Made by a program: the position numbers and the translations under genes | Shown: positions 1 through 64,000 of the stretch, piece by piece | Layout of the letters: the number at the start of each line of letters is the position of its first letter | Position numbering within the stretch: position 1 is the stretch's first letter | The notes under the pieces: generated by a model | What the model was told of the DNA's origin: nothing | What the model saw: only the letters and a program-made list of their open reading frames with translations | The model's database searches: none | Source of the DNA: Apostichopus japonicus | Lineage: Eukaryota | Assembly (NCBI RefSeq): GCF_037975245.1 | Contig: NC_092564.1 | Span: 11,359,891 to 11,423,890 of the forward strand | Length of the DNA: 64,000 nt | Direction of reading: 5' to 3'

Positions 1-19
1 TATACAACCGTCTACCAAA

Positions 20-29
20 CAGTATTAAC
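20..29. repeat. Left target-site duplication of the Foldback element ('cagtattaac')
   Basis: The identical decamer occurs at 4565-4574 immediately outside the right TIR. A 9-bp reading, 'agtattaac', is also possible. Confidence 0.7.
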
Positions 30-1200
30 GGCCAGGTCGATAACGCGGAAACGCGGAAACCGCGGAAATCGATAAACCGGGTTCGGTAATAGAGATACCG
101 GGTTCGATATCAACGGTTTCCGCGGTTTCCGCGTTATCGACCTTGCTATATAGCAAGGTCGAAAACGCGGAAACCGCGGAAACGAGAGGAATTTGTCAAG
201 GGAGGGTGACGAAGTCTTTTGGGCGCATTTCAGCCTATATTCGCCAAAAAGGGGTGCGGGTTTAAAGCTATTTCAGTAAATGTAGGTCGAAAACGCGGAA
301 ATCGTACTTTTACAATGGACGAGTTAGATTATTTTGTCAAGGGAGGATAAAGACGTTTTTTGAGCGCATTTCAGCCAATATGCGCCAGGAGGGGTGGGAA
401 AGGGCTAAGGTTTTTTTTTATACTAAATGCAGGTCGCAAACGCGGAAATGTTTTTGTACACAATGAATGGCGAAACTAGAGGATTTGTCAAGGCGGAGGG
501 TGAAGAGTTTTCGGCGCATTTCAGTCAATATGCGCCAGGAAGGTGATGGAGTTGTAGGCTTTTCCCCTAAATGCAGGTCGAAAACGCGGAAATGTTTTTA
601 ACAAAGGCGGAACTAGAGGAGTTTGCCAAGGGAGGGAAATGAAGTGTTTTTGGCCGGCGCATTTCAGCCAATATGCGCCAGCAAAGGTGTGCGAGGTGGT
701 TTGAGGCTTTTACACTAAATACAGGTCGAAAACGCGGAAATGTTTTTAACAAAGGCGGAACTAGGGGAGTTTGTCAAGGGAGGGTGAAAAAGTGTTTTGG
801 CGCATTTCAGCTGTAATGCGCCAAGAAGGGGTGGGGTAAAATAATTTATTTTACTAAAAGCCGGTCGAAAACGCGGAATTGTTTTTTACAATGGTGAAAC
901 AAGAGAAACTAGGCACGGTGAAGATGTTTTCTGAGCGTATTTCAGCCAATATGCGCCACGAGGGGGTGCGGGAAGGGTGTAGCCTTTTTTAATACTAAAT
1001 GCAGGTCGAAAACGCGGAAATGTTTTTAACAAAGGCTGAACTAGAGGAGTTCGCTAAGGGAGGGAAATGAAGTGTTTTGGCCGGCGCATGTCAGCCAATA
1101 TGCGCCAGCAAGGTCTGGGGAGGTGGGTTGAGGCTGTTACACTAAATACAGGTTGAAAACGCGGAAATGTTTTTTTAACAATGGTGAAACTAGAGGATTT
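30..1200 (+). repeat. Foldback left arm: palindromic ~170-bp terminus plus about seven ~144-bp CpG-rich tandem subrepeats
   Basis: Unit starts 'aggtcgaaaacgcggaaat' fall at about 160, 287, 431, 575, 722, 862, 1004 and 1150. The terminus 38-150 is itself a palindrome, with 'gtcgataacgcggaaacgcggaaaccg' facing 'cggtttccgcggtttccgcgttatcgac', followed by 'ccttgctatatagcaagg'. Confidence 0.8.
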
Positions 1201-1483
1201 TGTGGTGGTTATTCCAGACATTAATCAAAGAAAATGTGACGTAGGCTATTAATATCAGAGCTTAAGTATTTCGCCATGGCATAAGTCTCAGCATACCGGT
1301 TCTTAAGCTAATAATTGAGTAGAGCTTGATATAAGTACTTCATACCCGACGAATCTAAGTGTTTTCTACATAACGATATCTCAAATAACAAACTTAAAAG
1401 AAAGAGAGTAAACACAAACGGAGGTACAATGGAAATTTTTTGATATAAACACGTATAGAACTAAAACATTAAGCTTTTTCAAG

Positions 1484-2345
1484 GTCCCGTAACACTCATT
1501 AAAGAAGTAATGATTTAGCGGTAATTTAAATCGGTCAAGCACTCTTTGGACTGGGCAAGACGCATTATGGTACTCTTCTACAATGTCATTAGAGTTCATG
1601 TTACCCAATGGTTTGGTGATCCAAGGTGTGCTGCATGGATTAGGGCCCAGAGCGTGTTCGTGGTCCCGTTACACTCATTAAAGAAGTAATGATTTAGTGG
1701 TCATTTTAATTGGTCAAGCACTCTTTGGACCGGGCAAGACGCATTACGGTACCCTTCTACAATGTCTGTAGAGTTCATATGACTCATTGGTTGGGTGGTC
1801 CAAGGCGTGCTGGTCTTGATTAGGACCCAAATGTTTTTCATTCGTTGTCCCGTTACACTAATTTAATAAGTGATTATTTAGTTGTCATTTTAATTGGTCA
1901 AGCACTCTTTGGACCGGGCAAGACGCATTATTCTACCCTTCTATAATGTCTTTAGAGTTCATATGACCCATTGGTTAGGTGGTCCAAGCCGTGCTGGTTT
2001 TGATTAGGGCCTTAAGGTGTTTTTCAGGTCCCGTTACTTTCATTTAAGAAGTGATTATATAGGGGTCATTTTAATTGGTCAAGCACTCTTTGGACCGGGC
2101 AAGACGCATTATGATATCCTTCTTCATTGTCTTAAGAATTCATATGACCCATTGGTTAGGTGGTCCAAGGCGTGCTAGTCTTGATTAGGGCCTAAAGTGA
2201 TTTTTCGTCAGGTCCCGTTTCCGTTACATTAATTTAAGAACCGATGATGTAGTGGTCATTTTAGTTGGTCAAGAACTCTTTGGACCGGGCAAGATGCACT
2301 ATGGTACCCATTTACATTGTCATTAGAGTTCAAATGACCCAGATA
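1484..2345 (+). repeat. Internal tandem repeat in the Foldback core, 5 units of ~181 bp
   Basis: Units beginning 'gtcccgttacactcattaaagaagtaatgatttag...ggtcaagcactctttggaccgggcaagacgcatta...' start at about 1484, 1663, 1847, 2028 and 2210. Confidence 0.8.
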
Positions 2346-3073
2346 AACCTCTTTTCCACGACCAAATGTTGAACATCTTGTAAGAATGCATTCGTCTTGT
2401 CATAAGTGTTACGTCGGTACCATTGTCGAATAAGTAACTGAATAGGTAGCAGTTACTCATTCGCGAACGTCGAACGAGGAATTAGTATCTAACTTCACAC
2501 CGGTATTCCAATACTGGGGAAGATGGCAGGGTTGCCAGTTTTATTGTAACGCAATCGGTCAAATAATTGTAAATGTGACTGTCTTACTTCTAATAGTTCG
2601 CAACTTCAAGTTCATACACTTCCTCCGAATCGTCCCCCAAAACATAGGTTCTATGTATTCTTTTCATAAACGATCAAAAGCTCCTTTGCCGTCCCCTAGC
2701 TGTGAAAATTCTCTAGTTCCGCCATTGTACATACGCACCTTTATATATACCGACGGGGTGGCCCCAGAGGGGGAGGGAGAAGCGGGGTAACAGTCCCCTT
2801 CCCCTCGTCGGGGAGGTCTAGCCCCCTGGTAGGGGAAATTATGATTTCGTCAGGGAGCAATGAAGAAAAAAATATATTATTGTGTATTTCTTATCATCAT
2901 AATGATCATTCTATGATAAAGATAAATGTAGGAAAATCAGTCCCCGACAGGTGTCAGCCGCACCGACATACGGGCTTCAAACTTCTCTCATATACCAAAA
3001 AAGACACCACAAATTACCGCGCGCTTCGGCAATATTAGATTTATATATACATAGATATGTATCTGTATGTGCA

Positions 3074-3081
<8 letters not shown>

Positions 3082-3104
<23 letters not shown>
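3082..3104. repeat. (TA)n microsatellite abutting hairpin element copy 1
   Basis: Direct read of the sequence. A second AT-rich run lies at 3283-3350. Confidence 0.9.
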
Positions 3105-3282
3105 GAGTAGGTTGGCGTCTATCTTGGCGCAGAGTGCTCTATGTCCATTGGACAGAGCGGAATATATGTTGATACTAGATGAGACTAGTGGAACACTAGT
3201 AGATTGTCTGAAGATCGCTATAAAGCGTGAAACTCCGAGTTACAACTACTAGTGTTCCACTAGTCTCATCTAGTATCAACAT
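3105..3282. mobile_element. Small hairpin/palindromic element, copy 1 (truncated left arm), nested in the Foldback core and embedded in (TA)n
   Basis: The 56-bp head 'agagtaggttggcgtctatcttggcgcagagtgctctatgtccattggacagagcg' precedes palindrome arms 'gatactagatgagactagtggaacactagtag' and 'ctactagtgttccactagtctcatctagtatc'. The same module occurs at 26205-26420. Confidence 0.7.
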
Positions 3283-3309
3283 ATATATACATATATATGT
3301 ATGTGTAAG

Positions 3310-3345
<36 letters not shown>

Positions 3346-3479
3346 TTTTTTTATTAATATTACAACGTGCACACAATTGTTTCCGGGGACCTTAGCTCCT
3401 GTGTCGGAGAAATCCTGGAACCATCCCTGCATACCAATTGGACGTTAACAAACATTACTGAGTTTTCTGCCTGTATTTA

Positions 3480-4564
3480 GTGAAAAAAAGCTTCAAACCC
3501 AAACCCTAATTCTTGGCGCATGTTGGCTGAAATGCGCCCAAAACATTTCTTTACATTTCCTGCATGCATTTAGAGTATTTCCGTCATTGTTAAAAAAAAT
3601 TCGCGTTTTCGACATGCCTTTAGTGAAAAGACCTCAACCTCACCCCTTTCTGGCGCCTATTTGCTAAAATGCGCCCAAAACACCTTTTCACCCTGTCTTA
3701 ACAAAATCATCGAGTTGTGAAAAATGTTGTGAAGAAAAAAAAATTCGCGTTTTCGACATGCCTTTAGTAAAAAGACCTCAACCTCACCCCTTTCTGGCGC
3801 CTATTTGCTAAAATGCGCCCAAAACACCTTTTCACCCTGTCTTAACAAAATCATCGAGTTGTGAAAAATGTTGTGAAAAAAAAAAAAATTCCGCGTTTTC
3901 GACCTACACTAACTGAAAAAAGTCTCATACCCCCACTCCATCCTTGCACATATCGGCAAACACTTTTTTCCGCGTTTTCGACCTGCATTTAGTGATAAAA
4001 GCCTCAACCCCCTCCCCTCACCCCTTCCTGTCGCATTTTGGCTGAAATGCGCAGATCAAAAACATTTCTTTTCCCTCCCTTAGCAAACTCCTCTAGTTCC
4101 GGCTTTTCTTGAAAACATTTCCGCGTTTTCGACCGGCATTTAGTGAAACAAAATCTTCTATCCCCACCCCTCCTGGCGCATACTGGCTGAAATGCGCTCC
4201 AAATTTTTTCACCCTCTCTTGACAAATCATCTAGTTTCGCCATTGTAAAAAAAAAACATTTCCGCGTTTTCGACCTACACTACCCTCCCTTGACAAAATA
4301 ATCTAACTCATCCATTGTAAAGTACGATTTCCGCGTTTTCGACCTACATTTACTAGCTTTAAACCCGCACCCCTTTTTGGCGAATATAGGCTGAAATGCG
4401 CCCAAAAGACTTCGTCACCCTCCCTTGACAAATTCCTCTCGTTTCCGCGTTTTCGACCTTACTATATAGCAAGGTCGATAACGCGGAAACCGCGGAAACC
4501 GTTGATATCGAACCCGGTTTCTCGATTTCCGCGGTTTCCGCGTTTCCGCGTTATAGACCTGGCC
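3480..4564 (-). repeat. Foldback right arm: inverted copy of the left-arm subrepeat array plus terminal palindrome
   Basis: 'cgcgttttcgac' unit starts fall at 3603, 3751, 3893, 3970, 4122, 4263, 4333 and 4447. The terminus 'ccttactatatagcaaggtcgataacgcggaaaccgcggaaaccgttgatatcgaacccgg...' is the reverse complement of 100-200. Confidence 0.8.
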
Positions 4565-4574
4565 CAGTATTAAC
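4565..4574. repeat. Right target-site duplication of the Foldback element ('cagtattaac')
   Basis: Matches 20-29 exactly. The element is bounded by 'ggccagg...cctggcc'. Confidence 0.7.
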
Positions 4575-4732
4575 CCCTCAGTACTCTTTATCATAACTGA
4601 AGGTTCTGCTGTAGAAACAGGGTCCCAATCCTAATGTCAAAATTACGTTATCATGTATTAAAGTATTCAGAGATGCCAAGGTCAGATGTTTTTTAGGCGG
4701 GTGAAAATTGTCTGGTGCTGTTGGTTACGTAC

Positions 4733-4828
4733 ACCATCTAAGCGGAGCACCACCATGGGTTGGCACGAAGCGTACAAGAAAATTTTGGGATCTTACGGCC
4801 CCTCCGATGGCCGGAAACATCACTTCCC
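4733..4828 (-). repeat. ~95-bp dispersed repeat, copy A (module '...aagtgccatttcc..aaaattttcttgtacgc..cgcgccaac.catggtggcgct.cgcttagatagt')
   Basis: The reverse complement of 4733-4828 aligns with the copies at 10770, 11450, 11926 and 29231. Confidence 0.7.
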
Positions 4829-6001
4829 GGGTCATCTAAGCTGAATCTATACTGTTTCCTTATATGTATTGTGTCTATTTTTTTTTCATTCCAGAGGAGA
4901 AAATTTCTTGAAATAAAAAAAATCTCTGAAATTTTGCGGACGCTGTAGCGTTCACGTGTGTCGTAACGGTATATTATTTTTCACGAATCGTATAGGTAAC
5001 GTTGCTTTCAGCCGGGCATATTTAGCACGATCGGCTTTGAGTAATTTCCGATCCTGGCGGTTCTGAGATAATTCGCATTTTGGTGTGATGAAATGAATTT
5101 CACGCTAGCAATGATACACTTTTACAGGAAAAACTCTGTGGGCCTACAATGGGGGAGATTCTTCAAAAATGCGGGAGTTTTTTGGAAATGCGGGAGATTC
5201 GGACAGGTGGGCGGGTGAGCGCTAGACGACCCGAAAATGCGGGTGACACCCGCCCAAAGCGGGTGACTTGGAAGCACTGAGTATTACTCGTGACTTGTGC
5301 GGTACCAAACACATGTTACATCCGAGGCATTTTTACGACTGGAGGGGGGGTGGGGTGCTCATCTTTTGACATTTTTGGCATTCCTATGCAAACTGTAAAA
5401 GTAGTATGCAGTTTTCCCTGCATACACTGTTTTGTCTTATCTGACACAGTCTTCAATTTTTCACATATATTAGGGGTAAAAAACATCTTTCATTTGGAAT
5501 ACAGAACATTCATTCTTTGATGCTGTACTGAATATAGGTTATATTGTGACTATTTTTAAACGAGATTATTAAAGTCGAGACAAACTCCGAATTTCTTGTT
5601 TTGTCATTTGTTTGGTCTTACGTCACCTTAAGCTTCCAAAGACATAAAAATAATGTAGTAATAATAAAGTATGTCGTGATTAAAATCCCTCAGGCTGGGA
5701 AAAAGAACAATAGGCAGAACCATTTATTCGAACGAGACCCCCCAAAAAGCGAATTATTATAATTAATTAGCGATGTCAGGGCTTTGCTCACACGAAATGT
5801 CATCTTCTGCTTACATACATGGTTTCCTTTACGTTGTTCGCAGTCGATGAATAATAAAAAGAACAAAAAACCAAGCGTTTTCGGTAAGTTGTTAGTAGCT
5901 TTCTTGTAAATTACAAGTGTGCGACAAAGGTTTCCAGAATCGAATACTAGTAGTCCTTCTTTTTTTCTTTTGTGAATACTCCCTCATTTTAATAAAAATT
6001 A

Positions 6002-6003
6002 TT

Positions 6004-6070
<67 letters not shown>
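6002..6070. repeat. (AAT)n microsatellite
   Basis: Direct read. It generates the poly-Ile pseudo-ORF 5917-6180. Confidence 0.95.
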
Positions 6071-7016
6071 GGCAGATGTTTTCACGACCACGAATGTGGC
6101 AGAACCCCGCAAGGGCTTACGGATTACAATGTTCACGTCGGGTGGCTTCAACATTGCTTCTCAAATTTGGAATCTTTTGAAGTTAGAAAGTCATTTACAG
6201 ATGGAAAAAACCGTATAGATTGCTCTTGGATGAAAAATCCACCTTACTATGGCCCGGCCGGGCGATCAAACCTAGAACCTTCCCGTTGCTAAGCCTCGTC
6301 ATTGCTTCAAATACCACCGTCGGTTATCCACTCGGCCACAGCAAGGGTGATATTGTTTCATTCTTCATTTTCTTATTCCAAACAATATATTCGTAATTCG
6401 CATTACTTAAGCGTTATAATTGGATTCATTCTGCAATTTCATGCAAAACCTGTCTACATACAATCTACTTTACCCGGTATATTTATTAAATAAATGTCCA
6501 CACTCTCTATACACTCCTGCAAAAAGTGAACTCTGGATTTTCCGCTGGAGGAAAGGGAAGAGGTGGGGGAGGGGTGTGGGAGGCGAATTCGTTATGTGCC
6601 ATTATAGTCTTTTGGAGAAAATCTCAAAGTGACATTTCATTAGTACAATTTTCTATTATTTAACTAAAAGGGTTCCCTCTAAAATTTGAGAAGAAAAACA
6701 CAGAACGTATTTCAAGAGAGCCTCGCTGGAATTTGTGATACGGAATGCAATTAAGAATCCATTTGACAATGTGTCGGCGGAATGTTTTGAGGTATAAATT
6801 AATGGTTTGCCCACTCAAATCAAAGTCCCATGTCCTACTGCCTCTCATGATTAGTTCCCCTCTCCTCTCCTCCGAATTCTCCTCTACCCTCCAGAAAAAA
6901 AAATAGATATAGTTTGAAATGTATAATTTTATTTTTGTTCTTAGAAATGCAAATCGTTTGCAATTTTGGATAAATAACAATCACTTTAAAACACTTGGAT
7001 ATTCTTGTTGTTGTTA

Positions 7017-7091
7017 TATTATTATTATTATTATTATTATCATCATCATTATTATTATTATTATCATCATCATCATTATTATTATTATTAT
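7017..7091. repeat. (ATT)n/(ATC)n microsatellite
   Basis: Direct read. It generates the poly-Tyr/His and poly-Ile pseudo-ORFs. Confidence 0.95.
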
Positions 7092-9083
7092 AGGCATCAA
7101 ACTACCACTACATCTGAAGTAAGATATGAATATGATATGCAGTTACTTTTTGTTAGTTACCAACATCAAAAACAGTCTTCCCAACTCCAAAATCGTCAAG
7201 GACACTCATGATTACGTCATTCTGCTATCATATTTAATTGGTTGAAAGAATCTCTTATATATCACTTACCGCAACTTTGAGGTTTTTCTACTTTTAAAAG
7301 ACATAGTAAATGAGAATGATCCCTTTCTTAAAGACTCAGTAAAAATATGAGAACAACTGACCTCGGAGACACCCGAGACAACTTAACTACCTACGTGACC
7401 AATTTTTGGCTCATTCTTGCTTAGGGTCATTATATTTCAGCGTCACGTGTACTTGTTTCATCACGCAGATACAGAGATATATAGACGAGGAGGGCTGATA
7501 GAAGAATAATTTTTCTAAACAGTAACATAAACTGTCGTCCCCGATATATTCTATTTTAGTCCACTACTAACCATCATAACAGGATATTCTTTATCTTTGT
7601 AATCAATCTCAGTGCCTTTTGATTACAACTATACCTACTAGCGTATCGAGAAAGTCTTTTCTAGGATAAAATACTGACCGAGAAATTGTGTAAGAGCAAC
7701 AGGGCGTAAATAATATACTATACCATAAAGAGATCATTGTGCCACTGTTTAAGTGCAGTGTGCTTATAGACCTATGTGTTACATCAGGTTGATGTGGTTG
7801 TGTATCTACCTATATTGTATCGTTTACTCTAGAATACTTTAATTAAAGGGACACAAGGAGATCAACAAATGCTGCGGAAGGTGGCTAATTCTGGGAGGGA
7901 GGGGGGGGGGGGGATCAAAAGTTCGAATAGCAGTTGGACATGTGATTTTGATTTGAGGGAGCAGAACAGCAAAAAGATACGCCCCGACAAAATGGTACTC
8001 TGCGTATTTTCTGTACGACAAATGCCATGATTCGAATGAGTTAGACTTTCAAAGTTGTACCAAACAATAACAGTTGTTGCTTATAGCGGAGTAGTTGATA
8101 TACTTACGGACCAGCAATGTACTGTACATGCTTTGGTTGTATAATACATTGCCAGGGAGTAAAGGTGAATATATATATTGCGGTTGTTGCTTCATCTTGC
8201 ATGTTCTTTAGCACCCCCCGACCCACCCACCCCACCCGCTCTCCCTATTAATTATATTTCTCTTATGACGTTATTTCATCGATTTCACTCCCCCATCGGT
8301 TTTATTTCTTTGAGAGATGACGTTCCTTTAAATATCAGACTCATTAATTACAGTAGCTGGACTACCACGTCTAGCACACAAAACATTCGGGCATCTATTC
8401 AGAATCTATTCTAAAATTAATGGAAATATGGTTTTATGGTCTCAAATAATTCTTCACATGCCTTATACAAAGTTGTCAATGACAGAAATCTTGAATATTA
8501 TCATCAAGAGAGTGTCCCGTTTTTTCCCCTCATTTCTAAAACAAAGGGTTAATATCAATAATTGAATCCGGACTCATAACTTATTAGCCGACCCCATTGT
8601 TTCAGGCTTAAAGGATCATTCCATGACAACTATATATGCAGGCCCGTCGCACCCGCTACGGTAGGTACGGTATTTACCGTACCACTTTTCAGCTAAAAAC
8701 AAAGAGAGAGGGGGAGAAGAAAATAGGTGAGGGAGTTAGAAAATACAGTTCGAATCAATAAAATGCACGAGTCTTCATGACCAAAGCCGACCCTCTGTAC
8801 CATCATTGTGTCCTATGATGCGATGAGCCCCGGATGAGCCGGCACGAATTATTCAACGAATCTCAAGTTGTAACTGGGGCGATAGGGGCCTACGATTCGA
8901 GTCGCACCGAATTTCCCCAAACCCCCGAATTCCCCCCATTTCCCTAAGAAGGTGTCAAACCCGGAGATGTTTTACTTAGTTGAGCAGTGTAACAGTAAAT
9001 ACCGTCCGGATAATTAGGGCAACGTACAATGTATAGGGCGTGTCCCCGCGCTGCGCTACACCGGCAACTCAACGCAAAGGAAA

Positions 9084-9635
9084 GTGCCAGCCAGATTAGT
9101 TTCTGGTTCGGCCGCGGATATCATGCCTCCAGAATCAGTGGAGGACTACTTCAGGCGAATATACCTGGAGGCAGTTGACACCATTGTCAACTGCATCCGC
9201 GATAGATTTGATCAGGAGGGTTACAAAATCTACTCAAAACTACAGCAGCTGCTTCTCAAAACGTGTAACCAACAACATGTTGACGAAGAACTGTTAAAAT
9301 TCGTATGTGACTTTTACGGCGAGGATCTCCGTAAGGGCGAGCTCAGAGTCCAACTAGAAACCCTTGGGGAAACCATGGAAGCTACGGCCAAACAATCAGA
9401 GTGGACTTTGCCAGAGGTTGTTGACCACATGCGAGGGTTGAGTTTCGGTAATCGTGAGCTCCTCTCACAAGTGTGCACGCTTGTCAAACTAATTTTAGTG
9501 ATGCCTGCGACAAATGCAGTAAGTGAACGCTCATTTAGTGCTATGAGTGTAAAGAGTTACTTAAGGTCTACAATGACCCAGCAGCGACTCAACCACCTTA
9601 TGATCTTACATGTACACAAAGATTATGCGGATTGA
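9084..9635 (+). pseudogene. hAT-superfamily transposase remnant (C-terminal hAT dimerisation region only)
   Basis: The translation ends '...LVMPATNAVSERSFSAMSVKSYLRSTMTQQRLNHLMILHVHKD', the signature hAT C-terminal dimerisation motif. ZMYM1-like, ZBED-like and P52rIPK-like proteins all share the '..SERSFS....K..LRS.M...RL..L..L..' pattern. No upstream ORF encodes the BED/RNase-H-like catalytic part. Confidence 0.7.
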
Positions 9636-10346
9636 TTGAATCTAGTTGATGCAGCCAACGAATTTACCAGTGCCAAAGACCATCGACGCTCGGTGTTTGG
9701 TACTTTCCATTGATTTGAGTTCGCAGTAGAACGCTGCACACTAACCGATAGCCGGTGCTCCTTTTAACAGCGCCCATGCCCAGGAGCCCATGCTCTTCAG
9801 TATAGTAGTCGTTGTGATACCGGGAGCTTATAGGAGCATTAATTCCAGGAAGAAAGAGGGCTAAATTATACGAAAAATGCTCACATTTGCTGACCCTACA
9901 ACTCTAATCCTCAACCCTAACAAAGGATACAGTAGATCATCCTATACAACTGAATTGCTACAGGCAATCGGGTAATATCCTATATTCTGCGCCCCAACTG
10001 CAGAAAGAACAATGCTTGGAATTTGGAAATTGGAAAAAGTACTGCAGTATGGAGAGGATTCCACCCAGGTGTTGGTTGTCACCAACGCCGTAACGAAATA
10101 ATCATTGTTAACGTTTATTGCATAATTTCAAAAGCCTCACAGAGACTAACCGCACTCGGCGAAATCTTTGCTCACCCACAAAACATTTTTGAGGCCCTAA
10201 CCTCAAAGGAAGGTAGACTAATTGAGGAATCATTTTAGATAATCGTAACACTCATAAGAACTAGCAAAATTATCAAATTCGGATAAACTGTAACTATTCA
10301 GGTGCGTATCCAGGGGGGGACGTTGGGGGCGCGCGCCCCCCAGGTA

Positions 10347-10476
10347 AGGAAAAGAGGAGAGAAAAAAAAGAGAAGAAAAAAGGGAAAAGGAGGGGAAAAA
10401 AGAAAAGGAGGAGAAGAAGGAAGGGAAAAGAAAAAGAAAAAAGAGAGAAAAGGGAGAAAAGGGAGAAAAGGAGGGA
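10347..10476 (+). repeat. ~130-nt pure polypurine (GA-rich) / polypyrimidine tract
   Basis: The + strand is almost exclusively A/G: 'aaggaaaagaggagagaaaaaaaagagaagaaaaaagggaaaaggaggggaaaaaagaaaagg...'. It generates mirror-image spurious ORFs on both strands. Confidence 0.9.
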
Positions 10477-10769
10477 GCAGAAGATAGCCAAGACCTCGGG
10501 AAGAGAAAGATCCCTATTATATACACAGGGTAGCCAGTGACAGATCAAGGATTACGGAGGGGGTGTGCGCCTCACCCTACCCCTTACCCCGACAACTCCA
10601 TTTTGACGTTCCGTTTTTCCTCTCTCACTAATGTACTTGAACTCGACCGAGTCGTCGGGGAACATAACGCATTTCGGGAAGGGGGCGACCGCCCCCCGAG
10701 CAAATTTTCTTTATGACATCGCTAGTAATTTCAAAATAGACAATGCTTAGATGCAACTTACAAGGCCTG

Positions 10770-10864
10770 GGAAGTGTCATTTCCAGCGATCTGGGAGGCA
10801 TTTTCGGCCAAAATTTTTCTTGTACGCTTCGCGCCAACTCATGGTGGCGCTTCGCTTAGATAGT
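10770..10864 (+). repeat. ~95-bp dispersed repeat, copy B
   Basis: 'ggaagtgtcatttccagcgatctgggaggcattttcggccaaaatttttcttgtacgcttcgcgccaactcatggtggcgcttcgcttagatagt'. It is followed at 10893 by a solo MITE terminus 'cctacgcctatg'. Confidence 0.7.
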
Positions 10865-11449
10865 TTGCCTACAGGCTTCGCCCCCGTCTCCTACGGGACC
10901 TACGCCTATGAGTGAAGTGTTCGGTTTCGATATACCTGATATCGGAAATATCTGCTATTTTTCTGTTCCTTCAACCAAGTTTTGTAAAAGCCATTATAAG
11001 AGGTTGCAATATTTCTACACCAATAAATTAACTGTGTCGGAATTTTCCAAAATTTCCTCACCAACATTCTTCATCATACTTTCCTCTACTCGTTCAATTT
11101 TCACCTGTCTGTTAGGGGTTCAAGGAGGTTTTTCTATATTGGTTGTCTATAGATTGAATTTTGTGCAACATTATGGGTATGTTTTCAAGTGATTTTATTC
11201 ACGAGAAAAGGGAATTTTCAAATTCTCAACAAGTAATGGGCTTAAAACCTTCAAAAGTGGGGCTTTCGGATATTGTGGGCCGTGACGTAGAATAACCTAC
11301 AAAAGCAATGATCCATAGGACATGCAATCAGGTCGAACATGATGTGTGACTGGTGACAATCTTCAAAAAGGTTATGGATGGAAAAAAACTTTTGGGAAAT
11401 ACTTGGTTCTCAGGCAAAAGTGTACATCTAGTTGCTCATTTTCAAGCCC

Positions 11450-11544
11450 GAGAAGTGCCATTTCCGGTGATCTGGGGGGTATCAAAACCAGAAATTTTCT
11501 TGTACGCTCCGCGCCAACCGATGGTGGCGCTCCGCTTAGATAGT
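11450..11544 (+). repeat. ~95-bp dispersed repeat, copy C
   Basis: 'agaagtgccatttccggtgatctggggggtatcaaaaccagaaattttcttgtacgctccgcgccaaccgatggtggcgctccgcttagatagt'. Confidence 0.7.
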
Positions 11545-11925
11545 AATTCGCGCCCCCGGGTTAGAAAATCCTGGATACGCGCCTGCTATTACAGTACAGG
11601 CAGTTCTGAACCTTTCATTTATTTTTACTGGCGTAACGACGGTGCGGCCGTCCCGCCACTAAGTTGGAAAAGACCTCCAGCCCGTCGGAATTTCTACCAT
11701 TCATACCCCTACTATAAGACCCTAGCTAGTAGCTATACCGCCCTGCATACACTTTGTAAGTTCAAAGTGCTATATGCTCTTCCGGTGCAGCTGTGAAGGA
11801 CATGGGCGCGAGAAGGTAGAACATCCATGACTAAAGATGGGATTCTTCAGTTCATGTAGTTATAAATGAAAAAATACTGAGTTCGCAGGAGGAGAGTGTA
11901 CAACATCGTGGCCAAATTTTGCCCC

Positions 11926-12018
11926 GCAAGTGCCATTTCCAGCCATCTGGGCGGTTAGAAGATTCAAAAATTTTCTTGTACGCAGCGCCAACCGATGGTG
12001 GCGCTCCGCTTAGATAGT
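11926..12018 (+). repeat. ~95-bp dispersed repeat, copy D
   Basis: 'gcaagtgccatttccagccatctgggcggttagaagattcaaaaattttcttgtacgcagcgccaaccgatggtggcgctccgcttagatagt'. Confidence 0.7.
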
Positions 12019-13195
12019 AAATCGAACCGGTCAACAAAAATACCGTACCACTTTCAAATACCTTCCGACGGGCCTGTATATATGTACATATTAAACTATA
12101 GTAACTTGAAAACGGAAGTAGCCATATACAAATATTGCCTGCAGACTACTAAGACACAGAAGCGAGTTCAATAAGACAATAGATAATTAACAATGCCGCG
12201 AGAGTTTGAAACAAAGTTTTTATTATGAAGTTAACATATTCCGGGCGTGTGAGTGACAACTTCAAGAATTTGAAATAAAGTCGTCCGATTAATTTGATAT
12301 GTGACTCTCAGAAAATGCTGCGCTTTTAAACTACCGTATATAATGTATAGTGAACTGGACCGTTCTTAATATCTGAACTAAAAAGGACCAGTTCGGAACT
12401 GATGTTGCGAAAACTTAATCAGACGGAAGGAGAAAGCCCTCGTGCAACTGCAGAGATGAACAATGGTTACTGTATGTATAATTCAAACCCGAAAAGTATA
12501 TATTCCATTCGAGGAACAGATAGTATTCCTTAGATAATTACACGTACCAGTTTGTGTATAGCCTGTGTGAAGTGGAGTAAAACCTATACAGTTTTGTTTA
12601 CGCCTTCTCTGAGTACAAATCAACCATATTTATACAGATCGGGTGAACTCTTATTATGTGTACAGTTTTTCAACTTAATGAAAGTGTCAAGGAAAATTTC
12701 AATATCGCTGCATTAGAAGGATGATTTACGGGATTTTGTTTTTATTTAAACCAGTAACATGAGTAACTTTTAATGTTCCTGATTGATATGGGAAGTTTAT
12801 TTCAATGTTGGAACTGCTTGTTTTAATGGAGTAGCGGATTTGGGTTGTTGTTCTTTCCATTATCACTTACATATGCGATCGATAGTTGAGTAATTACGTG
12901 ATGAGGATTTGATAAGTCATTGAGTACTTTCGATAGTGTTGGACATTTTGTCGTCATCGATATTTTTAATTCAAGAGAAAGCTCTTAAGAACAACCTTTG
13001 TGATGCCAATGTAATAAGAGCATTATTTATTTAGCTTGGAAATAAAACGTTTTGCAACTTGAACAATTTTGCGACTTATTTAATGTCAATTTTGTTTTTT
13101 GGTTAATCCATCTCTACATAACACTACGGGGAACTATTTATTCTGCTACCAAACTACGACTGTGAAACAAATCCTAAAGGGATACTTCAAGCATC

Positions 13196-14497
13196 ATGAA
13201 TATTCATTCAAAGGGACCCAATCACGGCCGAAAGAAAGCCATTCGGAATGCAGAAATAGAAGCACATCTTCGAAATAACGCAGTTGACGCAACTCTTGAG
13301 GTACAAATTGCAACATTAAACGAAAAAGAACGAAAGACCACCAGAAAGTTACAGACGCAATCTCGTAGTCTCTTAGAGTCGATACAAAGCGTCAAACTAG
13401 GACGCAGACAGCGTAATAAATCACTTCCGCGTAATTCGATGGTCCGGTCACGGAGTGGAAGTTTGACATCTTCTATCCCGAGACCCAGGACCTGCTTAGC
13501 TGATACATTCAATGTCGAACAGGGAAATGGCGTAGAAGTATTAAAGCTGCCTTCCATTGGAACGAAGTCTTTTGACAAAAATCGAAGTCTGCGCAGACTT
13601 AACTCTTCAGCACTGCAAAGGCGACGATTCAGTGAAAATGACGCGCTCGTTGAGTCACTGCGACGATTTAATGCGTTACGCATCGATGATTCGAATAATG
13701 AGTCTAGTAATCAAGACGACGGTCCGGAAATCTTACCTGTTGAACTGCCGAAATCGGCCAGACTTAGGGGCCGATCAGGGTCCTGTTTTGGGCGCCTGAT
13801 ATCTCATGCTGTTCCAGAACAAAACGACGACATTGTAATAGATACGGATCCACTCGAGAAAACCTATTCGACCATTAACTGTGCCGAAGAAAATATTTCA
13901 GGATCACATGACAACGAAATAAGTACTCAGAACCTTGACAAACAGTTAGAGAGTAAGACAAACAGATTAGAACAAACCGATAACCGCGATTCTGATATCG
14001 ATGCTGAAACGTGCACCGGGGATGTTGATGATGAAACGAAGTCTGAATATGAAGATGACTTAGCTAAAATCATACCCAAAATTGTGATTTCCGAGCATAA
14101 AAATAATTTGCCATCTCCGCCGAATGACGACAGAGCCAGTTCAACAAAAAGATCAGAGAGATCACTGCTATCTGCGAATCCGAGAAGACGTCTCTATGGA
14201 ACGCCGTCTGCACAGTCTGACTGGAGTAGGAATAAACCACTTCGTGAGGCCCGAAAGAAAAACACCTCCATATTGCCCTCGACATTCGCTGCTCTTTCCA
14301 TGAGTCGGAGGTTTTCGAGTCCAGATCCCTCAGAAGATGCAGTAAGAGCTCAACAAAGATTCCTAGAAAAGCTTAATCGTAGACGACGAAGCGAACAGAA
14401 TGAACTAGCGCAAAAGGTTCAAGAATTTATGAAACAATATACGCTTAGTAATAAGGAATTAGTTGATGAAGAAGGGGATAATGAAATAACTGAATAG
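13196..14497 (+). CDS. Intronless 433-aa ORF encoding a Ser/Arg/Asp/Glu-rich low-complexity (predicted disordered) protein with short coiled-coil segments and many RRxS-type motifs; hypothetical protein
   Basis: The reading frame is 1302 nt long, uninterrupted and non-repetitive, in roughly 38%-GC DNA where random ORFs rarely exceed about 80 codons. The ATG context is 'catcATGA' with A at -3. It matches no repeat family in the window. No domain was recognised by eye. Confidence 0.55.
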   Translation: MNIHSKGPNHGRKKAIRNAEIEAHLRNNAVDATLEVQIATLNEKERKTTRKLQTQSRSLLESIQSVKLGRRQRNKSLPRNSMVRSRSGSLTSSIPRPRTCLADTFNVEQGNGVEVLKLPSIGTKSFDKNRSLRRLNSSALQRRRFSENDALVESLRRFNALRIDDSNNESSNQDDGPEILPVELPKSARLRGRSGSCFGRLISHAVPEQNDDIVIDTDPLEKTYSTINCAEENISGSHDNEISTQNLDKQLESKTNRLEQTDNRDSDIDAETCTGDVDDETKSEYEDDLAKIIPKIVISEHKNNLPSPPNDDRASSTKRSERSLLSANPRRRLYGTPSAQSDWSRNKPLREARKKNTSILPSTFAALSMSRRFSSPDPSEDAVRAQQRFLEKLNRRRRSEQNELAQKVQEFMKQYTLSNKELVDEEGDNEITE

Positions 14498-17400
14498 AGT
14501 GTGAGCCCAGAGAGGTCATCAGTGGACATGACGAGGTCAAATCAAAAGTAAGAATATCTATGTGCCATATATGAATATGGTGTCATACACGTACCTAAAT
14601 AGTCAACAGTGCCCAAACTACAGGATACGCTATAACCGATTAAACTCAGACGGCGTTCCATAAAATACATTTACAACAGGACTGCAACAACATAGAGACG
14701 GTTACGCACTGATGGAGAACATTATATATGTTAGAAAAGTCACGTAATGGACAATCATTACACTGTCAGTGTCAGCCGTCTGAGCATTCTTTCTCATCGA
14801 GAGATTTCAATTGTCTAACTGAACACACAAGCTCAAATTGTTCAAAAGGAGCTCAAAGTGATCAATAACGATGACCTTTATGTATTTACGACTTTTACAA
14901 ATAACTCTAATTTTCTTATTTCTTGTTCTTTCTTTCTTGCTTTCTTTCTTTGTTTACCCTCCTTTATTTTGTCTTGATGTATGGTCACCTTTAAACACTT
15001 TAAAAATGTATTATGTTTATGGAACATAACATCATGTATATAACATTATATAGTAAACACATGGAAAATAACAAAATATGTCTCAGTATGCGTACGGCGA
15101 TAAATATTGACGCCATTAAGGCTTATTGCGATTAGTTGTCCGTTCGACAGGATATTCAGCAAGAATTATCGCTTATAACCCTAAATTTTAAAGATCTAGA
15201 AAACTATAGATTTCAAGTTAATGTATAGTAAAGTGTATGATATTAATGAGTAATGCATCGTGGTTTCTCTAATCCTTTACCGATGTTCTATTTCTATCAG
15301 CTTTACAGTCATCGATCAAAGATAATTTCTGTTTCCTGTAATTTCATGTTTTATCTACTAATTATAATTATCTTCCACATTGTTTGTGTTTGGCCTTGTG
15401 TTTGGCCTTGTGGATTCTTCACGTCAAGTCTTCAAGTCATCAACGTACTAACAGCATGACATTAATAGTGAATGCCATTTACGTGTACACAAGTCAGCGT
15501 CTGTCGTGTAGCGCACCGTAAGTCACACACAGTTTTGTGAATAAAAGTTATGCTTATTAGGGAGAAACCAAATAATATAATTAAACTGTAAGCAATTAGC
15601 AGAGGTTCGACTTGTTGTACCCCCCCCTCCACACCCTCTCCCCTACCCACCAATACCATCATATCACACACGATGTCTGCTACAGCAATGTTCATGTTCA
15701 ATATGATAAATATCCTGCAGTTAAGAAATAGAAATCATGAATACGTATACAAATCATTTATAACAAAATCCGGTGTTTAGGTAAGTCAACGTGTCAGGGT
15801 AAATCTGTCTCTTCAATAGTCAATTTGTTAATGATACATTACTTTGCTACCTTAACAGTTGCATATCGAGTATGAACAACTACTATGAATCATTATGAAA
15901 AGAATAAATCGTTATGGACTCTTAGTAAGTTATCTTGTACTATTCTATTCGTTATATAATTTATTCAATATTCACTACTAATAAAATGTGTGATATTCTC
16001 TCCAGCATTGATACAGTCTCTCCTCCCCCTCTCCCTCTCCCTCCACCTCTCCAACGCCCTCTTCCTATTATTTTTATTTTGTTATTATGGGGGGGGGGTC
16101 TTTTCTTTCTTCAGTGTCTGCGAAAATATTAGACGCAATCACACGATCGCGATCACACGATTTCGTTTTACAACGAAATATACCTCATTAAACGACAAGC
16201 ACTGCTATCAGGTCCGTAGCTAGGTGATGCTCAGGTGGAGGATAGTGGGAGGGTGGGGGTGGCACAATATAACAATCAATGTATCACCTGTACGCAAAAG
16301 GTTCGCCGTAAGTCTCGAATATATATTGTGTATACATAACCGATGCATGTTGCAGTAGGGATCCCCGCTGCCCCTTCCTAAGTTAACGTCCCTATTATAT
16401 ATATATATACGATATTTCCATGCAATCTCTCACTTGGTTATAGAAGCTAGTTAGGTTTCGTCCTGTGGTCAGTTTTGTCTGCATTGCAGGGATCATACAG
16501 TCGTATGCTGAACAAGAAGTGATAGCCTGTCGTGAAAACAGGGATATATTTAGGTTCGATGCACTTTTCTTCATAACAAAAATTATGGCAGGATCGGATT
16601 TAGCATAATCTATTTATTAAAAAATAATAGAACACGACATATACCAATAAACTATATTTTCCCGAGCCCTTTCGATATTTTCCAGGACCCTCTAATTGAC
16701 CCCGTAACCCCCTAAACAAAAAACAACACGTTGTATTCATGAAGGTGGAAGGTTATTTGAGGTCAACAGTAGTCAACGTGTCTACGATAAGTTCAAAACT
16801 CAGCCTCTGTGAACGGTCTCACATACAATGTTAATTCACCTAAGTGATTTCAAGAACATTGTTTTGCTGCAGGGAAGCTGAGAAATGAAGTCAAAGACTG
16901 AAAACCATGTAAGTTCGGTGAAAAACAAGTGGTATGTTCGTGTCTGTCACTTTGAATGTTCTAATATCAAGTATATGTAGGCTACAGCTGTTATGTCAGA
17001 ATAAGTCATGCGCATGTCAAGACAAATTGGAATTATATTGTTTGAAAATTGAAAAAGATTCGACATTTACGTCATTACTTGAAATGAAAGCTGACTTTTG
17101 TAATGAATTGCATTGTTAATGAGATAACTTATGGTATCAAAAGATATATAAAAATGAAGCCTTCAATCTGATTTAATTACTTCAAGAATACTGGATTTGA
17201 ACATCATTCTTAGCCTTAATATCGCATTAATATTTGCCGTGATACGAGGAAGTTAGACGAAGGTTGGACTAATGAAGATTTTTTTATCCTTCTTTGAGGA
17301 TTGTTTTTTTTTACTACATTCTGTTTTCACGTCACGTTTCAATGGGTTTTCTTGTTACATTGATTGTATAAGACATTTATTTGCTCAAGAGTGTGACATT

Positions 17401-19589
17401 TATTCACGAGAATAGAGACATGTGAAATGTAGAATTACTAGCGGCCTATTGACAGCAGTGCAATTATAAAATAATGTATCCTAAGAATTGTCATGCACGT
17501 TGCTTAATGTGAGGAAAAAGCTCAGTTTAGTCTTTCATTGATACAATTACTAAATAGAAACCCACACTTTATGTAATGTCATATAGCTGTGTGAAATGTA
17601 CACTTGAATTAATTATACGATGATCCTTATCTATATGGTATTCGTCAGTGAGAAACTCCTACTGACAGCCTTCTGGTCATCGGTCAAAGAAAGAAATGAC
17701 TTCACCCAGGGGGGGGGGGGGAGAATTTGAACATTGATCACATTAATTAATATGCAGTGCTACATTTAGAGTAATGACACCCAAAGGGGGGATTCAGTTT
17801 GGCACGATTTTTGCATACGTTTTCAAGAGGACAATGACTTCTTAATGGAATGTCTATTTCACAGTACAGCCAAAGAATAATGTAATGATAAAAGATTCGT
17901 TGAAGTAAAAAACAAAATCATTTCATATATACCAAACTAAACTTCAAGTTGGATCAATATGGTGTCAAGCAACAGACTTGAAGTAAGTTTAGCCTCGGGG
18001 TAATATTTCTAGAAATCTTACATATAGTACAAAATGTCCTATAGTGTACAGTACATAAAAAATATATAACACCGTAACACCTGAGAAAACGTTCTTGAAC
18101 TACGTTTCAAAAGTATCTATCCATTTTTGCCAGAATTTTTCAAACGTGAGGTGGGACACCCGCCCCCCCCCCATCCCCGGTTAAGGAACCCTCGCCTGGA
18201 CGATTTAACATTTATCCCACTCCCAATACAAATATGTGGTTACGCCCCTGGCTAGGATAATGTTTAGAATAATTAAAATTGCATTGATATTGCATTATGG
18301 CACCTATTCATGATAGCTGGGGATTTTAAACGTGCATGTAGAACACAATCCATTGTTTCTGTTTACTCGTATAGGTCTGCATACAACCATCAGACGACGG
18401 TATAAACAACATGAAATGGTTGAAATCAATGTTCTTTGAGGAATTTATCAATTCACAGCTACTGTTTCTCTTTCATTGATAAGCTGTTTAAAAAAAAAAA
18501 AAAAATGCTGTTTGGTTCGGACCTTTCCATTTCTTACGGCCAATAATTGAAAAAAAAACAAGCGCCAACTTTGTCATTTGTTGCGATTAAAACATCAAAC
18601 GCGCAACGCTTGTCATATTGGGTTATATATATACAATCCGGGAATCCCGAAATATGATATATATTGTGATTTATATAGACTTAAAAACACAACCTTATTT
18701 AAATCAATATGTAGTTGTGATTTGTTTTTACCTTGTCGATACATCAAACCTGAGATCAATTCCACTTTATTGACCGACTTGAAAGTGATACCATATATAC
18801 ATGTCCCAATTTCACTCTGTAGTTTTCATTATGACTCATAATGACATAAAATAAAAACCTGATTTCCCCCCATGCATTTATAGTGATATTTAGTACTGAT
18901 TGCTTTTATCTGACTATAACATTAATTCCCTCTTGTAAGCATTGTTCATGTGATTTTGTTATATATTATCAATATGACCTATAGCAAGTTACCCCCTTGG
19001 TCACTTGTTACTATTTATATACTGCACGATTGACTTTTTCCCTCGGAGATTCCCCTTGGCCGAGTTTTTAACCCAATTTTTTTAGTGATCCAAGTTTATT
19101 ATGTAATTCTCAAGTTAAACCTCGAAAACCTGAAATAACGAAAAAAATCAGATGAGTAGCAATTTATGTAATGGAGCACTGGGACACACGCATCCTCCCA
19201 TGTGATCCTATAGTAGTTTTGAACTAGAAAATACTGCACTTAGGCAGCTGATGGAGAAGATTGGGGGGCGAGGGGGGCGGGGCGAAAGTTCCCTCGTTTC
19301 GTCTTATATTTTACGAATGTTAAAGTTAGTCCATTACATGATCTTTTCTTACTTGTCAAGCTTGTTTGAGTTATAACATCTCTTTTGATCGTTTATTAAA
19401 ACGATAAGAAGAATCGATTCGTCGATTTAAAATTGTTCAAGACAGCTTCTTCTCTCTTAAAACTTGTCCGTCACACTTTTTTTATTTTCTGTCAGAATCA
19501 GTATTACATTTAGGGAACAGAAATGCAAAACATTGTTCGACACAGAAGATAAGGAATGTCAGCTATAACGGCCGATGGAATTAAATTAT

Positions 19590-20085
19590 GCTACACATCT
19601 ATGGCAAGCCATGCGGGGCAAACACTGCATAATATATCCGCGTATTAATTCGAATATATACGCGTATTAATTCGAATATATGTGTTATAGCCTACATGTG
19701 TAAAGTTTCGCTTTTTGAAGCGATCTCACGAGACCCGCCAAAACATTTATCGTTGGCATATGTACACAGCAAGAGCGGAAATGGTTTTTTTCGTGTAACT
19801 CTAATTAATCCGTGCATATATTGGATTTAATCCCCATATCTATTTTATTTAATACGTATATATATTCGAATTAATACGTGTATATATTCGAATTAATACG
19901 TGTATATATTCGAATTAATACGTGTATATATTCGAATTAATACGCGGATATATTTAAGCCATATGATTGGCTAATAATATATACGCGTATATATTCCAAT
20001 TAATACGCGTATAAATTCCAATTAATACGCGGATATATTATGCAGTGTTTGTCCCACATGGCTTGCCATACACATCAGGCTAGAG
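19590..20085. mobile_element. Small foldback-type MITE: ~100-bp inverted termini containing 23-bp tandem subrepeats (2 copies left, ~7 copies right), ~160-bp unique core
   Basis: Left arm 19590-19690 reads 'tatggcaagccatgcggggcaaacactgcataatatatccgcgtattaattcgaatatatacgcgtattaattcgaatatat'. It is the reverse complement of right arm 19850-20085 '...atatattcgaattaatacgtgtatatattcgaattaatacgcggatatattatgcagtgtttgtcccacatggcttgccata'. A possible 6-bp TSD 'cacatc' flanks both ends. Confidence 0.65.
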
Positions 20086-20544
20086 CCAAAGACGTACATA
20101 AAATTCTACCCCCCCCCCCACCCCCCTTCCTTCCTCACTCGCCCAGTTGCTAGTTAATTTCCATAAGAAAACGGTTATTCAATGGCCTGAATTGAAATAA
20201 ATTCAGCTGCATGATTTTATTCAACCTGCGTGTTTTCCTGACTTTAATAAATCATATTTGAAACAATTAATAACAATATTTTTTTTGTGCGTTTAGATGC
20301 CACCACTCCATTCAAATCACAAATCATGCGCATGCCAAAATGGAATTGATCAAGTTATCACAGACAACTTATAACTGATAATTTCTCGAAAATGGAAAAT
20401 GTGTAAAGAGATTATATCGATTGTGATTCAACGATTGCTTAATATGCTAACATTAGTTTAAAAAAAGTACCAAATAAAACTTGCAACACACTTTCAGACA
20501 TTTCCTACTTTTTTTATCGTTTGGCAAGATGAACGACATCTGCT

Positions 20545-20721
<177 letters not shown>

Positions 20722-22018
20722 GGCAGAAACGTTGCCTAATCTACGAGGACCCTTTTCATTACTTTAATTCATTTTATTTATATAATACACCCGATAGCAT
20801 TATGCCATTTTGATTTTATTCCTCTGACAAGTCTGATATCCCAGGATAATAAAACGTATACTATATAACTATTTCTAGCAAAATGAAGAAACATAACAGA
20901 TTCAAGTAATTCCCTCAAGAATAACTGTGACTCCTTTGGTCATAAATAATCAAACTAAATCAGTTTGGCTGGGAGCAATTGTTATCTCCCAAAATGTTTG
21001 TGCAATTATGGTTACTTCTTCGTTTCTCTTTATTGTCTGTACACGTGACCAAGATTGGACACGAGGTTATAAAATCTTAACCACACTGTCTGTGTTTGGT
21101 GTATATGATGAGTGGCATACCTTCGAGCCATGTGCTGTTACTGTAAATTATATTAAATTATATATTGTTGATATGGAGATCTATTAATGTAATATTTAGT
21201 CTCTAAATCGACATTTGTTAGATTTGCTGAACCTGTTTGACATCATGAATTTAAGCTTGACAAAGGGAAGTCTGAAAAAGACGTAGAAGGTATAATAGGG
21301 GGAGGGGGGGGGGGGGTGGTAGTCAAAGATGGCAGTGTCAGTATAGCGTGTTCGTTACATTTGAATTTAATATCCACGCCCATCTGAAATTTATAAAATT
21401 GATCTTTAATCGTTATTGGTATTGTTATTTTGTGAGGTTTCAGTCGGGTGATTAAAACGATTTATAAATGCCATCCGTCTTCATATCTGCTCAATAAGTC
21501 CAGACTCATCCTTAGTCAGGCATTCGATCATGATGCAGGGACGACGGGGCCTGATGGGGGGGGGGTGGACAGGGGCATTATTCCCCTCCCCTCCCAGTTC
21601 TTTATCATATCTAAAGAAAAACGATAGCAACAATAGTGTTCATCGATTAAATAATAATATAGTATAAAGGCCTAATCATTCAACATTTGAACAAGCCTTA
21701 ATTTGCACAACAAGCATACAGCACCGCACACGACGGTACAGCCGTACTACAAGAAATGCCCAGACCCCATAATGACAACTCTTTAGAAGGGCAGGGGAGA
21801 GAGCAAGAATTAGTGAACTTGGCTCTTAATCTATGTACAGCGTGATAAATTCGCAGGATTAACAGTAAAATAAGGCGTTTAATCCTCCACTGCTTCACAA
21901 CTGAACCCCAACCCAACCATCTGTCCATATCATACACCTATAGTCTGAACGATACAAACAAGGATATTACCATTTTGAAACGTTACAAGTTTGAAGAGTA
22001 AATAATATGTGAGAGAAC

Positions 22019-22385
22019 CAAGGGCGTAGGAACCGGGGGGGCTGGGGGCGCCAGCCCCCCAGTGAAAAATGCGGAGGGGCGGAAGTATCATTCCGCCCCC
22101 CCCCGCTTCTCAAGTCAGAAAACCCCTTTTTCATTTCAAAATGAGAAAAAAAATCTCATTTGGAGCACCAAATTGCATCTAAGGCCAGGTGAAAATACAA
22201 AATTAAGTTTACAAAATGGAGTGGGTGTTGAAGTGTGCTATATTACACCAAATTGCATCTGAGGCCACCTGGAAATGCAAAAAATTCCAAAGGGGAGGGG
22301 GTTTGCCCCTCCCCTTAAACCCCTCCCCCAGGCCGGCCATAAGTCTTCAGCCCCCCCACTCAAAAGTACCTTCCTACGCCACTGG
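22019..22385. mobile_element. hAT-like MITE, copy 1 (367 bp), TIR 'caagggcgtagg'/'cagtggcgtagg', perfect 8-bp TSD 'gagagaac'
   Basis: The TSD lies at 22011-22018 and 22386-22393. The interior holds G/C homopolymers and GGGGAGGGG..CCCCTCCCC hairpins ('aaggggagggggtttgcccctcccctt'). An 8-bp TSD with a CAG..G terminus is the hAT hallmark. Confidence 0.7.
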
Positions 22386-23983
22386 AGAGAACGGTCGCTC
22401 ACACGCGGCTATTTACAACATATATTTACGCTTCTCGTCGAATAACAAATCATGTTTTATTTTGTTGATTTATTAAATTGGGGAATTCTTTATACGTCAA
22501 TTGACCAGTATTACTTAATAAATAACTGCAGTCGACTGGAATGTTCCATTTTCTCGCCATAAGAGATGCATGCTAACATGTATGTACCATGGATACATCA
22601 GCGGCAGGTATAAATCTGTAATGTGCATCCTGAATGGAGCATTTTCAGATTAAATATATAGTCAAACGTTTGAGATAAAATGTCAAATTGTAATGAATAA
22701 GTCGAAATATTAGTATTAAACTATTGTAGGATATAGTGGAAGTTTTGGGATAAAGTAGTTGAAATTATGAAATGGGAGATTAAAATTTATATATGACGTA
22801 ATGACGTAATTTGGAGAAACACAATATCGAGATACAATAATCGAAATTTTCAGTAAAAAAAGTGGAGAATAAAATTGTCGAAATTTTTGAAATAACTATT
22901 ATCGCAATAACTGTTTGTATGAAATAAATGAAGAAAGAGCTCAAAATAAGTCGAAAAGTCTAAATTTTGAGATAAAAGGTAGAATATTTGGTATAACATG
23001 TTGTCAGGTAATATTTTGAAAGTTGGAGAAGAAAGATCCAAAAAGGGATTAAAAGAGATTTTTTTGCCAAGAAGTTCAAAAATGTGGCGAAAGCTTTAGG
23101 TCATGAGGTTTGCTAGGCTCTAGATACATTAATAAAAGAGGTTTGACCTCCTCTATAATGTTTCATTCTATCATGCATTTTACCTCTTAAATCACTCAAA
23201 GCAGTTTATCAAATTTATACACACAAATAAACATACCTAGACATATGATGTGACAGTTAGTATTGGTATTTAACCAAGTGTTTTCATAATTGTATAGACG
23301 ACCCCCACCTACCCCACATGAGAAATATAATTACATACAAACAGTCAATACATAAACACATTATAATGGATTCCCGCGCAACGCACACACACACACACAA
23401 AACGTGTTGCCTTAAAGGTCAAAAGTATTGCGTTGAAATTTTAGAAATGTTACAGGTGTACAAACAAATTAGTAATTATAGGTGTTTTTGTTCATGCCAT
23501 CTCTGCCATCTCAAATTGACTCCTAAACAATTCAAAATGAAGGTAATATCATTTAGAAAAATGATATTATTGGATGAAAACAAATCTTTACTCAGTGAGG
23601 TTGACTGTAAGAGAGCCTTGAAAGGGTGTGACAACATTTTGATCACATTAGGTGCTACAAGGATAACGAAAGGGGTGGGCGGAGTGGGCTGAAAGGGGGG
23701 GGGGGAGGACAATGCTGAACGGATGATCTTTAATTGAAGTAAAGACATGAAGCAGATGAGGGTGAGTTATTTATATGCTTATTTGAATCATGTACGTCAC
23801 ACCTGGCCTTTTACTGAGATGTTTCTCTCAAAAACAAGTCAGCTACTCGGTCGTAAAAGCAAGACTATACAGTATGAAATGTTTCCCCGGAAGGAATAAG
23901 GGCGGTATTGAAGAACTTTGCATGCATAGACTCCGGATGTCTCACCTGATTAATTTGCAGATGACGTTGCAATGGTCCCTACC

Positions 23984-24363
23984 CATAGGCGTAGTAGGCG
24001 AGTGGGCTGAACCCCCCCCCCACCCCATCCAAATATTTTTTTTTGGTGAAAATTCGGGAAATATGCGGCGAATTTTTCGGGCACCTACTGAAAGAAAAAA
24101 TAAATTGGAATGTGTTTTTCAATGGTTAAACTGAGATTATTATTACGTTATTATTGTAATAACTTTCCCGAAAAATTCTAACCAATATGGAAGGGGAATA
24201 ACACGGCAAATGACTGTATGTAATTGGCATGCGATGTAATAACCGATGCATGCCTGTATGATATGCGCAATAACATGTTGAACGCGCGAACAATTTTGGT
24301 TATATTTTGCAGGCAAGTCGTTACAGCCCCCCCCCCCAACCATATTGGGTTCCTACGCCTATG
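23984..24363. mobile_element. hAT-like MITE, copy 2 (380 bp), TIR 'cataggcgtagtagg'/'ccataggcgtaggaa', degenerate 8-bp TSD ('tccctacc' vs 'gttctacc')
   Basis: The termini 'cataggcgtag' at 23984 and 'ctacgcctatg' at 24352 are mutual reverse complements. The interior poly-C/G tracts at 24015 and 24335 mirror copy 1. Confidence 0.6.
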
Positions 24364-26134
24364 GTTCTACCTAGCTGTACCGCTTAAAATTGGTCACAGG
24401 GGTTCTACTCGTAATGCGTAAGGTTGACATGTAATATACATTTTGAATAGTCGAATGAGAACTTTTATTTCAAGATACGTGTGTTCCTTGTACGCTTTCT
24501 GCCGTGCAAGACATTATTTTCGTAATAGAGATATTTTGTTCTATTGAAAGTCAATTTATACGTTCCCCCTATCAGCGTAATGGTACTACTCAAAGCTTCA
24601 TTTACATGGACTTTTTTAGGGGGATGTCAATTTCTGTATCAAGCGCAAGATAATATTATCAACATTTACTAATTTAATAGTTATACCAAGTGTGACAATT
24701 TTAATGTTCCTTTGATACTCTTTTGTACTCTTCCAGTTGAACCATTTTTGTAACATTGACATAAATTGCAGACCCTTTACAATAATATTTTAGTAACAGC
24801 AACTTCCTTGAGAAATGATGGTCTGCCGTCGCTGGCCAAAGGATTTGCACCAACGAAGTCTTCAGATTTGAGTACAGCATTTCTGTATATGTTGCCGTGT
24901 TTGACGAATCTAACCGTAATAATTATTACCGACTTTGCGATCCGCGCTTTATAGACATTGCCGACTTTGCAATCCGAGATGGCCTTCACTAGTTTACAAG
25001 GAAACCAAAAAAAAAAGGCGCTATTTGTTCTAGAAAACAGATTGTTTTCACCAGAGGCGATGAACAGTACTTGTACCTTGCTTTTATATATTATTGGATT
25101 ATTATAGCCATTGGATAATTTCTATTGAGAAAATTCAGTTGAAACAATATACTCGTAGCTATAACACTGGTACAGACATGGTGTACCAAATAAAATTAAA
25201 AATGCAAACAAGCGTACACTTGGCAATATTTAATTAAAGATATCTTAAGACTCTTCTTGATTCATTATTCTACAAACATATTTATTTACATTCCATCCTG
25301 CACTGGATAGAAAACACGTAATATTCAAATATTGTTCTTTTTAACACCTTGTCTAAGGCGAGGATGAATTATTTCTCAACTTTTCAAGTCACTTGATCAT
25401 GGTAAAGTAATAATGATTTTGGCAATGAAGCAGGCAAGTTTTTTTTTTATATTGAATTAATTAAAAACAACAGAAACATTAAAATTCCATAATTTGGGGC
25501 ACTATACAACGCTATTAACAACCTTTTCAGAGAATCGCTTCAGGTCTATTTTCCTCATGATTTCGTTCTGCGTTAACTCATTGCCAACTCATTTCGTTTC
25601 CTGTGTGCAAAACCTCTGATGTTTAATTCAGATCACTAAGATTGATGATTTTCAATCAGATTTATATTATCTTCATTCTCTTATAATCTTGCTAGAATAT
25701 TTGATTTACGTCTTCTCTGTTCATAGATTTATATCTGAATGGTAAATAGTCTATCGTCGTCTGCAGCTTCAGCAGACGGGACATCTACGATCTACGGCGA
25801 CGTGCGCGATTCTCGCTGCTCTGAGTATTATACTCACTTCCTCTGTAGGCTCTGTGTTTAAATAAACACGCAACAGTCGAAGACGAGAAAAGAGAGCAAA
25901 CAGTCAGTAGGGACAAATATAATGCATGCAGCGTATTGGAGCTTGTTTCCTCGCATCATGCAGTGATTGTGCTCCCCCCCACTCCTTCCTTTGTATAATT
26001 TAACCACCACCTCACATATAGAAACGTGAAGTTACAGGACGCGAATATAGTGCCCATTATTGAAAGTTGTGGTTGCCCCCAATTCAATTCCTGTCTACGG
26101 ACCAGTATATAGGCTATACCTTTGGTGCATACCG

Positions 26135-26135
<1 letters not shown>

Positions 26136-26204
<69 letters not shown>
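26136..26204. repeat. (TA)n microsatellite, left flank of hairpin element copy 2
   Basis: Direct read of the sequence. Confidence 0.95.
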
Positions 26205-26208
<4 letters not shown>

Positions 26209-26418
26209 TAGGTTGGCGTCTATCTTGGCGCAGAGTGCTCTATGTCCATTGGACAGAGCGTAATATATGATGAGACTAGTGGAACACTAGTAGTTGTTAC
26301 TCGGAGTTTCACGCGTTATAGCGATCTTCAGACAACTGTTGTCTGAAGATCGCTATAACGCGTGAAACTCCGAGTAACAACTACTAGTGTTCCACTAGTC
26401 TAATCCAGTAGTATCAAC

Positions 26419-26420
<2 letters not shown>
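26205..26420. mobile_element. Small hairpin/palindromic element, copy 2 (full ~70-bp perfect arms) flanked on both sides by long (TA)n
   Basis: Same 56-bp head, then a perfect palindrome centred at about 26338: '...actagtggaacactagtagttgttactcggagtttcacgcgttatagcgatcttcagacaac|tgttgtctgaagatcgctataacgcgtgaaactccgagtaacaactactagtgttccactagt...'. Confidence 0.75.

Positions 26421-26506
<86 letters not shown>
26421..26506. repeat. (AT)n microsatellite, right flank of hairpin element copy 2
   Basis: Direct read of the sequence. Confidence 0.95.
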
Positions 26507-26512
<6 letters not shown>

Positions 26513-27408
26513 GCTTATAGCTGTATAGGGAATTACAAAAGTTCACCTATAATTTATATTACAAAGTCTATGCCGTTCTTGGTTCAATTTACCTATTTTC
26601 GAAAGCAATATATTCTACACATAAATGGACCTGGGTGAGTTTGCTCGCTCAGGGGTCGCATTTCAAAGTTACAGTACATGTTAATTAATATTACCAAGTG
26701 AATTTACCGTATGTAATATTTTTAAGCGCTACATTTTGCTTGCCACTGGAATATCCCTTTAAAGTTCATCATAAGCTCTGGTTCTTTCGGGGAAAATACG
26801 ACTTACGATTAATATGCATCATAGTCTTGACGTCATCACAATAATATCGATCACCCACACCATTCTGACAGCCTGACAGATTTACAAAGTGATACCAAAC
26901 TCATAACCAACAACTCATAACTTTTCATTAAGCCATGCTATCTGGATAAGGAATTTCAACATCTATGTAAGAATTTCGCAGCATATTTTCAGTTCTCAAC
27001 GATTCAATGGATTTGAGAAACGCATATGCCAACTGACAGCTAGGCGCGTTGCTGCTGGGTTCTGAGTGAAAATAAAATGTGATCAAGAAAAAACATTAGT
27101 AAATCGATAGAAATCATCCCTGGGCATCTAATGAAAGGTCTATGTGTAACCTTGAGATAACTATTAGATACAATTAGCATAGTAACTGTAAGTTTGGCGA
27201 GGTTAAAATAAAAAAGAAGTATTTTGGTCACGTCTTAGACGAATATTCATTTGAATGGAAGAGACCATTGTAGACTTTATACCGTAGGCCTGTATATCGG
27301 TAAGTTACGTATAGACTTACCACAGATACAGTAAAATCAGAATTGTCTTCTATATGCCGATGAATAGATCATATCAAGTAGTATTAATTGTTATTATGTT
27401 GTAACAGC

Positions 27409-27796
27409 CAGTGGCGGACTGGCCACACGGGCAATGCCCGGTGGGCCGGGGAGCCTGGTAAAAATTACAGCCCATTTTCACAGTAGTTAATAGAGTTTTA
27501 AACATATTTTTTTTACGTTTTAACTTTCCTCATTTTAATCAAGTGTTGCTTCTGGAAAATTATTTTTGGGTCATTTTTATAGGATTATTGTAACCTACAA
27601 AATTGAGAAATATAGCATCATATTTTGCATCTAGGCATTCCTTAACTTCAAAAAAAAAACCAATGGGGAAGGAGACACCCTTCCCCTTAGACACCTCCCC
27701 AGGACGGCGATCACTTTATAAGTAGCATATCAATGAATAATGGGCCGGTCTAGGTGGAAAATGCCCGGGCCGGTTTTAAGACCCAGTCCGCCCCTG
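27409..27796. mobile_element. hAT-like MITE, related family (388 bp), TIR 'cagtggcggactgg'/'caggggcggactgg', perfect 8-bp TSD 'gtaacagc'
   Basis: The TSD lies at 27401-27408 and 27797-27804. The interior contains the 'ggaaggagacacccttcccc' hairpin. Its terminus shares 'CAGTGGCG' with the 22019 family. Confidence 0.72.
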
Positions 27797-28029
27797 GTAA
27801 CAGCCCTGTGGGGTGATCATTGACTGAATATTTGAAAACAACAAACAGATGGAAACCCACGCCACGGCAACCACGTGCACCGACGCTGATTATCGGAGAG
27901 ACAATCAGCCAGTGAAACTCGGTGTAGTATACACATGGACGTCCTCAGTGGAAGATGCATGTGATGAACCCCCCCCCCCCCACCCTTCCGAACAACAAAC
28001 AGTTGCGCCCTCGTTAAAAATATCAATTC

Positions 28030-28540
28030 ATACAGATACCTACCACTGGCGGATCCAGGGCCTTTATTTGGGAGGGGTCAAAGTGGCATTAGAGTGATAT
28101 GGGGGAGGGGTCTAAGGGGAGGGGGTTTCTATTGCTGAATGCCCTCAGATGCAATTTGGTGCGACAAAAGTGTACAATGGTGATGTTAATTTACTTCTAA
28201 AAAAAATGTTTCCCAGGTGTAATTTTCTAAAATATTTATAAAACAAAGTTGGGATCATCTTTCTCAAGAAATTTTATTTCTCATAGGTTATAAATTTCTT
28301 ACAACCAGCCTGTAACTGCAAAATGGTGTTAAACTGTAAATCCTCATTCTCATACATTTACATAGCTCCCAACTCTTGGGAAGGCAAATGCTGGTCCACG
28401 CCACGAATCGCCGTCCTGGGGATTGGCATGGGCGGCGATCCTGGGGGGGAAGGGGGATATATCCCCCCATGAAAATGGGTGGAGGGGATGTAATACACCA
28501 TATTCCCCCCACCAAATGCCAAGGATAAGAATTTTTTCAT
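28030..28540. repeat. Cluster of degenerate fragments of the same MITE family (inverted orientation), rich in GGGGAGGGG/CCCCTCCCC hairpins
   Basis: The reverse complement of 28032-28175 aligns to the right half of copy 1 ('caccaaattgcatctgag...cccctcccctta.acccctccccca...ccgccagtgg'). The terminus 'taccactggcggatcc' equals the reverse complement of a 'ggatccgccagtgg' TIR. 'ggatcgccgcccatg' is shared with 29355. Confidence 0.5.
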
Positions 28541-29230
28541 GCCTTCATTTATGCATCATCGTGAATGTACGGCTCTTTTTAGCTTCATTTCTCGCCTACC
28601 ATAAACGCAGTGCGATCTTTTCAAATAAACCGTCTTTATAAAGCAAGAATAATTGACTGTAGGCTTCATTGGCCCTATAACAACAAAATGTATTATTGCG
28701 CCCACCGTATTGATATAGTACATATATGCACCCTCATAGTATTCATATAGGCCCTATAGTAGGCCTACACACGAACATGTTCCCTCGAACAGCTGAGAAT
28801 CTCATGTTACCAGGGTAATGCTTAATACACGTTTCACCTGGATGCCCTAGCAATCGGTACCTAGGAATGTAACTATGTGTAAGTTGTGTATTGCATGTGT
28901 ATAGGCCTATAATAGCCTGCATGATACCATTTTCTTCATTGAATAATATAAAAGAGCTCTCGAACATTCTAACGTAGCGCCTGAAACAAGATTGACAGGG
29001 GCAATTTTCCCAAAATAACACCCGAAATTAAAAAAAAAAAAGTATTTTGGATCCTGATTTTGAGATATTTCGGACATGATATCCCTATTTTCTTTCTTCA
29101 GGGAGTCTTCCACATTGTTAAGCTTTTAAGCTTTATGGAAGACTTCCCTCCACTTTGTACTTTTGTGGCAAACAAATAAATAAAAAAAATAAAAAAAGTT
29201 GGGTATTATATATGCCGCTTGGAAACCTCG

Positions 29231-29325
29231 GCAAGTGCCGTTTCCGGCCATCTAGAGGGTTTGTAAATCCCAAAATTTTCTTGTACGCTTCGCGCCAACA
29301 CATGGTGGCGCTACGCTTAGATAGT
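29231..29325 (+). repeat. ~95-bp dispersed repeat, copy E (followed by MITE-family GC-hairpin fragment 29340-29420)
   Basis: 'gcaagtgccgtttccggccatctagagggtttgtaaatcccaaaattttcttgtacgcttcgcgccaacacatggtggcgctacgcttagatagt'. Confidence 0.7.
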
Positions 29326-32300
29326 CAACAAGGTCATATCCCCCCACTCGGAAGTTCGGATCGCCGCCCATGGGGAGTGGTATAAGGGGAGAGGGAGGGG
29401 GTGTTCCCCTCCCCTTTTGATTTTTTTTGGAATCCTGGTGATGCCTACATGTAAAATAGTGGCACTTAGAAAGGCTTTGGTCACCCAAAATCTTCTGAGA
29501 AATATGCATTTTTTTTGTGTGTAACATCAATAAATTGAATAGTAGGGTGATAATTCATTCTTTCCCGTGGCATGAAAATGTTCGCTGCTCGCCCCAATGA
29601 AAAGAATTATAGGCTAATTTGAGGTTCAAATGATGCTGTAAAGGAGGTTTTATACTCTATTATGCTAAATGCTAAAGAAATGATGGTTGCTAGGTCAAAA
29701 TTTGATGCAAATTTTTTAATGTATACTTGACAATTACAATGCGGTTTTTTCCGACGCTTGTGCCGGTCAGCGGGTTTGGGTGTTAGAATGCGGGTCTAAA
29801 AATTTTTATCACTCACTTATAAGGCGCTTCACGGATCTGCACCATCTTATCTGAAGGACCTTCTTAAACCACGATCAGTGAGCTACTCCATACGATCTCA
29901 TGACAGTTTGATTTTAACTACCCCCCGTACTCGCTGCAAGTCCCTTGGTGACCGATCTTTTTGTGTCTATGCCCCCAAATTGTGGAATGCACTCCCATTT
30001 TCTATTCGCAATTCAAGTACTGTAAGTTCATTTAAATCCAGTCTTAAGACTCATTTTCACACGTGTATATAATTAATCTAGTTTTACTCATTTTCACACG
30101 TGTATATAATTAATCTAGTTTTACTTATTATCTCATTCTTTTTGTATTTATCTCTTACTATTGTTTTATCCTATTTATCACAGAGTGGCATGGTATATAC
30201 TGACTTCGTTGTCTCCATCGTTATTGGATTTGTTTAGTCTTTTAGGGTTATCTGTTTTTAAGATTGTTACCTCTTTCTTATGATTAACTTGGTTTCTTAA
30301 TTTTCTTTAAGTTTTTTACCTTTACTCTTTTAAGTTTGTACAGCGCCATAGCTTTTGTTTTTACATATATATGTGCGCTTTAGAAATGTTTAAATAATAA
30401 TAATAATAAATAGTCTACCACTGCTATTCCTTTCGATTTTTTTAGTTTCCAATCATATGATTTAGCGGATGTTCGGAAACACTTTTTGGCTCACCTTTGG
30501 GGGGGGGGCATGGCCCCCCTTGGCCCCGCCAGTGATACCTACCTGTATATGGAAAGCTTAATGTTAAACTAATGGTTATTCGTTAAAATACAACCCAGCT
30601 ATATCGACCGATACGGTGATGGTTAATCGGTTCAGTTTTGACGGTTAACAGTCTTTGCTTATAGTGTGGTGTGCGGAGCGAGGAATTAGGCAGCGTTAAT
30701 AAATGCACTTAAGGTTTCAAATGCAAACAGACAATCGACGAGAACTGAGGACTAATGAAATGTACTGTTGATCAGAATTTTATTATAAGATTTGTTAAGG
30801 AAACCTCCTTAACTTTTACACATAGATAACAAATAAGACAACAATAAGATGGAACAGGTTTATCGGAGACATCAAATGGTGCTTTTAATACTATAGTCTT
30901 ATAAGACTCTTAATTATAATTTTTATAAACTTGGCGTTATTTATATCATGACAGAAAAAGAAACGAAGAGCTGTTTATTATTTACTACACTATACCAGCA
31001 GGCTGTCACACTGTTGTGGCCTACAGCCAATCACAGTCCAGGCTGTCACACTGTTGTGACCTACATCCAATCAGGGTCACAAGTTCAAATGAACACATCG
31101 CGCACTTTTGATTGACAGGCTCTTCTGTTTGGTTATATTGCTAATGTTTACTATGATGCATTGTTTATAACATAATGAACAATAAATGAACATTTTATAC
31201 TTCAAAAAGCAAGTTATAAACATCTGAAGAAAAACTAACATTGTCAATAACTCTGTTCAATGATAAATAGGATGTGAATGTGAAGAATAAAAAAAATCTG
31301 GAGAAACTCTATGAATCTCACTTTATCGAATACCACGAGCCCGCCCCCCCCCCCCCAAATGTTTAAAATAATTCAGGTTTTAATTTGATTTCTTTCTTTA
31401 AAGTTGGACAGTTTTTAAACAAATAAATTGGCGATATCACAACATGACACAGACATAAATGATCTGCACTATATCACAAAACTTATAAACAAATTTTAAA
31501 GCAAAATTGGCAAAAAGGTTACCATAACAACAAAGAGGAAAACATAAACAATCAAGAAATGCAAAGAACATGTAATATAAACAATGGAGGCTATTCTAAC
31601 ATTATTTCTACTTAATCATCATCCTCATTAGCTAGAAACAAAATTATCTAGTAGGAAAACCTTGATTCAAGTCTAAAGAATTTGAGAGCTAAGTGCCAAA
31701 AGTAGCTGATCAACTATGTGTGAAAGAAGAAAGAATTATGAGGCTTGATACATTAGCTGAATACATTATTGTTTGAAATCTTCAAAAACCTTATAACATA
31801 TCGCAATATTAAATACATAACACTTCATCTTGACCGACTATGTACTGACAGTAGAGATATACCTAGTAGGAGCAGGAAAGTTTACCCAAAGACCAACACT
31901 GTTCTCAACATTCCTCAAGAAAAACAAAAACATTAAGTTGGCAAGTTTCCTTACATACATTCGTCTGAGTTGGGATCAAATTCGACTGAGGTCAAAATAT
32001 TGACAGCAAATAACATAATCTTGATTTCAAGGAAAAAAAAATTTGGCAAGGAATTGGAGTCTATTTTTGAGATTAAGTGAACTGAAATCAACAAACGGTT
32101 GATTTCTCATTTCTCTGAATCGTCAAATAAGATGTTCTTCGTCAGAATATATATGGTAACATGTGTTAAGACTAAACATGTTGTGGGGGATGTTTACTAA
32201 TGTCATACAAAATCAGAGCTTATCATGTTCTCAGGCTTGAAGAGAGAGTGAGGGAGAGGTCAGATGGGGTGGAAGAGGGTCAGATGGGAGGAAGGGGTCA

Positions 32301-34906
32301 GATGGAGATAAAAATCTGTTGATATAGAGTAATTCGGGGGCCAGGAGAATTAAAGATTAGTGTATTCTCATTTTCAGAATATTATAAAGAAACATGAAGA
32401 GAGCTAAAAGGGGGCCAGTGTACATAATTTCCACTCCCTTTCCCTCCCCCCCTTGGGGGCTCCATCTGGCTCTCAATGCCTCTACCTTCCCTAACAATCT
32501 CTGGATGTAACGTATTTGCACGGAAGAATGACTCTAAGCACTATACCATCTACCAAAAGTACCCTAATTAGCATTGATAACATGCTGTGAAAACTCTCTG
32601 TTTGTTGAGACAGCTAACAAGTGTGATTGTGATGATTTTATCTAAATAAAATACTGAGATTTTGCAATTCAAGTAGTTGAATGACTATAATTTGTCTTAT
32701 AATGGTGGTGAATGGAATCACAAAAGATGACTATAATTATTATAATTCATGCAGAAAAAAAAAGAAAGATATATCATGCTCAGATAATAATGCAACATAC
32801 TGACATTGCACATATGAATATATGTTAATGCATATTAAAGTCAAACATTTCATAAACAAGCAGTATATACCGGTTCGAATACTTTTTTTTTTTAAATAGG
32901 TTTTGGTCTATTGCACTCCTATATTAAGGCTATATATTAGGACTAACAACTTTACTAACAATTGCAAACTTGCACCATTTCACATGGAAACAAATTTGAA
33001 AAAAAAAAAATATGTCGTGGACAGACCTATGATTACTCGTTAACACATGTAAAAGTACCTACTGGACATTTGGAAAATGCAATAACAAATGTTTTGGTAA
33101 TGGCTTCTGGCAAGTATTCTCAAAGCATTCATTATTTTAATGTCCTGATATCTCTTCACATCAAATGTTATACACAAATTCAACCGCAAAAGTAGCTGTA
33201 ACTATGACAACATGTATATTTAGAGTATTCTATTGCACAGTCTGAGAGTACTTCAAATCAGTTCCAGGAATTTCCTGGCGAATACAATTCTATACACTAT
33301 TTATATTAGCATGGTATGAAACTTCATTTTGGGCTATGAAGTTGATTGCACTGAACTTTGTCCTAACAGAGATTGTAATAATCTGTCGTGTGTATAAATA
33401 TAGATGTATATGTTGGTTGAAAAATTAATCAAGAAATAAATATTATATCCACATTTTCATAGTATTTTGTTTTACGTAAACATTAAAGTTTCACTCTGTT
33501 ATATATATATTCAGATTGCACATGAAATTTCTGCCTATTTGCAGTATTTGTGTTAATTAATTTGAATTAAGTCGTATAAGTTAATATGAATGAAAAAGGA
33601 ACCCTCTATGGGACATCTCTTTGTGAGAGTTATATAAAAACAACAAATTTCTAAATTTATTGGAGAATAAGTTTTTTGGTCACAGAATAATTTTACGGAC
33701 AACTTCTGCAAATACATATTTTTGGTGATACTGTGATATCTGACTGCATTGTTGAACATAGTAACATCGTTCAATATGATAGAATAATTAGGCATGCTCT
33801 TTTCTTCTAAACACACCACAATTGCAAAGATGACAATATCAAGCACTTAATTAATCATCTCAAAATGAAATTATAGCAACGAATTTTTCTTTTTTTCTGA
33901 TTGCAATATCTTATGGTGTATTTCTAAAACATTAGGAAGACCAAATTTGGTAACAAAGTTGTAATAATTTTGGAGTGAACAATAAAAAGAGGAACATATA
34001 GAAACTCAATGATAATAATAATAATTTTTTATTTGGCGAAATCAAATAAATTTCTTTTCAACTGAAGTCATATCTGTGCAACACATAAGGAACTTAAAGA
34101 AGCAAATCCTCTTAAATTGAAATGACAGTGATTTTAGACCAAAAACAAAGAAAGAACAATGGAAACAACTTTCAACAAGGGGAAAACTTACAAGATAAAT
34201 GCAGAACGTAGAACCTGCGACGACTATATGTCTAGACTTGTTTTATTTATCAACGGCATGGCGGTGACAGAATGGAGAACCTTTTGTAGAGGGCAGCCTA
34301 CAGTTCTGTCCAATTTTGGTTCGGCCACTACAAAGAGTCCTTTGAGGCGAAACAGGTGTCACCCTATAGATGAAATTCAGAAAAGGAGAAAAGAATTATT
34401 TTACAGAAACTGAGATTTAAGAATTTAAGGGCTGAAGCAAGGCAGAGTTATAGCATGGCTTTAAATCAGACCAAAATCGAAACAGGAAATGGGGCAGTGC
34501 CAGTAATGTTTCTATAGCAATCCTGGGTTTTAAGATTTGAAGGAGGGACTTTTTGGCAGAAGTTTAGTCATGATACATTATAGTCCAAGACAAAACACAA
34601 GGAACCATGTAGTGTTGGTAATGTTTCTACAACTATTCAACAGCGGTTTTCAAGTTGTTAACCTCTTAATTATCCTGATTATCCGGGATGCTCCTTGAAG
34701 GCTAAATCGAAATCAATCGGACGATGACATCAGCTCGTCACAACAAAAAATTAACACGATTTATGGAAACACAAAAAAACACAGGGAGGTATAAGTCAGT
34801 ATACACAAAATGCTAGTTTCTTCAAAAAGATTTTTAAGTTACTCTTATAGGGGACTGCCCTTTCATATGCATGTGTTGTTATTTTCTATGTGATTTTCAG
34901 TTGCAC

Positions 34907-35033
34907 TTACTTTGAAGTATTTTTCGCAGAGTGAGGACTAACAGGGATACTCTCTAACACCGAGCTTAGATTTCTCTTGGCTACGTTAACCTCGTCGGCA
35001 AGATCTTTCTCTGGAGTGGCAGCAGCAGATAAT
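34907..35033 (-). CDS. Candidate terminal exon K of the - strand gene (tentative)
   Basis: Acceptor 'ctctttag|ATTATCTGC'. The only open frame is '(R)LSAAATPEKDLADEVNVAKRNLSSVLESIPVSPHSAKNTSK*', which is exactly the phase required if exon J ends at 38671. No canonical AATAAA lies nearby. Confidence 0.3.
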
Positions 35034-37099
35034 CTAAAGAGAACAAATAAATTTAAATTAAAGACAAAATACCAATAATAACAAACAAAAGCTGGCTACA
35101 AACATCCCACATATTCCCTTCTTCCCAAATCCTTCCATCATTTTAGAACCAAATGCAGTATACAAACTAAATGCAATTATTTTCCAAAGTTCACTGACAA
35201 AGTGTAGTCACAGACTAGTGGTCAGGTGGATAAATACTCATATATACGCATGCCCAGGAGATGACCAAAATTAAAAAACTTTTGACCTTCAGGTGACCAT
35301 CTGTTATATCATAAAATGAGCCACAGGTTTAATCGACCGTGACCTAATAATTAATGCATCGTTAGTCTTTGGTCAGGGTCATTTGGGAGAGAAATTGAAC
35401 TCTCGTGGGATTATTCCACTGTCAAATCCAACAAATACCTTTTTACTTTTATTCGGATATACAGACCAAAATGGTTCGTTTTATCAAATTTTAATTCCTT
35501 TCAGCTTCGTTACATTTATGCCATTAATTTGAACTGGTCTTGACCAATGAAGAATAGCCTGGAGGCTTAAACACACACACACACAAGAAAGAAACAGCTA
35601 AACAGAATGACCAACCGAGAGAGAAATGAACAGCCATGGACATTAGTGAGTTCATCAATGGTAATCCGGCCTTGCTTATTATGAAGGTGCTTTGGACTTT
35701 TTTTCAAAAGAAAATAGTTAGGACATGCAGTACTTTCAACAATAAAGTGTAAAATAACCAAACGTTAGAAAAGGCAATTATGCATATTACTTCACAATGC
35801 CTCTAAATGTAGTCAATTTCCCATTTCCTATCAATTTCCCTGTCAAAAAAAGTCAAGCATTGCAAGAGGGCATGAGTACAGGCCACTTGTTTGATAATAC
35901 AAAGCGCAATTTCTTCATTTCACATCCAGGATATTAATAATTTTCACTCAGTTATTCTGAATACGTAGACCTTGAAATTCACTGAAAATAAATCCATTTA
36001 GGGGACTAACATATCCTTTTTTACCAAGCACATTACAAGCATACAAGGTTTCGTTAAAGAATAGTTGCAAATTTTCCAAGCAATCGTCTTTTTTCGTTGG
36101 AATGTCAGGATATCACATAAATTTTTCACCTTCAGCTGAAGGCAATTTTCCAAAGGAAAAAATCAAAGTGGTGGAAAATGTTTACAGAAAAGGCAGAAAA
36201 ATGGGAACATGAATACTTTTCTTCCACATGTTACAATTAGCATATTCTGAGACAGAAAAGATAGATAGATAAACACAGAAATATCATACAGAGGTATTTC
36301 ACACAGCCCTGCTTAAAGCAGCATTTTGCGTCCTTTTCTATGATTTTTCTCAACCGTACTGACTCCACTATGCCATAACGAGATACATAACTAGCTTATC
36401 TATTTAAGTCTTACTTCAAATTGGGGCATAAAAGTAAAAAATTTGCAACTTTCAACTTTGTTTTTCTCCAAAATATTTTCCGTTGGGATCCCAATAAACC
36501 TCACCCAGAATATGAATATTTAAACACTACGAACGTCATTGACCAACACGTAATGCAACACCATGCTTGATTTGTGTAGTCTATATGGCAGTTGTACAAG
36601 TGAGTTCCATAACAACTCCCTGGTTGTACCAAAGTCTTGGATCTATATTTAGCAACGGCTCATAACTAAACCTGCATCGCTGATTGGTTGAATTCAAACT
36701 AGTGGGTTTGGGGGAACTGTAAGAGATTAATTTTAAAAGTGGAATTTGTCGTGGACACTTTTCTCATTATCTTCAAATATCCTTAATTACGCAGGGAAAA
36801 ACTAATATCTTAGTTTGCTGTTTTGTGATTGTTATATGTAAAAAACTTGATGGACATGTCAAAAAAGTAGAAAATGGCGACCAAACCCAAAATGCTGTTT
36901 TAATAGCTGCTTTCTTTCAGAAAAATCACTGAACAATGTTTGAGCCCTGATCTAGTTTGAATCTAGTATTGAAATGTAATAACCAAGATCACTATGAGGG
37001 AGGAACCTCAACCAATGACAACTTAATTAAAGGGTCACAAAAGTGGTGTCGGTGATTTTTTAACTAAAAACAAGTGGTATGACCACTGACATCTATTTG

Positions 37100-37625
37100 C
37101 TGCTCATTGCCGTTCACTTAATCTGAACCCTGCAATGGTTGTTCACACAAGTAGGGTATTATGAGGGCTATACCTCGGAGGCCAGAGGAGATGAGAGAAG
37201 GCTTTAAGAGGTTACTATGACCAAGTACTTAATTTGAATCCTGCAATGGTTGTTGACACAAGAAGGGTATTATGAGCGCTATGATACCTCCGAGGCCAGA
37301 CGAGATGAGAGAAAGCCTTAAGAGGTTACCAGTCAGAGGTTATTACAATGAACTTACTTAATTTGAATTGCATGGTTGTTCACACAAGAAGGGTATTAGA
37401 ATGGTATTATGATGGCTAAAGATCGGAGGCCAGACGAGATGAGAGAAGGCTTTAAGAGGTTACTATGACCAAGTACTGAACAGAAGAGGTTACTATGACC
37501 AATCTGAACCCTACAATGGTTGTTCACACAAGTAGGGTATTATGAGGGCTATATCTCGGAGGCCAGATGAGATGAGAGAAGACTTAAAGAGGTTACCAGT
37601 CAGAGGTTAGAATGAATCACAGAAT
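37100..37625. repeat. Tandem satellite, ~125-bp unit x ~4.5 ('gaaccctgcaatggttgttcacacaagtagggtattatgagggctata.ctcggaggccaga.gagatgagagaaggctttaagaggttac...')
   Basis: Unit starts fall at about 37120, 37237, 37365 and 37490. It lies downstream of exon J of the - strand gene, intronic only if the tentative exon K is real. Confidence 0.85.
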
Positions 37626-38107
37626 TATGACAAGATTCTCAACATCGAGAGCAAGAAGATGAAGAGAAACGTTTATTGTTATAGGAGAGACTGTGCAATG
37701 GATGGCAGAGTATATTTGGTGGTCACTGTAGGCTATATTGTGTATATGGTGGTCACTGTAGGCTATAGTGTGTCAGAGGTCACTACCACTAATAGTACAG
37801 CCGAGTGTCTTGTGGTCAAACTTCTTTTCACACCATACTATCACCCAAGTAGAACAAATAGTGTATTGATTGTACTTCACTCAAACATTCTTTAGGGTAA
37901 ATAGTCACCAGGGCCCATATGCAATGGGGGTGGGATGGGGGTGCACGCACACTTTTTCGATGGCTCTTGTGCTACAGGAGACATTAACTTTAGCTTTGTC
38001 AATTGTCGCATACGGTTGCAAAATACAGTGAATTCAAGGAAGCAACCTTAATTAAGCAGAAATAGATCCTCCTCATATGACAGTGTTCAATTAAACTTTG
38101 CCAACCT

Positions 38108-38310
38108 TTGGTAAATGCTGCACTAAACCATAGAAAATTCCGCACACATGCCTGTCTGCAACTCTCACAATTTTCCCAACCTTCCGTAAACACACCAGTG
38201 ACACCACTTACCCATAGAAAATCCTGCACACATGCCTACGTGCCACTCTCACAACTTTCCCAACCTTGGGTAAACACACCACTAACCCATAGAAAGTCCT
38301 GCACACTTTA
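38108..38310. repeat. Tandem repeat, ~75-bp unit x ~3 ('acccatagaaaatcctgcacacatgcct.cgtgc.actctcacaa.tttcccaacctt..gtaaacacacca')
   Basis: Direct read. It generates antisense pseudo-ORFs 37999-38229 and 38108-38338. Confidence 0.8.
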
Positions 38311-38670
38311 CCACAATTTCACATTATTGTGGGTGTAAGACACTTTGTACTGTGATGACATTGTACTGTCGTGAAATGTCATCACACACCCATACCCAAA
38401 GGTACAGGGTGTTTTAACATCATAGCCAGCACCATACAGTCATTGGTAGAAGTGTATACTACTGTCATAGGTTACCCTGTACTCTATGCACAGACTATGT
38501 TCAGTTTGATCAAACTAGAATCGTAACTTGTATCGTGTGCCTTCTACGTGCAGTGCTGAAGTATATCATGATTTGTTAGGGTTAGTAATGAAAATATGAT
38601 TTCCAACAATGTTGAGGTAAAATGTTTAATTTCCACAATTATCCACTGGTGATGGATGATGAGCTTATAC

Positions 38671-38883
38671 CTTGACAGATTTTGCACCATTGTGGCACCG
38701 TGTAACTTGCTGGTATCATTGTCTTTCTGTCTCAGCAGGGAGGCCAGCTCGGCGGTCAGTGTGGTCTCGTCTCTCGTCCACAAGGATGAATCTTTATAGT
38801 CCTCGGTATCATCCTCTTTATTAAAGTCAGGAGTATTAGGAATTTGGGTAGAATTTACAGTCGCAATTGTCTCATTGATTTGA
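38671..38883 (-). CDS. Exon J of the - strand gene (acidic, N-glycosylation-sequon-rich tail). It is either spliced at 'AAG|gtataag' or it is the terminal exon reading through to the stop near 38544.
   Basis: A strong polypyrimidine acceptor 'ctacttttccttttgatag|T' restores the frame from exon I (GT+T=Val). Translates as '(V)QINETIATVNSTQIPNTPDFNKEDDTEDYKDSSLWTRDETTLTAELASLLRQKDNDTSKLHGATMVQNLS'. The nearer 'atatacag' acceptor would hit an in-frame TAA. Confidence 0.5.
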
Positions 38884-40589
38884 CTATCAAAAGGAAAAGT
38901 AGATGGCAGAGTAAGAAAACCAGTTATCTGTATATTCTTCCCCCACCCCACCCCCCACCACAGTATTCTTTTCTTTCCAGTGTTACTACTACCATTGCAC
39001 CATCTTGTTGAAATGTATGAGAGTATGGGATTCATCACACAGGCTCATTAGTAGAGCTGCATGTACAATTGGTGAGATGGCGCTGTTCCTGAATCTGATA
39101 AAGGAATGTTTCCAATCCAATCTCTCATAAAGTGGTATGAGACAGGTGTGGATCACAGGGGGGAAGGGGAGGGGGGTAGCCTGTAGTACACACTCCCTTT
39201 TCCACCACATGCAAGAAATTCAAAGTAGTTAGTATACCAACCTTGCAAGTAGACCTAGAATAAGGGCATAATTTATTGCCTTAATATGCCTCAGGTTGCA
39301 TCATTTCACTTCTAATCTTTTATACTTCCTTCCTGGAGGGGAAGGACCCCAGGACCCCCTGAAATGACAGCTTCAGCAGACCACACACCCCTATCTCCTT
39401 AAAATCATCGTCCATCCCCCTGCCCCCCCTCCCCGAAAGGAAAGCACACCTATCCGCATATCGGTAGTGTTAGAAGTTAGAACACATTACATGAGCAAAC
39501 CATGTCTAGACCAATGGTGGAAATGCTTTGATTTTTTTATCTTCCTACCACTTCAAATCGAATCAGGAGTAATTATGTGATTTGCATCAATGTGGTTCTT
39601 GTCACTGCCTCTGCGTTGCACATATCTGACTTTGTTATTGCTTTATAATGTCTATGACAGTTAGAGCAATATTGCTGGAACTTTTAACATTTTTTTCCCT
39701 TCTTCAAACCTTTTTTGATCTTTAGTTTCCCTCCTATAGGTGGCAAGGATGTCACACTAGATCTGTTACCTTTTTTTAAGTCTTTGAATAAAACATCATA
39801 TCTTCTCCTTTGACTTACTTCAAAACATTTACATTTTATAGCTTTAGGGTTTCTTCTTTACTTTAAGGGCAAAATTTTTGGAAGGAGTATATATTTGCCA
39901 TTTCATTTCCTCTTTTGTATAAAGAGCCAAACTTAATATGGATTAAGTTACTTGTTACCATAAACCGCTTAGAGGAAGCAATTTCCTTCAGGCAATGACT
40001 TAGTGCCGGGTTCCATGAGAAGTATCAAGATAGGATATTTCACCCGCATCAAATTTGCCCTCCTTTATCTCTTTCATGGAATGAAAGAACGAAAAGTATA
40101 GTCAGATTTGCAGATTTTTTTAATAGGGGTTTTAATATCTTCAGTCTTTAAGCTGTCATAAATATTAATAGTCTTTCAAAATGATCTTCATGAAGAAAGG
40201 TGGATTTGAAATTTTTTTTCACTTGGATCAAGTTACAACTGAAATTGTCAGGTGACAGCTGACAGACAGTTCTCACACATTGTTAGAGAACTGTTCAAAT
40301 ATTCCACCTAAGGGAAATCAGCCAAGTTTATCATGCAATGTAGATTTCTGTCCACGATAAAGAAAAATCCAATCAGATGGCAACATGTTTTAAGCCTTCA
40401 AATGAATCTTTGTCACTTTTGCAAAACAAGACAAGAAAGTTTAGTCTCAGACTAGAAAACATTCATAAAAAAAAAGGTTGCTAGATCAAGACGAGCTTGC
40501 ATAGCCTCTTATCTAGAAAGGGCTTTAGTGGTTATGAGCAACTGACACTCACTTTGTAGTCATTATTACAGCAAACTGCAACTAAACAA

Positions 40590-41090
40590 ATACCAGCACA
40601 CGCTAAATGTATCATTTGTATTTACTTGAGGGGAAACGGTACCATTTGTAGTTACTTGACGAAATATTTAATCGATACTATTACTTGAGGAGATATTGTA
40701 CTATATAGTTACCACAGAGTAATACCTGAAGTTCCTGAACCAACAGTTACCAATAATACAGTATTTAGTTTCTTTTGGGAACCATTTTAACCATGTATGT
40801 ATACTCACTTGAGGGTAGAAAGATATAAGCACCATGTGTAGATACTTGAGAGAACATTGTACCATGTATATAAACTGTAGGGAATATAAGATATATTTAC
40901 TCAAGGAAACAGTGCACCATATGGTAACATTATGGGAACATGATTTTATACCCTAGAGTTACCTGATGGAACAGTTACCAATACTGAGTAGTTTACTTTG
41001 GTAGCATTTTACCATGTGTGGACTTACTTGAGGGTAGAAAGAGAGATATGCACCATGTGTAGTTACTTGAGGGAACATAGATGTCATTTA
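40590..41090. repeat. Tandem repeat region with recurring 'tacttgagggtagaaaga(g/t)ata(a/t)gcaccatgtgtag(a/t)tacttgagggaaca' modules (two ~190-bp higher-order units)
   Basis: The 'ttacttgag' motif recurs every 40-60 bp. The higher-order units at 40700-40880 and 40920-41090 are about 80% identical. It is intronic to the - strand gene. Confidence 0.75.
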
Positions 41091-41099
41091 GTCCCTTCA

Positions 41100-41800
41100 C
41101 ACTACAAACGCATAGCTCACATGAAGTATCAGGCCAGTTGATATTGGGAGGGGCTTGGATAGCTGCTTCTGATCCTGAGTGGTGTATACTCTCATCCTAT
41201 GAGGTTATCTATCTCTGCGAGATCAGACTCAACTCAAAAAGGGAGGTCTAGTTTGCTAGATCTCATCCTGATGAGTCCATTCTGTTGTCTCGAGTACAGC
41301 TCACTTACAGGATCAGAACAGAGGAACTTTCTATGCTGAATATGATCCTCAGCCATGACCATTTTCCCAATAAAGGATCCATCCAGCTCTCAGGTCAGAT
41401 TTGATCCAATCCAAAAATGGAGATCTGGCCTAGAGTTGTAGCTCAGTGCAATAATAGATCTCTTGTAAGACCGGATCAGATCCAATCTTTACGGGGTAGG
41501 TGGATCTGATCATGAGTCCTGCTTGTTCCTACACTGAACTGTATCTCCCTGGCAAGATCGTCCCCACCCCCCCCCCCTCACAAGAGGAGAAATGGATTGC
41601 TCAATTTGATCTCAGAGCCCCGTGAGTTCATCAATTGCTCTTGTTTAGGATCAGACAAAATCCCAAAGGGCGATCTATGGATCTGATCCTGAGCAGTTCA
41701 CACTATGAAAGATATCTCCTTTGCAAGGATCAGCTTGTCTCAAGAAGGAGAGAACCTAACTTCCTGGGTGTCATCTTGAGTTCATTTGTTTTTATCCTAA
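41100..41800. repeat. Degenerate satellite built on 'gatc(c/a)(t/g)ga' / 'ggatcagatcc' cores (~100-120-bp units)
   Basis: Short modules recur, including 'tgatcctgag', 'ggatcagaac', 'ggatcagatccaatc', 'ggatctgatcatgag' and 'ggatctgatcctgag'. It is intronic, directly upstream of exon I. Confidence 0.6.
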
Positions 41801-41956
41801 TATATATATATATATTTTCTAATTCTATCACAGGATCCTGATTTTTCTTTCTCGATGGGGAATGTATGATAAATGGATACAAGGATCCTTAGACAAAACG
41901 AAACAACAATACAGAGAACTGAAGTGGCTAATGTTGATAGTTTGTAGAATACTCAC

Positions 41957-42074
41957 ACAGGTTGTATAGGAGAGAGTTTCAGGGGACTACCACCTCTACA
42001 GGTTAGGCATTCTTTGGGTGATGGAGGAACTATGCTCTGTGATCTGTGTCTACCATATTGAATGCCAACATTTG
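41957..42074 (-). CDS. Exon I of the - strand gene (Ser/Pro-rich linker)
   Basis: Acceptor 'ctttcag|CAAATG' and donor 'CCTGT|gtgagt'. Translates as '(A)NVGIQYGRHRSQSIVPPSPKECLTCRGGSPLKLSPIQP'. It ends in phase 2. Confidence 0.6.
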
Positions 42075-42398
42075 CTGAAAGATAAGAAGAGTGACGAAAT
42101 GTACGGGCCCAATATCTAACACAAAGAGGTGAACATTTCAAACTTGAGACATATTATTGTCAGAATCATATTGTTAGAATCAGTTTGCTGTATTTTAAAG
42201 CTAATGGAAGGCCTTTTACTGCAGACTATTACTAAATAGAAAGTGACATAATCTACAATAGTAGAAATATCATTTACCAGGGTTTAATAAAGATTGTATA
42301 TTGGGGCAGACCTCTGTTAATATAGTATATAAATTGCATTTTGGGAAGCTGGGATGAAGGAATAAACAATAAAAATGTCATGTTTAAAATTGAACAAA

Positions 42399-42605
42399 CC
42401 TGATACAATGGTAAAGATTACTATGGTGAGGGATGGGTAATCCAGACTGTGGCCGTGATTGATTTCTGCCAAGGCATTCAGAGGAACCAAGAAGATGACG
42501 AGAAGTCTGGAGGTCACCGGAGTACCAAGAAATGTCAGGATGAAAGCGGCCAAGAAAAAGAAACACGCATGGAAGACGCATGTCACCAGCAGGTCAAGAC
42601 TATTA
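42399..42605 (-). CDS. Exon H of the - strand gene: hydrophobic transmembrane hairpin exon
   Basis: Acceptor 'gtttacag|GTAATA' and donor 'GTATCAG|gtttgt'. Translates as '(G)NSLDLLVTCVFHACFFFLAAFILTFLGTPVTSRLLVIFLVPLNALAEINHGHSLDYPSLTIVIFTIVS'. It has two or three membrane-length hydrophobic runs. Confidence 0.65.
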
Positions 42606-44313
42606 CCTGTAAACGCATAAATTATAACAAACAATAAAACATAATTTACATGGTCAAAACTATAAACATGCGATTAACAAAATTGAAAAACAAACACATG
42701 CTACAAATAATAATATTGGGTAGGTCAATATTAAGCATCTGTTAGTATGTAATACAACAGAAAGGGAAAATGAATTACATAAAAACAACATAGGTCAAGA
42801 TTTTTTACCTATGAATATATATTAAAAATTCATGACACAAGCAGGGTCCAGATCATATTGACTTATATTGCAATAACAACAATGTATTTAACACAGGGAA
42901 TAATGTCTTCCCATTCAGCTGGCAGGTTTGAGTTTTGTGAATTTCCTAAAGTTAAGAAAAGAAAAATACTGAAAATTGTATGGTTTTGAAAAAAGAAAAC
43001 CTATTCTTCATCTTACGATTTTTGTCACAATTTTGCCACATTTGACAGGGGCTACAACTAATCCAGGTCAAGAATTAATATTTTAGATTCAATGAAGCCA
43101 TTTTTGTTCTGTAATTTTTAATTTTCTGATTAATATGGATCCGTCTGAAACAAATGTTTTCACTTAATTTCTACATGGGCTAGGCCCCAGGGAAAAAACA
43201 TAACTTAGAGCAAAGGGTTGGACAAATGAAAACTCTTACCTAGATTGAGCAAGGTGCCAAGGGTAGGCCAATAGGGTACTCTGGCCAGATGTGGTCCACA
43301 GGCCAGGTATTGAGAACCCCCCTCCTCCGCCCCAGTCTAGAATACCTTGGGCAACAACAGAATTTTGTCTTTTCTAGCATGGTTAATCTATATTGTAATC
43401 ACATGTCTACATTACTGTAGATACTCATATACAGGTAGTGATGGCATTTTGTAGCTACAACGAAATGTCGTTAATCAAATTTCACGTCAAGCCGTTTCTC
43501 TGCAACAAACTTTTCTTTTGATATGTTGGTCAGGTCAAACTAGGGGGTGTTTTGGTTCGAAGGCTTCTTATACAGCTGCAAGGCCATATGACATGCTCTG
43601 CATATAAGATGTAAATGTGGCTGTGACTACTTTACACACTTCAAACAAATAAATATCCTTAAAGGGTGTGTATGACATTTGGTTTGTTCAGAATATACCT
43701 TAAAGACACTGCTCCATCATTGCCTCTATCACATTCAGCAGTTAATTTTACATTATCCCTTTAATTTTATGGATCGTCACAGTTCATGAGTAACTACCAT
43801 GGGGTCATGGTGAATTAGTGATTACCCGTTACCTTCTTCCAAAAGGGGTTCAAATCCAACCATGAGAGATAATCTTTCATGGATCTGTTGCTGTTAGTTT
43901 GATATTATTTGCTGATCTCCCTTAAATCATTTAAGGTTGTGACTGACAAATCCAAAACATCCCAGGGGTAATGAATACAACACAACCACCCAGAGAAGAT
44001 GGGCAATTGCAGTTTATGTACAATCCTGTCCCAATGTTACCGATAAAATCGCAGTCAGGGTGAGTCCATATCTTGATATCTGGCTGCAATCAAACACATT
44101 CAACAAACAAAAGAAGCTAATTGTGTCTTCCTTTGGACAAATATTTTCAAACTTTGGAATTCAGAGTGCAAAGAGATTTTAGGATTGACAAGTCCAAACA
44201 TTACTGTTCTTTCACAGTTAAACACTGAACATTTAGTTTTTCACATCCAGCTTTTGAAAGTCAGAACAAGATCATTGGATTCAGTGAGGCCCAATGGGTT
44301 TCCGTGTACATAC

Positions 44314-44493
44314 CAGCACCACCGAGAAGAGAGGTGACCCAGGTCAGTTTCTGGTCAATGCCTACTTTCATCTCTCCGACGGTACCCAGCAAGAATGAGA
44401 CCGTTTGGTTGACCACTAAGAGCTTCTCTAGTGTTTCTTGGTAATAATTTGAGCTACCTTTCTGGAAGCTAAGGACCTCGTTGAAGTTACTGT
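44314..44493 (-). CDS. Exon G of the - strand gene
   Basis: Acceptor 'ttctttcag|ACAGTA' and donor 'GGTGCTG|gtatgt'. Translates as '(D)SNFNEVLSFQKGSSNYYQETLEKLLVVNQTVSFLLGTVGEMKVGIDQKLTWVTSLLGGA'. The phase is consistent. Confidence 0.65.
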
Positions 44494-45391
44494 CTGAAAG
44501 AACCAAATGAGACTTAATGTTGCAATGAGTCAGAGAATTACTGGGACGATTTTACTATACAAACGTACAGATGTATTGTAGTTATGTCCCCCAGAAACTG
44601 AATCATTTGATTGTTTTGGGGGTATGCAAAATGCATAACCTGACCGTAGGTGCTTCAAGCATATAAACGAAGATGAATTTACTTTGAGAGGAAAATATGC
44701 CTCTTCTTTGCCTGCATTTAATTTGATATAACTTGAGCAAAGGCTGAATGAATGCACGACAAGAAATTTTGGAGTCACAAATAATAAAAGAGAGAGAAAA
44801 GAATATGAACCTGGGCATAGTTGCACAAATAAACAGTTTCAATAAGAAATGGTCGGTCTATCTATGCTTAACGGAATATCTCGTTGGCAGACGAGAAAAC
44901 AAGTTTTTAATGAAAAGGGTGAAAAAATCCACAATACTAGCTCAAACCTCATCTTAATATATTCCACACTGTTAGCTGAAAACCCCATCTAAATAATTCT
45001 TTTTCCGTAACTCAAGATATGTTTGAATGAGGGGAACCTATTTTGACTGGTTGAAACCTCCTTTACCCCAGGAAATGGATCATAAAAAGTGGACTGTAAT
45101 GATGACATCATTTACTCTGATGTTGCCAGATACAAAAATTATCAAAAAACTTAAACCAGTAATATCTTCGCCATAGAAAATCCTATAAGGATCGATGCGC
45201 CTTTTGCCTAAAGATACAGAAAATTTCCAGACATTTTATCAAGTAAACAACTTCAGCCATCCAGAATTATCTTAGACGATTTCCCATTCAGTTCTGGGTT
45301 TTGACTCCTGAGTATTTGACCCTAATACTCACTGCCCATTAGGGGGAGGGGGGGGGGGGAAGAAATGATTTGATATTGCTGATTGTCTCAC

Positions 45392-45508
45392 CTAACTGCT
45401 CAATAAGTGCCTTTGTTCGGTTCTGAATCCTGGCTAAATCCTTCATGAGGTCCTTCCTGTACTGCTGACGATCAATATCTTGTTCTGAGAGTTGATGGTT
45501 GGCATTAT
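45392..45508 (-). CDS. Exon F of the - strand gene (coiled-coil-like)
   Basis: Acceptor 'attttcag|ATAATG' and donor 'CAGTTAG|gtgaga'. Translates as '(D)NANHQLSEQDIDRQQYRKDLMKDLARIQNRTKALIEQL'. The phase 1 to 1 transition is consistent with exon E. Confidence 0.62.
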
Positions 45509-46122
45509 CTGAAAATATCAAGATCTGGATATTTAGATCAAGCCAAGTTGGTGAATATATGGGAGGGCAGAGATGAAAGTAAAGGCATCTTGAGGGATGG
45601 AGTAGTGGAGAGGAAGAAAGACATAACTTGTATTCATGTGCTCCTTGGCCAGAGTATTATGGGCATCCCCATCCACTCACCCATCTGTAAGGATCTTGGC
45701 ATTCTAAGCTGGTATCAGTGTGTTTATTTCTTTAGATTACAAGCCAACACAAATTTCAGCGCAGCCATTGTTGCCACGTTTACATCTGCTACTTGGTGCT
45801 AAGCATCCTAAATAATATGATTACAAACTGATTGTTACAAACATATGATGGGATCAATTTAAGCTGTTCTCGGACTTTTTATGAATTAGATAATAGGCAT
45901 TACCAGTCTTGTAGTAGTAGTACAACAGCAAGAATACAAGTAATCATCTCCTTGGTATGAGTACCAGTTTACACTTCCAATAGTATTTATACTCAATTTA
46001 AAAAAATTCTCAAAACGCACAAGGAGTGGAAATCTGAGAGGGTGGGCAAGAGTACTGGCAAAATATGCTAGAATATGAGTAACAGACTCATCACTAGTCT
46101 GGTCACTACGGATATGGCTCAC

Positions 46123-46240
46123 CAAGTTTTCTACTAATGTTAAACGCCATAGCAGCCAGTTCCTTGTGTCCAGCTGCAATCAAAGCTTTCTCGGTCATTA
46201 AAGTCTCTACACTACCGGCGAGGCCATCCTGTAGTTCCGT
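46123..46240 (-). CDS. Exon E of the - strand gene
   Basis: Acceptor 'ctctgtcactccag|ACGGAA' and donor 'AAACTTG|gtgagc'. Translates as 'TELQDGLAGSVETLMTEKALIAAGHKELAAMAFNISRKL' plus 1 nt. It ends in phase 1. Confidence 0.6.
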
Positions 46241-47388
46241 CTGGAGTGACAGAGAAATGGGAGATCGGCAATGCTATCAACTTTTGCACTGTGATGTGTA
46301 CCAACTATCATATACAAAACATATTTACTGGTGTGTTTATGTAAGGGTGTGCACGTTTGTTTTGTAATCTGACCGAGGACTTGAACAAAAGAATTCCAGG
46401 TCCTGGGTTGTGATTTCTAAAGAATCACCACATCCTCAGAAGAATTCTAAATATTGTATAGGGTATTGTTAAGGTTAGGGTACGTGGATTTGAACAATGG
46501 AAAAAACAATGGAGTCCTCGGTCTGAATGTAAAACACATCTGTGTGCGTGAGAGCGTGTGTAACAAAATTAATTACTGATACTTTTGCTCTTCACAACAC
46601 TGTCCTCTTTTGCAAATTAAGGGATATTGTGTCAAGCAACATGTATCCATCTCATTACTTTTAAAAACGATACATTTTCAAACAGTTTGGGTTTTGGTTA
46701 AATGCTTTAAGCTGAAATGATCCTTGGCCTCATTTCCCACTTTCACATCATCTCAAATATAAGAGTAAGACATGGTCAAAATCATCCAATTACCAAATTG
46801 TATAAAACCTACCAACTTATTTGACTGGCAGAATCCATCAACTACAATCAGCCTTAATGCCAGATCAGTTAAAACTTGAAGTTACTTCAGTTTAAATGCA
46901 GTCCTCAATTTCTCTGTTTAGGTAAGCAACTTTTCCTTTTCTTTTTGAACTAAAACAAAATCATGCCAGTTGTCATTGATGGTGTAATATAAAGCTCAAA
47001 GCCACTTCCTTTTATATGTCATTTTATTTCATTTGGAGTTTTACATTGTTTCTAGCAAATTTGTTAACGATATAATGTACTGTTTATGAAAATGTTAACA
47101 AAACAAAGTGGTTTCAACTATGGAATGGACGATTACTTTGAAACTTTTCCAAAAACCTGAATGAACCTTTATCTTGAACTTCCAATGTTTACATGAATCA
47201 TGGTTATACATTTCATGTTGCATTATGTATTGAATTTGCTTTTATCAGGTGGTATAGTTTTAAATGAAATATTAATATATCATATCTGAAAACAATCTTT
47301 ATATTACTTTTGTCTACCTAGACTTACAAACGGAATAGTTCCCTTTCAAACAAAACCGAGGTGAAATGGTTTGTTTTATTTCCTGTAC

Positions 47389-47493
47389 CTGAGTTAATTT
47401 CATAGATTCTTGAGCTGTCATCATCTCTTTGTGACCCTGGGTCATACCCTCTAGGGTTTCCTCTGCAACTGACACAAGTTCCTGTTGATGTTG
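47389..47493 (-). CDS. Exon D of the - strand gene (coiled-coil-like)
   Basis: Acceptor 'tgtttacag|CAACAT' and donor 'ACTCAG|gtacag'. Translates as 'QHQQELVSVAEETLEGMTQGHKEMMTAQESMKLTQ' (35 codons). Confidence 0.6.
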
Positions 47494-48308
47494 CTGTAAA
47501 CAAAAATGATGAAAACAAAAAATAATTCATTCACTTATACAAAACTTGCATCTATTTAACATTGACTCCTTATCAGAGGAATTAACCTTTGTTGGACATC
47601 TCTTGTAATAATATAGTCCTTAATCATATTTATGAGCAAATTGCTACTTTAATATTTCTTGTCAAAGCTTGTATCATCCTTATTCCAACTTCGACTACCT
47701 GATGATTAAATCTTGTTTCCTATTAGAGGGAAATCATCACATTACTTCTAATATCATAATTTGTATGACAGAGGTCTGTAATTCCCGTGCATTCTTTAGT
47801 GGCCTGACCATTATGAAAGGTAGACTCTTTGGATGGGAGGGGATTAAATGCCTGGCATCACTTAATTTATACCAACCCTGTTGGAGCTGATTTATGTGAG
47901 CAGATAGAAGAAACTGTGTAATCATCAACCCGCTGCACTTCTGATATCAGAAAGAAACTGGTTTAGAAGCAATAATTAATAGGTTCACTGCAATTGATCC
48001 AATAAAGCTACTTCAAATACCTTTTGGGCAGTAGCATAAATTTGTAGATTTTGTCCAAAGGGAGGAGGGTTAGAAAATCCAAGTACTTAGTCTACTACAC
48101 TTCTAGTAGTAGAATGACAATAAAGCCCCCCCCCCAAAGAAGACATGCCTTGGGTGCATACATGGGCAAAGTTGTGATAAAAGGTCACCAGGTCATTCTA
48201 GACATGCTACAGTGAGGATGCTGTGGTTTTTAGGGAACAGGTGAGGTGAGAGAGCACTTATATGTAAATTCAACATCTTTTGACCATATTTAGGACATAA
48301 AATATCAC

Positions 48309-48494
48309 CTTTAGATGTTCCATGAGATAAAGTTGATCTTCGGCGCTGCTAGCCAGCTGACTAACAGCAAACTGTGTCTGTCTTTGGAACTGTTGCTGTC
48401 TTACAGAGTAACAGACTGACCTAGCTCTATTGCTGACTATGAGGTAAGCGTTCCATGTATCAGGATCCATCGGTTTGGTGCATTGTGCCACGGT
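48309..48494 (-). CDS. Exon C of the - strand gene
   Basis: Acceptor 'tgtctttag|ACCGTG' and donor 'CTAAAG|gtgata'. Translates as 'TVAQCTKPMDPDTWNAYLIVSNRARSVCYSVRQQQFQRQTQFAVSQLASSAEDQLYLMEHLK' (62 codons, phase 0). Confidence 0.65.
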
Positions 48495-48748
48495 CTAAAG
48501 ACAACATGAGAGAGAGAATAAAAAGGGCATTCTGTGAAATTTACACTGTCAAGTTATCAGATTAAACATGCTCTTCAAATACAAAGTTCTTTATGTGAAA
48601 ATAAGTTCAGTGACCTTCACAGCTTTGGTGGGTGAACTAGCTAGTTTTGAGCTATTGAATAAGAAATTTTGGCTTGATTTTCCATTTTTGAGTATGCAAC
48701 CATTTCTTTTCAATGCACTGCTATTCTTGGAGGCCTACTGCTACATAC

Positions 48749-48877
48749 CATGTCTGGATTGCAGGGATATACTGTTCTTCCTTCGGCTTGGGATTGACAG
48801 TTCAAGAGAGCTACACCCAGTTTGGCTAAGTCTTCCTCGGATATAGCTGTACATGCAGACTTAAGCTCTGAGACCAC
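48749..48877 (-). CDS. Exon B of the - strand gene
   Basis: Acceptor 'aattttcag|GTGGTC' and donor 'GACATG|gtatgt'. Translates as 'VVSELKSACTAISEEDLAKLGVALLNCQSQAEGRTVYPCNPDM' (43 codons). It is in phase with exon A. Confidence 0.65.
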
Positions 48878-49009
48878 CTGAAAATTGAACAAATCAATCC
48901 TTAATTGTAAATCACAACCATCCCCGACTAGTTAGTAATACTTAATGGATTGCTTAAAGGCATTGAAGACTCGACCCAAACCGTGTGCGGCCATCTGAAA
49001 AAGTTAACT

Positions 49010-49320
49010 TTCTGTTGCTTGCAAGTGACATTTTGTTTGTGTCGCTACAAATGCAGACAGTAATGAAATGTGATACCTTGTTATCTTTAGCTGGACCTGA
49101 GATGTCCATCGCTGTATTGTTTGTATACTGTGCTGCGGGTATTGACCGCATCTGTATGTACTGCTAGACACTAGTGTCTAATTATCGACAGTAGCAAGTT
49201 GTTTACGTATTTTCTGGGATCGATGGTGGTGTTTAGCACTTCTGTTACACCTCATTCGAAACTAGGTCAAATTACCGACATCAGACATTTCTTTTTGCGC
49301 GAGTCTTCACACCCTTCAAT
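49010..49320 (+). repeat. tRNA-related SINE-like repeat, copy 1 (~155-bp core 49165-49320 plus ~150-bp 5' extension)
   Basis: The core is '...gtattttctgggatcgatggtggtgtttagcacttctgttacacctcattcgaaactaggtca...gagtcttcacaccc'. It contains a box-A-like 'tggtggtgtttagcac' and a box-B-like 'ttcgaaact'. It matches the copies at 51113-51415 (-) and 51425-51578 (+). Confidence 0.6.
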
Positions 49321-50058
49321 TACCAAAACTCCAATCAGCTTACACGCATATTCTCAAGTTTATTCAAATTCTTAAACACTTTCCAACTTGGTAAACAGCA
49401 ACAGACTCTCTGGAAGTTTGAAACTCTTTCATACCTGTAGTTGTTAAGATCTGAGCCGACTTTGTCCCTAAATTCCCAAACTCTGCAGAATGAACCACTC
49501 ACACATATTGACAAGATTACTAATAGGTAGGCCTAAGTATCAGCAACTAGCCTATGATAAATTTCCATAAACTACTTCTTCATTGAAAAGGTAAGACTGA
49601 GAAACATACATATTCAATTAGGCCTTATAGCTGGAGGATATGAGCTTTGATTCACTCTTAGACTGATGAGTTAGTTCTATGAAAGTATGATCTCATTTTC
49701 AAAACATCCCACTTGGAAGCACTTCTAATTTTTAAAAAAATATTTGGTGGTGCTTACAAATGGAGAAACATTTTCAAGCACATTTTGATCGATTTAATGT
49801 TGCCTTCATCAGCAGGGTATACTGTAATTAATTATTGGCCTATCCGAAAAAGTTACACATTGGCATTACCTAGCTTCCTTAGGCCTCTAGGCTAAAGTTG
49901 GGCCAAAGTAAGACTAACAAACATGAAAGTCATGAGGCCAAGGTAACTGATCTACAGACATAGGCTAGTCTAATTATGCAATAGTAATTAGTATAGCTTA
50001 GGCTATGCCTAGTACCAAAGTGAAACTTCTATTCGACTTTTAAGTTCTTTCGTATTAC

Positions 50059-50325
50059 CAGCAAATGACACTTGTCTAGTTCTGACATCCTGGCTATCAA
50101 ATCCCTTCCAGATGCAGCAAACTTTTCGTCGATCGTTTGCATTTCAAACTTGCTGTTTCTCAGCTGCAGGCTTTCAGGATGATTTGATTTGGATGAATCA
50201 GCCTGAACATTTTCTGTTGGTGAATCGTCATCAAGGTTACTGCCGAAAAACCAGTCCAAAATAGATTCAGACTCTGCAATTAACACAAACAGTAAGATGA
50301 TATTCAACAATTTCAGGAAATACAT
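50059..50325 (-). CDS. Exon A (first coding exon) of an uncharacterised secretory/coiled-coil/TM protein gene: signal peptide plus N-terminal region
   Basis: Translates as 'MYFLKLLNIILLFVLIAESESILDWFFGSNLDDDSPTENVQADSSKSNHPESLQLRNSKFEMQTIDEKFAASGRDLIARMSELDKCHLL' (89 codons, phase 0). The donor is 'CTG|gtaata'. A hydrophobic h-region follows the Met. Confidence 0.65.
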
Positions 50326-51112
50326 TTTCCACTTTAGTAAGACAAATATTTATTAGCAGTAAAAGGTTTACTTGTGGATGTAAAGCGTTAGCTAAGCTAG
50401 TATAGGTATGCTAATAGGAAATGTGCATCAAGGGTTTAGGCCATTAGCCTGCTACTAGGCCTACTATTCCGTAGTTATTACAGCTCTACGTTAACGCGTA
50501 ATCCTGCTACGCGTCTATGTAAACAATTCCACCTGTACATGTATGGACATGTTGTATGGTATTAGTAGTTCATTCGGCGGAAAACACACAACGTGCCCTT
50601 TTGTTATGGTATGTCTATGTTCAAATTTCGTTCCCCTCAAAACGGTGGCGCTATTTGATTTCTTGGTCTAACATTTTCTCAAAGTGCCTGTGCTCTGTCG
50701 TATGAACATTACCGCAGTTTATAATGGGGAAACTGGGGAAACTATACTTAAGCTGGTTTTGTTCATTATATTTTATTTTCATAACATATTTATGTTGATT
50801 TTTGAATCAATCATTTTTCCCATTCTTTTATTGCAACTTAATCCAAACAATGTCAAACCTTCATCTACATTGTTGGTTTATAGATTTACATAATCTCAGC
50901 AATTGCGAGACATCGTGAAGAGATCAATGTACAGTAAGCCTACACAATTTCCAAACAAATAGATAATATCCACAATTACAGATTACTCATTAATTCTTGT
51001 TAATTGAATAATTTATGTAGTCAAGCATAGTACAGAATGTCATGAACCACACATTGATGCACATAAGATATCCCGAATGGAAAGTTCTTTGACAATCGGA
51101 TTTGCATAAACT

Positions 51113-51415
51113 GAAAGAGTAACTTAAAGGGTGTGAAGACTCGCGCAAAAAGAAACGTCTAATGCCGGTAATCTGACCTAGTTTCGAATGAGGTGTAGCA
51201 GAAGTGTTAGACACCATCATCGATCCCAGAAAATACACACACAGCTTGCTACCGTCGGTAATTAGACACAAGTGTACAGTCACTGCATACAGCTGCGGTC
51301 AATACCTAAAGCACAGTGTAGCCTATAGACGATACAGCGATGGACATCTCAGGTCCAGCTAAAGATAACAAGGTATCACGTTTCATTACTGTCTGCATTT
51401 TGTAGCGACACAAAC
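51113..51415 (-). repeat. SINE-like repeat copy 2, inverted relative to copy 1. With copy 1 it brackets exon A and the 5' flank of the - strand gene.
   Basis: The reverse complement of 51113-51415 aligns to 49010-49320 over about 300 bp at roughly 85-90% identity. Confidence 0.65.
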
Positions 51416-51424
51416 AAAACGACT

Positions 51425-51578
51425 GTACACTAGTGTCTAATTATCGAAGGTAGCAAACTCTATGCGTATTTTCTGGGATCGATGGTGGTGTCTAACACTT
51501 CTGTTACACCTCATTCGACACTATGTCAGATTGACCGGCATTAGACGTTTCTTTTTGCGAGAGTCTTCACACCCTTTA
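51425..51578 (+). repeat. SINE-like repeat copy 3 (core only). It forms a ~150-bp-arm palindrome with the adjacent copy 2.
   Basis: 'actagtgtctaattatcgaaggtagcaaactctatgcgtattttctgggatcgatggtggtgtctaacacttctgttacacctcattcgaca...gagtcttcacaccctttaatg' is the reverse complement of 51113-51262. Confidence 0.65.
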
Positions 51579-52078
51579 ATGAACGCATTGCTATCTGACT
51601 ATGACATGCTCAAGAGGGTTCGAATTTTAATGATCCCTATTATTCTTTAAAAGAGAAAGACTACACCGACAATATCATTGTCTTTTTCCGACTTCGATAC
51701 AATTACACAGTGTACAACAATCCCTTTAATTGGGGATCTTTCCTTTCAAAGCAAGATTACCACACTTTACTAAAATCAAATCAATACGCCCCCCCCCCCC
51801 TTTCTCGACTTATGTCAGAAGTCAAAGCTCCCTTTCTATTGATATAAAATTCAAGGTGATTGGACAAAATGTATGCTCGCATATTTAAGTCCCCAATGAC
51901 AAGCCTGGTAAGCCTTGGCAGAATAGCTATACTAAGCTTTGTTCCCAAATGCAATATTGTTTGTGCATGCACTAGTATTCGTGTATTGCATTTCTTTGGC
52001 AACTTGATAAATCGATAAAATGGAATGTAGTTGAAGTTCGTAATAATTATTATTATGACCTTTTTAAAAAAAAAAGTA

Positions 52079-52342
52079 CCCAGCAAACACAAAAACGTTT
52101 TTAAAACGTTATTAAAACGTTTCGTCTATTGTTTTGATAACGTTATTTGTGGTGTAATAAATATGTCACGAAAACGTTTTCAGGCTATTATTTCAAAACA
52201 AGTTTTCGTTAAAACATTAATATTACATTAATATCTCATAAAAACGTTATGCCGACGTTTTTTTAACACCACATTTAACGTTATAAAACATATTTTAGAG
52301 GCTCTTTTAAAAATTTTATGATAACGTTTTGTGTTTGCTGGG
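52079..52342. mobile_element. MITE (264 bp) with 20/21-bp TIR 'cccagcaaacacaaaaacgtt' and an AACGTT-rich core
   Basis: The left end reads 'cccagcaaacacaaaaacgtt' and the right end 'aacgttttgtgtttgctggg'. The palindromic hexamer AACGTT occurs about 12 times inside. The TSD is ambiguous because of flanking poly-A. Confidence 0.55.
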
Positions 52343-52599
52343 AAAAAACGTCTATTTGAAAATTGCACAGTGTGACCATTCTTGTCTGTTGGCCCAGGGA
52401 GTTGTTATGGAACTCCCTGGTTGGCAAATAACCTTCGATAATTGTAACTCTTTGAACACAACGAGAAAAAAATGCATAACCCGGCTGCAATGTGCGTAAC
52501 TCTGAAGTCGTGTGGGTTCTTGAATACGCCAAAAACCAATTACGCTTTGAATAAAAATGAGTAAATAAAGCGATCTAATTGTGTATACTAACGTGCCAC

Positions 52600-54115
52600 A
52601 TGAACGCTGAAAAACAAATCCTTTAAGAAACACGAGGCAACTTCGAGTACTGAATTCCGTGCAAGCTTGCCATATTATGCATGATAGATACAACATGCCT
52701 TCTTTCCAAGATAAGTATCTTAACTTGCTTTTACCGATCGACAGAGGAGGATTCAGTTTGAGCGACATTGAATTAACAAGAGATGCTCTTATAATTAAAT
52801 TTTGTAGTAAGATATTAAGTAATAACATTAATATTATATTACAAAAATTAATGTTGTATTTTTTCAAATATGTATGAAGATATGAGCCTTGGGCGTGGTA
52901 TCTTTCAAATTACTCCTAACCACAAGTCTGTTCATAAGCTAAGCCCGTATTACCGTGAACTCATGTTAGCATGGGATCGGCTAATTCAAGGCCGCTTCTG
53001 GCTACCAGAGACCAGAGAAGACATCCTCAATCAACCTATCTTTAGTAATACCCTGATTGTTGACAATGATAGTCAAACACTTTTTAATCTTCATTAAAGG
53101 TGGTATCGTTTCTGTCAGTGATCTGATGTATGAGATTATACCCACTTCTCTGCCAGCCAAGGCCGTGCATGAGTGCATTGAGCTTGGTAATCCCGATAAC
53201 CCCCTTACCAAGTAATCGATGTTCAGAATTATATCGATGTCATTCTCCACGCCTTCCCCTCTGACTGGTTAGGTGATATATTTTCTTCTGATGCAATTGT
53301 ATCTACGCATTTTACTGTATTCCTACTGTAAAATTTCAAAATGGCAAAAACATTATTGATGCCTCCCCAGTTTCGTGAAGAATAGCTTCACGCCTTTTGC
53401 GTGACAATCTTACATCGCCCAAGGGCGAAGAATACTGGAAGCAGCATTTTCCCAGTCTTGATTTTTCTAATAGATGGAGTAACATATATTGTTCTCCAAA
53501 GTGTTTCTTTGATGCCGATATCGACTTCAAAGTATTACATAATATTCTTTACACTAACGACAAATTGTACAAGTTTGGATTAACCGATTCTCCTTACTGC
53601 ACCTTTTGCAAAACCACGAACGAAAGTACTATTCCTCTTTTTATTGAGTGTTCTGAAGTCGAAAATTTATGGCACTTTTTGGTTAATAAGTTGAGTACTT
53701 TACATCCGGTAGTTAACTAAGATGAATGGAAGGGGTTGTCCCTTCTGGGTCTTGGCCGTAAAAACAATTGTATTGTAGGAATTTTGTGTGACTTCATCTT
53801 CAATATATATAAGTGTACAATTTGGAATTGTAGAATATCTCGCCTTAATAATAACTATCTTTGTAATATTGAAAAAAGTTTTTCACAATGTACTCAAGAA
53901 GAAAATTCGTTTACTTTTTGATGTGTACTACCACCAAAACAAGATCTCACGGTTTTTAATATATTTACACAGAACGATATTGTGCTCTCTAAAAAAGAAT
54001 CGAACAGCTATACTTACCATCTGGATAGGGGTTAATTTGTATAGAGTACGTGTTGACGTAAGCATGGTCTGGTCTTTTAACTTTGCTTTAGACATTGTTG
54101 TCTTTTGTATATAAT
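52600..54115 (+). mobile_element. 5'-truncated, frameshifted non-LTR retrotransposon (LINE; CR1/L2/RTE-like) 3' portion: RT C-terminal region plus zf-RVT-like tail
   Basis: The segments 'RGGFSLSDIELTRDALIIKFCSKIL', 'HKLSPYYRELMLAWDRL...ILNQPIFSNTLI' and 'WKQHFPSLDFSNRWSNIYCSPKCFFDADIDFKVLHNILYTNDKLYKFGLTDSPYCTFCKTTNESTIPLFIECSEVENLWHFLVNKL' match the conserved C-terminal 'ILNQPLF.N' and CCHC-like zf-RVT pattern of LINE ORF2. They sit in three different frames. Confidence 0.7.
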
Positions 54116-54295
54116 CTCTTTTTTCTGTGGTGATTAATAATTTAGTTTTCTCTTAACTTAAACGTGAGTAAATGTTAAGATAATTATTATTTAATGTTCT
54201 ACATAAATAATAACATACTTAAGTTTTAATTCTGTAAAACATACCTTTGTAAATAATGTTGACAATGGGTGAGCCAGTGGGCTCATCTCCCAATT

Positions 54296-55186
54296 AAAGA
54301 GGCGCGATGGCTTGGCGCACTGTACGAGCTAATGATCGAGATCCTCTTTGGGATCCGTGGTTCGAACCCCGGTGATGACGTCTTTTGCCGATCTTTTACA
54401 GCTCGTGCCTACACGGGGAGCTGTGAGTATTAGTTAATCCATCTAATATCTCAGTCCATACAGTGGCGCGATGGCTTGGCGCACTGTACGAGCTGATGAT
54501 CGAGACTCTCTTTTGGATCCGTGGTTCGAATCCCGGTGATGACGTCTTTTGCCGATCTTTTACAGCTGGTGCCTACACGGGGAGCTGTAAGTATTAGTTA
54601 ATCCACCTAATATCTCAGTCCATACAGTGGCGCGATGGCTTGGCGCACTGTACGAGCTGATGATCATCTCTCTTTTGCATCCGTGGTTCGAACCCCGGTG
54701 ACGTCTTTTGCCGATCTTTTACAGCTCGTGCCTACACGGGGAGCTGTAAGTATTAGTTAATTCACCTAATATCTCAGTCCATACAGTGGCACGATGGCTT
54801 GGCGCACTGTACGAGCTGATGATCATCTCTCTTTTGCATCCGTGGTTCGAACCCCGGTGACGTCTTTTGCCGATCTTTTACAGCTCGTGCCTACACGGGG
54901 AGCTGTAAGTATTAGTTAATCCACCTAATATCTCAGTCCATACAGTGGCGCGATGGCTTGGCGCACTGTACGAGCTGATGATCATCTCTCTTTTGCATCC
55001 GTGGTTCGAACCCCGGTGACGTCTTTTGCCGATCTTTTACAGCTCGTGCCTACATTGGGAGCTGTAACTTAGTTAATCGGCATAATATCTCAGTCCATAC
55101 AGTGGCGCGATGGCTTGGCGCACTGTCCGAGCTTTTGAGCGAGACTCTCTTTTGCATCGGTGGTTCGAACCCCGGTGACGTCTTTT
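54296..55186 (+). repeat. Tandem array of six ~162-bp tRNA-like (SINE-head-like) units directly 3' of the LINE
   Basis: The unit reads 'acagtggcgcgatggcttggcgcactgtacgagctgatgatc...ccgtggttcgaa(t/c)cccggtga(tg)acgtcttttgccgatcttttacagctcgtgcctacacggggagctgtaagtattagttaatccacctaatatctcagtccat'. It has D-arm-like 'gcgcgatggcttggcgc' and T-loop-like 'ggttcgaatcc'. Unit starts fall at about 54301, 54466, 54626, 54788, 54947 and 55107. Confidence 0.8.
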
Positions 55187-55614
55187 TCCTAACTGTTCTT
55201 TCAGTGTCATGCACGGCCATTCACTCTGGTATTTTAAAATGTATTAGTACCCTACTCCCTAGGGCCTATCTATTAAAATCTGTTTCAAGTTGGAAGCATT
55301 GTGAGGCACAAATAAAATCGTGTGTCACAAAAAGTCATGTACACAATTGGGTTTTGAATGTGCTGAAAATAAAGTGAAATAAAGTAAATCCCAACGTTAT
55401 ATGTCGATCTTCGTCAACTTATCTGCTTGGAGGCCCCAAAGTCTCCTTACTACAAAAGCTATGTTAATATTTGTATATTTGTTTTTGTATTTGTTTCATC
55501 ATTATTTACAGTGTGACGGGAAGTCTCCTATAAAGCCTGCAAGGCTTAAAAAAGTAGGACACTCCCCAAAAAGAAAAAAGAAAGAAAAGCTTTAGAATAG
55601 AAAAAGGAAAAAAT

Positions 55615-55830
55615 ATAACAAAGGGGTCACCTTTTTTTTTCTTCAACAAATTATATTTTGACGACATAGTGAATTACCCAAAAAATACAGTCCTTTTGGC
55701 GTTCCATTGTAGACTCCTTATACTACAAAAGCTATGTTAACATAACAAAGGGGTCACCTTCTTTTTTCTTCAACAAATTATATTCGACGACACAGTGAAT
55801 TATCCAAAATATACAGTCGTTTTGGCGTTC
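55615..55830 (+). repeat. Tandem duplication, ~125-bp unit x ~1.7 ('ataacaaaggggtcacctt.ttttttcttcaacaaattatatt..gacgaca.agtgaatta.ccaaaa.atacagtc.ttttggcgttcca')
   Basis: Direct read. 'tactacaaaagctatgttaa' also occurs at 55444. Confidence 0.8.
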
Positions 55831-55867
55831 CATAGGAAAACGACTTTGACAAGTCTATGTTCCTATG

Positions 55868-56790
55868 GTAGCATACGCCCATTAACAATCCCCATTGACT
55901 TACACACTAAATCACAAAAGTAATGTGGTCTCTAAGTCTAGATAGAAGTTTTCACTAGCTAAACGCTACCCATCACCGGATAGCTGACAAGTTGGCCTTT
56001 CATGGCACCATCAATTTTCCGTATCATGACAATGTAGATTTTTTGCTTTCCGAGCCGGAAGCTTTCGTCACTTGTAAACAAACCTCTTCACTCAGTGGTA
56101 AACAAGTTTCCCACGCTGCTCCTGGGAGGCCTAAAGGGGTCTAAAATTGCCTCAATCGACCCAATTTTCTCACCACATGTACTTCCATTCATGCCCTTCA
56201 ACATGCAAGCCACAAAAAAACTAGATTATGATTGATAACAGGTCACAAAAGATGTTCTCCTGCTGCTTTTCGGCACTTTTCCTGAAGGAGAACAATCGAG
56301 CGGATTTATATAGACTCTAGTAAGAGTATGCCACCTTAAGTAGCATACGCCCATGAAAAGCCCCATTGACTTACACACTAAATCACAAAAGTAATGTCTT
56401 CTCTAAGCCTAGATAGAAGTTTTCACTTGCTAAACGCTACCCATCACTGGATAGCTGACAAGTTGGCCTTTCATAGCACCATCAATTTTCCGTACCATGA
56501 CAATGTAGATTTATTTTGCTACGAGAGCCGGAACTTTTCGTCACTTGTAAACAACCTCTCCACTCAGCGGTAAACAAATTTCCTACGCTGCTCCTTGGAG
56601 GCCTAAAGGGGTCTAAAATTGCCTCAATTGACCCAATATGCTTCCATTCATGTTCTTTAACATCAAAGCCACAAAAAAGCACATCCTAATTGATAACATA
56701 GCAAAAAGTTGTTCTGCTCCTAATTGGCACTTTTCCTGAAGGAGAACATTTGCCGCGGATTGATATATACGCTAATAGGAGTATGCCACC
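55868..56790 (+). repeat. Two tandem copies of a ~440-480-bp unit immediately upstream of the MARS1-like start codon
   Basis: Unit 1 spans about 55868-56345 and unit 2 about 56350-56790, both delimited by 'gtagcatacgccc...gagtatgccacc'. Identity is roughly 85%. Shared long stretches include 'ccccattgacttacacactaaatcacaaaagtaatgt' and 'ctaaacgctacccatcac.ggatagctgacaagttggcctttcat'. Confidence 0.85.
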
Positions 56791-57019
56791 TGAAGCTACA
56801 GAGTAGGGATGAATCTGAATCCTGGGATGAATCCTGTGATAGCTTCAGGTTGGTCTTCCGCTGCTTATTTTCAAATGGTATCAATGGGCTCCATAACGTT
56901 TGAATACCACCCCGTTTTCTGATGCAATATTTGTTTCAATGTTTGTAGGTTTTCATCAGGAACAAGTAAGAGTAGTAGTACATATACTCTGAGAAATTTA
57001 GGAACTAAGTTCACGCAAA

Positions 57020-57122
57020 ATGAAGCTCTTTACAGATAAAGGGAATCAACATTCTCTAAAGATTTTAGTTGCCGCAGAACTAGCCGGAATCAGTCTGGAG
57101 ATTGAACATGTGGATAGCGCAG
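57020..57122 (+). CDS. MARS1: Methionyl-tRNA synthetase (cytoplasmic MetRS) exon 1: start codon plus N-terminus of GST-like domain
   Basis: Translates as 'MKLFTDKGNQHSLKILVAAELAGISLEIEHVDSA' and aligns with human MARS1 '[34 protein letters not shown]'. The donor is 'GCAG|gtatag' and the ATG context is 'gcaaaATGa'. Confidence 0.8.
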
Positions 57123-58781
57123 GTATAGCAGAATTATACTGGGAGGCATTTCGCTACGGAATTAAAACATATGTAATTGTGTACAGTACTAGGCCAGGCC
57201 CTAGGCTACAGTAGGGCTATAGAAATCCATCAAGCTTTGCAGTATCGCAGCCTAAGATAAATGTTAAACTTTTAAGACGTATACATAATCAGTATTGTGT
57301 AAGTGCAAGGGAATATAAAATAGTAAGTAGTTTATTGTGAAAATTTATTGTCTTGTACTTGTTATCTTTATTTTTGGTGGGCTTCTTGTACAAGCTACGG
57401 CTTCCAAGCCCTTCCACCATTTTCTCTCCGTAATTTCCATCATTTTTCTTTTATATGATTTATTACCTATTATTTTCTTTGCATGGTATTGTCTTCACAG
57501 TCCTATTATTATATAAACATTGTGAGGAAATGGAAAAATAAATGAAATGAAATGAAATTTTCTCTGGCTAAAATGATCAGCTCGTCATAACATTAACAGT
57601 GCCACTATAAATGTATGTTAAATTGTAGAGGCTTGATCTGTGACATTCATGACCAAATAGGATAAAGTGGTGTATTTACATGAGGCGGATAATCATCTGG
57701 TAATCTGAATTATTTACCATGTTGTAAATATCAACATTTAATTGTTCTACTGATTCTACTGGGCTTAAAACAATATAAAATGTTGATTTAAGCTGTTTCT
57801 GCTAATAATTGGAAATATTACTTTGTTAGTAATCTTTCTGCCTGATGTGATTTTCCTGTTGGTGCTCACATCTAAGCGGTTGTAATTGTGAATTGAAGAA
57901 CAGGGAGGGAGGAACATTTGTTTTGCCACAGCTATTGTCTGACACGTACAGTAGGGGGACACATGCTAAACACACTAAACAAGAATGCTTAAACAAATTA
58001 TGAAGGAAAGTAACTTTCTTAGATTTATGGTACCTCTTTTATTTATTTATTTTAAAGTTGCAAATTATAAGTTTCTCCAAAGCTGTTGGCCTAAATATCT
58101 TGATTATTTCAGTAATTCACTGTTAATCAACTTGTTACTGTTACCATTGTTAAGTATTTCAATGAAAAAAAATCATTTTAAAAACACACAACTCAAAGAA
58201 AAAATTAAAATATATTTTTTATCCTGAATACATAACTACTGTTAGTGGCCTAAACAAAAAATAAATAGCTTTTAGAATTATACAATCAGTAATACTGTAC
58301 TTTATAAATCTGTTACCTACAAGTTAAAATTCAGCTAAAAACATTAAAAAAACACAGCCTTTCTCTCTTAAAATTCACTACAAATCTGTCCATTAACATT
58401 TAGCAAGGACAGACTGCGGCTCTTTTTAAGAGAAATAAAAAAAATGTGTTCCGTCATTTTTCTTTTAATATTATTTTTCAATTTATAAGGTTATTCCAAC
58501 AAACTTACAGCATATTCCATGTACTCCAAACAAAACTAGTTGTTAAATACGCCACAGAAGGTTCTTTCCGACACACCTTTTTCTATGGTTAAAATGACCA
58601 TTTTTTTTTATGGCATAATGGCAAGAACTACAATAAATGTGAGGAAATTAATAGTCACCAACTTTAGGCACTGGGAAGAAGAATTTGACAATTTTTAGTC
58701 TGTTTTTCTTCTTTCTGGATTACAAATTAAGTTAATTGAGATCAGATATGGTGCATAACCTCTTTCTCCTTAATTTTGCAG

Positions 58782-58872
58782 CCATAGTTGTGCCTTTTCT
58801 GAAGAGAAATGTTTTACCAGTACTAGAGGTTGAGACAAATGAATATCTGTTTTCTGCCAATGCTATTACAAG
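58782..58872 (+). CDS. MARS1: MetRS exon 2
   Basis: Acceptor 'ttttgcag|CC' and donor 'AAG|gtatag'. Translates as '(A)IVVPFLKRNVLPVLEVETNEYLFSANAIT', matching human '[29 protein letters not shown]'. Confidence 0.85.
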
Positions 58873-59380
58873 GTATAGTATGCATACAATGATGTCATGT
58901 AAGCTACTGTATTAGTTTAGTAATGTAATCATACAGTAGTATTTACTGCATGTTGAAGACCGTAGTTACTGTACCAAACATTGTGTATACGGAATATATG
59001 AGAAATATTGTACATGTTGTAAATGCATTATAATTCCAAAATTTTGCTTTAAATAGGTTTCTTGTAGTGGTGAGGCGGATAATACCAGTGACTAACTATA
59101 CAGTAGTTTTTCTTTGTTAGTCATGATTATACTGTACGAGAATAAAGTCCCATGGGCATATCACTGTACATAGAATTAGTGGAAATTTTGCAATTTTTTG
59201 ACTTTGTGAAGTTTGAAATTTCTGCAGAAAGTGCTGGCTTATGCTACAGTAGTTCATTTATAAATTTGGTACGTAGCTCTGTTATGAACAGTCTTGAAAC
59301 AGTTGTGTATATGAATGTAAATAAGCTGTTGACAGACTTTCTGGGACACATAAATTATTACAATATTTCATATATTCCAG

Positions 59381-59462
59381 ATACATACTTGCTACTGTGG
59401 GGAAAGACTCTGAAGATATCACAGTGTCCACCTGGCTTGAATGGGAATCTACAGACTTACAG
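59381..59462 (+). CDS. MARS1: MetRS exon 3
   Basis: Acceptor 'tattccag|AT' and donor 'CAG|gtatac'. Translates as '(R)YILATVGKDSEDITVSTWLEWESTDLQ', matching human '[27 protein letters not shown]'. Confidence 0.88.
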
Positions 59463-60141
59463 GTATACCTTTAGAGGAATTCAATTTCCTTTAGAACTAA
59501 AACAAAATATGGTTTCAATAAATATTGTACAGTATGTCAGTACTGTAAGCTGTATGAAAGGCAGGTCAAATTCAAAGAAAGTATGTTTCATAGATAGTTA
59601 CACTAAGTAAGGATGTTAAACAGTGTTGAATTTAAGTGGCTTTTAAATCTCATTTTCTTGAGAGGGAATAAGACAATATTAACGTTACAAACTTATTTGT
59701 GCGTAACTTGTCTGGTCTTACTGCATTTCTGCATATACATCTCAAAATGTGGTTGTTTGAAGCTACATTGTAATTATTCATGGCTAGGTGAGCCCTCAGC
59801 TACTCCAGGGAATAGGACGCAGTGGGTAGTCTGTAATGTAAACTCAGCTAATATGGTTTCCTCTTTCATTGTGTTCTTAAAAAGTCAAGAATGCTTGTGC
59901 AGCTAAAAGGTGAGCACCCAGTGGATAATGAACCTAACTTAAAGGCGTTGCAAAAATGAAACTAACTGGCACTAAGACATAAATGATAAATAAATGTTAA
60001 TTAGATTTTTGTGGCTCATCTGCAATGATCTGATCATAAACATGATACAAATTGCTGGTGTATGGTACATTGTTTTAGCCTGGTTTTCATATTGTTCAGA
60101 ACCATTCTCAATTACATTTGTTGGTTTTGTTCCTCATCCAG

Positions 60142-60261
60142 GCAGCACTATCATCTTACCTTCCTGCTTTGTATGGTGGAGGCAAAGCGGATTCTCAGAA
60201 ATTACAGCCTCATTTATCAAAACTAGACAATAGTCTTGGTGGAGCCCAATTCATTGTCCAG
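60142..60261 (+). CDS. MARS1: MetRS exon 4
   Basis: Acceptor 'catccag|GCA' and donor 'CAG|gtaatt'. Translates as 'AALSSYLPALYGGGKADSQKLQPHLSKLDNSLGGAQFIVQ', matching human '[45 protein letters not shown]'. Confidence 0.85.
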
Positions 60262-61041
60262 GTAATTTGCTTCCTTCCTTCCTTGTTCAACAAAGAGGGC
60301 ATTTGCTAATGAAGCTAACTGCTGTGCACTAGAAGGAACATTTTTTATGTAACGGGCAGGATAGCGAGTATAGCTGCTTTCACTTCTTAAATGGCGAGAT
60401 AAGTTGAGGAGTTTTTGAGGCTATTTTGGAGGTAGGGCAGATCGTCAATATAGACTCTTATCATATGGAAGTAGTGTTCTCAGTGTTCCACTGGTTGTTG
60501 TTTCATATGGAGGTTAAGCAACTTCAACTATAAACATTTGAAATTAGAAAACAACATGGATTTGTGATTAAGATCATAATTGTCACACTGGAAGATTATA
60601 AAGCCCTGTTGCCTTAAAAGTTGAGCAATCTTGGAATGCTTACACTATTTTGCTAGTTGCACTAATCTGCTAACAAATTCACAGCATTGAGCATATTGAG
60701 CATACACAATGCATTCAAATGAAACAGTGCGAGAAATACTTATATGTTTTCGGTGAAGCAGTGACAGGATTAAGACAAATGTGTCTGTAGCCGACATATT
60801 GCGTGGTTGTTACTCAAGGCCTATTTCACTGTTGGAAAAACATTTTCATAATTGTAATAAGTAACAAAACAACACTGTACTTGTTGCACACAAAAACCTT
60901 CCATAATTCCATCTGGTTTCTAAATATGTGCTTGCAATAAGCCGAACCTGTTCTACCAATCAGGTATTCATTCAAGTCTGCAAACGTTTTTTAATTGTGT
61001 TTATATCTTTATTTTCACAAGATCGTTTCTCTTTAACACAG

Positions 61042-61329
61042 GACCAACTATCAGCTGCCGATGTTTGCCTTTTTGCTGCCCTCTATCCGCTGTATGCCAA
61101 CAATAAATCATGCTTTGAAAATTTTTCAAATCTGAATGCCTGGTTTACCAAACTTCATGCTGAACCACCATTTGGAGCTTCTGTTGCCAAGGTGACAGAA
61201 GGAAAAGGCAGCAGTTCACTGAAAGCCTCCATCCTTGCTCAACCATTGGTCAACACTCTTCCAGTAGCGAGGAGTGTGTCTAATGAGAAAGGAAAGTCAT
61301 CAAAAGATAAAGAAAATTCAACGACAGAG
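61042..61329 (+). CDS. MARS1: MetRS exon 5 (end of GST-like domain plus linker)
   Basis: Acceptor 'aacacag|GAC' and donor 'GAG|gtgagg'. Translates as 'DQLSAADVCLFAALYPLYANNKSCFENFSNLNAWFTKLHAEPPFGASVAKV...', matching human '[52 protein letters not shown]'. Confidence 0.85.
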
Positions 61330-61522
61330 GTGAGGCTTACAATTTAAAGATTTATTGTCTTCTTAAGAATATTTCTGCTCTTCTCACTGGTTTGTTTAAG
61401 TATGATTGTTTGAAGTATTTTCTATAATACCAAATGGTTCTCTTGTACATAATGTGTTTTATCAAAGCATTTGGTTGCCATAGTTACTGATATTAACATG
61501 TGTTCATGATCAATTTTTACAG

Positions 61523-61629
61523 GAGGTAGTTGCTAAGGAATTTTCTTTGGAAGAAGTCAGAGCTGCTAAGGAAACTTTTCTAACAGGAAAGAAGGTTGCT
61601 CCCAAACCAGTCCAAAGGAATCATCCACT
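61523..61629 (+). CDS. MARS1: MetRS exon 6 (linker)
   Basis: Acceptor 'tttttacag|GAG' and donor 'CACT|gtgagt'. Translates as 'EVVAKEFSLEEVRAAKETFLTGKKVAPKPVQRNHP', aligning with human '[30 protein letters not shown]'. It ends in phase 2. Confidence 0.8.
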
Positions 61630-61971
61630 GTGAGTTAATGAACATACTTTTCTTAGAATGCTATTCTCTTTTCTTGGAAAGGATTATTTGACCAAAAGTT
61701 TACAATGTTGTCCTGAAGTTGAAATCCCTTAAGAAGTGAAAAAGAAGTGTTTTTTTGTCAGATTTTCTTTAGTGGGAAAAGAACAAAGAAATAAAATTTG
61801 CATTCCTTTGCTCTCCCATGGTTTAAAACTTCCCAGTCAGTATCCCATGTTGTTTTTTACTAGTTTCTTAGTGTATTTTATGAGCATTATCTTGAGATTA
61901 AGACAAGAATAACGATGAGATCAAATCAAACCGTTCGTAATCTTTTACCAGTATTTTGTGTTCTTTTGCAG

Positions 61972-62088
61972 ACTACCCAGGAAAGATGCTAAGAATGTTC
62001 TAATAACCAGCGCTCTGCCATATGTCAACAATATTCCTCATCTCGGAAATATAGTTGGCTGTGTTCTGAGTGCCGATGTCTTCTCCAG
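61972..62088 (+). CDS. MARS1: MetRS exon 7 (catalytic-domain start, HIGH-type motif 'PHLGN')
   Basis: Acceptor 'cttttgcag|A' and donor 'CCAG|gtatgt'. Translates as '[38 protein letters not shown]', matching human '[33 protein letters not shown]'. Confidence 0.93.
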
Positions 62089-62575
62089 GTATGTGGTTGG
62101 TCAAGTGGTTCAGTTTGTTTTCATGTATGGCATTTCCTTAGCTCAACTGAATTGGAAAGAGACCTGGATTTGATTTTGTGATGAATAATTGTAATGTCAT
62201 GATTGCAACAGTTTTAAATTTGATAAATATGGCAAATGTTATTGTCAAATATGTAAGATTACAACTTTGTGTGAGTTCAGCATCTAACGCTCCTTCAGTG
62301 TTTATATTTGTAATTTTGGATCTATACTAATCAAAGTTCTTTGGGATGCCGAGACATTTGTGGAGGTTAAAAGACAATTCTGAATAATTTACCAAGATAT
62401 TTCGAACACTATATGAAGACTAGTGAATGATTTCCAGATGTTGTAATTAATATAAAAAGAAGTACCTTTACAATTTTAGCCTTCATAAGCATCACATTTT
62501 AAGCTATCTTAAATTATGCATCTAGCTTTCCATTGAACTTTAGCATAAGAAGTTGTTGATCTGTTACTGCCATAG

Positions 62576-62779
62576 GTTCTGCAGGATTCGTAACTACAAT
62601 GTCCTATACATCTGTGGTACTGACGAATATGGTACTGCGACAGAGACCAAAGCCCTGGAAGAAGGCCTGACTCCTCAACAGATATGTGACAAGTACTTCA
62701 AACTACACGACCATGTGTACAGGTGGTTCAACATCGACTGTGACCACTTTGGCCGAACTACCACGCCGCAACAAACAAA
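62576..62779 (+). CDS. MARS1: MetRS exon 8
   Basis: Acceptor 'gccatag|G' and donor 'CAAA|gtaaga'. Translates as '[68 protein letters not shown]', matching human '[65 protein letters not shown]'. Confidence 0.95.
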
Positions 62780-63390
62780 GTAAGACAAACACCACGATCA
62801 TGAAAGTTCTGATATTTGAAGCTTACAGTTCACAGAACTTTAGGTCTTTACATAAATGCAACCGTCAAGCAAAGATTCAGTTCAGCTGAGTTCACTGTCC
62901 CTTTGATCTATGTATCATGTGATACCCTCAGCTAATTATGTACTTTTACTCTCCCCGATAGTCAGCTTTCTACATTTATGTTCCATCCTCAATGACCTCC
63001 TCACTAAAGGCATCCTCATCATCAAATTCATGCTAACCGTGATTCGCTAACATGATAGTAGACTCACACGTCTCCTACGACAGCATAGATGTTGGAGACG
63101 CCTTTGTCGTTTGCCATCAATTAAAAAAAAATGGCAATTGAGATTACCCTCCTTCTTTCAGTGTTTCTTCTTTGTTTTCAATTATTGCTGTCAATAAAAA
63201 CATTTTCCAGAGTACATTGATGACAAATAAGGAGTAGTTTGCGAATAGTGTTTTATACACATTGCCTACCATAGAACGAATTAATTGGTACCTCCAAAAA
63301 GGATCCTACAAATGAAATAAATTTTGATGTTAAATTTACTGTTACATTCTTAACTAACTTTGACAAGTTTTTACTCTTTTTCTTCTCTAG

Positions 63391-63592
63391 AATTGCTCAA
63401 GACATTTTCTGGGGACTTCACAAAGAGCAGCACTTACTAGAGCAGAAGGTCGAACAGCTGAAATGTGAAGATTGTGACCGATTCTTGGCAGACAGATTCG
63501 TGGAGGGGACGTGTCCCTTGTGTAACTATGACGATGCAAGAGGTGATCAATGCGATAAATGTGGGAAGCTCATTAATGCAACAGATCTCAAG
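63391..63592 (+). CDS. MARS1: MetRS exon 9 (zinc-knuckle connective peptide). The gene continues beyond the window.
   Basis: Acceptor 'cttctctag|A' and donor 'CAAG|gtaagt'. Translates as '[68 protein letters not shown]', matching human '[68 protein letters not shown]'. Confidence 0.95.
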
Positions 63593-64000
63593 GTAAGTTT
63601 TCACATTTCATTATGCACCATATATCTACTATTAAACTATGCTAACTGATTATTTCTCTTTAGTAGGAGTGCTTTCAGGCTGGTTTGGGTCCTTTCATTA
63701 GGTTTATCTCAAATTAAAGACAGTGTGTGGGTTACTGAGAATGGGTCCTGGGCGATATGGGCATACCATTTAGTGGAGAAATAAAATTCCAAAAGAGGTG
63801 TTCAAAGTTGCTAATTAAATTTGGCAGTTATAAAACCTGATAAAGAAAGCTGCAAGCTCAGACAGGATGTTATGAAAGGGTGCCCTCAATATCTCTGTCA
63901 ATTCTATCACTATGCCATGAAGTCACTTCTAATACCAGCTACAGCTTGTATAATATATAGTATATAATATATATAATATAGTATATATACCTTGTATAAA

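Follow-up and report, generated by a model that had tools for sequence, protein, structure and literature searches.

At the left end of the 64-kb stretch of the Apostichopus japonicus genome that we analyzed (hereafter the window), positions 30-4564 are occupied by a 4535-bp element bounded by inverted tips (GGCCAGGTCGATAACGCGG… and …CCTGGCC), the GGCC... tips reading GGCCAGGTCGAWAACGCGG. The element and its immediate borders comprise the following features, some of which overlap.

20-29, no strand: left copy of the probable target-site duplication (TSD), CAGTATTAAC, directly abutting the left tip and identical to 4565-4574
30-183, plus strand: left terminal module, with the tip GGCCAGGTCGA, 8-9-bp CGCGGAAA(C) repeats and three copies of the motif AGGTCGAWAACGCGGAAAC (motif search, DNA fold)
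156-1203, plus strand: left-arm subrepeat array, units L1-L8, of 128-148 bp, L8 being a 54-bp partial unit (TRF, unit alignment and consensus)
1204-2676, no strand: middle segment, non-coding and mostly a ~182-bp tandem array, with open reading frames (ORFs) lacking a Pfam match
1478-2393, plus strand: tandem array of five copies of ~182 bp, 65-88% identical to the reference copy
2677-2729, minus strand: orphan fragment of an arm subrepeat (nhmmer E 0.0096, model positions 26-74)
2730-3440, no strand: probable secondary insertion(s) in the innermost right-arm unit, with inferred boundaries
3035-3341, no strand: nested hairpin element in (TA)n tracts, with perfect 41-nt arms at 3162-3202 and 3246-3286
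3441-4459, minus strand: right-arm subrepeat array, units R1-R9, with R2 (69 bp) and R5 (79 bp) truncated and R6 and R7 98% identical (TRF, alignment, nhmmer)
4441-4564, minus strand: right terminal module, arranged + - + like the left one and ending in ...TATAGACCTGGCC (motif search, DNA fold)
4565-4574, no strand: right copy of the probable TSD, CAGTATTAAC, directly abutting the right tip

Alignment of the two ends placed the limit of inverted similarity, on both sides, at the base beside the 10-mer, as the boundaries proposed in the initial annotation had implied. The perfect direct repeat that it had pointed out is found nowhere else in the 64 kb; its two occurrences are those flanking the element, where both adjoin the tips. 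By chance, all 10 bases would agree at a given position with a probability of ~1e-6, and the repeat can be read as 9 bp if one C is assigned to a tip, and otherwise as 10 bp. Outside the two copies the left and right sequences differ (the left comparison covering 19 bp beyond the repeat, or 29 bp with it); the 10-mer is therefore not part of a larger segmental duplication, a concern raised beforehand, so far as the 19-bp left flank shows.

The two arms, at ~30-1203 and 3441-4564 (1174 and 1124 bp), are long terminal inverted repeats (TIRs) consisting mostly of tandem subrepeats of ~139-148 bp, which agrees with the earlier description of inverted arms built from ~144-bp units. TRF reported a period of 141 bp in 7.1 copies at 176-1203 in the left arm and a period of 144 bp with 97% matches at 3592-3903 in the right. 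Each left-arm unit opens with AGGTCGAAAACGCGGAAA, contains a small palindrome, GGCGCAT-N10-ATGCGCC, and was recovered by nhmmer with an E value between 1e-32 and 1e-38. When the unit profile was searched over the window, eight units were found in the left arm, eight to nine in the right arm and none elsewhere. The arms had also been described as exact inverted copies of each other, which does not hold: close agreement is limited to their outer ~300 bp. There, the outer 315 and 279 bp align with 275 matches, 4 mismatches and 4 indels totalling 36 bp (98.6% of aligned bases), whereas the inner arms show 84.9% identity at aligned bases and 60.7% of columns, with 51 gap runs. Over the whole arms, 67% of columns match, with 111 substitutions and 55 indel runs separating the two. 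Unit by unit, L1 and R1 are 100% and L2 and R2 96% identical between the arms, and within the arms L4 and L7 reach 95% and R6 and R7, a recent duplicate, 98%. Duplicated or truncated units arose separately in each arm. Joining 3478-3441 to 2729-2677 produced one continuous match, to model positions 6-75, suggesting that the orphan fragment is the inner half of R9, split from its outer half (3441-3478) by an insertion of ~0.7 kb.

The motif that opens the units, 18-nt AGGTCGAAAACGCGGAAA, is also the tip of the element and is repeated once per arm unit. Allowing up to three mismatches, we found 18 copies against 0.03 expected, all of them inside 30-4564 and with an orientation that mirrors the arms. 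In the left terminus AGGTCGAWAACGCGGAAAC occurs in + - + order (34-51 +, 126-143 - and 156-173 +), and deletions of 21 bp and 9 bp have shortened the right terminus by 30 bp. DNA folding gave -56.4 kcal/mol (z -10.2) for the left terminus, with a ~32-bp stem at 115-183, and -39.4 kcal/mol (z -7.1) for the right. The termini are thus self-complementary, as had been noticed, but the single palindrome of ~170 bp once proposed for them resolves into three copies of one module of ~20-35 bp, whose + - + order yields two overlapping alternative hairpins.

The ratio of observed to expected CpG is 1.35 in the arms and 2.1 in the termini compared with 0.67 in the rest of the window, in line with the CpG-rich arms first reported. 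The subrepeats, said to be full of CCGCGG and ACGCGG, do each contain one ACGCGG, within the conserved motif, but CCGCGG is confined to the two termini, which hold all five sites. It had further been suggested that these are targets of methylation or silencing; the CpG excess gives this no support, since long-term methylation in the germline leaves the opposite, and it is more simply explained by CpGs in a conserved, reiterated motif and/or by a young element.

Between the arms lies an interior of ~2.25 kb (1204-3440/3455), rather than the 3.3 kb originally estimated. The segment at 1204-2676 showed no similarity to either arm or to other parts of the window. Its tandem family, annotated beforehand as 5 x 181 bp, was recovered by TRF as a period of 184 bp in 4.7 copies with 83% matches, and a profile of the ~182-bp unit matched the window at these five copies alone. 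The stretch at 2730-3440 includes a G/C-rich part (~2755-2835) as well as the hairpin element, which lies within a TA microsatellite; we found no clean TSD at the borders of the stretch. The hairpin itself had been recognized correctly, and a second copy, also flanked by (TA)n, is present at 26135-26479 (79% identity over 345 bp, and 97% in a 67-bp core).

Coding capacity and further copies were searched for in several ways. The interior had been described as devoid of a transposase ORF, and indeed its ORFs have no Pfam match; Rfam and tRNA scans of the element found nothing. Neither the concatenated arm ORFs (505 aa) nor the interior and flank ORFs (992 aa) had a match in a collection of 5.8 billion proteins, and an exact look-up of small ORFs in and near the element retrieved none on record. 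At the DNA level, motif and unit profile searches gave a single copy of the element in the 64-kb window. A two-motif pattern was absent from metagenome, prokaryote-genome and viral collections, and the palindromic motif pair was absent from genome and viral collections. A single-motif scan of metagenomes retrieved 10 loci, nine of which were rejected as single chance matches in high-GC bacterial contigs. The tenth, the 1-kb contig Ga0115013_10259400, is a relative: it carries the same motif five times, in - + ... + - + order and including a full tip, GGCCAGGTCGAAAACGCGGAA, and its positions 183-253 align to 113-182 of the window with 80% identity over 71 nt (E 7e-13). The aligned terminal module is followed by a different tandem array of 177 bp, and tip-to-tip junctions with an intact GGCC tip are present. 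Since this contig was retrieved by an exact 20-mer, only the matches beyond that 20-mer count as evidence. A conserved tip motif of 19-21 nt, GGCCAGGTCGAWAACRCGGAA, is common to the element and the environmental contig. Homology of the 182-bp interior array to the 177-bp array was considered and rejected (19/20 match, local score 33, with shuffles reaching 29 at most; profile E 0.076, not significant). An empty site was sought by way of a neighbouring 433-aa ORF, which is recorded on MRZV01000063.1 (GCA_002754855.1), a scaffold of the A. japonicus genome project; Logan contigs from other A. japonicus runs begin at position 7062 of the window, short of the insertion site, and the orthologous locus of Holothuria leucospilota is too diverged, with only its coding part and a SINE-like repeat aligning and no arm units present.

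We conclude that 30-4564 probably entered the A. japonicus genome by a single insertion of a DNA transposon of the foldback (FB-like) type, non-autonomous and moved by cut-and-paste, through a staggered cut of 9-10 bp for which Mutator/MULE would be the best fit. The core of the initial reading, a complete foldback-type transposon with a 9-10-bp TSD, is retained, given the precise tips abutting a perfect 10-mer, the tip motif in the arm units, the non-coding and modular middle and an unrelated contig from a metagenome in which the terminal module has a relative. At 4535 bp the element exceeds the size of MITEs, which are non-coding, abundant in the genome and typically under ~800 bp. In FB-like elements the TIRs are composites of tandem repeats and the TSDs are 8-10 bp long; the majority have been placed in Mutator (PMC4079207, PMC3169594). 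MULE TSDs measure 8-11 bp, usually 9 (PMC6446971), a range that includes the 10-bp direct repeat found here, and TSD length by itself suggests a Mutator-like transposase. The flanking repeat of 10 bp departs from the TSD of Galileo (7 bp) and of the P superfamily in general (7-8 bp), as it does, together with the GGCC... tips, from the 8-bp TSD and CAG...CTG-type TIRs of hAT elements. An active hAT element is present elsewhere in the same window, with an 8-bp TSD and CAGGCCCGTCG tips.

The element is a well-preserved example of a known foldback kind, not a new kind. In Tetris of Drosophila virilis, the TIRs comprise a terminal flanking domain and a variable number of ~220-bp tandem repeats (PMC4079207). 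The likeness extends from the order of terminal domain and long tandem repeats (~144 bp here) to a stretch common to the repeats and the terminal domain, a non-coding and variable middle domain, TSDs of 8-10 bp and the fact that no autonomous copy was found. The two have no sequence relationship, however, and belong to different host phyla, and here it is the actual tip motif that is present in every unit, with a + - + arrangement of motifs at the terminus. Tetris also seeded a satellite DNA, whereas a satellite of the unit outside the element was not seen within the 64-kb window.

The FB elements of D. melanogaster likewise have unequal arms of tandem repeats with a period growing inward from the tip, mostly non-coding copies and a 9-bp TSD, compatible with the 9- or 10-bp reading here, but their periods are 10, 20 and 31 bp as against ~9 and then ~144 bp, and the present element has no FB4-type ORF. 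TU of Strongylocentrotus purpuratus, a foldback transposon that shares an echinoderm host and reportedly also long modular inverted repeats, is said to have outer domains of ~15-bp repeat arrays and an 8-bp TSD, in contrast to the 8-9-bp tip repeats, ~144-bp units and 10-bp TSD found here. Its middle or insertion segments reportedly recur without the arms, a feature resembled by the hairpin element copy at 26.1 kb. What connects the element with Drosophila FB and sea-urchin TU is structural analogy only.

Muta1 of Aedes aegypti and Tm1 of Meloidogyne (Mutator/Phantom) resemble the element in their 8-10-bp TSDs and in TIRs formed of a short terminal motif and reiterated subterminal repeats (PMC5499845, PMC3169594). 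More subterminal repeats confer stronger transposase binding in vitro in Muta1 (PMC5499845), and repeat number differs between the TIRs of a single Tm1 copy, which average 93% identity (PMC3169594). Their repeats are of 12-15 bp and their TIRs of 0.1-0.3 kb, compared with 144-bp units and 1.1-kb arms, and their MULE transposases have been identified, whereas none was identified in the element here. Galileo, of the P superfamily in Drosophila, has TIRs of up to ~1.2 kb with ~210-bp internal repeats that expand and contract separately in each arm, tandem repeats that can differ in number between the two ends of a single copy, and repeats proposed as secondary transposase-binding sites; it differs in its 7-bp TSD, its THAP/P-type transposase and tandem repeats that fill only part of the TIR (PMC3573991).

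As foldback architecture is known to evolve independently (PMC4079207), as Galileo combines membership of the P superfamily with long TIRs carrying internal repeats (PMC3573991), and as no transposase was found and TSD length is the sole tie to MULEs, the element could be a foldback-type transposon moved by a non-Mutator superfamily (P/Galileo-like, hAT or Merlin), its architecture being convergent. We regard this as unlikely given a flanking repeat of 10 (or 9) bp, to be compared with 7 bp in Galileo and with the 8-bp TSD that the active hAT in the same window makes. Merlin elements produce TSDs of 8-9 bp. The 9-10 bp observed here falls in the 8-11-bp range of MULEs (PMC6446971).

A non-mobile origin, by local inverted duplication of a 144-bp minisatellite or by two opposite insertions bracketing host DNA, with a coincidental 10-mer, would accord with the single copy observed and with inner arms so strongly diverged that the arms are mostly two opposed minisatellite arrays. 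It is nevertheless very improbable: inverted similarity peaks at the outer ends and stops beside the perfect 10-mer on both sides, the inner arm ends are without tip-like sequences or duplications, and the terminal module recurs in an unrelated contig with other internal repeats, as expected of a transposon end. Artefactual palindromes occur in long-read assemblies. The reference was built from Illumina and PacBio reads (PMC5638244), but a false inverted duplication from a chimeric palindromic long read or a mis-join has hardly any likelihood, since such palindromes are near-perfect about one centre, whereas here 111 substitutions and 55 indel runs separate arms that differ in their unit duplications and enclose 2.25 kb of unique sequence lacking symmetry, and an artefact leaves the flanking 10-mer unexplained.

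For a non-autonomous foldback transposon, the reiterated tip motif would be the putative binding site of a transposase supplied in trans, and its many copies may act as secondary binding sites that strengthen recognition of the ends, a role demonstrated by experiment in Muta1 and suggested for Galileo and Tetris. The enzyme would cut the target with a 9-10-bp stagger, a length that Mutator/MULE, including Phantom, may fit best. Unequal exchange or slippage between units could make the arms grow, shrink and diverge separately, and the outer ~300 bp may be near-identical through recent homogenisation or recent origin. The middle segment would represent cargo, made up of the 182-bp minisatellite and later nested insertions.

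A bolder reading, in which the element represents, among holothurians, a foldback lineage related to TU and spread across echinoderms or marine invertebrates more widely, and its + - + tip motifs record unusual end-processing or alternative-end transposition, seems doubtful to us; if true, GGCCAGGTCGAWAACRCGGAA would provide a handle for tracing the transposase that moves such elements. Unclassified repeats make up ~19% of the A. japonicus assembly (PMC5638244), and a cleanly bounded element offers a seed for curated annotation, with its tips, TSD, unit consensus and putative transposase-binding motif. It is also a clear instance of one tip motif per ~144-bp unit, on which the 'secondary binding sites' model would be easy to examine after identification of the transposase; in other respects it is a typical representative of a class already known. 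Foldback elements such as Drosophila FB and Galileo strongly promote inversions and deletions as well as breakage induced by hairpins. Because elements of this kind drive rearrangement, the family may be relevant to structural variation in an aquaculture species.

The structure at 30-4564 is best explained as a non-autonomous foldback-type class II transposon, a reading that we consider quite likely and that draws on its precise inverted tips, flanking duplication, arms of tandem units reiterating the tip motif, unequal arms and non-coding modular middle. The initial annotation had proposed a Foldback-type transposon, and we retain this as the best explanation while correcting details. The 23-nt tips are inverted copies of each other with 1 mismatch, and both directly adjoin the 10-mer CAGTATTAAC (20-29 and 4565-4574), which has no further occurrence in the 64-kb window on either strand; the chance of a 10/10 match at a fixed position is ~1e-6. 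The bases beyond CAGTATTAAC differ between the two sides (19 further bases of the left flank were compared), and the 10-mer therefore does not mark the border of some larger duplication. Since one C could be assigned to a tip instead of the duplication, the target-site duplication (TSD) is 9 or 10 bp.

Boundaries of the element
Left boundary: ...TCTACCAAA CAGTATTAAC, then tip GGCCAGGTCGATAACGCGGAAAC...
Right boundary: ...GTTTCCGCGTTATAGACCTGGCC, then CAGTATTAAC CCCTCAG...
Tips, short form: GGCCAGGTCGAWAACGCGG
Predicted empty site, flanks joined with a single CAGTATTAAC: TCTACCAAACAGTATTAACCCCTCAGTACTC

The arms had been described as exact inverted copies, which was contradicted by global alignment of the left arm (30-1203) with the reverse complement of the right arm (3441-4564), in which two zones were distinguished.

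Alignment of the two arms
Outer zone, 315 versus 279 bp: 275 matches, 4 mismatches and 4 indels (21, 9, 5 and 1 bp); 98.6% of aligned bases
Inner zone: 84.9% of aligned bases, 51 gap runs, 60.7% of all columns
Whole arms: matches in 67% of columns

Both arms are arrays of 128-151 bp units, L1-L8 on the left and R1-R9 on the right. The outermost units match across arms (L1 and R1, 100%; L2 and R2, 96%), and farther inward the nearest relatives sit within one arm (L4 and L7, 95%; R6 and R7, 98%). These within-arm relationships, together with the truncated right-arm units R2 (69 bp) and R5 (79 bp), suggest that each arm has been remodelled separately by unit duplication and deletion, as has likewise been described for Galileo and Tm1. 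A unit profile search of the window retrieved nothing beyond the arms at E below 0.6, save a weak fragment at 2677-2729 (minus strand).

Every arm unit opens with the 18-nt motif AGGTCGAAAACGCGGAAA, the same sequence that stands just inside the tip. At a tolerance of 3 mismatches the motif occurs 18 times in the window, where 0.03 copies would be expected; all 18 lie within 34-4560, and their orientation mirrors the arms with the exception of one reversed copy close to each end. The layout of the right terminus is the mirror image of that of the left.

Motif copies in the left terminus
34-51 (+)
126-143 (-)
156-173 (+)

This + - + order gives each terminus two alternative hairpins; the fold of the left terminus has -56.4 kcal/mol (z -10.2), that of the right -39.4 kcal/mol (z -7.1). 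The tip region also contains 8-9-bp repeats of CGCGGAAA(C), so that the repeat period rises from ~9 bp at the tip to ~144 bp inside; in classical FB elements it likewise grows from the tip inward. By analogy, we regard the 18 motif copies as putative transposase-binding sites, their most likely role. Each unit has a second conserved block, the small palindrome GGCGCAT-N10-ATGCGCC, and in the direction from tip to interior G prevails over C in both arms (GC skew +0.31).

At both termini the CpG observed/expected ratio reached 2.13; the two arms gave 1.36 and 1.34 and the interior 0.89, compared with 0.67 for the remainder of the window (background in 1.1-kb windows: mean 0.66, sd 0.32). The arms are thus CpG-rich, as first noted, but their subrepeats are not full of CCGCGG, which occurs five times and in the termini only; ACGCGG is found once per unit, inside the motif. 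Such an excess would be expected if the DNA is young or unmethylated, or if selection on a binding site preserves its CpGs. It lends long-standing methylation no support, and the suggestion that the subrepeats may be methylation or silencing targets gained none from it.

The middle segment measures ~2.25 kb rather than 3.3 kb. Its proposed 5 x 181 bp tandem family was recovered as five ~182-bp copies at 1478-2393, and the proposed nested hairpin MITE as a hairpin element with perfect 41-nt arms at 3035-3341. No interior ORF had a Pfam match, in line with the reported lack of a transposase ORF, and the window contains no Rfam families or tRNAs. The hairpin element sits within (TA)n, as does a second copy at 26135-26479, each of the two being bordered left and right by the microsatellite. 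Compared with the copy at 26 kb, the one nested in the foldback element has lost a portion of one hairpin arm. This repeat is possibly a MITE with TA repeats as its target or its cargo. Taking out 2730-3440 brings the subrepeat fragment 2677-2729 in register with the degenerate unit 3441-3478, from which the innermost right-arm unit was probably split by a later insertion of ~0.7 kb.

An exact 20-mer scan of metagenome contigs retrieved 10 loci, nine of which were rejected as chance, being single matches in high-GC bacterial contigs. The tenth, Ga0115013_10259400 (1062 bp, 43% GC, CpG observed/expected 1.26), presumably derives from a eukaryotic genome and has five motif copies.

Motif copies in Ga0115013_10259400
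8-27 (-)
37-55 (+)
172-190 (+)
194-213 (-)
228-246 (+)

One of the five includes the complete tip GGCCAGGTCGAAAACGCGGAA. Over 71 nt, positions 183-253 are 80% identical to window 113-182 (E 7e-13), and they are followed by a 177-bp tandem array that has no relative in the window. The terminal module is thus present in another genome with different internal repeats, as would be expected of a conserved transposon end, the relative being a single contig found via a required exact seed. Within 1-260 of this contig, copies of the motif join tip to tip (...CGACCTGGCC ACCACC GGCAGGTCG...) with the GGCC tip intact, a junction present twice, 199 bp apart; the equivalent inner palindrome in the window has lost GGCC (CGACCTTGCTATATAGCAAGGTCG). 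Two-motif patterns had no match in metagenome, prokaryote-genome or viral collections and palindromic-pair patterns none in the genome or viral collections, nor did arm, interior and flank ORFs have one in the protein collection.

Neither a local inverted duplication nor an assembly palindrome explains three features: arm identity is highest exactly at the ends, beside a perfect 10-mer; the two arms have diverged and lack symmetry; and the terminal module also occurs in an unrelated contig.

Elsewhere in the window, a serine-rich, single-exon 433-aa ORF without a Pfam domain (13196-14497) has an identical product on MRZV01000063.1 of GCA_002754855.1 (448193-455494, reversed; contig position = 465690 minus window position), from the Apostichopus japonicus genome project MRZV00000000, which makes the window sea-cucumber DNA. 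Among 5.8 billion proteins, a 434-aa hypothetical protein of Holothuria leucospilota (48% identity; 10001-11305 of the H. leucospilota locus) is the only homologue of the ORF product that could be detected, and the gene appears to be holothurian-restricted. Logan contigs of other A. japonicus runs with this neighbouring gene begin at window 7062. A 3438-bp hAT element (8639-12076; tips CAGGCCCGTCG.../...CGACGGGCCTG) is flanked by the 8-bp TSD TATATATG (8631-8638 and 12077-12084) and contains an ORF (9084-9635) with a hAT dimerisation domain (PF05699). Two Logan contigs of other A. japonicus runs (SRR32534852 and SRR23999932) read through its site, which lies 4 kb from the foldback element, as GACAACTATATATGTACATATT. 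There TATATATG is present in one copy only, marking a precise empty site, and the hAT element is an insertion polymorphism. A ~120-bp dispersed repeat, without tRNA or Rfam match, has copies 76-82% identical among themselves, three of them inside the hAT element and one to the right of the foldback element at a distance of 160 bp.

Copies of the ~120-bp repeat
Window: 4733-4851, 10748-10864, 11447-11544, 11922-12018, 29207-29325
Holothuria leucospilota locus: 6139-6253, 7031-7159, 8619-8703

The similar copies (75-81%) in the second holothurian point to an old SINE-like family common to holothurians. A 152-nt inverted repeat (49168-49319 and 51124-51275; 89% complementary, arms 1.8 kb apart) may be another TIR element.

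The nearest described analogues of the foldback element are Tetris, Tm1, Muta1 and Galileo; Tetris has 220-bp TIR repeats and an 8-10-bp TSD, and no transposase has been found for it. The 9-10-bp duplication lies in the 8-11-bp range of Mutator-like elements, unlike the 7 bp of Galileo/P and the 8 bp of hAT elements, including the one in this window; judged by TSD length alone, the element would belong to the Mutator-like superfamily. Its echinoderm host makes the comparison with sea-urchin TU elements, drawn in the initial annotation, a pertinent one. The element is a further example within an already known class of transposons.

Follow-up and report, generated by a model that had tools for sequence, protein, structure and literature searches.

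The window analysed here, a 64-kb stretch of Apostichopus japonicus DNA, carries two copies of a short module that consists of a 56-bp head and a long palindrome (Table 1). The head, which starts with AGAGTAGG and ends with AGAGCG, occurs exactly twice in the window, on the + strand and in identical form, and 100 shuffles of the sequence gave zero matches to it. Beside each head the 17-nt arm core ACTAGTGGAACACTAGT is found on both strands (3184/3248 and 26275/26383). The order of parts is the same in both copies (head, AATATAT, long palindrome), and the whole set lies within (TA)n arrays. A first-pass annotation, made from the sequence alone, had described a two-copy module seated in TA microsatellites, and the identical heads, the palindrome after each of them and the TA arrays on both sides agree with that description.

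Table 1. Positions of the two module copies, of their parts and flanks, and of associated features in the window
Feature	Position	Strand	Basis
Foldback-type transposon with copy 1, ends GGCCAGG...CCTGGCC	30..4564		self-comparison, alignment with the orthologous locus L001
Copy 1, left flank: A10 (3073-3082), then (TA)11 (3083-3104)	3073..3104		sequence, TA-run listing
Copy 1, 56-bp head with small hairpin	3104..3159	+	exact match; predicted fold
Copy 1, spacer G+AATATAT from head to palindrome (copy 2: T+AATATAT)	3160..3167	+	alignment
Copy 1, palindrome: left arm truncated (3168-3202), right arm complete (3204-3280)	3168..3280	+	alignment
Copy 1, proximal degenerate TA segment	3281..3316		sequence
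Copy 1, distal right array: (AT)12A, A, T10; mirror of the left A10(TA)11	3317..3352		sequence
Empty pure (AT)83 array, for comparison; L001 orthologue ~108 bp, interrupted	20548..20714		TA-run listing, alignment
Copy 2, left array, pure (TA)35, 70 bp	26136..26205		TA-run listing
Copy 2, 56-bp head, same as copy 1	26205..26260	+	exact match
Copy 2, spacer TAATATAT and palindrome; outer right arm to 26418	26261..26418	+	alignment
Copy 2, right side: (AT)10 (26419-26438), extra T (26439), pure (TA)35 of 70 bp (26440-26509)	26419..26509		sequence

Copy 1 resides in the central domain of a foldback-type transposon, ~100 bp from the inner edge of its right arm. The ends of this element read GGCCAGGTCGATAACGCGG..., its inverted arms (30-~1200 and ~3444-4564) are built of ~141-bp subrepeats, a 184-bp tandem repeat lies mid-element, and a 10-bp direct duplication (CAGTATTAAC) is present around it at 20-29 and 4565-4574. 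The foldback-like character first ascribed to the sequence around copy 1 is thus apparent in its inverted arms.

The orthologous locus (L001), matched via a 433-residue ORF of the window, lies in assembly GCA_002754855.1 on contig MRZV01000063.1. It is collinear with the window and 97-98% identical to it apart from two large gaps, which indicates that the window represents a different A. japonicus assembly or haplotype; it ends at window position 21902, short of copy 2. The 4.5-kb foldback-type element is absent from L001, where the empty site (~4812-4850) reads ...ACCAAACAGTATTAACCCCTCAG... with a single copy of the 10-bp sequence. This empty site, together with the 10-bp duplication, identifies the element as an insertion polymorphism between the two assemblies, and the insertion is recent or segregating. 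Given that the carrier is absent at the orthologous site, copy 1 holds its present position as cargo of the foldback-type transposon. Its nesting had been taken as an argument for mobility: copy 1 does lie within a transposon, but that position is due to movement of the carrier, not of the module.

A hAT element of 3.4 kb occupies 8639-12076; its ends are CAGGCCCGTCG, it has an 8-bp duplication (TATATATG), and it is likewise absent from L001 (~8882-8889). Copies at four other A. japonicus loci (L006, L007, L016 and L017) match it at 98-99.6% identity, and a Logan contig (L003) joins window positions 8737-10301 to 11586-11966, a junction found in identical form in two of the four hAT loci. Window positions 8634-9732 and 12036-12076 share 88-98% nucleotide identity with a locus (L002, CM055966.1) of Holothuria leucospilota, a sea cucumber of another family; this identity is unusually high for a transposon unless horizontal transfer or conservation is involved. 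That both the foldback-type and the hAT element are missing from L001 points to recent transposable element activity in this genome.

Towards the other end of the window there is a 159-bp tandem repeat (54301-55186; 5.5 units, 94% identity), with a tRNA-like B-box (GGTTCGAACCCC) in its unit. It directly follows a LINE 3′ fragment that bears a zf-RVT-like ORF (52611-53717); a LINE fragment used as a query returned a single Logan contig. ORFs between 57002 and 63646 resemble methionyl-tRNA synthetase exons, an assignment based on visual reading of the translations and on a Pfam match. The ORF at 60.9-61.3 kb is the one that matches the Pfam GST C-terminal domain; by eye, the ORF at ~57.0 kb resembles an N-terminal GST-like exon, and candidate catalytic-core motifs of the synthetase are seen at 62.5-63.6 kb.

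For comparison with other A. japonicus DNA we used a sample of ~87 kb, made up of four loci of 20.6 kb each (82.5 kb), reached via the multi-copy hAT protein family, and 4.8 kb of new L001 sequence; two further NCBI matches belonged to another genome (GCA_012263305.1). These ~87 kb contained no further copy of the foldback-type family, and a BLAST comparison of 30-4564 with the rest of the window matched only the module and TA repeats. Towards the orthologue of copy 2, which would be expected a few kb below position 441193 of MRZV01000063.1, ten ATG-started ORFs from 22-36 kb of the window had no counterpart in the protein collection. The comparison of 30-4564 bears on the idea that the module belongs intrinsically to the foldback-type family, as a piece of its central domain, copy 2 being a leftover fragment. 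Such an origin would suit the location of copy 1 in the central domain of a demonstrably mobile element, but nothing else of 30-4564 surrounds copy 2, whose flanks are unique within the window, and we find it improbable.

The module itself numbers two copies in the 64-kb window and zero in the ~87 kb, a sample too small to bound its copy number, and the window may have been flagged because it holds two copies. Exact-pattern scans with a 22-mer of the head and a 20-mer of the arm gave no match in viral, metagenome and prokaryote collections, none of which includes the A. japonicus genome. Conceptual translations of the module had no match in a collection of 5.8 billion proteins; in the literature its 12-mers appeared only in unrelated primers, and our search found no holothurian paper that describes such an element. 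We infer that more copies of the module exist.

Architecture and decay of the module

The palindrome arms of copy 2 (26269-26336 and 26338-26405), for which ~70 bp had been claimed, measure 68 nt, are 99% complementary and have 1 nt between them. In copy 1 the outer arms (3162-3202 and 3246-3286) pair perfectly over 41 nt around a 43-nt unpaired remainder. Folded as single-stranded DNA, copy 2 reaches -91.9 kcal/mol (z = -21.6) and copy 1 reaches -58.4 kcal/mol (z = -12.6), and the module is strongly hairpin-forming, in line with the first-pass view of it as a hairpin-forming element. A small hairpin within the head, GCTCT-AT-GTCCA / TGGAC-AGAGC, is predicted in the folds of both copies.

Aligned from GAGTAGG to GTATCAAC, the two copies are identical at 162 of 166 positions, with four sites that differ. 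In copy 1, 44 bp are missing from the inner left arm, and TTGT microhomology is found at both edges of the deletion. This internal deletion had been recognised in the first reading; copy 2's own loss of 10 bp (GTTGATACTA) from the outer left arm had gone unmentioned. The copies are also separated by a 3-bp indel of the outer right arm, which interrupts copy 2. As each copy has private indels, neither is the parent of the other and both come from a longer ancestor. Our reconstruction of this ancestor is ~220 bp long and comprises the asymmetric 55/56-bp head with its small hairpin, one variable base, AATATAT with (TA)3 and a 157-bp palindrome that shows a single mismatch against its own reverse complement. 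One-arm deletions are typical of long palindromes, and the 44-bp loss from one arm between TTGT repeats is as expected for palindrome instability.

The module itself contains no ORF longer than 46 codons. Its long and very stable hairpin brings to mind an RNA gene, either a microRNA or a source of long-hairpin siRNA, for which the head would act as promoter, and there are indeed sub-threshold matches to several miRNA models on the hairpin. Their scores are, however, far below gathering (the best sub-threshold Rfam match, mir-788, scores 42.5 bits, the gathering score being 90) and they are spread over several unrelated miRNA families, as they would be for any perfect hairpin. One arm has, besides, been lost in copy 1. 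We regard an RNA gene as highly improbable. A described RNA family was rejected, no Rfam match at the gathering threshold being present in the whole window, and so was a tRNA-derived SINE: ARAGORN finds no tRNA in the window, and the head is without an Rfam match even at E <= 1.

The TA arrays and their relation to the module

TA runs of at least six units make up 0.63% of the window, and both copies lie within such arrays; the probability that two independent random placements would fall in TA runs is ~4e-5. Beyond the arrays, the flanks of the two copies bear no resemblance to each other, direct or inverted, and the one marginal match is a 16-nt AT-rich stretch at unequal distances from the two arrays. 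Membership of a larger segmental duplication, which the first-pass annotation had named as the case against an independent mobile element, is excluded by these unrelated flanks. We also excluded an assembly artefact, the palindrome centre being common to both loci and the unique flanks being different. The presence of the same module at two loci with unrelated flanks supports an interspersed repeat.

The module occupies two of the three large TA loci in the window. The third, the (AT)83 array, is a pure run of 167 bp in the window versus ~108 bp with phase breaks in L001 (16841-16948), and this difference between assemblies implies rapid length change of TA arrays in A. japonicus. The module is likewise absent from TA-array loci elsewhere in A. 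japonicus, namely six within 82 kb and two more at the start of L001 (first 4.8 kb). The window contains other repeats as well: 22-bp tandem repeats (AATTAATACGTGTATATATTCG, ~11 units) at 19631-20039 lie 500 bp upstream of (AT)83, and (TAA)27 at 5990-6070 with (TAT)25 at 7017-7091 forms an inverted pair of trinucleotide microsatellites around ~950 bp, an arrangement also present in L001.

Between head and palindrome, the (TA)3 is unexpanded in both copies. The earlier suggestion that the module seeds microsatellite expansion fits neither this observation nor the frequency of module-free TA arrays, and we regard it as unsupported. A related proposal, the second alternative of the first-pass annotation, is that the module drives growth of the flanking arrays by promoting slippage. 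It would account for TA on both sides of both copies and for the matching array lengths, which look like symmetric growth or equalisation about the palindrome, but many loci have long pure TA arrays and no module, the internal (TA)3 did not grow, and the same 220-bp sequence at two loci would be left unexplained; slippage of this kind seems to us very doubtful. Because arrays are common, mostly empty and variable in length, and the (TA)3 is unexpanded, we take it as the simplest order of events that the arrays predate the module, the TA array being more likely the target than the product of the module.

We therefore favour, tentatively, the reading that the two copies are degraded representatives of a single interspersed repeat that is short, non-coding and non-autonomous and that prefers TA arrays. 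The unit would enter pre-existing TA arrays through a target preference for TA/AT dinucleotides or for TA microsatellites, would not create the arrays, and would later decay through one-arm deletions. By inference, a trans-acting transposase would move the unit and TA arrays would have been its target.

The symmetry of the arrays adds a further aspect. In copy 2 the left and the distal right array are both 70 bp long, in copy 1 they measure 22-23 and 25 bp, and in both copies a differently behaving proximal TA segment separates the palindrome from the distal array. By our own estimate, so close a match in array length would arise from insertion at a random step with a probability of ~4% for copy 2 and ~12% for copy 1. 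A 29-bp direct repeat at copy 1 (3042-3070 and 3282-3310; 26/29) brackets GC-A10-(TA)11-module, and neither this repeat nor the equal arrays are predicted by simple random insertion in an array. Both module ends abut TA repeats, so that the true termini are not fixable; the ancestral unit probably also carried a short (AT)n tail.

These features allow us to speculate that TA arrays captured the cassette precisely at their midpoint. A long (TA)n tract (with A10...T10 as an extension in copy 1) would extrude a hairpin or cruciform; this would be opened at the tip, and a hairpin-bearing fragment with an (AT)n tail would be joined in. Such a capture would explain the equality of left and distal right arrays, the discontinuity between proximal and distal segments (the extra T at 26439 and the degenerate stretch at 3281-3316) and the lack of transposon-type termini. 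We consider it a long shot. The array symmetry and the proximal segment nevertheless suggest a short AT tail of the unit's own and entry at the array centre, a lead that comes from two loci. In a separate case, at 16421-16600 of the hAT-bearing locus L016, another TA array is broken by a different short sequence: two copies of AATGAAAATCGCAGTGAGTTGGAAA lie between TA runs, and the reverse-complement form (CCAACTCACTACGATTTTC) comes after a T run; A. japonicus TA arrays may often lie within small inverted-repeat structures.

Dispersal could also proceed from array to array without a transposase. TA arrays break easily, and a broken one could be repaired on another, with transfer of the embedded cassette by ectopic gene conversion or synthesis-dependent strand annealing. 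Several features of the module would be at home in such copying: terminal inverted repeats and recognisable termini are lacking, the unit is composite and has an internal (TA)3, as if two things in one array moved as a block, and TA on both sides of both copies provides homology for repair. The copies are 23 kb apart in the same orientation, none being found in 87 kb elsewhere, and TA array length is unstable between assemblies, as seen for (AT)83. The proposal rests, however, on general knowledge of AT-repeat fragility and on two copies; copy 1 lies in a mobile carrier, and the 23-kb spacing may be accidental. We judge copying by break repair unlikely, though it is the main rival of the reading that we favour.

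Class membership and comparison with known systems

Comparison of the left 40 nt of the unit with its right 40 nt, taken in reverse complement, gave best local scores of only 6 and 5. Since the unit ends do not align, terminal inverted repeats are absent and the Tc1/mariner-type MITE, to which the first-pass annotation had likened the module, fails as a reading on its defining feature. Inverted ends are obtained only if the palindrome is taken alone, and a palindrome-only unit would exclude the head, which stands at the same distance from the palindrome in both copies. A TA target-site duplication would be trivially readable at ends that both abut (TA)n, and there it is indistinguishable from no duplication. 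With regard to the Mutator-like TA-targeting class, (TA)n is present on both sides and terminal inverted repeats are absent. What speaks against the reading that we favour is the lack, in the unit and the sequence searched, of terminal inverted repeats, of a readable target-site duplication and of a candidate autonomous partner.

Helitrons are defined by 5′-TC and 3′-CTRR (PMC4778049), and a non-autonomous rolling-circle element of this type was weighed in view of the asymmetric ends and the hairpins of the module. Read as G...CAACA, the unit sits between A and T and the TA array stays in phase; insertion between A and T without duplication is compatible with the sequence, as it is for any TA-array insertion. 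In the right arm, 7 nt inside the end of the shared palindrome, a hairpin with a 7-bp stem is followed by CTCATCTAG-T; this structure (ACTAGTG-TTC-CACTAGT, then CTCAT and CTAG-T) resembles a Helitron 3′ end. The junctions themselves read (TA)n|GAGTAGG... and ...GTATCAAC(A)|(TA)n, the reverse strand ending ...CCTACTC, and Helitron termini were rejected on this ground: no strand begins with TC at an array junction, and none ends in CTRR, the ends being ...ATCAAC(A) and ...CCTACTC. The TATCAAC that follows the internal CTAG is common to both copies and mirrored in the left arm, which makes it palindrome and not host flank, and the CTAG-TATCAAC stretch is interrupted by the 3-bp indel in copy 2. 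A Helitron-type origin is accordingly improbable. We conclude that the module is a real dispersed repeat that falls in the familiar class of unclassified short repeats; as things stand, it is one more of these in a repeat-rich invertebrate genome.

Set beside non-autonomous Helitrons, the module shares asymmetric ends, hairpins, an AT-rich or A|T context and no visible duplication, but it differs in the missing TC and CTRR at its junctions and in a hairpin that exceeds the customary 3′ palindrome ~10x in length. Foldback elements and palindromic MITEs are similar to it in having a long near-perfect inverted repeat with almost no loop that is prone to internal deletions, and differ in that the module has a 56-bp unique head outside the inverted repeat. 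Its arms are also without tandem subrepeats, unlike those of the foldback-type element at 30-4564.

Human PATRRs (chromosomes 11, 17 and 22) are AT-rich palindromes that extrude hairpins or cruciforms and break at the centre (PMC4940405). The module resembles them in its AT-rich palindromic DNA, and its equal arrays look as if the array had been opened at the centre; PATRRs, on the other hand, are translocation sites and not carriers of a dispersed cassette, and the likeness is drawn from two loci. The equal arrays hint that breakage at the tips of TA hairpins may decide the landing site, and capture at the array centre, if true, would amount to structure-directed, transposase-independent dispersal of DNA in an animal genome.

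For the TA-array-targeting repeat that we favour, the closest parallels are Micron of rice, MuTAnT of Medicago, TAFT of maize and SaTar of guayule and rice, plant elements that target TA microsatellites, most of which are Mutator-like and possess terminal inverted repeats along with 9-10-bp duplications (PMC4486113, PMC5907723). A family confirmed genome-wide in A. japonicus would explain possible shared flanks of TA microsatellite markers in this aquaculture species. It would also show an association between a repeat and TA microsatellites in an animal, a habit documented mainly for plant Mutator-like elements. The module departs from the plant elements in its lack of terminal inverted repeats, its asymmetric layout of a head and a 157-bp palindrome and its echinoderm host; in common with them, it is short and non-coding, is bordered on both sides by (TA)n of variable length, and has any target-site duplication hidden by the repeat.

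What the first reader, a model, noticed from the sequence alone, without database searches (positions are those of the whole stretch)
13196..14497. 1.3-kb intronless ORF encoding a 433-aa Ser/Arg-rich low-complexity protein with no recognisable domain
An uninterrupted 433-codon frame is far beyond chance in AT-rich sequence, and it is single-copy within the window. The protein is extremely hydrophilic, at roughly 13% Ser and rich in R/K/D/E/N. It has an N-terminal coiled-coil-like stretch ('AEIEAHLRNNAVDATLEVQIATLNEKERKTTRKLQ') and many basophilic-kinase consensus sites ('RRFSEND', 'RRFSSPDP', 'RSRSGSLTSS'). This looks like a phospho-regulated scaffold or cell-cycle/nuclear protein, or possibly a retrogene. 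No orthologue could be assigned by eye.
Basis: partly seen in the sequence, partly recalled or inferred. Interest (0 to 1): 0.55.

Follow-up and report, generated by a model that had tools for sequence, protein, structure and literature searches.

The report
Conserved echinoderm disordered phospho-switch protein gene
The 433-codon ORF is a real, selectively maintained, intronless gene of a sea-cucumber-like genome; it encodes a mostly disordered protein of an uncharacterised echinoderm family whose only conserved parts are two terminal helices and short motifs that look like kinase, 14-3-3 and calcineurin docking sites.

Summary
ORF 13196-14497 (+) is 433 codons, single-copy, and the longest open frame in the window by more than twofold (chance about 1e-8).

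It is a functional gene, not a decaying retrocopy:
- Among three sampled haplotypes, 11 of 12 variable sites are synonymous.
- dN/dS against a related species is 0.17 (0.05 in the C-terminal block).
- Nucleotide similarity to that species starts at the ATG and ends near the stop.

Orthologues exist in Holothuria leucospilota (HOLleu_20547, 48% identity), a third holothurian-like contig, the starfish Asterias amurensis (XP_071806064.1) and two environmental assemblies. All are uninterrupted ORFs and none is characterised. No Pfam, PDB-sequence or fold match was found.

AlphaFold predicts a confident N-terminal helix (10-69), a C-terminal helical unit (347-424), and about 58% disorder.

Conservation is confined to short islands:
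- three RRxS sites, one of them an invariant RRxSxP (14-3-3 mode-1 pattern);
- an island matching the calcineurin PxIxIT consensus in all six members, at the same relative position.

Best reading (inferred, not shown): a basophilic-kinase/14-3-3 switch reversed by docked calcineurin, analogous to CRTC but not homologous to it. Interest is modest.

The parts
13196..14497 (+). Complete single-exon CDS, 433 codons plus stop
   Evidence: Similarity to the related-species contig L006 begins at 13195 and ends at 14452. 11 synonymous to 1 non-synonymous polymorphisms. dN/dS 0.17.
13223..13402 (+). N-terminal long amphipathic helix (aa 10-69). R17, E20, N27, L34 and E45 are invariant across the family.
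   Evidence: AF2 helix 10-69, pLDDT 82-95. Invariant columns in alignment A3. No clear heptad register.
13445..13507 (+). RSRSGSLTSSIPRPRTCLADT (aa 84-104): RxRxxS basophilic site plus a PRxRT block. Near-identical in holothurians and recognisable in P0006/P0007 as SRRASVD...PR.ET.
13604..13687 (+). SSALQRRRFSENDALVESLRRFNALRID (aa 137-164): RR[FY]SEND site (RRxS; SxxD) followed by a short helix. SEND is invariant in all members.
   Evidence: AF2 helix 147-165.
13766..13804 (+). RGRSGSCFGRLIS (aa 191-203): second RxRxxS site, conserved in holothurians only. It is the site of the 1-nt deletion in contig L006.
13811..14068 (+). Acidic, fast-evolving disordered linker (aa 206-291): D+E = 26, K+R = 7; dN/dS 0.55
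14072..14092 (+). IPKIVIS (aa 293-299): PxIxIT-type candidate calcineurin docking motif in a disordered segment
   Evidence: Matches .P[^P]I[^P][IV][^P] and the published P[^PG][ILVF][^PG][ILVF][^PG] in all six members, 54-66 aa upstream of the C-terminal block. Chance of a match anywhere in a shuffled protein is 3.5-10%. pLDDT about 48-59.
14139..14139 (+). The only non-synonymous polymorphism seen (G>A, S315N), located in the disordered region
14204..14437 (+). C-terminal conserved block (aa 337-414): SDWSRNKPLREARKKN..LPSTFAALS..RRFSSPDP..FLEKLNRRRRSEQ..KVQEFMKQ. It is the most constrained part (dN/dS 0.05).
   Evidence: AF2 helices 347-359, 362-369 and 378-424, pLDDT up to 92.
14306..14323 (+). 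RRFSSP (aa 371-376): invariant RRxSxP, which is a PKA-type RRxS site plus the 14-3-3 mode-1 pattern (RxxpSxP). It lies in a low-pLDDT loop between helices.
14378..14398 (+). RRRRSEQ (aa 395-401): third family-wide RRxS site, inside the terminal helix

Best explanation
ORF 13196-14497 is the complete, intronless coding sequence of a functional gene in an echinoderm genome, most likely a holothurian. It belongs to an uncharacterised family so far seen only in echinoderms (three holothurian lineages and the starfish Asterias amurensis) and in two environmental assemblies of unknown host.

The product is mostly intrinsically disordered. It has a long N-terminal helix, a C-terminal helical unit, and a fast-evolving acidic linker. 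Selection acts on the two helical ends and on a handful of short linear motifs.

Proposed mechanism (inferred from motif patterns, not shown):
1. A basophilic kinase of the PKA/AGC/CaMK type phosphorylates the conserved RRxS sites (RR[FY]SEND, RR[FH]S[SN]P, RR[RKT]S[ED][QE]).
2. The phosphorylated RRxpSxP site is read by 14-3-3.
3. The Ca2+-dependent phosphatase calcineurin, docked on the conserved PxIxIT-type island about 55-65 residues upstream, removes these phosphates.

The protein would thus act as a cAMP/Ca2+-sensitive switch or adaptor, and its helical ends would carry the still unknown effector interaction.
For: Gene reality (shown):
- Chance of such an ORF is about 1e-8, and an in-frame stop lies 6 codons upstream.
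- 12 variable sites among three haplotypes are 11 synonymous and 1 non-synonymous, P = 8e-7.
- dN/dS is 0.17 overall, 0.05 in the C-terminal block and 0.55 in the linker.
- Nucleotide similarity to a related species is confined to the ORF.

Family (shown):
- H. leucospilota HOLleu_20547: 48% identity over 96% of the length, E = 3e-96.
- A. amurensis XP_071806064.1, E = 1e-15, and P0006, E = 2e-6, with a two-sequence profile.
- P0007, E = 2e-36, with the wider profile.
- All loci are uninterrupted ORFs.

Architecture (predicted): AF2 helices 10-69, 147-165, 347-369 and 378-424, with 252 of 433 residues below pLDDT 50.

Motifs (pattern level):
- Three RRxS sites are aligned in all members, and P0007 has expanded to 14 RRxS sites, nine of them RRGSx.
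- RRxSxP is invariant. The +2 proline is kept even where +1 changes from S to N, which a kinase consensus alone does not require.
- A PxIxIT match is present in all six members at the same relative position, in a non-helical low-pLDDT segment.

Literature: the published consensus is in bioRxiv 10.1101/632547. PxIxIT is calcineurin's main docking motif (PMC8786283). The same kinase/14-3-3/calcineurin logic is documented for CRTC1/2 (PMC6317279).
Against: - No experiment or structure links this family to PKA, 14-3-3 or calcineurin; everything mechanistic is pattern matching.
- The PxIxIT consensus is loose. The source paper counts about 21,800 matches in the human proteome, nearly all believed to be non-binders.
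- I recognised the island after seeing the alignment, so the test is partly post hoc.
- No LxVP motif is conserved.
- In P0007 the aligned island ends in Ala (PSIMIA). It passes the loose consensus but not the stricter last-position set.
- The RRxSxP site sits in a short loop between predicted helices, whereas 14-3-3 needs an extended peptide.
- There is no transcription evidence for the window species: the identical Logan contigs appear to be genomic, since they carry 1.5-2.7 kb of colinear upstream sequence.
- One related contig (L006) carries a 1-nt deletion in the frame.
Confidence: 0.5

Rival explanations
1. It is a conserved phospho-regulated disordered protein, but the PxIxIT-like island is not a calcineurin site. 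It could be a short beta-strand or hydrophobic contact for another partner or for intramolecular packing, and the RRxS sites could be regulated by other phosphatases (PP1/PP2A).
For: The PxIxIT consensus is highly degenerate and most matches do not bind. No LxVP partner motif is conserved. CRTC3 shows that a relative of a calcineurin client can use PP2A instead.
Against: The Pro and the two aliphatic positions are kept in all six members, inside otherwise unalignable sequence, at constant spacing from the C-terminal block. RVxF (PP1) and LxxIxE (B56-PP2A) patterns are not conserved. SUMO-interaction patterns do not fit the island.
Confidence: 0.33
2. It is a very divergent true homologue of the CRTC/TORC CREB co-activators, which share an N-terminal binding helix, SIK/14-3-3 sites and PxIxIT motifs.
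For: The order of elements is the same: N-terminal helix, basophilic/14-3-3 sites, a PxIxIT-type motif, and disorder.
Against: No TORC_N, TORC_M or TORC_C match in four divergent members, even at E <= 10. There is no PDB-sequence hit with two profiles. There is no acidic/hydrophobic C-terminal activation domain; a basic helical block takes its place.
Confidence: 0.04
3. It is a processed retrocopy that is decaying or non-functional, or a chance or transposon-derived ORF.
For: It is intronless. A hAT transposon lies 1.1 kb upstream. One related contig has a 1-nt deletion.
Against: Polymorphism is 11 synonymous to 1 non-synonymous, and dN/dS is 0.17. The frame is open in at least five other lineages spanning two echinoderm classes. 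No intron-containing parent was found in 1.84 billion representative proteins. There is no A-rich tract downstream of the stop. There is no transposon domain, and the gene is single-copy in the window. In L006 the frame stays open and conserved for 640 nt after the deletion, so that lesion is a read error or very recent.
Confidence: 0.02
4. It is an SR-like nuclear or splicing protein, or an AKAP-type PKA anchor.
For: The composition is Ser/Arg-rich with several basic clusters that could be nuclear localisation signals. The many PKA-type sites might suggest PKA proximity.
Against: There is no RRM or other Pfam domain and only 12 RS/SR dipeptides. The RII-binding helix pattern hits only the proline-containing island in holothurians and nothing in the starfish, P0006 or P0007.
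Confidence: 0.04

Closest known systems
Hypothetical protein HOLleu_20547 (Holothuria leucospilota) and uncharacterized protein XP_071806064.1 (Asterias amurensis)
   Same: These are true homologues. HOLleu_20547 has the same length (434 aa), 48% identity over 96% of the protein, and the same order of conserved blocks. The starfish protein shares the N-terminal helix, RRYSEND, the PxIxIT-type island and the C-terminal block. Both are encoded by uninterrupted ORFs.
   Different: The acidic linker is unalignable. The holothurian-specific RSRSGS and RGRSGS (RxRxxS) sites are degenerate or absent in the starfish. None of these proteins has any functional annotation.
CRTC1/CRTC2 (TORC) CREB co-activators
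   Same: The regulatory logic inferred here is the one documented for CRTC. Both are largely disordered proteins with an N-terminal binding helix. Basophilic-kinase sites create 14-3-3 binding, and calcineurin docked on PxIxIT motifs (PGINIF, PNIILT) removes them (PMC6317279). The starfish island PNIKVT resembles CRTC's PNIILT.
   Different: There is no detectable sequence homology: no TORC_N/M/C match. The sites here fit RRxS (PKA-type) rather than the SIK LxRxxS pattern. The C-terminus is a basic helical block rather than an activation domain. The family is restricted to echinoderms as far as searched.
Small disordered calcineurin-tethering proteins (SPATA33 with PQIIIT; calcimembrin/C16orf74)
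   Same: They are disordered proteins whose main recognisable feature is a PxIxIT motif. H. leucospilota's PQIVIT is one residue away from SPATA33's PQIIIT (PMC8786283; PMC12612047 listed).
   Different: From general knowledge, not tested here, those proteins are much shorter. They also lack the terminal helices and the triple RRxS architecture. No sequence relationship was detected.
SR (Ser/Arg-rich) splicing proteins
   Same: The composition is rich in Ser and Arg.
   Different: There is no RRM and no RS-dipeptide repeat domain, with only 12 RS/SR dipeptides in 433 aa.

Membership tests
Unnamed echinoderm family (HOLleu_20547 / XP_071806064.1-like) | Significant full-length or multi-block sequence similarity | tested here: met
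   E = 3e-96 and 48% identity over 96% of the query to HOLleu_20547. The profile finds the starfish protein at 1e-15, P0006 at 2e-6 and P0007 at 2e-36.
Unnamed echinoderm family (HOLleu_20547 / XP_071806064.1-like) | Shared block order: N-terminal helix, RR[FY]SEND, PxIxIT-type island, then the PLR[ED]AR[RK]K...RRxSxP...RRxSE helical block | tested here: met
   Alignments A2 and A3; motif positions.
Unnamed echinoderm family (HOLleu_20547 / XP_071806064.1-like) | Uninterrupted (intronless) coding sequence | tested here: met
   Window, L003, L004, L005, and L007, whose genomic ORF is 494 codons. L006 is uninterrupted apart from a 1-nt deletion.
CRTC/TORC co-activators | TORC_N (CREB-binding), TORC_M and TORC_C domains | tested here: not met
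   No such Pfam hit at E <= 10 for the window protein, P0002, P0005, P0006 or P0007. No PDB sequence hit.
CRTC/TORC co-activators | PxIxIT calcineurin motif plus kinase-created 14-3-3 sites | tested here: inconclusive
   The patterns are present and conserved, but binding and phosphorylation cannot be tested with these tools.
Calcineurin clients (PxIxIT class) | Match to P[^PG][ILVF][^PG][ILVF][^PG] in an accessible, disordered region | tested here: met
   PKIVIS, PQIVIT, PKIVIS, PNIKVT, PTIQVS and PSIMIA. Consensus from bioRxiv 10.1101/632547. pLDDT about 48-59 and non-helical.
Calcineurin clients (PxIxIT class) | Evolutionary conservation of the motif | tested here: met
   Present in all six members, 54-66 aa before the C-terminal block. 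The chance of a match anywhere in a shuffled protein is 3.5-10%.
Calcineurin clients (PxIxIT class) | Second docking motif, LxVP | tested here: not met
   No conserved LxVP; the only hit is LAIP in P0006. Many PxIxIT proteins lack one: only 40 human proteins are predicted to carry both.
Calcineurin clients (PxIxIT class) | Physical binding to calcineurin A and Ca2+-dependent dephosphorylation | not testable with these tools
   This needs peptide binding or co-immunoprecipitation.
14-3-3 clients (mode 1) | R-x-x-pS/pT-x-P motif | tested here: met
   RRFSSP, RRHSSP and RRHSNP are aligned in all six members. The mode-1 definition comes from general knowledge.
14-3-3 clients (mode 1) | Phosphorylation-dependent 14-3-3 binding | not testable with these tools
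   No phosphoproteomic or binding data are available.
SR splicing proteins | RRM domain(s) plus an RS-dipeptide-rich domain | tested here: not met
   No RRM and only 12 RS/SR dipeptides.
Processed pseudogene / decaying retrocopy | Relaxed constraint (dN/dS near 1, frame disruptions), a poly(A) remnant, and an intron-containing parent gene | tested here: not met
   dN/dS 0.17. Polymorphism 11 synonymous to 1 non-synonymous. No A-tract downstream. No parental paralogue among the 6 hits of the exhaustive search.
AKAP (PKA anchoring) | Conserved amphipathic RII-binding helix pattern | tested here: not met
   The pattern (recalled from memory) hits only the proline-containing island in holothurians and nothing in the other three lineages.

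The most novel reading that the evidence does not exclude
An echinoderm-specific, anciently intronless protein family that evolved independently of CRTC and NFAT into a cAMP/Ca2+ coincidence switch (PKA-type sites, a 14-3-3 clamp, PxIxIT-docked calcineurin). Its conserved terminal helices would deliver a lineage-specific output, for example in egg activation, regeneration or the control of mutable connective tissue.
Probability: 0.2. Interest if true: 0.5.

Novelty: new member of a known kind. Interest (0 to 1): 0.3.

Why it matters
It turns an anonymous 'hypothetical protein' into a defined family that is at least echinoderm-wide, with a concrete and cheaply testable hypothesis: three conserved RRxS sites, one 14-3-3 site and one calcineurin docking site. 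If the motif reading holds, it would be an example of convergent assembly of the kinase/14-3-3/calcineurin module on a lineage-restricted disordered scaffold. That is relevant to how signalling networks acquire new clients. If it fails, the gene remains an ordinary taxon-restricted disordered protein. The finding has no broader consequence for genome biology.

Tried and rejected
1. Pfam scans of the window protein and four relatives, down to E = 10, gave only noise (Tli4_N, RasGAP_C, ArlX, all far below cut-off).
2. PDB sequence searches with two profiles gave nothing meaningful (uL23 and Hif1 at E > 0.1).
3. Foldseek of the AF2 model against PDB gave 0 hits. AFDB was not available.
4. A third word-indexed search with a trimmed block alignment returned only the already-known fragments.
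5. A JGI metagenome scan matched 171 patterns, but none was a relative.
6. The intron hypothesis for the 3.4-kb gap between the Logan contigs and the window was rejected. The gap is a hAT insertion with an 8-bp target-site duplication and terminal inverted repeats.
7. Synteny tests with the H. leucospilota and Asterias loci found only the ORF and shared repeat fragments. The Asterias RUN/RH-domain neighbour is not in the window.
8. PP1 RVxF, B56 LxxIxE, LxVP, SUMO-interaction and AKAP RII-helix patterns are not conserved.
9. A classical coiled coil is not supported, as there is no heptad register.
10. Rfam found nothing at 7-17 kb.
11. A literature search for HOLleu_20547 found no paper.
12. 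The antisense ORF 13222-13683 (153 aa) has no domain and is the expected shadow of the sense frame.
Full report
OBSERVATION. An in-frame stop lies six codons upstream of the ATG. It is the longest open frame in the window by more than twofold, at 439 codons stop-to-stop against 205 for the next. With the window's composition (A/T 31% each, p(stop) = 0.067 per codon), the probability of 433 open codons is 8.5e-14, or about 1e-8 after allowing for every start position. tblastn of the product against the window gives only the self hit. Composition is S 12.0%, R 10.6%, L 9.0%, E 8.5%, N 7.9%, and the quoted motifs are present. No Pfam domain reaches threshold.

SETTING. The window is a gene-poor, 32-44% GC eukaryotic region with microsatellites and transposon debris. 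The best relatives of the ORF are echinoderm proteins, so the source is an echinoderm and most likely a sea cucumber. This is an inference from 48% identity to Holothuria leucospilota against 26% to a starfish. The species itself was not identified.

IS IT A FUNCTIONAL GENE? Two Logan assemblies from other sequencing runs (L001, L002) carry the same locus at 99.2-99.4% identity. Across these haplotypes, 12 sites in the ORF vary: 11 are synonymous and one is non-synonymous (G14139A, S315N, in the disordered part). With 295 synonymous and 1004 non-synonymous sites, P(<=1 non-synonymous of 12) = 8e-7.

A third, more distant contig (L006; 62% amino-acid identity) gives dN/dS = 0.17 overall: 0.155 for aa 1-205, 0.555 for the acidic middle, and 0.048 for aa 291-415. 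dS is about 1.6, which is close to saturation. Against H. leucospilota, dS is saturated. Nucleotide similarity between the window and L006 begins at the ATG (13195) and ends at 14452, while the flanks are unalignable. That is what a single-exon coding sequence under protein-level selection should look like. The 'decaying retrocopy' option is therefore rejected.

One caveat concerns L006, which has a 1-nt deletion in a G-rich run inside the RGRSGS codons and so splits the gene into two called ORFs (P0003 and P0004). The frame then stays open and conserved for another 640 nt. The deletion is therefore either a read or assembly error or a very recent lesion. No transcription data could be consulted. 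The Logan contigs carry 1.5-2.7 kb of colinear upstream sequence and look genomic.

THE FAMILY. The word-indexed search found an identical-length Logan protein (it differs from the window only by S315N) and hypothetical protein HOLleu_20547 of H. leucospilota (434 aa, 48% identity over 96% of the query, E = 3e-96). An exhaustive HMMER search of 1.84 billion representatives with the two-sequence profile found only six proteins. These were the two above, the two halves from L006, XP_071806064.1 of the starfish Asterias amurensis (466 aa, E = 1e-15) and an ENA metagenome protein (P0006, 496 aa, E = 2e-6). A wider profile added P0007 (703 aa, Tara metagenome scaffold, E = 2e-36).

Every locus is an uninterrupted ORF. 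In Asterias the genome carries a 494-codon open frame, from which the RefSeq model omits 28 in-frame residues. The family was therefore already intronless at the asteroid-holothuroid split. None of the members has a Pfam domain, a PDB sequence relative or a mention in the searchable literature. A further block-only search and a JGI metagenome scan added nothing. The exhaustive search was run with holothurian sequences only, so more distant relatives cannot be excluded.

ANATOMY. AlphaFold2 on the seven-row alignment gives mean pLDDT 54 and pTM 0.21. Its main features are:
- a confident helix at aa 10-69 (pLDDT 82-95);
- a short helix at 147-165;
- helices at 347-359, 362-369 and 378-424 (pLDDT up to 92);
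- 252 of 433 residues below pLDDT 50.

Foldseek against PDB finds nothing. The N-terminal helix has invariant R17, E20, N27, L34 and E45 but no clear heptad core. It is best described as a long amphipathic helix, not a demonstrated coiled coil.

Conservation outside the helices is confined to short islands:
- RSRSGSLTS..PRPRTCLADT (aa 84-104; RxRxxS);
- RR[FY]SEND (aa 143-149; SEND is invariant);
- RGRSGSCFGRLIS (aa 191-203; holothurians only);
- IPKIVIS (aa 293-299);
- the C-terminal block, with RR[FH]S[SN]P (aa 371-376) and RR[RKT]S[ED][QE] (aa 396-401).

Three RRxS sites are thus kept in every lineage, and P0007 has expanded to 14 RRxS sites, nine of them RRGSx. Residues 206-291 are acidic (26 D/E against 7 K/R), unalignable and fast-evolving.

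MECHANISM (inferred). Two of the islands match well-defined docking patterns.

First, RRxSxP is the 14-3-3 mode-1 pattern (RxxpSxP; general knowledge). The +2 proline is retained even where +1 changes from S to N. A basophilic-kinase consensus alone would not require that proline.

Second, the island PKIVIS / PQIVIT / PKIVIS / PNIKVT / PTIQVS / PSIMIA matches the calcineurin PxIxIT consensus P[^PG][ILVF][^PG][ILVF][^PG] used by Wigington et al. (bioRxiv 10.1101/632547) in all six members. It always lies 54-66 residues before the C-terminal block and in a non-helical, low-pLDDT segment. A composition-matched shuffle has only a 3.5-10% chance of carrying such a match anywhere in the protein.

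Rival patterns are not conserved: PP1 RVxF, B56 LxxIxE, LxVP, SUMO-interaction motifs and the AKAP RII-helix.

The simplest model has three steps. A PKA-like or other basophilic kinase phosphorylates the RRxS sites. 14-3-3 clamps pS374. Ca2+-activated calcineurin, docked on the PxIxIT island, reverses this. The terminal helices would carry the unknown output.

This is the logic documented for CRTC1/2, where SIK-created 14-3-3 sites are removed by calcineurin docked on PGINIF and PNIILT (PMC6317279). PxIxIT is calcineurin's principal docking motif (PMC8786283).

Several cautions apply. The consensus is loose: about 21,800 human matches, almost all non-binders. I recognised the island after seeing the alignment. 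No LxVP is conserved. Nothing here demonstrates phosphorylation or binding.

I put about 0.97 on 'real, conserved, functional gene of an uncharacterised echinoderm family', about 0.6 on 'regulated through the RRxS/14-3-3 sites', and about 0.4 on calcineurin docking. The combined statement is scored 0.5.

COMPARISON WITH KNOWN FAMILIES. Membership is established only for the unnamed HOLleu_20547 / XP_071806064.1 family. The protein works like CRTC in the inferred logic but is not a CRTC: no TORC_N/M/C match, a different site consensus and a different C-terminus. It is not an SR protein, having no RRM and only 12 RS/SR dipeptides. It is not an AKAP, and it is not a processed pseudogene.

NOVELTY AND INTEREST. 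The sequences are already in public databases as 'hypothetical' or 'uncharacterized' proteins, and taxon-restricted disordered proteins are common. New here are the delimitation of the family, the evidence for selection, and the motif architecture with its testable hypothesis. I rate it a new member of a known kind (SLiM-driven phospho-regulated disordered proteins), with interest 0.3. The most novel reading not excluded is a convergent, echinoderm-specific cAMP/Ca2+ switch analogous to CRTC/NFAT. I give it a probability of about 0.2 and an interest of 0.5 if true.

SIDE OBSERVATIONS. A 3.43-kb hAT-type transposon (8639-12068) sits 1.1 kb upstream of the ORF. It has an 8-bp target-site duplication (TATATATG), terminal inverted repeats (CAGGCCCGTCG) and a hAT dimerisation-domain ORF. 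It is absent from both other haplotypes, so the insertion is polymorphic.

The 1119 nt between that insertion site and the ATG are almost free of polymorphism (1-2 differences). This compares with 3.7% at synonymous sites and 2.6-3.9% downstream of the stop (Fisher P between 4e-4 and 8e-8). The deficit remains unexplained.

Noticed in passing
window 8639-12068 (TSD at 8631-8638 and 12069-12076): A polymorphic hAT-type DNA transposon insertion of about 3.43 kb lies 1.1 kb upstream of the ORF. It has an 8-bp target-site duplication (TATATATG) and terminal inverted repeats (CAGGCCCGTCG / CGACGGGCCTG). An internal ORF at 9084-9635 carries the hAT C-terminal dimerisation domain (Pfam 1.7e-8). The empty site is present in two other sampled individuals (L001, L002).
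   Followed up: partly
window 12077-13195: The 1119 nt upstream of the ATG differ from the two other haplotypes at only 1-2 sites (0.09-0.18%). This compares with 3.7% at synonymous sites, 2.6-3.9% in the 304 nt after the stop, and about 1.2% in the distal flank (Fisher P between 4e-4 and 8e-8). There is no cross-species nucleotide similarity, no Rfam hit and no repeat copy. It could be a constrained promoter or 5'UTR, or local haplotype sharing.
   Followed up: partly
window 14801: Both independent Logan contigs end at exactly this position, 304 nt past the stop. No poly(A) signal, tandem repeat or in-window repeat was found there. The preceding 304 nt are unusually polymorphic, so an indel or a structural difference between haplotypes is likely.
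   Followed up: partly
L006 1311-1330 (related-species contig, SRR32120561): A 1-nt deletion in the G-rich run AGGGGAGG, inside the RGRSGS codons, splits the orthologue into two called ORFs (206 and 212 aa). The downstream frame is otherwise intact and conserved. The deletion is either a read or assembly error or a very recent frameshift.
   Followed up: partly
L007 10001-11485 (Asterias amurensis CP134969.1): The genome carries an uninterrupted 494-codon ORF, but RefSeq XP_071806064.1 omits 28 in-frame residues (an 84-nt segment). By my reading, the boundaries of the omitted segment are not GT-AG. The downstream neighbour is a RUN + RH-domain gene, which is not present in the window.
   Followed up: partly
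window 60928-61347 (+): This ORF has a GST C-terminal domain (Pfam GST_C, 8e-5) followed by a Lys/Ser-rich tail. It is probably an exon of a gene with a GST-like domain.
   Followed up: no
window 29878-30072 (+); L007 5043-5420: A transposon-tail-like ORF (...GDRSFCVYAPKLWNALPFSIRNSSTVSSFKSSLKTHF) is shared at 38% identity with the Asterias locus. It is a dispersed repeat, not synteny. Related fragments at window 10750-10890 and 11430-11550 (inside the hAT element) match repeats in the H. leucospilota locus.
   Followed up: no
P0007 (Tara scaffold L005 1070-3181), aa 96-281: This family member carries a lineage-specific expansion of about nine RRGS[VAI]D-type PKA-consensus repeats between the N-terminal helix and the SEND motif.
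   Followed up: no
window 20481-20813: A long microsatellite that translates as (IY)n, responsible for a spurious 110-aa ORF.
   Followed up: no

Follow-up and report, generated by a model that had tools for sequence, protein, structure and literature searches.

Positions 19600-20070 of the 64-kb window, meaning the whole stretch of 64,000 nucleotides of Apostichopus japonicus DNA that was analyzed, contain a 471-bp inverted-repeat element that we regard with high confidence as a mobile MITE. The fuller account, which we hold with good but lesser confidence, is that it is a foldback-type, non-autonomous cut-and-paste MITE present as a recent presence/absence polymorphism, with a probable IS3EU/GingerRoot parent. 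That superfamily is the most likely parent, and the assignment taken on its own is tentative, with about an even chance of being right. The element has terminal inverted repeats (TIRs) and an abutting target-site duplication, it is small and non-coding, and an empty site gives evidence of mobility. It is an ordinary kind of transposon. The original prediction of a small non-coding foldback-type MITE with unequal numbers of subrepeats in its arms was upheld, with a TIR of 82 nt and 2.3 versus approximately 10 repeat units.

The boundaries were determined by direct reading of positions 19300-20400 together with repeat finders, and the G+C content of the element is 33%. The features that had been predicted at 19590-20085 were essentially there, and the nucleotides of that span outside the element proper are flank. 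The TIR arms (19600-19681 and 19989-20070) are 82 nt each and 94% complementary, with five mismatches, and each is composed of a 31-bp unique terminus and a 51-nt block of subrepeat (Table 1). The consensus of the terminus is TATGGCAAGCCATG[C/T]GGG[G/A]CAAACACTGCAT. It yielded exactly two matches within the 64-kb window, mutually inverted, where shuffled sequences gave an expectation of zero. An inverted terminal unit with a single C/T difference had been proposed; it is found at both ends and inverted, with two differences (C/T and G/A) between the left and right copies. The proposal that the termini are themselves built from the subrepeat had to be amended, since each arm ends in the unique 31-bp sequence. 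The element ends TATGGC…GCCATA, i.e. 5'-TA…TA-3', and the inverted complementarity extends on both sides precisely as far as the terminal TA. Arms and arrays together account for 350 of the 471 bp and both arms contain 22-bp units, which is a foldback-type layout. The longest open reading frame is 44 aa, and a six-frame composite translation of the element compared with 5.8 billion proteins revealed no homologue in any frame. Folding of the element as single-stranded DNA gives a branched hairpin (-123 kcal/mol, z = -16.5), in which approximately 19913-20019 of the right arm forms a separate side hairpin with the spacer at 19957-19975 as its loop. The observed/expected CpG ratio of 2.4 is consistent with youth and speaks against long residence under methylation-driven decay.

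Table 1. Features of the 471-bp element and its flanking duplication (positions in the window).
Feature	Position	Strand	Evidence
Left target-site duplication copy, CACATC	19594-19599		Direct reading; single CACATC in empty allele
Left 31-bp unique terminus TATGGCAAGCCATGCGGGGCAAACACTGCAT, starting with TA	19600-19630	+	Pattern search
Left subterminal array, 2.3 x 22-bp units, inverted relative to right arm	19631-19681	-	TRF
Unique non-coding core, 121 bp	19682-19802		No repeat, no similarity elsewhere in window
Inner right array, seven 22-bp units	19803-19956	+	TRF, pattern search, register alignment
19-bp spacer AGCCATATGATTGGCTAAT	19957-19975		Direct reading, register alignment
Outer right array, three 22-bp units	19976-20039	+	Pattern search, register alignment
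Right 31-bp unique terminus, + strand end …GGCTTGCCATA	20040-20070	-	Pattern search
Right target-site duplication copy, CACATC	20071-20076		Direct reading; empty allele

The subrepeat period determined by TRF is 22 bp (consensus AATTAATACGCGTATATATTCG) and not the 23 bp originally given; the unit quoted with that figure was itself 22 letters long. The unit is near-palindromic, with 18 of 22 positions self-complementary in one register, and includes TACGCGTA and TTCGAA. When up to three mismatches were allowed, the 22-bp pattern gave 11 matches in the window, all 11 within the element, with none expected. The left array contains 2.3 copies with 96% matches and reads, from the inside outwards, as a partial unit, a canonical unit and a junction unit (AATTAATACGCGGATATATT), the last of which abuts the 31-bp terminus in the left arm. 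On the right, TRF reported 10.9 copies with 77% matches over 19803-20039. In the inner right array, two degenerate units are followed by a CGTA variant, then by three identical CGTG units and finally by one junction-type unit; the outer array consists of a unit that is a perfect 20-bp palindrome, a TTCC-variant unit and a junction unit, followed by the terminus. Two copies of the junction unit are thus present in the right arm. The earlier count had been two units on the left and about seven on the right; it fell short on the right, where there are approximately 10 units and the 19-bp spacer had been missed. The left 51-nt module differs by one mismatch from the inner right module and by three from the outer one; over 19904-19954 the complementarity to the left array is 98%, and the block 19989-20039 is part of the 82-nt inverted repeat. 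The spacer holds a small palindrome, AGCCA…TGGCT. Its context, …ATATATT-TA-AGCCATA/TGATTGGCT-AAT-AATATAT…, loosely resembles truncated termini joined tail to tail (GCCATA / T.ATGGC). The spacer could be the junction of two truncated termini (…GCCATA/TGATTGGC…), a reading based on 6-7 nt of similarity, which is below significance.

Evidence of mobility came from a second allele. A piece of GenBank entry MRZV01000063.1, from the Apostichopus japonicus assembly GCA_002754855.1 (PMC6586643), was compared with the window by megablast. The two sequences share approximately 98% identity (97.8-98.3%), and the window is therefore a second haplotype or assembly of this species, or comes from a very close relative. 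The 433-aa open reading frame at 13196-14497 corresponds to an annotated protein on MRZV01000063.1, with eight synonymous differences between the alleles. The megablast blocks break at window positions 19599 and 20069, with an 8-bp overlap on the MRZV01000063.1 side. The empty allele reads …attatgctaCACATCaggctagag… (in longer context …ggaattaaattatgctaCACATCaggctagagcc…); it has one CACATC, at 16359-16364 of the compared piece, corresponding to positions 446131-446136 of MRZV01000063.1, and contains neither the element nor a footprint. The filled allele exceeds the empty one by 477 bp, the sum of 471 and 6. A search of the compared piece for the 31-bp terminus found it absent. The probability of an abutting 6-mer match by chance is approximately 3.5e-4 from base composition and 1.5e-3 empirically at the same spacing. 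Since the empty allele carries a single copy, CACATC is confirmed as a true target-site duplication, as had been suspected, and the recommended check for an empty site was thereby also successful. The element is a transposon insertion polymorphism and not a local inverted duplication. We infer that the polymorphism arose by insertion; alternatively, the sequence, being hairpin-prone, could have been deleted precisely between its 6-bp repeats, in which case the empty allele would not be the ancestral state.

Three further indels in this 21 kb are likewise insertions of elements, each with a clean empty site; the polymorphisms are thus natural and not assembly noise. A foldback-like element at 30-4564 is flanked by a 10-bp target-site duplication (CAGTATTAAC, at 20-29 and 4565-4574) and is absent from MRZV01000063.1, where a clean empty site lies at approximately 4821-4830 of the compared piece. 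Its termini read GGCCAGGTCGATAACGCGG… (GGCCAGG) and its inverted arms are made of subrepeats of approximately 141 bp. The GGCCAGG termini together with the 10-bp duplication suggest a Mutator-like affinity, as is usual for foldback elements (PMC4079207), and this element is probably a polymorphic, Mutator-like foldback transposon of a different superfamily from the 471-bp MITE. A 3.4-kb hAT element at 8639-12076, likewise absent from MRZV01000063.1, has 11-bp ends (CAGGCCCGTCG…CGACGGGCCTG) and an 8-bp target-site duplication (TATATATG, at 8631-8638 and 12077-12084), with the empty site at approximately 8882-8889 of the compared piece. It carries an open reading frame for a dimerisation domain at 9084-9635. 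The hAT open reading frame is 88% identical to a Holothuria leucospilota protein, which is high for different holothurian families. The third indel is a 3.2-kb insertion found in MRZV01000063.1 only (approximately 17870-21036 of the compared piece), with CAGGGGCGGATCC… ends, reading CAGGGGCGGATCCAGG…CCTGGATCCGCCCCTG, and an empty site in the window at approximately 21637-21644. An open reading frame of this insertion gave a weak reverse-transcriptase match (28.1 bits vs. a Pfam cut-off of 29.6). Four transposon-sized indels in 21 kb indicate high structural heterozygosity driven by class II elements.

Which transposon family could have mobilized the MITE depends on how the duplication is read. 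The direct repeat extends to 8 bp (19592-19599 = 20069-20076). In the empty allele TA directly precedes CACATC, and formally the duplication can therefore be taken as 6 bp long with symmetric TA…TA ends, as 7 bp with a one-nucleotide asymmetry between the ends, or as 8 bp with an asymmetry of two nucleotides. The 6-bp reading, the only one with symmetric ends, and the 5'-TA…TA-3' termini correspond to those of IS3EU/GingerRoot, for which a 6-bp duplication and mostly TA..TA termini have been described (PMC10045372); the TA…TA termini are also given as a criterion in PMC6839031. The element thus resembles IS3EU/GingerRoot (Repbase IS3EU-N; Selaginella, corals) in its TA…TA ends, its 6-bp duplication, its fairly long TIRs and its marine invertebrate host. 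GingerRoot has been found in corals, oysters and fish, marine invertebrates included (PMC6839031), and IS3EU-class repeats have been annotated in a sea urchin genome (PMC11316814). GingerRoot has inverted repeats of 100-150 bp in Selaginella, and its duplications are in rare cases 7 or 8 bp long (PMC6839031). Our element differs from GingerRoot in size (471 bp vs. a described 3.9-12.9 kb) and in TIR length (82 nt vs. 100-150 bp), the latter range being descriptive of the Selaginella elements and not superfamily-defining. The tandem 22-bp subterminal repeats and the foldback asymmetry also set it apart from published descriptions of IS3EU/GingerRoot (PMC10045372, PMC6839031).

A different origin would follow if the right terminal TA were part of the target. 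The element would then be a non-autonomous hAT-type transposon with an 8-bp duplication (TACACATC) or a P/Galileo-type transposon with a 7-bp duplication (ACACATC). We consider this unlikely, while giving it more than token weight. The empty allele does carry TACACATC once, in agreement with the extension of the repeat to 8 bp. Within 12 kb there are two polymorphic elements whose termini read CAGG…, each with an 8-bp duplication, and the hAT dimerisation domain described above lies in the window. Subterminal repeats are classic for hAT elements, and the P superfamily includes the foldback-like Galileo, which makes 7-bp duplications. Like hAT-derived MITEs, our element is small and non-coding with repeated subterminal motifs, and active hAT elements are nearby. 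In a sea urchin repeat annotation, hAT was approximately 17 times more common than IS3EU (PMC11316814). However, hAT makes 8-bp duplications with symmetric ends, and at this locus both the hAT and the P reading need ends that are asymmetric by 1-2 nt (5' TATGGCAAGCC vs. 3' …GGCTTGCCA), whereas under the 6-bp reading the two ends remain symmetric down to the final base. In addition, the termini resemble neither the CAGG… ends of the local hAT copies nor the general hAT end motif, and no sequence similarity was found between the element and the hAT copy of the window. A descent from the 4.5-kb foldback element as a deletion derivative of the same family has, in our judgment, next to no chance of being correct. 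Both have inverted arms of tandem subrepeats and both are polymorphic insertions in the same region, but the best match between them is 17 nt (E about 0.09-0.4, no significant similarity), their termini (GGCCAGGTCGATAACGCGG vs. TATGGCAAGCC) and duplications (10 bp, CAGTATTAAC, vs. 6 bp) differ, and so do their subrepeats (approximately 141 bp vs. 22 bp). As far as sequence allows, this kinship is refuted. The MITE had been called a miniature of the 4.5-kb element; that description is apt for the architecture, and it does not extend to genealogy, as similarity, termini and duplication lengths all disagree. The foldback architecture common to the two is presumably convergent.

Two further explanations were considered. 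One holds that replication errors at this locus produced an inverted duplication or palindrome, together with an expansion of the 22-bp minisatellite, and that the structure never transposed. The element was single-copy in all sequence searched, and a near-palindromic unit (18/22) would ease hairpin-driven rearrangement. We nevertheless judge this explanation very improbable: the other haplotype lacks all 471 bp and exactly one copy of the 6-bp repeat, with no trace of core or termini, and a local duplication needs a local template. As neither allele has a template for core or termini, a purely local inverted duplication is ruled out. The other takes the locus to be primarily a hairpin-RNA or miRNA gene, which would be compatible with a transposon origin and which we think has only a slight chance of being right. 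The fold is very stable, and the side hairpin (19910-20020) weakly matches several AT-rich miRNA precursor models. Against this, the Rfam matches reached 19-30 bits compared with gathering thresholds of 74-119, occurred on both strands and belonged to unrelated families; no match was obtained at the gathering threshold, the best sub-threshold one scoring 29.7 bits against a threshold of 96.2. A locus missing from one haplotype is also unlikely to be an essential gene. Among other transposon classes, a Tc1/mariner (Stowaway-like) TA duplication was rejected, as the empty allele has one CACATC and this class would need a pre-existing CACATC-TA-CACATC. Ginger2 (TG..CA ends) and Polinton (AG..TC ends; PMC6839031) make 6-bp duplications and fit the termini worse. 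Dada inserts into snRNA or tRNA genes and is without terminal inverted repeats (PMC3706591); here there are 82-nt TIRs, and no RNA gene is present in the flanks.

Directly observed are the anatomy of the element with its exact boundaries, the target-site duplication, the empty allele and the absence of coding capacity. The mechanism that we propose is the following. A trans-acting DDE transposase encoded elsewhere would recognize the 31-bp termini and probably also bind the near-palindromic 22-bp subterminal repeats, which recur at intervals of about two helical turns, so that the sites would lie on one face of the helix. Having paired both ends, the transposase would cut at the terminal TA and move the element by cut-and-paste; integration through a 6-bp staggered cut, followed by repair, would have duplicated CACATC. 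Both the identity of the transposase and its binding to the subrepeats are inferred.

The unequal arms (2.3 vs. approximately 10 units) would be the product of tandem amplification and segmental duplication inside the 22-bp array. Slippage or unequal exchange, as originally proposed, is a plausible route for such amplification, since three adjacent units are identical and share CGTG, a derived state produced by a CpG transition, and register alignment shows a TTCC variant common to two adjacent units. The two junction units of the right arm likewise reflect amplification in the array. The haplotypes differ by approximately 2%, and the arms by 6% and approximately 8 units, so most of the asymmetry, together with the five arm mismatches, was probably inherited from the source copy and not made here. 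The array expansion most likely took place in the source lineage, prior to insertion.

Additional copies were sought at several levels. Searches of the 64-kb window by blastn-short and nhmmer, for which the complete element, its inverted repeat and its core served as queries, returned no further copy, and no paralogous empty site was found in the window. The extra sequence of the compared MRZV01000063.1 piece contains no copy either. Two Holothuria leucospilota loci, 42 kb in total, had no copy and no alignable flank; one of them holds a 48%-identical homologue of the neighbouring 433-aa gene. An exact-pattern scan of JGI metagenomes for the terminus and the 22-bp unit, and a search of GTDB genomes and IMG/VR for the terminus pattern, each gave zero matches in collections with essentially no holothurian DNA. 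Exact-protein look-ups of the open reading frames inside and beside the element identified no additional copy. A Pfam scan of the 99 stop-free stretches of at least 75 aa in the window detected no integrase/rve domain; the domains found were hAT, zf-RVT, MetRS and GST only. The papers searched contained no description of the 19600-20070 element or of MITE polymorphism in A. japonicus.

In its general layout the element is comparable to known foldback systems. Sea urchin TU elements are of the foldback type and have the same arm layout. Drosophila FB and the Tetris/DAIBAM elements of D. virilis share with our element unequal arms, in which a variable number of tandem repeats follows a unique outermost domain, and a short middle part that is non-coding, and Tetris and its relative DAIBAM (tentatively a MITE) pair a long element with a miniature one (PMC4079207). 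Foldback elements generate 8-10-bp duplications and are mostly placed in Mutator (PMC4079207). Our element departs from the FB type in its 6-bp duplication (at most 8 bp) with TA ends, in arms of tens to hundreds of bp and not kilobases, and in its 22-bp unit.

What began as a pattern seen by eye is now verified as a mobile element for which an empty allele exists. This stretch of the genome carries at least four insertion polymorphisms of DNA elements in 21 kb, which implies very recent activity of class II transposons in A. japonicus, an aquaculture species; such insertion sites are convenient presence/absence markers. If the IS3EU/GingerRoot assignment is true, the terminus provides a defined end sequence for finding the autonomous partner, and the element would be among the few signs of recent mobility of this little-studied integrase-like superfamily in an animal. 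A bolder proposal is that the element is an IS3EU/GingerRoot-type deuterostome MITE, active now or until very recently, whose ends have evolved a foldback layout of 22-bp near-palindromic repeats, putatively transposase-binding; we find it conceivable and somewhat doubtful. Should it be true, it would suggest that Apostichopus japonicus harbours a live integrase-like system of cut-and-paste transposition. The MITE and the 4.5-kb element would then represent independent foldback evolution in two superfamilies, side by side within the same 20 kb.

Several other features of the window were recorded. Positions 20107-20127, 20548-20714, 26136-26205 and 26419-26509 hold long perfect (AT)n microsatellites, with up to 83 repeats, and a poly-C tract that lies just to the right of the MITE and is not of the same length in both haplotypes. 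A segment of approximately 90 bp (approximately 22246-22340) matches three places in one Holothuria leucospilota locus with 72-81% identity and is probably a short interspersed repeat common to holothurian families. At 54301-55186 a 159-bp unit is repeated 5.5 times in tandem (94% matches); its consensus, with a GGTTCGAACCCC motif, has a tRNA-derived look, ARAGORN found no tRNA in the window, and the array may be a tandemly amplified SINE-like sequence. Three of the 99 stretches scanned across the whole window match the class I methionyl-tRNA synthetase domain, and a GST C-terminal domain is encoded at 60928-61347. The methionyl-tRNA synthetase and GST matches may be exons of one methionyl-tRNA synthetase gene in the region of approximately 59000-64000.

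What the first reader, a model, noticed from the sequence alone, without database searches (positions are those of the whole stretch)
22011..28540. Family of hAT-like MITEs with 8-bp TSDs, 'CA(G/T)(G/T)GGCG' termini and G/C-homopolymer plus GGGGAGGGG/CCCCTCCCC hairpin cores
Three complete copies lie within 6 kb, at 22019-22385 with TSD 'gagagaac', 23984-24363, and 27409-27796 with TSD 'gtaacagc'. Inverted fragments lie at 28030-28540 and solo pieces at 10893, 29340 and 2760-2840. Two TSDs are perfect, so insertions are recent. The interiors are dominated by runs of 9-12 G or C and by short perfect hairpins such as 'aaggggagggggtttgcccctcccctt'. This explains the otherwise odd abundance of (G)10-14 tracts across the window and could create G-quadruplex or i-motif hotspots.
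Basis: seen in the sequence. Interest (0 to 1): 0.6.

Follow-up and report, generated by a model that had tools for sequence, protein, structure and literature searches.

The report
Tip100-type hAT MITEs in a sea cucumber
The flagged stretch holds several small, non-coding "cut-and-paste" transposons of the hAT superfamily (Tip100/Pegasus-like ends) in an echinoderm genome; this is ordinary repeat content, correctly spotted, but it is several families rather than one, and it does not explain most of the G/C runs in the window.

Summary
Elements at 22019-22384 and 27409-27796 have inverted ends and perfect 8-bp target-site duplications (TSDs). The element at 23984-24363 has a perfect 11-bp inverted end but only a 5/8 TSD. 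A scan for end pairs plus an 8-bp TSD finds 6 elements, against about 0.5 in shuffles.

The 'fragments' at 28030-28540 and the 'solo piece' at 29340 are the ends of two complete nested elements (28044-30534 and 28427-29372). A 3.4-kb element (8639-12076) carries a hAT transposase C-terminal remnant.

The ends (CA..GGCG) match 8-10 of the 11 bases of the end of Tip100, an autonomous plant hAT that makes 8-bp TSDs. They also match the silkworm 'Pegasus-like' MITEs.

The three copies are not one family. They are about 59% identical overall. Copies 1 and 3 share only a ~110-nt module that carries the GGGGAGGGG/CCCCTCCCC hairpin. That module, and further 8-bp-TSD elements, also occur in Holothuria leucospilota.

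G runs sit at fixed offsets from the ends (about nt 16 or 28). Even so, only 3 of the 17 runs of 10 or more G/C lie inside these elements.

One nested relative (10299-11585) makes a 5-bp TSD, shown by an empty site.

Verdict: new members of a known kind, of low to moderate interest.

The parts
22011..22018 (.). Left 8-bp target-site duplication of copy 1 (GAGAGAAC)
   Evidence: Identical to 22385-22392
22019..22384 (+). Copy 1: a 366-bp non-coding hAT-type MITE. Ends are CAAGGGCGTAGGAA / CAGTGGCGTAGGAA (12/14). G7 starts at nt 17 from the left end and at nt 28 from the right end.
   Evidence: As single-stranded DNA it folds at -72.8 kcal/mol, z = -6.0
22385..22392 (.). Right TSD of copy 1 (GAGAGAAC)
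22231..22340 (+). Module A in copy 1 (TTGCATCTGAGGC ... GGGGAGGGG hairpin ... CCCCTCCCCTTAAACCCCTCCCCC). Its 5' half is duplicated at 22165-22205.
   Evidence: BLAST to copy 3 and to 29360-29461; alignments; motif search finds 4 hits against 0.06 expected
22290..22316 (+). Perfect hairpin with an 11-bp stem (AAGGGGAGGGG GTTTG CCCCTCCCCTT). The overlapping 22306-22329 is a canonical C-rich G4/i-motif sequence.
23984..24363 (.). Copy 2: a 380-bp MITE. Ends are CATAGGCGTAG (11/11). C10 starts at nt 29 and G11 at nt 27 from the ends. The TSD is only 5/8. Its interior is unrelated to copies 1 and 3.
23672..23705 (+). Solo remnant resembling the left subterminal region of copy 2 (GGAGTGGGCTGAAA followed by G11)
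   Evidence: Seen in the sequence; it scores as a G4 motif. Its assignment as a remnant is an inference.
27401..27408 (.). Left TSD of copy 3 (GTAACAGC)
27409..27796 (+). Copy 3: a 388-bp MITE. Ends are CAGTGGCGGACTGG / CAGGGGCGGACTGG (13/14). The right end matches the Tip100 end at 10 of 11 positions. No G/C run is longer than 4.
27797..27804 (.). Right TSD of copy 3 (GTAACAGC)
27601..27712 (+). Module A in copy 3. Its hairpin is GGGGAAGG / CCTTCCCC, a change on both arms relative to copy 1 that keeps the pairing.
28044..30534 (-). A 2491-bp non-autonomous element. Ends are CACTGGCGGATCCA / CACTGGCGGGGCCA (12/14). The TSD is ATACCTAC, 8/8 (28036-28043 and 30535-30542). It holds two copies of module A in reverse orientation, around 28100-28168 and 28395-28426 plus 29373-29470.
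28427..29372 (.). A 946-bp element nested in the previous one. Ends are CATGGGCGGCGATC, 14/14. The TSD is GGGATTGG / GGGAGTGG, 7/8. It carries module C at 29226-29325.
   Evidence: (repeat families D14 and D20)
8639..12076 (+). A 3438-bp internally deleted hAT element. Ends are CAGGCCCGTCG. The TSD is TATATATG, 8/8 (8631-8638 and 12077-12084). Module C lies 58 nt inside its right end.
   Evidence: Counterpart in H. leucospilota: L017:9679-12857, with TSD GGCGATAG
9084..9635 (+). Remnant ORF (183 aa) for the C-terminal dimerisation region of a hAT transposase
   Evidence: Pfam PF05699, E = 1.7e-8. 28% identity over 162 aa to Tip100 transposase, E = 1e-12. 763 homologues, including one named 'zinc finger MYM-type protein 1-like'.
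10299..11585 (.). A 1287-bp element nested in the 3.4-kb element. Ends are CAGGTGCGTATCCAGG / CAGGCGCGTATCCAGG. It matches the terminal 20 nt of Tip100 at 16 positions. Its TSD is 5 bp, CTATT (10294-10298 and 11586-11590).
   Evidence: An empty site exists in Logan contig L018, which is 99.6% identical on both sides and holds a single CTATT
10888..10910 (-). Unpaired right end (reverse complement CATAGGCGTAGGTCC) inside the 1287-bp element.
   Evidence: no partner end was found

Best explanation
The region carries several distinct non-autonomous DNA transposons (MITEs and larger deletion derivatives). They belong to the hAT superfamily and have ends of the Tip100 / 'Pegasus-like' type. The host is an echinoderm, most likely a sea cucumber.

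Mechanism: a hAT transposase made by an autonomous element elsewhere in the genome recognises the 11-16-bp terminal inverted repeat (5'-CA..GGCG(G/T)A...) together with G/C-rich subterminal motifs. It cuts the element out and reinserts it across an 8-bp staggered break. Repair of that break produces the 8-bp duplications.

The elements are mosaics:
- related but different terminal repeats;
- a G run in a fixed register, starting about nt 16 or about nt 28 from the tip;
- interchangeable ~100-nt internal modules. Module A carries the GGGGAGGGG/CCCCTCCCC hairpin and module C is a second shared unit.

Shown here: inverted ends, TSDs, nesting, an empty site for one relative, a hAT transposase remnant in one relative, similarity of the ends to Tip100, and presence of the modules and of further 8-bp-TSD elements in a second holothurian.

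Inferred: which transposase moves them; that the G run and hairpins are part of end recognition; that the long G/C runs grew by replication slippage.
For: - TIR plus 8-bp-TSD scan: 6 hits in the window against 0-1 in ten Markov shuffles.
- TSD length distribution: four exact 8-bp TSDs, with none of 6 bp or more in 8 shuffled windows.
- Terminal motif enrichment: 13 against 2.6 and 13 against 1.3.
- Tip100 has the end CAGGGGCGGAG and makes 8-bp TSDs (PMC12511174). Its right-end sequence was read from the supplement. The window's CA..GGCG-type ends match it at 8-10 of 11 positions (7 of 11 for the 3.4-kb element's own ends), and the right end of 10299-11585 matches at 16 of 20.
- Silkworm BmMITE-13 to -16 have 8-bp TSDs and ends CAAGGGCGGATCCAG, CAGTGGCGGATTA and CAGTGGCGTACCTA, and are classed as 'Pegasus-like'.
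- A hAT dimerisation ORF lies in the 8-bp-TSD element 8639-12076. It aligns to the Tip100 transposase and to no solved hAT structure at E up to 10.
- That element has the same layout (module C, then 46-58 nt, then the terminus) as the MITE-like 28427-29372 and 10299-11585.
- H. leucospilota loci L017 and L019 hold four more elements with these end types, plus one Charlie-type hAT, all with perfect 8-bp TSDs. They also hold 7 copies of module A and several of module C.
- 14 of 24 termini have a G/C run of 6 or more within 70 nt, against a 2-3% background (binomial p about 1e-11). The runs start at nt 15-17 or nt 27-31, and 13 of 14 are G on the CA strand. Tip100 itself has G5 at nt 28.
- No Rfam family and no tRNA was found in the region.
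Against: - No autonomous element with matching ends was found. The only transposase remnant sits in an element whose end (CAGGCCCGTCG) matches Tip100 at only 7 of 11 positions.
- Copy number in the genome could not be measured. Each exact family is seen only once in 64 kb.
- A translated query from copy 1 found no relatives.
- The hAT target-site consensus (nTnnnnAn) is not evident in the dozen or so TSDs seen, as judged by eye.
- Elements with near-identical ends make 5-bp TSDs: 10299-11585 and a family in metagenome contigs. The end type alone therefore does not fix the transposase type.
- The TSD of copy 2 is only 5/8.
Confidence: 0.85

Rival explanations
1. One reading: one recently amplified MITE family. 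The three elements are copies of it, and the nearby pieces are its fragments and solo ends.
For: The ends share the CA..GGCG core. Copies 1 and 2 share GGCGTAGGAA. Copies 1 and 3 share module A. Two TSDs are perfect.
Against: Global identity is 0.58-0.60, close to the 0.54-0.57 of shuffles. Copy 2 shares no interior with the others. The 'fragments' are the ends of complete nested elements with their own TSDs. Module A is only 68-78% identical between carriers and is shared with H. leucospilota, so it is old.
Confidence: 0.05
2. The elements belong to another superfamily that also makes 8-bp TSDs (P, Merlin, Novosib, Zisupton or MULE). The CATG- and CATA-starting ends would then be P-like.
For: 28427-29372 starts with CATGGGCG and copy 2 starts with CATAGGCG. 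From memory, P elements start with CATG and make 8-bp TSDs.
Against: The GGCG(G/T)A core and the following CCAGG match Tip100, a proven hAT. The only transposase remnant in an element of the same architecture is a hAT one. No THAP or P-type ORF was seen among ORFs of 110 aa or more.
Confidence: 0.04
3. The G runs, GC hairpins and G4-capable module A are the selected, host-relevant payload, and the transposon ends merely spread them. They might act as regulatory elements, replication elements or chromatin boundaries.
For: - Module A is joined to at least three different end types and is conserved between two divergent holothurians.
- Its hairpin is kept in 8 of 10 copies, with one change on both arms.
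- Its core is a canonical G4/i-motif sequence.
- The G runs sit in a fixed register.
Against: - A fixed register relative to the transposon tip points to a role in transposition rather than a host role.
- Tip100 of plants has the same G run at nt 28.
- Two module copies have lost the hairpin.
- No expression data, conservation at orthologous sites or chromatin data are available.
- Shared ancestry alone explains the conservation.
Confidence: 0.07
4. Chance inverted repeats and low-complexity G/C sequence, with no mobile elements involved.
For: G/C runs and G4 motifs are abundant everywhere in this genome.
Against: The shuffle controls, the nested insertions each with its own TSD, the empty site and the homologous elements in another species.
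Confidence: 0.01

Closest known systems
Tip100 (autonomous hAT element of Ipomoea purpurea) and the hAT-Tip100 group
   Same: - 8-bp TSDs.
- An 11-bp end, CAGGGGCGGAG, against CAGGGGCGGAC, CAGTGGCGGAC, CACTGGCGGAT and CAGTGGCGTAG here (8-10 of 11).
- The next bases, CCAGGATT..AACC, recur in 10299-11585.
- A G run about 28 nt from the tip.
- The transposase remnant in the window aligns to the Tip100 C-terminus.
   Different: The elements here are non-coding, or retain only the last ~180 aa of the transposase. They are in an animal rather than a plant. The G runs have expanded to 7-13. They carry the extra modules A and C. No autonomous copy is in hand.
'Pegasus-like' MITEs: Pegasus of Anopheles gambiae, BmMITE-13 to -16 of Bombyx mori, and the RepeatMasker class hAT-Pegasus
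   Same: Size of 260-430 bp. 8-bp TSDs of no fixed sequence. Ends of CAAGGGCGGATCCAG, CAGTGGCGGATTA and CAGTGGCGTACCTA, nearly identical to those of copy 1, copy 3 and 28044-30534. The class name is in use.
   Different: The interiors could not be compared because no silkworm or mosquito sequences were available. The host is an echinoderm. The subterminal homopolymers and module A are not described for those families.
hAT5 group (hAT elements with 5-bp TSDs; Putnam et al. 2007, as cited in PMC9004415)
   Same: 10299-11585 makes a 5-bp TSD, shown by an empty site. A metagenome-borne MITE family with CAGGGGCGTAGGAA ends shows perfect 5-bp TSDs at 4 of 5 loci.
   Different: Copies 1 and 3 and the two large elements make 8-bp TSDs. 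No hAT5 transposase was linked to any of these elements.
Charlie/MER1-type hAT MITEs
   Same: 8-bp TSDs and a CAGTGG... start. Examples lie in the H. leucospilota loci: L017:10466-12228 and L019:14044-14936, with ends CAGTGGTTCTCAA.
   Different: Their ends continue TTCTCAA rather than CG(G/T)A. They have no subterminal G run in register. Their TSDs fit nnnTAnnn.

Membership tests
hAT superfamily, non-autonomous element / MITE | 8-bp target-site duplication | tested here: met
   Perfect 8/8 TSDs for 22019-22384, 27409-27796, 28044-30534 and 8639-12076, and 7/8 for 28427-29372. No shuffled window gave a TSD of 6 bp or more. Copy 2 reaches only 5/8.
hAT superfamily, non-autonomous element / MITE | Short terminal inverted repeats beginning CA(G/A)NG-like | tested here: met
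   11-14 of 14 matches between the two ends of each element. All start with CA; the third base varies (G, A, T or C).
hAT superfamily, non-autonomous element / MITE | Derivation from, or mobilisation by, an element encoding a hAT transposase with the same ends | tested here: inconclusive
   A hAT dimerisation-domain ORF lies in 8639-12076. That element shares module C and the end layout with two of the small elements. However, its end differs from those of copies 1-3, and no autonomous copy was found.
hAT superfamily, non-autonomous element / MITE | Small size, no coding capacity, high copy number | tested here: inconclusive
   Size is 366-388 bp and only spurious ORFs of 90 aa or fewer are present. 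Copy number cannot be tested without the genome. A translated search found nothing.
hAT superfamily, non-autonomous element / MITE | Target-site preference nTnnnnAn (Ac type) or nnnTAnnn (Buster type) | tested here: inconclusive
   About a dozen TSDs were inspected by eye. There is no clear consensus and the sample is too small.
Tip100 group of hAT | Terminal sequence CAGGGGCGGAG | tested here: met
   8-10 of 11 identical for all twelve termini of copies 1-3, 28044-30534, 28427-29372 and 10299-11585; 7 of 11 for the 3.4-kb element.
Tip100 group of hAT | Transposase of the Tip100 / 'ZMYM1-like' type | tested here: inconclusive
   The remnant aligns to Tip100 at 28% over 162 aa, E = 1e-12, and to no solved hAT structure. 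One homologue is named 'zinc finger MYM-type protein 1-like'. No phylogeny was made, and the remnant is not in copies 1-3.
Pegasus-like MITEs | 8-bp TSD of any sequence, a CAGTGGCG-type end, and a few hundred bp in length | tested here: met
   Compared with Table 1 of PMC2997013.
One single MITE family (at least 80% identity over at least 80% of the length) | Copies alignable along their whole length | tested here: not met
   Identity of 0.58-0.60, against 0.54-0.57 for shuffles. Only a 110-nt module is shared, at 68%, between copies 1 and 3.
hAT5 (applies to 10299-11585 only) | 5-bp TSD | tested here: met
   Comparison of the filled site with the empty site in L018: a single CTATT in the empty site.
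P superfamily | Long (~31-bp) CATGATG... ends and a THAP-type transposase | tested here: not met
   The ends are 11-16 bp and of the Tip100 type. No such ORF was seen. The P-element features are recalled from memory.

The most novel reading that the evidence does not exclude
In holothurians, one pool of Tip100-type transposon ends (CA..GGCG plus a G run in a fixed register at about nt 16 or 28) and shared subterminal modules may be used by two kinds of transposition machinery. One makes 8-bp duplications and the other 5-bp duplications. That would mean a recent switch in cut spacing within one hAT lineage, or cross-mobilisation between the Tip100 and hAT5 groups.

In addition, the 3.4-kb deletion derivative is far more similar between two distant sea cucumbers (dS = 0.21) than their host genes are. 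This would point to horizontal transfer.
Probability: 0.15. Interest if true: 0.5.

Novelty: new member of a known kind. Interest (0 to 1): 0.25.

Why it matters
Mostly it matters for annotation. These elements, their nested structure and their modules should be masked and classified as hAT-Tip100/Pegasus-like, with one hAT5-like relative, before genes or regulatory elements are called in this genome.

Two points could interest transposon specialists:
- The strict register of the subterminal G run, shared with plant Tip100, suggests that it is part of end recognition.
- Nearly identical ends are associated with both 8-bp and 5-bp duplications.

The general excess of G/C homopolymers and G4 motifs in this genome is real, but the MITEs do not explain it.

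Tried and rejected
- A translated spurious ORF of copy 1 was used to fish for other copies among predicted proteins. No candidate was found.
- Exact look-ups of the window ORFs 23318-23692 and 23790-24134, meant to fetch allelic contigs for a presence/absence test of copies 1 and 2, were not on record.
- The search for 'Tip100' with 'ZMYM1' found nothing.
- The search for sea cucumber, hAT and MITE found only an unrelated piggyBac paper.
- Partner ends for the unpaired termini at 2727, 9778, 10910, 11801, 18250 and 56355 were not found.
- I briefly read copy 2 as having a 5-bp TSD. This was rejected, because the matching CTACC is offset by 3 nt on the right side, so it is only a 5/8 match of an 8-bp TSD.
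- To test whether the 'orphan' G runs mark decayed element ends, I scanned upstream of them with a terminus weight matrix. Only 2 of 14 exceeded the 95th percentile of random sites, and the overall shift was weak (p = 0.026). Their flanks share no similarity.
- Column-wise covariation counting on the module A hairpin was abandoned because the alignment register shifts between copies. Each copy was folded on its own instead.
- The Rfam scan and the tRNA scan were negative.
- The bacterial promoter/terminator scan is irrelevant to a eukaryote.

Full report
WHAT THE WINDOW IS

The sequence is eukaryotic. It holds AT microsatellites, satellites and many interspersed repeats, and no tRNA genes. A 433-aa ORF at 13196-14497 is 100% identical to products on two Logan read-assembly contigs. 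Its only named relative is a hypothetical protein of the sea cucumber Holothuria leucospilota, at 48% identity. The host is therefore an echinoderm, most likely a holothurian other than H. leucospilota. The species could not be named.

CHECKING THE OBSERVATION

Only the end of copy 1 needs correcting: it is 22384, not 22385.
- Copy 1 (22019-22384, 366 bp) has ends CAAGGGCGTAGGAA / CAGTGGCGTAGGAA and a perfect TSD, GAGAGAAC.
- Copy 3 (27409-27796, 388 bp) has ends CAGTGGCGGACTGG / CAGGGGCGGACTGG and a perfect TSD, GTAACAGC.
- Copy 2 (23984-24363, 380 bp) has a perfect 11-bp inverted end, CATAGGCGTAG. Its flanks match at only 5 of 8 positions.

I wrote a scan for CA...TG end pairs matching at 11 or more of 14 positions, 80-5000 bp apart, with 7 or more of 8 matching flanking bases. 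It gave 6 hits in the window, against 0-1 in ten Markov shuffles. I then scored all such end pairs for the longest exact flanking repeat. Four had exactly 8 bp, and no pair in eight shuffled windows exceeded 5 bp. The elements and their 8-bp duplications are real.

The same scan showed that the 'inverted fragments at 28030-28540' are the left ends of two complete elements.
- One is a 2491-bp element at 28044-30534, with ends CACTGGCGG... and TSD ATACCTAC, 8/8.
- Nested in it is a 946-bp element at 28427-29372, with ends CATGGGCGGCGATC (14/14) and a 7/8 TSD.

Further upstream lies a 3438-bp element at 8639-12076, with ends CAGGCCCGTCG and TSD TATATATG, 8/8. It contains an ORF (9084-9635) for the C-terminal dimerisation region of a hAT transposase (Pfam PF05699, E = 1.7e-8).

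Nested inside that element is a 1287-bp element at 10299-11585, with ends CAGG(T/C)GCGTATCCAGG, flanked by CTATT on both sides. A Logan contig (L018) is 99.6% identical to the 3.4-kb element on both sides of this insertion. It lacks the 1287 bp and carries a single CTATT. This is a textbook empty site, and it proves a 5-bp duplication.

The 'solo piece at 10893' is a genuine unpaired right end (ending at 10910) inside this nested element.

ONE FAMILY OR SEVERAL?

The three copies do not align as copies of one family. Global identities are 0.58-0.60, against 0.54-0.57 for shuffled sequences. Local BLAST finds only a ~110-nt segment shared by copies 1 and 3, at 68% identity, and also present at 29360-29461. 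Copy 2 has no interior similarity to the other two.

I call the shared segment module A. It reads TTGCATCTGAGGC, then an A-rich stretch, then the GGGGAGGGG-loop-CCCCTCCCC hairpin, then TTAGACCCCTCCCCCAGGACGGC. It occurs four times in the window, all between 22.2 and 29.5 kb:
- once in copy 1;
- once in copy 3;
- twice, in reverse orientation, in 28044-30534.

A second ~100-nt unit, module C (...GTGCCATTTCC...TTTTCTTGTACGC...GCGCCACCAT...CGCTTAGATAGT), occurs four times. Each copy lies 46-58 nt inside a right end, and the four ends are of different types:
- CATGGGCGGCGATC;
- CATAGGCGTAGGTCC;
- CAGGCGCGTATCCAGG;
- CAGGCCCGTCGGAAGG.

The last of these is the end of the element that still carries the hAT transposase remnant. 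The picture is therefore a group of mosaic elements with related ends and exchangeable modules, not one family.

FURTHER COPIES ELSEWHERE

I fetched 42 kb of H. leucospilota around homologues of two window proteins (loci L017 and L019).

These loci hold four more elements with CA..G.CG-type ends and perfect 8-bp TSDs:
- L017:2663-5039;
- L017:9679-12857;
- L017:14792-16522;
- L019:7009-7668.

A fifth possible element, L019:12947-13079 (133 bp), also has a perfect 8-bp TSD, but its ends match at only 11 of 14 positions. L017:9679-12857 is the counterpart of the 3.4-kb deletion derivative. The loci also hold a Charlie-type hAT element with a perfect 8-bp TSD (L017:10466-12228). Seven copies of module A are present, four of them in tandem inside one element, along with several copies of module C.

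One scan of metagenome contigs for GGCGTAGGAA, then 325-355 nt, then TTCCTACGCC gave 14 hits. Seven of them begin with CA and are evidently eukaryotic MITEs. One has a 7/8 8-bp TSD. A family of five distinct loci shows perfect 5-bp TSDs at four of them. So the TSDs do hold on further elements. The same type of end, however, is seen with two different duplication lengths.

WHICH KNOWN KIND?

Full-text searches for the terminal strings found two useful papers.
- The silkworm MITE survey lists BmMITE-13 to -16. They have 8-bp TSDs of no fixed sequence and ends CAAGGGCGGATCCAG, CAGTGGCGGATTA, CAGTGGCGTACCTA and CAGTGGCGGATTT, and are classed as 'Pegasus-like' (PMC2997013).
- A paper on Tip100, an autonomous hAT element of morning glory, gives its 11-bp end as CAGGGGCGGAG and shows 8-bp duplications on integration (PMC12511174). 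Its supplement gives the right-end sequence and the last 250 aa of the transposase.

The window's ends match the Tip100 end at 8-10 of 11 positions. The right end of copy 3 matches at 10 of 11. The right end of 10299-11585 matches at 16 of the first 20 nt, including CCAGGATT.

The transposase remnant in the window aligns with Tip100 over 162 aa (28% identity, E = 1e-12). This is well beyond the ~50 aa covered by the Pfam domain. It matches no solved structure at E up to 10, although, from memory, the hAT transposase Hermes has been solved. Its 763 database homologues include one named 'zinc finger MYM-type protein 1-like'.

I therefore file the elements as non-autonomous hAT elements with Tip100/Pegasus-type ends. 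The 5-bp-TSD relative fits what the literature calls hAT5, described as 'unusual in having 5 bp TSDs' (PMC9004415).

G/C HOMOPOLYMERS, HAIRPINS AND G4 MOTIFS

The window has 27 G or C runs of 7 or more, against about 0.9 expected from base composition. It has 19 canonical G4 motifs, against about 0.15 in shuffles. The H. leucospilota loci are similar, with 12 runs of 9 or more in 42 kb.

Only 8 of the 27 runs, and 3 of the 17 runs of 10 or more, lie inside the defined elements. The flanks of the remaining runs share no similarity. Only 2 of 14 have a terminus-like motif upstream. The MITEs therefore do not explain the tracts, which are a property of the genome as a whole.

Within the elements, however, the runs are not random. 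Of 24 termini taken from both species, 14 have a run of 6 or more within 70 nt, against a 2-3% background (p about 1e-11). The runs start either at nt 15-17 (seven cases) or at nt 27-31 (seven cases). In 13 of the 14 cases the run is G on the strand that reads 5'-CA inward. Tip100 itself has G5 at nt 28-32 of its right end. The two registers differ by about one helical turn. I infer that the G run is part of what the transposase recognises, and that slippage has lengthened it in this genome. Neither step was tested.

It belongs to module A. Eight of ten module copies fold better than almost all shuffles, and copy 3 carries a change on both arms that keeps the pairing. Two degenerate copies have lost the hairpin. 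Common descent is enough to explain this. The module's core, CCCCTCCCCTTA.ACCCCTCCCCC, is a canonical G4/i-motif sequence in copy 1 and at 28101-28125.

All three MITEs fold more stably as single strands than their shuffles do (z = -6.0, -3.2 and -2.7). This is expected for elements with inverted ends.

RECENCY

Perfect 8-bp TSDs allow up to a few per cent divergence, so 'recent' is only weakly supported for copies 1 and 3. Better evidence for recent activity in this group is the 99.6% identity between L018 and the 3.4-kb element, together with the presence/absence of the 1287-bp insertion.

VERDICT

It is refined here to Tip100/Pegasus-type ends. It is corrected on three points: family unity, the 'fragments', and the claim that the MITEs explain the G/C tracts. 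This is ordinary repeat content of a kind long known. The specific holothurian elements were not found in the searchable literature, but they may be in Repbase or Dfam, which I could not query.

Noticed in passing
window 10299-11585 (flanks 10294-10298 and 11586-11590); L018:1525-1605: A 1287-bp element has ends that match the terminal 20 nt of plant Tip100 at 16 positions, yet it makes a 5-bp (CTATT) target duplication rather than an 8-bp one. An empty site in a 99.6%-identical Logan contig proves this. It looks like a hAT5-type element sharing ends and module C with its 8-bp-TSD neighbours.
   Followed up: partly
window 9084-9635 and 8639-12076 compared with L017:9679-12857; window 13196-14497 compared with L019:10001-11305: The hAT deletion derivative is 82-98% identical in nucleotides to its H. 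leucospilota counterpart. The ORF gives dS = 0.21 and dN/dS = 0.24 over 126 codons. The host orthologue, by contrast, is only 48% identical in protein, aligns over just 191 bp at 72%, and its flanks do not align. This suggests horizontal transfer, or a slowly evolving active lineage.
   Followed up: partly
termini of 12 elements in the window, L017 and L019: Subterminal G runs start at nt 15-17 or nt 27-31 from the transposon tip in 14 of 24 ends. In 13 of those 14 the run is G on the 5'-CA strand. Plant Tip100 has G5 at nt 28.
   Followed up: yes
whole window; L017, L019: There is a genome-wide excess of G/C homopolymers (27 runs of 7 or more, against 0.9 expected) and of canonical G4 motifs (19, against 0.15). 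Most lie outside recognisable repeats. 42 kb of H. leucospilota shows a similar excess.
   Followed up: partly
window 26136-26509: A near-perfect palindrome (68-nt arms at 26269-26336 and 26338-26405, 99% complementary, 1-nt spacer) is embedded between two long (TA)n tracts. It looks like a foldback insertion into a microsatellite.
   Followed up: no
window 1-4500: Arrays of ~141-bp tandem units each carry a Tip100-like string, CAA(A/T)GGCGGAACTAGAG. They are in + orientation at 176-1203 and in - orientation at 2727 and 3450-4500. The two arrays form a large inverted structure (for example 111 and 4504, matching 14/14). This may be a satellite derived from a MITE end.
   Followed up: no
window 54301-55186: A 159-bp satellite of 5.5 copies at 94% identity. 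Four of its units contain the string CAGTGGCGCGATGG, another Tip100-like terminal string.
   Followed up: no
L006, L007, L009/L012, L010, L016 and L013 (metagenome contigs Ga0209052_*, Ga0056124_*, Ga0056121_*): These are MITEs from an unidentified eukaryote in host-associated or environmental metagenomes, with CAGGGGCGTAGGAA ends like those of copies 1 and 2. One family has perfect 5-bp TSDs at 4 of 5 loci. A separate element (L013) has a 7/8 8-bp TSD.
   Followed up: partly
window 29780-30050 (inside 28044-30534): This stretch reads like the conserved 3' tail of a LINE or SINE. Judged by eye, it translates to ...SYLKDLLKPRS...RSFCVYAPKLWNALP.... It suggests a retroelement fragment carried inside the hAT-type element. 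It was not tested.
   Followed up: no
window 60928-61347: An ORF with a glutathione S-transferase C-terminal-like domain (Pfam PF00043, E = 8e-5), probably an exon of a host gene.
   Followed up: no

Follow-up and report, generated by a model that had tools for sequence, protein, structure and literature searches.

The question raised by this locus of Apostichopus japonicus is which gene its long chain of exons on the minus strand belongs to and what the encoded protein does. The DNA analysed here, referred to as the window, is a single stretch of 64,000 nucleotides. An earlier note on it had described an unannotated gene of 11 exons and ~590 aa, with a guess at the KAR5/Brambleberry/GEX1 family of nuclear-envelope fusion proteins. 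This family guess is supported by the identity with RefSeq entries, a match to the Xenopus protein, six invariant cysteines and a profile alignment with GEX1, all of which are described below. We conclude with high confidence that the locus is the A. japonicus ortholog of brambleberry (bmb), the animal representative of the KAR5/GEX1 family of nuclear-envelope fusion proteins.

The brambleberry gene runs from window position 50325 to 34243 and consists of 12 coding exons (Table 1), which together form an intact coding sequence (CDS) of 1884 nt. All 11 introns are of the GT-AG type, and the reading frame is continuous through the gene. The exons A–J and the candidate exon K described previously were all present, with canonical borders, an intact frame and exactly the junction phases that had been given (0,0,0,0,1,1,1,1,2 and then 2 for K). 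While the 11 described exons are thus real, the gene actually comprises 12 exons and its full product 627 aa. The 3′ end had been placed at 34907, where the donor of exon K was read through into a false TAA stop, and the terminal exon L, which falls outside the coordinates proposed at the time, was missed.

Table 1. Coding exons of the A. japonicus brambleberry gene (positions refer to the window)
Exon	Position	Strand	Length (nt)	Residues	Features
A	50325-50059	-	267	1-89	Start ATG at 50325; in-frame stop just upstream; donor GTAATA
B	48877-48749	-	129	90-132	C98, C116, C128; conserved NCQ..EGR motif; GT-AG, phase 0
C	48494-48309	-	186	133-194	End of Cys-rich domain (C137, C160); start of long helix
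D	47493-47389	-	105	195-229	Lumenal helical (coiled-coil-like) region; inside AF2 helix 143-250
E	46240-46123	-	118		Helical; invariant EKALIA.G motif; junction phase becomes 1 afterwards
F	45508-45392	-	117		Helical; strong heptad periodicity (aa 260-291)
G	44493-44314	-	180		Helical; heptad periodicity (aa 335-363); sequon N336
H	42606-42400	-	207	about 368-436	Hydrophobic helices H1, H2 and most of H3
I	42074-41957	-	118	about 437-475	End of H3; basic juxtamembrane stretch; Ser/Pro-rich disordered tail
J	38883-38671	-	213	71 aa	In-frame cassette exon, in X1, skipped in X2; acidic, sequon-rich
K	35033-34911	-	123	about 547-587	Disordered tail; real donor AAA/GTAAGT
L	34363-34243	-	121 (incl. 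TAA stop)	about 588-627	Terminal; acceptor ...atctatag

An exact-sequence look-up revealed that the 12-exon product is 100% identical to RefSeq entry XP_071825528.1, and the sequence of exon A is likewise identical to this entry. Skipping of exon J yields a protein of 556 aa, which corresponds to XP_071825529.1. RefSeq names the two proteins, both of which are computational models, protein brambleberry-like isoform X1 and isoform X2 of Apostichopus japonicus. The gene is therefore already known and annotated in public databases, and the description as unannotated does not hold. An older annotation of the locus consists of two fragments, PIK60224.1 (352 aa) and PIK60225.1 (149 aa).

A sequence search returned at least 330 homologs, hundreds of them across animals at E values below 1e-80. 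The product matched the RefSeq protein at E = 1.9e-282; this value and the animal homologs refute the notion that open reading frames of non-coding DNA had been chained together by chance. The product shares 44-71% identity with echinoderm Bmb-like proteins. Xenopus laevis Brambleberry (P0014, 644 aa) was matched at E 9.9e-101 with 42% identity and 94% query coverage, and fish Bmb (Danio, Cyprinus lineage) at about 1e-87. The alignment to Brambleberry homologs is co-linear from the signal peptide through the C-terminal motif, and vertebrate Bmb aligns over its full length with about 40% identity (E 1e-87 to 1e-101). Common to the vertebrate and sea cucumber proteins are the signal peptide, the six-Cys domain, the EKALIA.G helix motif, three hydrophobic helices (with C377, H380, R401 and N411) and a C-terminal C-x9-C-x10-C-x2-H motif. 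The part of the tail that links the membrane region to the C-terminal module, by contrast, can be aligned only within holothurians, with the exception of a short helix, and the sea cucumber gene differs from vertebrate bmb in the annotated cassette exon J in this tail.

Identity with the Holothuria protein varies by domain: 93% in the Cys-rich domain (exons B-C), 75% in the transmembrane (TM) region, 70% in exon L and 45-56% in the tail, with 45% over 69 aligned residues in exon J. Such domain-graded conservation is the pattern expected of purifying selection. It argues against a decaying or unexpressed copy for which the RefSeq models would be prediction artefacts, as do the intact CDS with its canonical introns and the absence of any change at positions invariant in 77 homologs. 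The two-piece older annotation and a look-up of contigs encoding either product, which gave no record, would fit a pseudogene, but we regard this reading as very improbable.

The signal-like hydrophobic N-terminus, the long helical region, the hydrophobic exon H and the acidic, sequon-rich exon J, all noticed previously, were recovered in our analysis. By heuristic assessment, the putative signal peptide has K5, a hydrophobic core from L6 to I16 and a KD19 value of at least 1.6 over residues 1-24, and (-3,-1) small-residue cleavage-type sites lie after A17, S19 and S21. In exon A, aa 1-19/21 form the signal-peptide-like segment, and a low-confidence linker separates it from the first part of the Cys-rich domain (F60, E61, C86). 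The six cysteines that had been pointed out near the N-terminus are C86, C98, C116, C128, C137 and C160. They are invariant in 77/77 homologs, with a spacing of 11/17/11/8/22, and a six-Cys domain defines the KAR5/GEX1/Bmb family (PMC4291462; PMC7586128). A search with the profile of the Cys-rich domain yielded 822 representative clusters, extending to insects, a mollusc and a choanoflagellate.

A search for a solved structure for comparison with the brambleberry product found none. The AF2 model contains a confident helical Cys-rich domain, with pLDDT values of 90-97 in exon B, and continuous helices at 143-250 and 258-394. Exon C carries a TWNAY..SNRARSVCY block. The heptad a/d contrast of the product was 0.41 vs 0.28±0.04 in shuffled sequences (z 3.4) and was strongest at the residues indicated for exons F and G in Table 1. 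The conserved sequons N270 and N336 are on the lumenal side, and N336 is conserved in 76/77 homologs.

GEX1 of plants, Chlamydomonas and Plasmodium has the same order of signal peptide, Cys-rich domain, coiled coils and C-terminal TMs. Alignment of the Cys-rich profile with plant GEX1 by hhalign gave a probability of 96.2% and an E value of 2.3e-9 with all six cysteines in register, where the GEX1 sequences were machine-read and may contain errors. Judged from this profile alignment, the Cys-rich domains of A. japonicus Bmb and plant GEX1 are homologous. The cysteine spacing in GEX1 is 11/19/12/8/22-23, and identity to A. japonicus Bmb amounts to about 20% in the Cys-rich domain and is undetectable elsewhere. 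The C-terminal CCCH motif is absent from plant GEX1, as judged from three machine-read sequences.

Kar5p/Tht1 resembles Bmb in architecture, in its six lumenal cysteines and in its proposed role in nuclear-envelope fusion (PMC4291462). The cysteines of yeast Kar5 (C56, 68, 91, 105, 116 and 141) are spaced 11/22/13/10/24, so that the first C-x11-C is identical to that of Bmb and the later spacings are similar (PMC4291462). Among the differences, Kar5p is a two-TM protein whose C-terminus is lumenal; it localises beside the spindle pole body and is the recruiter of the non-conserved Prm3p (PMC4291462). The sequences differ as well. The earlier note had proposed a check against the Pfam family PF04163 (Tht1/KAR5), and neither the A. 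japonicus product nor the 19 aligned and 10 divergent homologs searched with it gave a match at E values up to 10. Fungal Kar5/Tht1 orthologs seem to be the basis of this family, and it serves as the Kar5p ortholog set in PMC4291462. We read the miss as limited coverage of the model, not as exclusion from the KAR5/GEX1/Bmb superfamily.

The membrane region had been interpreted as a TM hairpin. Both the AF2 model and conserved hydropathy indicate three hydrophobic helices instead of two: H1 (370-394), with the invariant residues C377 and H380, H2 (398-416), with the invariant R401 and N411, and H3 (424-446). In each of them, the best 15-mer had a KD value of at least 1.6 in at least 97% of 77 homologs. 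The three helices agree with the three TMs of GEX1 (PMC7586128). In the family, the 20 aa following H3 contain on average 3.7 K+R and 0.6 D+E residues, whereas the H2-H3 loop is acidic. This basic stretch after three hydrophobic helices suggests that the tail and the C-terminal module are probably cytoplasmic or nucleoplasmic.

Exon L encodes a basic module, C599-x9-C609-x10-C620-x2-H623, and the C-x9-C-x10-C-x2-H pattern was found in 70/71 homologs having a complete C-terminus. This CCCH-type motif recurs in groups as far apart as echinoderms, vertebrates and arthropods. The module reached a pLDDT of about 93 in the full AF2 model and 80 when modelled alone. Its matches to Pfam CCCH families were weak: DUF5763 was hit by 15/22 members with a best E value of 4e-5, and zf-primase, zf-TRM13_CCCH and WRC matched as well. 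Upstream of the module, exon J contains the short conserved helix TAELASLLRQ, for which AF2 predicts a helix at 518-527.

From hydropathy, the positive-inside rule and the CCCH motif, we tentatively propose that animal Brambleberry may be a three-pass nuclear-envelope protein with a disordered tail and a basic CCCH zinc-finger-like module facing the nucleoplasm or cytoplasm, a topology to which we assign slightly less than an even chance. The same gene and family would also be compatible with a two-TM topology, in which two of the three helices span the membrane, with, for example, H1 and H2 acting as one long or re-entrant element. The tail would then be lumenal, its NxS/T sequons could be glycosylated, and the terminal cysteines would engage in disulfides instead of zinc binding. 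Indeed, Kar5 and Bmb are described with two TM domains and GEX1 with three (PMC7586128), the C-terminus of Kar5 is lumenal (PMC4291462), the H1-H2 loop measures only about 3 residues, and the tail contains 1.55 sequons per 100 aa vs 0.77 in the lumenal part. Nevertheless, we consider two membrane passes rather unlikely, because all three helices are consistently hydrophobic, the K/R-rich stretch after H3 is cytoplasmic by the positive-inside rule, and the three Cys and one His show a spacing typical of CCCH zinc fingers, with weak matches to nuclear and cytosolic families. Moreover, some Kar5 homologs, among them S. pombe Tht1, have an additional hydrophobic domain that results in a cytoplasmic C-terminus (PMC4291462).

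In the predicted architecture, cleavage of the signal peptide would place the N-terminal two thirds of the protein in the ER or perinuclear lumen. This part would consist of a disulfide-stabilised, helical Cys-rich domain and a long heptad-bearing helix of about 200 residues, and the three hydrophobic helices would serve as the nuclear-envelope anchor. About 150 disordered residues with the small CCCH zinc-finger-like module at their end would extend on the cytoplasmic or nucleoplasmic side. Acting from the lumen, the Cys-rich domain and the coiled coils probably serve to couple or bridge membranes.

In the passages of PMC4003239, PMC7179931 and PMC5288655 that cite Abrams et al. (2012), zebrafish and Xenopus Bmb is described as a maternal-effect nuclear-envelope protein needed for the fusion of pronuclei and karyomeres. 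Xenopus laevis Brambleberry (KX588242), which like zebrafish bmb has been studied experimentally, was detected in egg membranes (PMC5288655), and the function of the family is covered by these three sources together with PMC4291462 and PMC7586128. By orthology to bmb of zebrafish, KAR5 of yeast and GEX1 of plants, A. japonicus Bmb is probably supplied maternally and probably concentrates at contact sites of nuclear envelopes. It is also probably required for nuclear-envelope fusion, both of pronuclei and, during the fast early cleavages, of karyomeres. If the proposed three-pass topology is true, the tail would let the lumenal fusion machinery engage chromatin, nucleic acid or a partner in the cytoplasm, and in holothurians this tail would be modulated by cassette exon J.

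We rebuilt the exon chain on the minus strand using stop-free segments and splice motifs. Each of the exons A–K showed a polypyrimidine-AG acceptor and a GT donor, and the junction phases of the earlier note (0,0,0,0,1,1,1,1,2,2) were recovered identically. Neither a chance chain of open reading frames nor a pseudogene was retained as an account of the locus; both were rejected. The earlier note had counted eleven exons and placed the 3′ end at 34907. This position corresponds to a TAA that is met when the donor of exon K (…TCA AA/GTAAGT, slash at the splice site) is read through, and the true transcript continues into a twelfth exon, L, beyond the interval proposed before. The complete coding sequence comprises 1884 nt and encodes 627 aa. 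Omission of exon J gives a product of 556 aa. The segment encoded by exon J includes the short conserved helix TAELASLLRQ and is 45% identical to its Holothuria leucospilota counterpart. The original observation was real, and the model was incomplete at its 3′ end.

An exact-sequence look-up identified the 12-exon product as XP_071825528.1 (isoform X1) and the product without exon J as XP_071825529.1 (isoform X2). A query of 436 aa, translated from exons A–H, matched 'protein brambleberry-like isoform X2 [Apostichopus japonicus]' with 100% identity and 100% query coverage and returned 330 homologs, nearly all of them named brambleberry. The Holothuria homolog is 71% identical (E 1e-198), followed by those of sea star, urchin, brittle star, and crinoid (44-50%), Xenopus laevis (42%, E 1e-100), and Saccoglossus (41%); amphioxus, shark, and teleost sequences share about 37-42% identity. 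In view of the exact RefSeq matches, the window derives from the sea cucumber genome, and the gene is already known as brambleberry (bmb). The earlier note had considered it unannotated, yet RefSeq carries it under the very name that had been guessed. Since both isoforms are present and correctly named, nothing is gained for genome annotation. The 2017 A. japonicus annotation had split this single gene into PIK60224.1 (352 aa, 'putative protein brambleberry') and PIK60225.1 (149 aa, 'hypothetical protein BSL78_02853'), which the newer RefSeq models rejoin.

Coordinates of the bmb gene, selected exons, and other features of the window
Feature	Position	Strand	Description
bmb gene	34243-50325	-	exons A–L
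Exon J	38671-38883	-	213 nt, in-frame cassette; kept in RefSeq isoform X1, skipped in X2
Exon L	34363-34243	-	terminal exon, spliced after exon K
Tandem duplication	38121-38281		84-bp unit, 1.9 copies; inside 3.6-kb intron J-K
Tandem duplication	37713-37773		30-bp unit, 2 copies; inside 3.6-kb intron J-K
Inverted interspersed repeat, ~270 nt	49049-49319, 51124-51400		arms 77-152 nt, 89-95% complementary
Partial copy of the ~270-nt repeat	51421-51500		
183-aa ORF	9084-9635	+	hAT-family C-terminal dimerisation domain PF05699, E 1.7e-8
433-aa ORF	13196-14497	+	ATG start, uninterrupted; Ser/Arg/Asp/Glu-rich; no Pfam match; longest ORF of the window
139-aa ORF	60928-61347	+	glutathione S-transferase C-terminal-like; PF00043 E 8e-5, PF14497 E 9.5e-5
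Satellite-like tandem array	54301-55186		159-bp unit, 5.5 copies, 94% identity
Satellite-like tandem array	176-1203		141/280-bp units, about 7 copies, 70-73%
Satellite-like tandem array	1475-2341		184/365-bp units, 82-83%
Satellite-like tandem array	3592-3903		144-bp unit, 2.2 copies, 97%
Long (AT)n / (TA)n microsatellites	20548-20714, 26136-26205, 26419-26509		

The window is AT-rich (32-44% GC). Exon A and the putative promoter lie between the two inverted copies of the ~270-nt repeat, probably a MITE- or SINE-like element. The ORF with the hAT domain is probably a transposase remnant or a domesticated copy, and the 433-aa ORF may be a gene with a single exon or, alternatively, one large exon in an adjacent gene. 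In the glutathione S-transferase-like ORF, the domain is followed by a Lys/Ser-rich stretch; this ORF probably represents one exon of an adjacent gene located upstream of where bmb starts. The 159-bp array unit includes a tRNA T-arm-like GGTTCGAACCC. Scans of the window revealed no tRNA (ARAGORN) and no Rfam match.

Members of the KAR5/GEX1/Bmb family are characterized by a signal peptide, a Cys-rich domain, coiled coils, and C-terminal TM domains, of which there are two or three; the N-terminal Cys-rich domain with its six conserved cysteines is the only sequence-conserved part (PMC4291462, PMC7586128). All four features were found in the sea cucumber protein. The first 24 residues are hydrophobic, and S19 and S21 are each followed by a site resembling a signal-peptidase cleavage site. 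C86, C98, C116, C128, C137, and C160 are invariant in alignments of 19 and 77 homologs, and the block holding them is 93% identical to Holothuria. In an AlphaFold2 model built with the 77-sequence alignment, the Cys-rich domain forms a confident helical bundle (pLDDT 87-97). Next come two very long helices (143-250 and 258-394) and then two more helices, both hydrophobic (398-416 and 424-449). The tail beyond them is disordered over 453-593 and leads to a small, confidently predicted C-terminal module (597-627, pLDDT about 93). The heptad periodicity of the helical region exceeds that of shuffled sequence (z = 3.4) and is strongest at 260-291 and 335-363. Searching PDB sequences with the protein, and with a C-terminal profile, gave no meaningful match, and Foldseek of the full model against the PDB returned generic helical bundles only (best E about 1).

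The Pfam check proposed in the earlier note was negative: PF04163 matched neither the sea cucumber protein nor 29 homologs (19 aligned and 10 divergent), and for the 436-aa draft and these homologs Pfam gave only sub-threshold noise, for example, PRY and DUF families. Therefore, the deep link was tested by cysteine spacing and profile comparison. The cysteines of yeast Kar5 (C56, 68, 91, 105, 116, 141) are spaced 11/22/13/10/24, compared with 11/17/11/8/22 in the sea cucumber. For plant GEX1, the Cys-rich region of three sequences was taken from a machine-read supplementary alignment (PMC9324357). With this machine-read GEX1 text, the Cys-rich profiles of GEX1 and Bmb matched with a probability of 96.2% (E 2.3e-9, 135 aligned columns), and the six cysteines and a 'GRP' motif were all in register. 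A Cys-rich-domain profile built on deuterostome and horseshoe-crab sequences retrieved 822 representative clusters (E ≤ 1e-3); the matches listed include dipterans, stick insects, a gastropod, and the choanoflagellate Salpingoeca urceolata, with no fungal or plant members among the best 150 of the 822 (down to E 1e-22). The four family features and the profile match to GEX1 support the family assignment of the earlier note.

Exon L encodes a basic Cys3-His segment, C599-x9-C609-x10-C620-x2-H623, referred to here as the CCCH module. Of 71 homologs whose C-terminus is complete, 70 carry the same pattern, and they range from echinoderms to vertebrates and arthropods. DUF5763 matched weakly in 15 of 22 Bmb C-termini (best E 4e-5), and further weak matches were to zf-primase, zf-TRM13_CCCH, and WRC; the sole bit score reported for these CCCH-family matches lies below its curated cut-off. 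None of the four was matched by the sea cucumber C-terminus itself.

The 'hydrophobic hairpin' of the earlier note comprises three helices, H1 (370-394), H2 (398-416), and H3 (424-446). In at least 97% of the 77 homologs, the most hydrophobic 15-residue stretch of each helix reaches a Kyte-Doolittle mean of 1.6 or more. The H1-H2 loop bears R401, invariant in these homologs, the H2-H3 loop is net acidic family-wide, and the 20 residues past H3 contain, across the family, a mean of 3.7 K+R versus 0.6 D+E. The NxS/T sequons N336 (76/77) and N270 (66/77) are conserved N-terminal to H1 and lie on the lumenal side. Taken together, the three helices, the loop and flank charges, the sequon positions, and the CCCH module favour a three-pass Bmb, and we consider it fairly probable from these sequence features that the tail and the CCCH module would be cytoplasmic or nucleoplasmic. 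Two TM domains are quoted for Bmb in PMC7586128. A two-TM protein appears doubtful, however, given the conservation of all three hydrophobic helices, the K/R-rich stretch past H3, the conserved sequons before H1, and a C-terminal module that weakly resembles CCCH zinc fingers. The three-pass arrangement is also the one described for GEX1. If it is true, the NxS/T sequons of exon J, stressed in the earlier note, would not be glycosylated. The only elements that may be mildly new are cassette exon J, the conserved CCCH module, and the probable three-pass arrangement.

In zebrafish, bmb acts strictly as a maternal-effect gene, and its product, a nuclear-envelope membrane protein, is needed to start envelope fusion of pronuclei and also of karyomeres (PMC4003239, PMC7179931); Xenopus BMB has been found in egg membranes (PMC5288655). 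Yeast Kar5p functions in the fusion of nuclear envelopes. Its conserved cysteines and first coiled coil are required for the steps up to inner-membrane fusion, and it has been proposed to link the inner to the outer membrane on the lumenal side, possibly via disulfides (PMC4291462). GEX1 is required for fusion of the polar nuclei and of the sperm nucleus (PMC7586128). By orthology, sea cucumber Bmb would serve the same nuclear-envelope fusion role in the zygote and early cleavages. A correct multi-exon model and the correct family were recoverable from the bare sequence. The conserved three-helix membrane region and the CCCH module, if cytoplasmic or nucleoplasmic, suggest a link from the lumenal fusion domain to partners beyond the lumen. 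Where PMC4003239 cites Longo and Anderson (1968), echinoderms figure as a classic system with true pronuclear membrane fusion. A clean echinoderm Bmb ortholog is a reasonable reagent for testing envelope fusion by the KAR5/GEX1/Bmb family.
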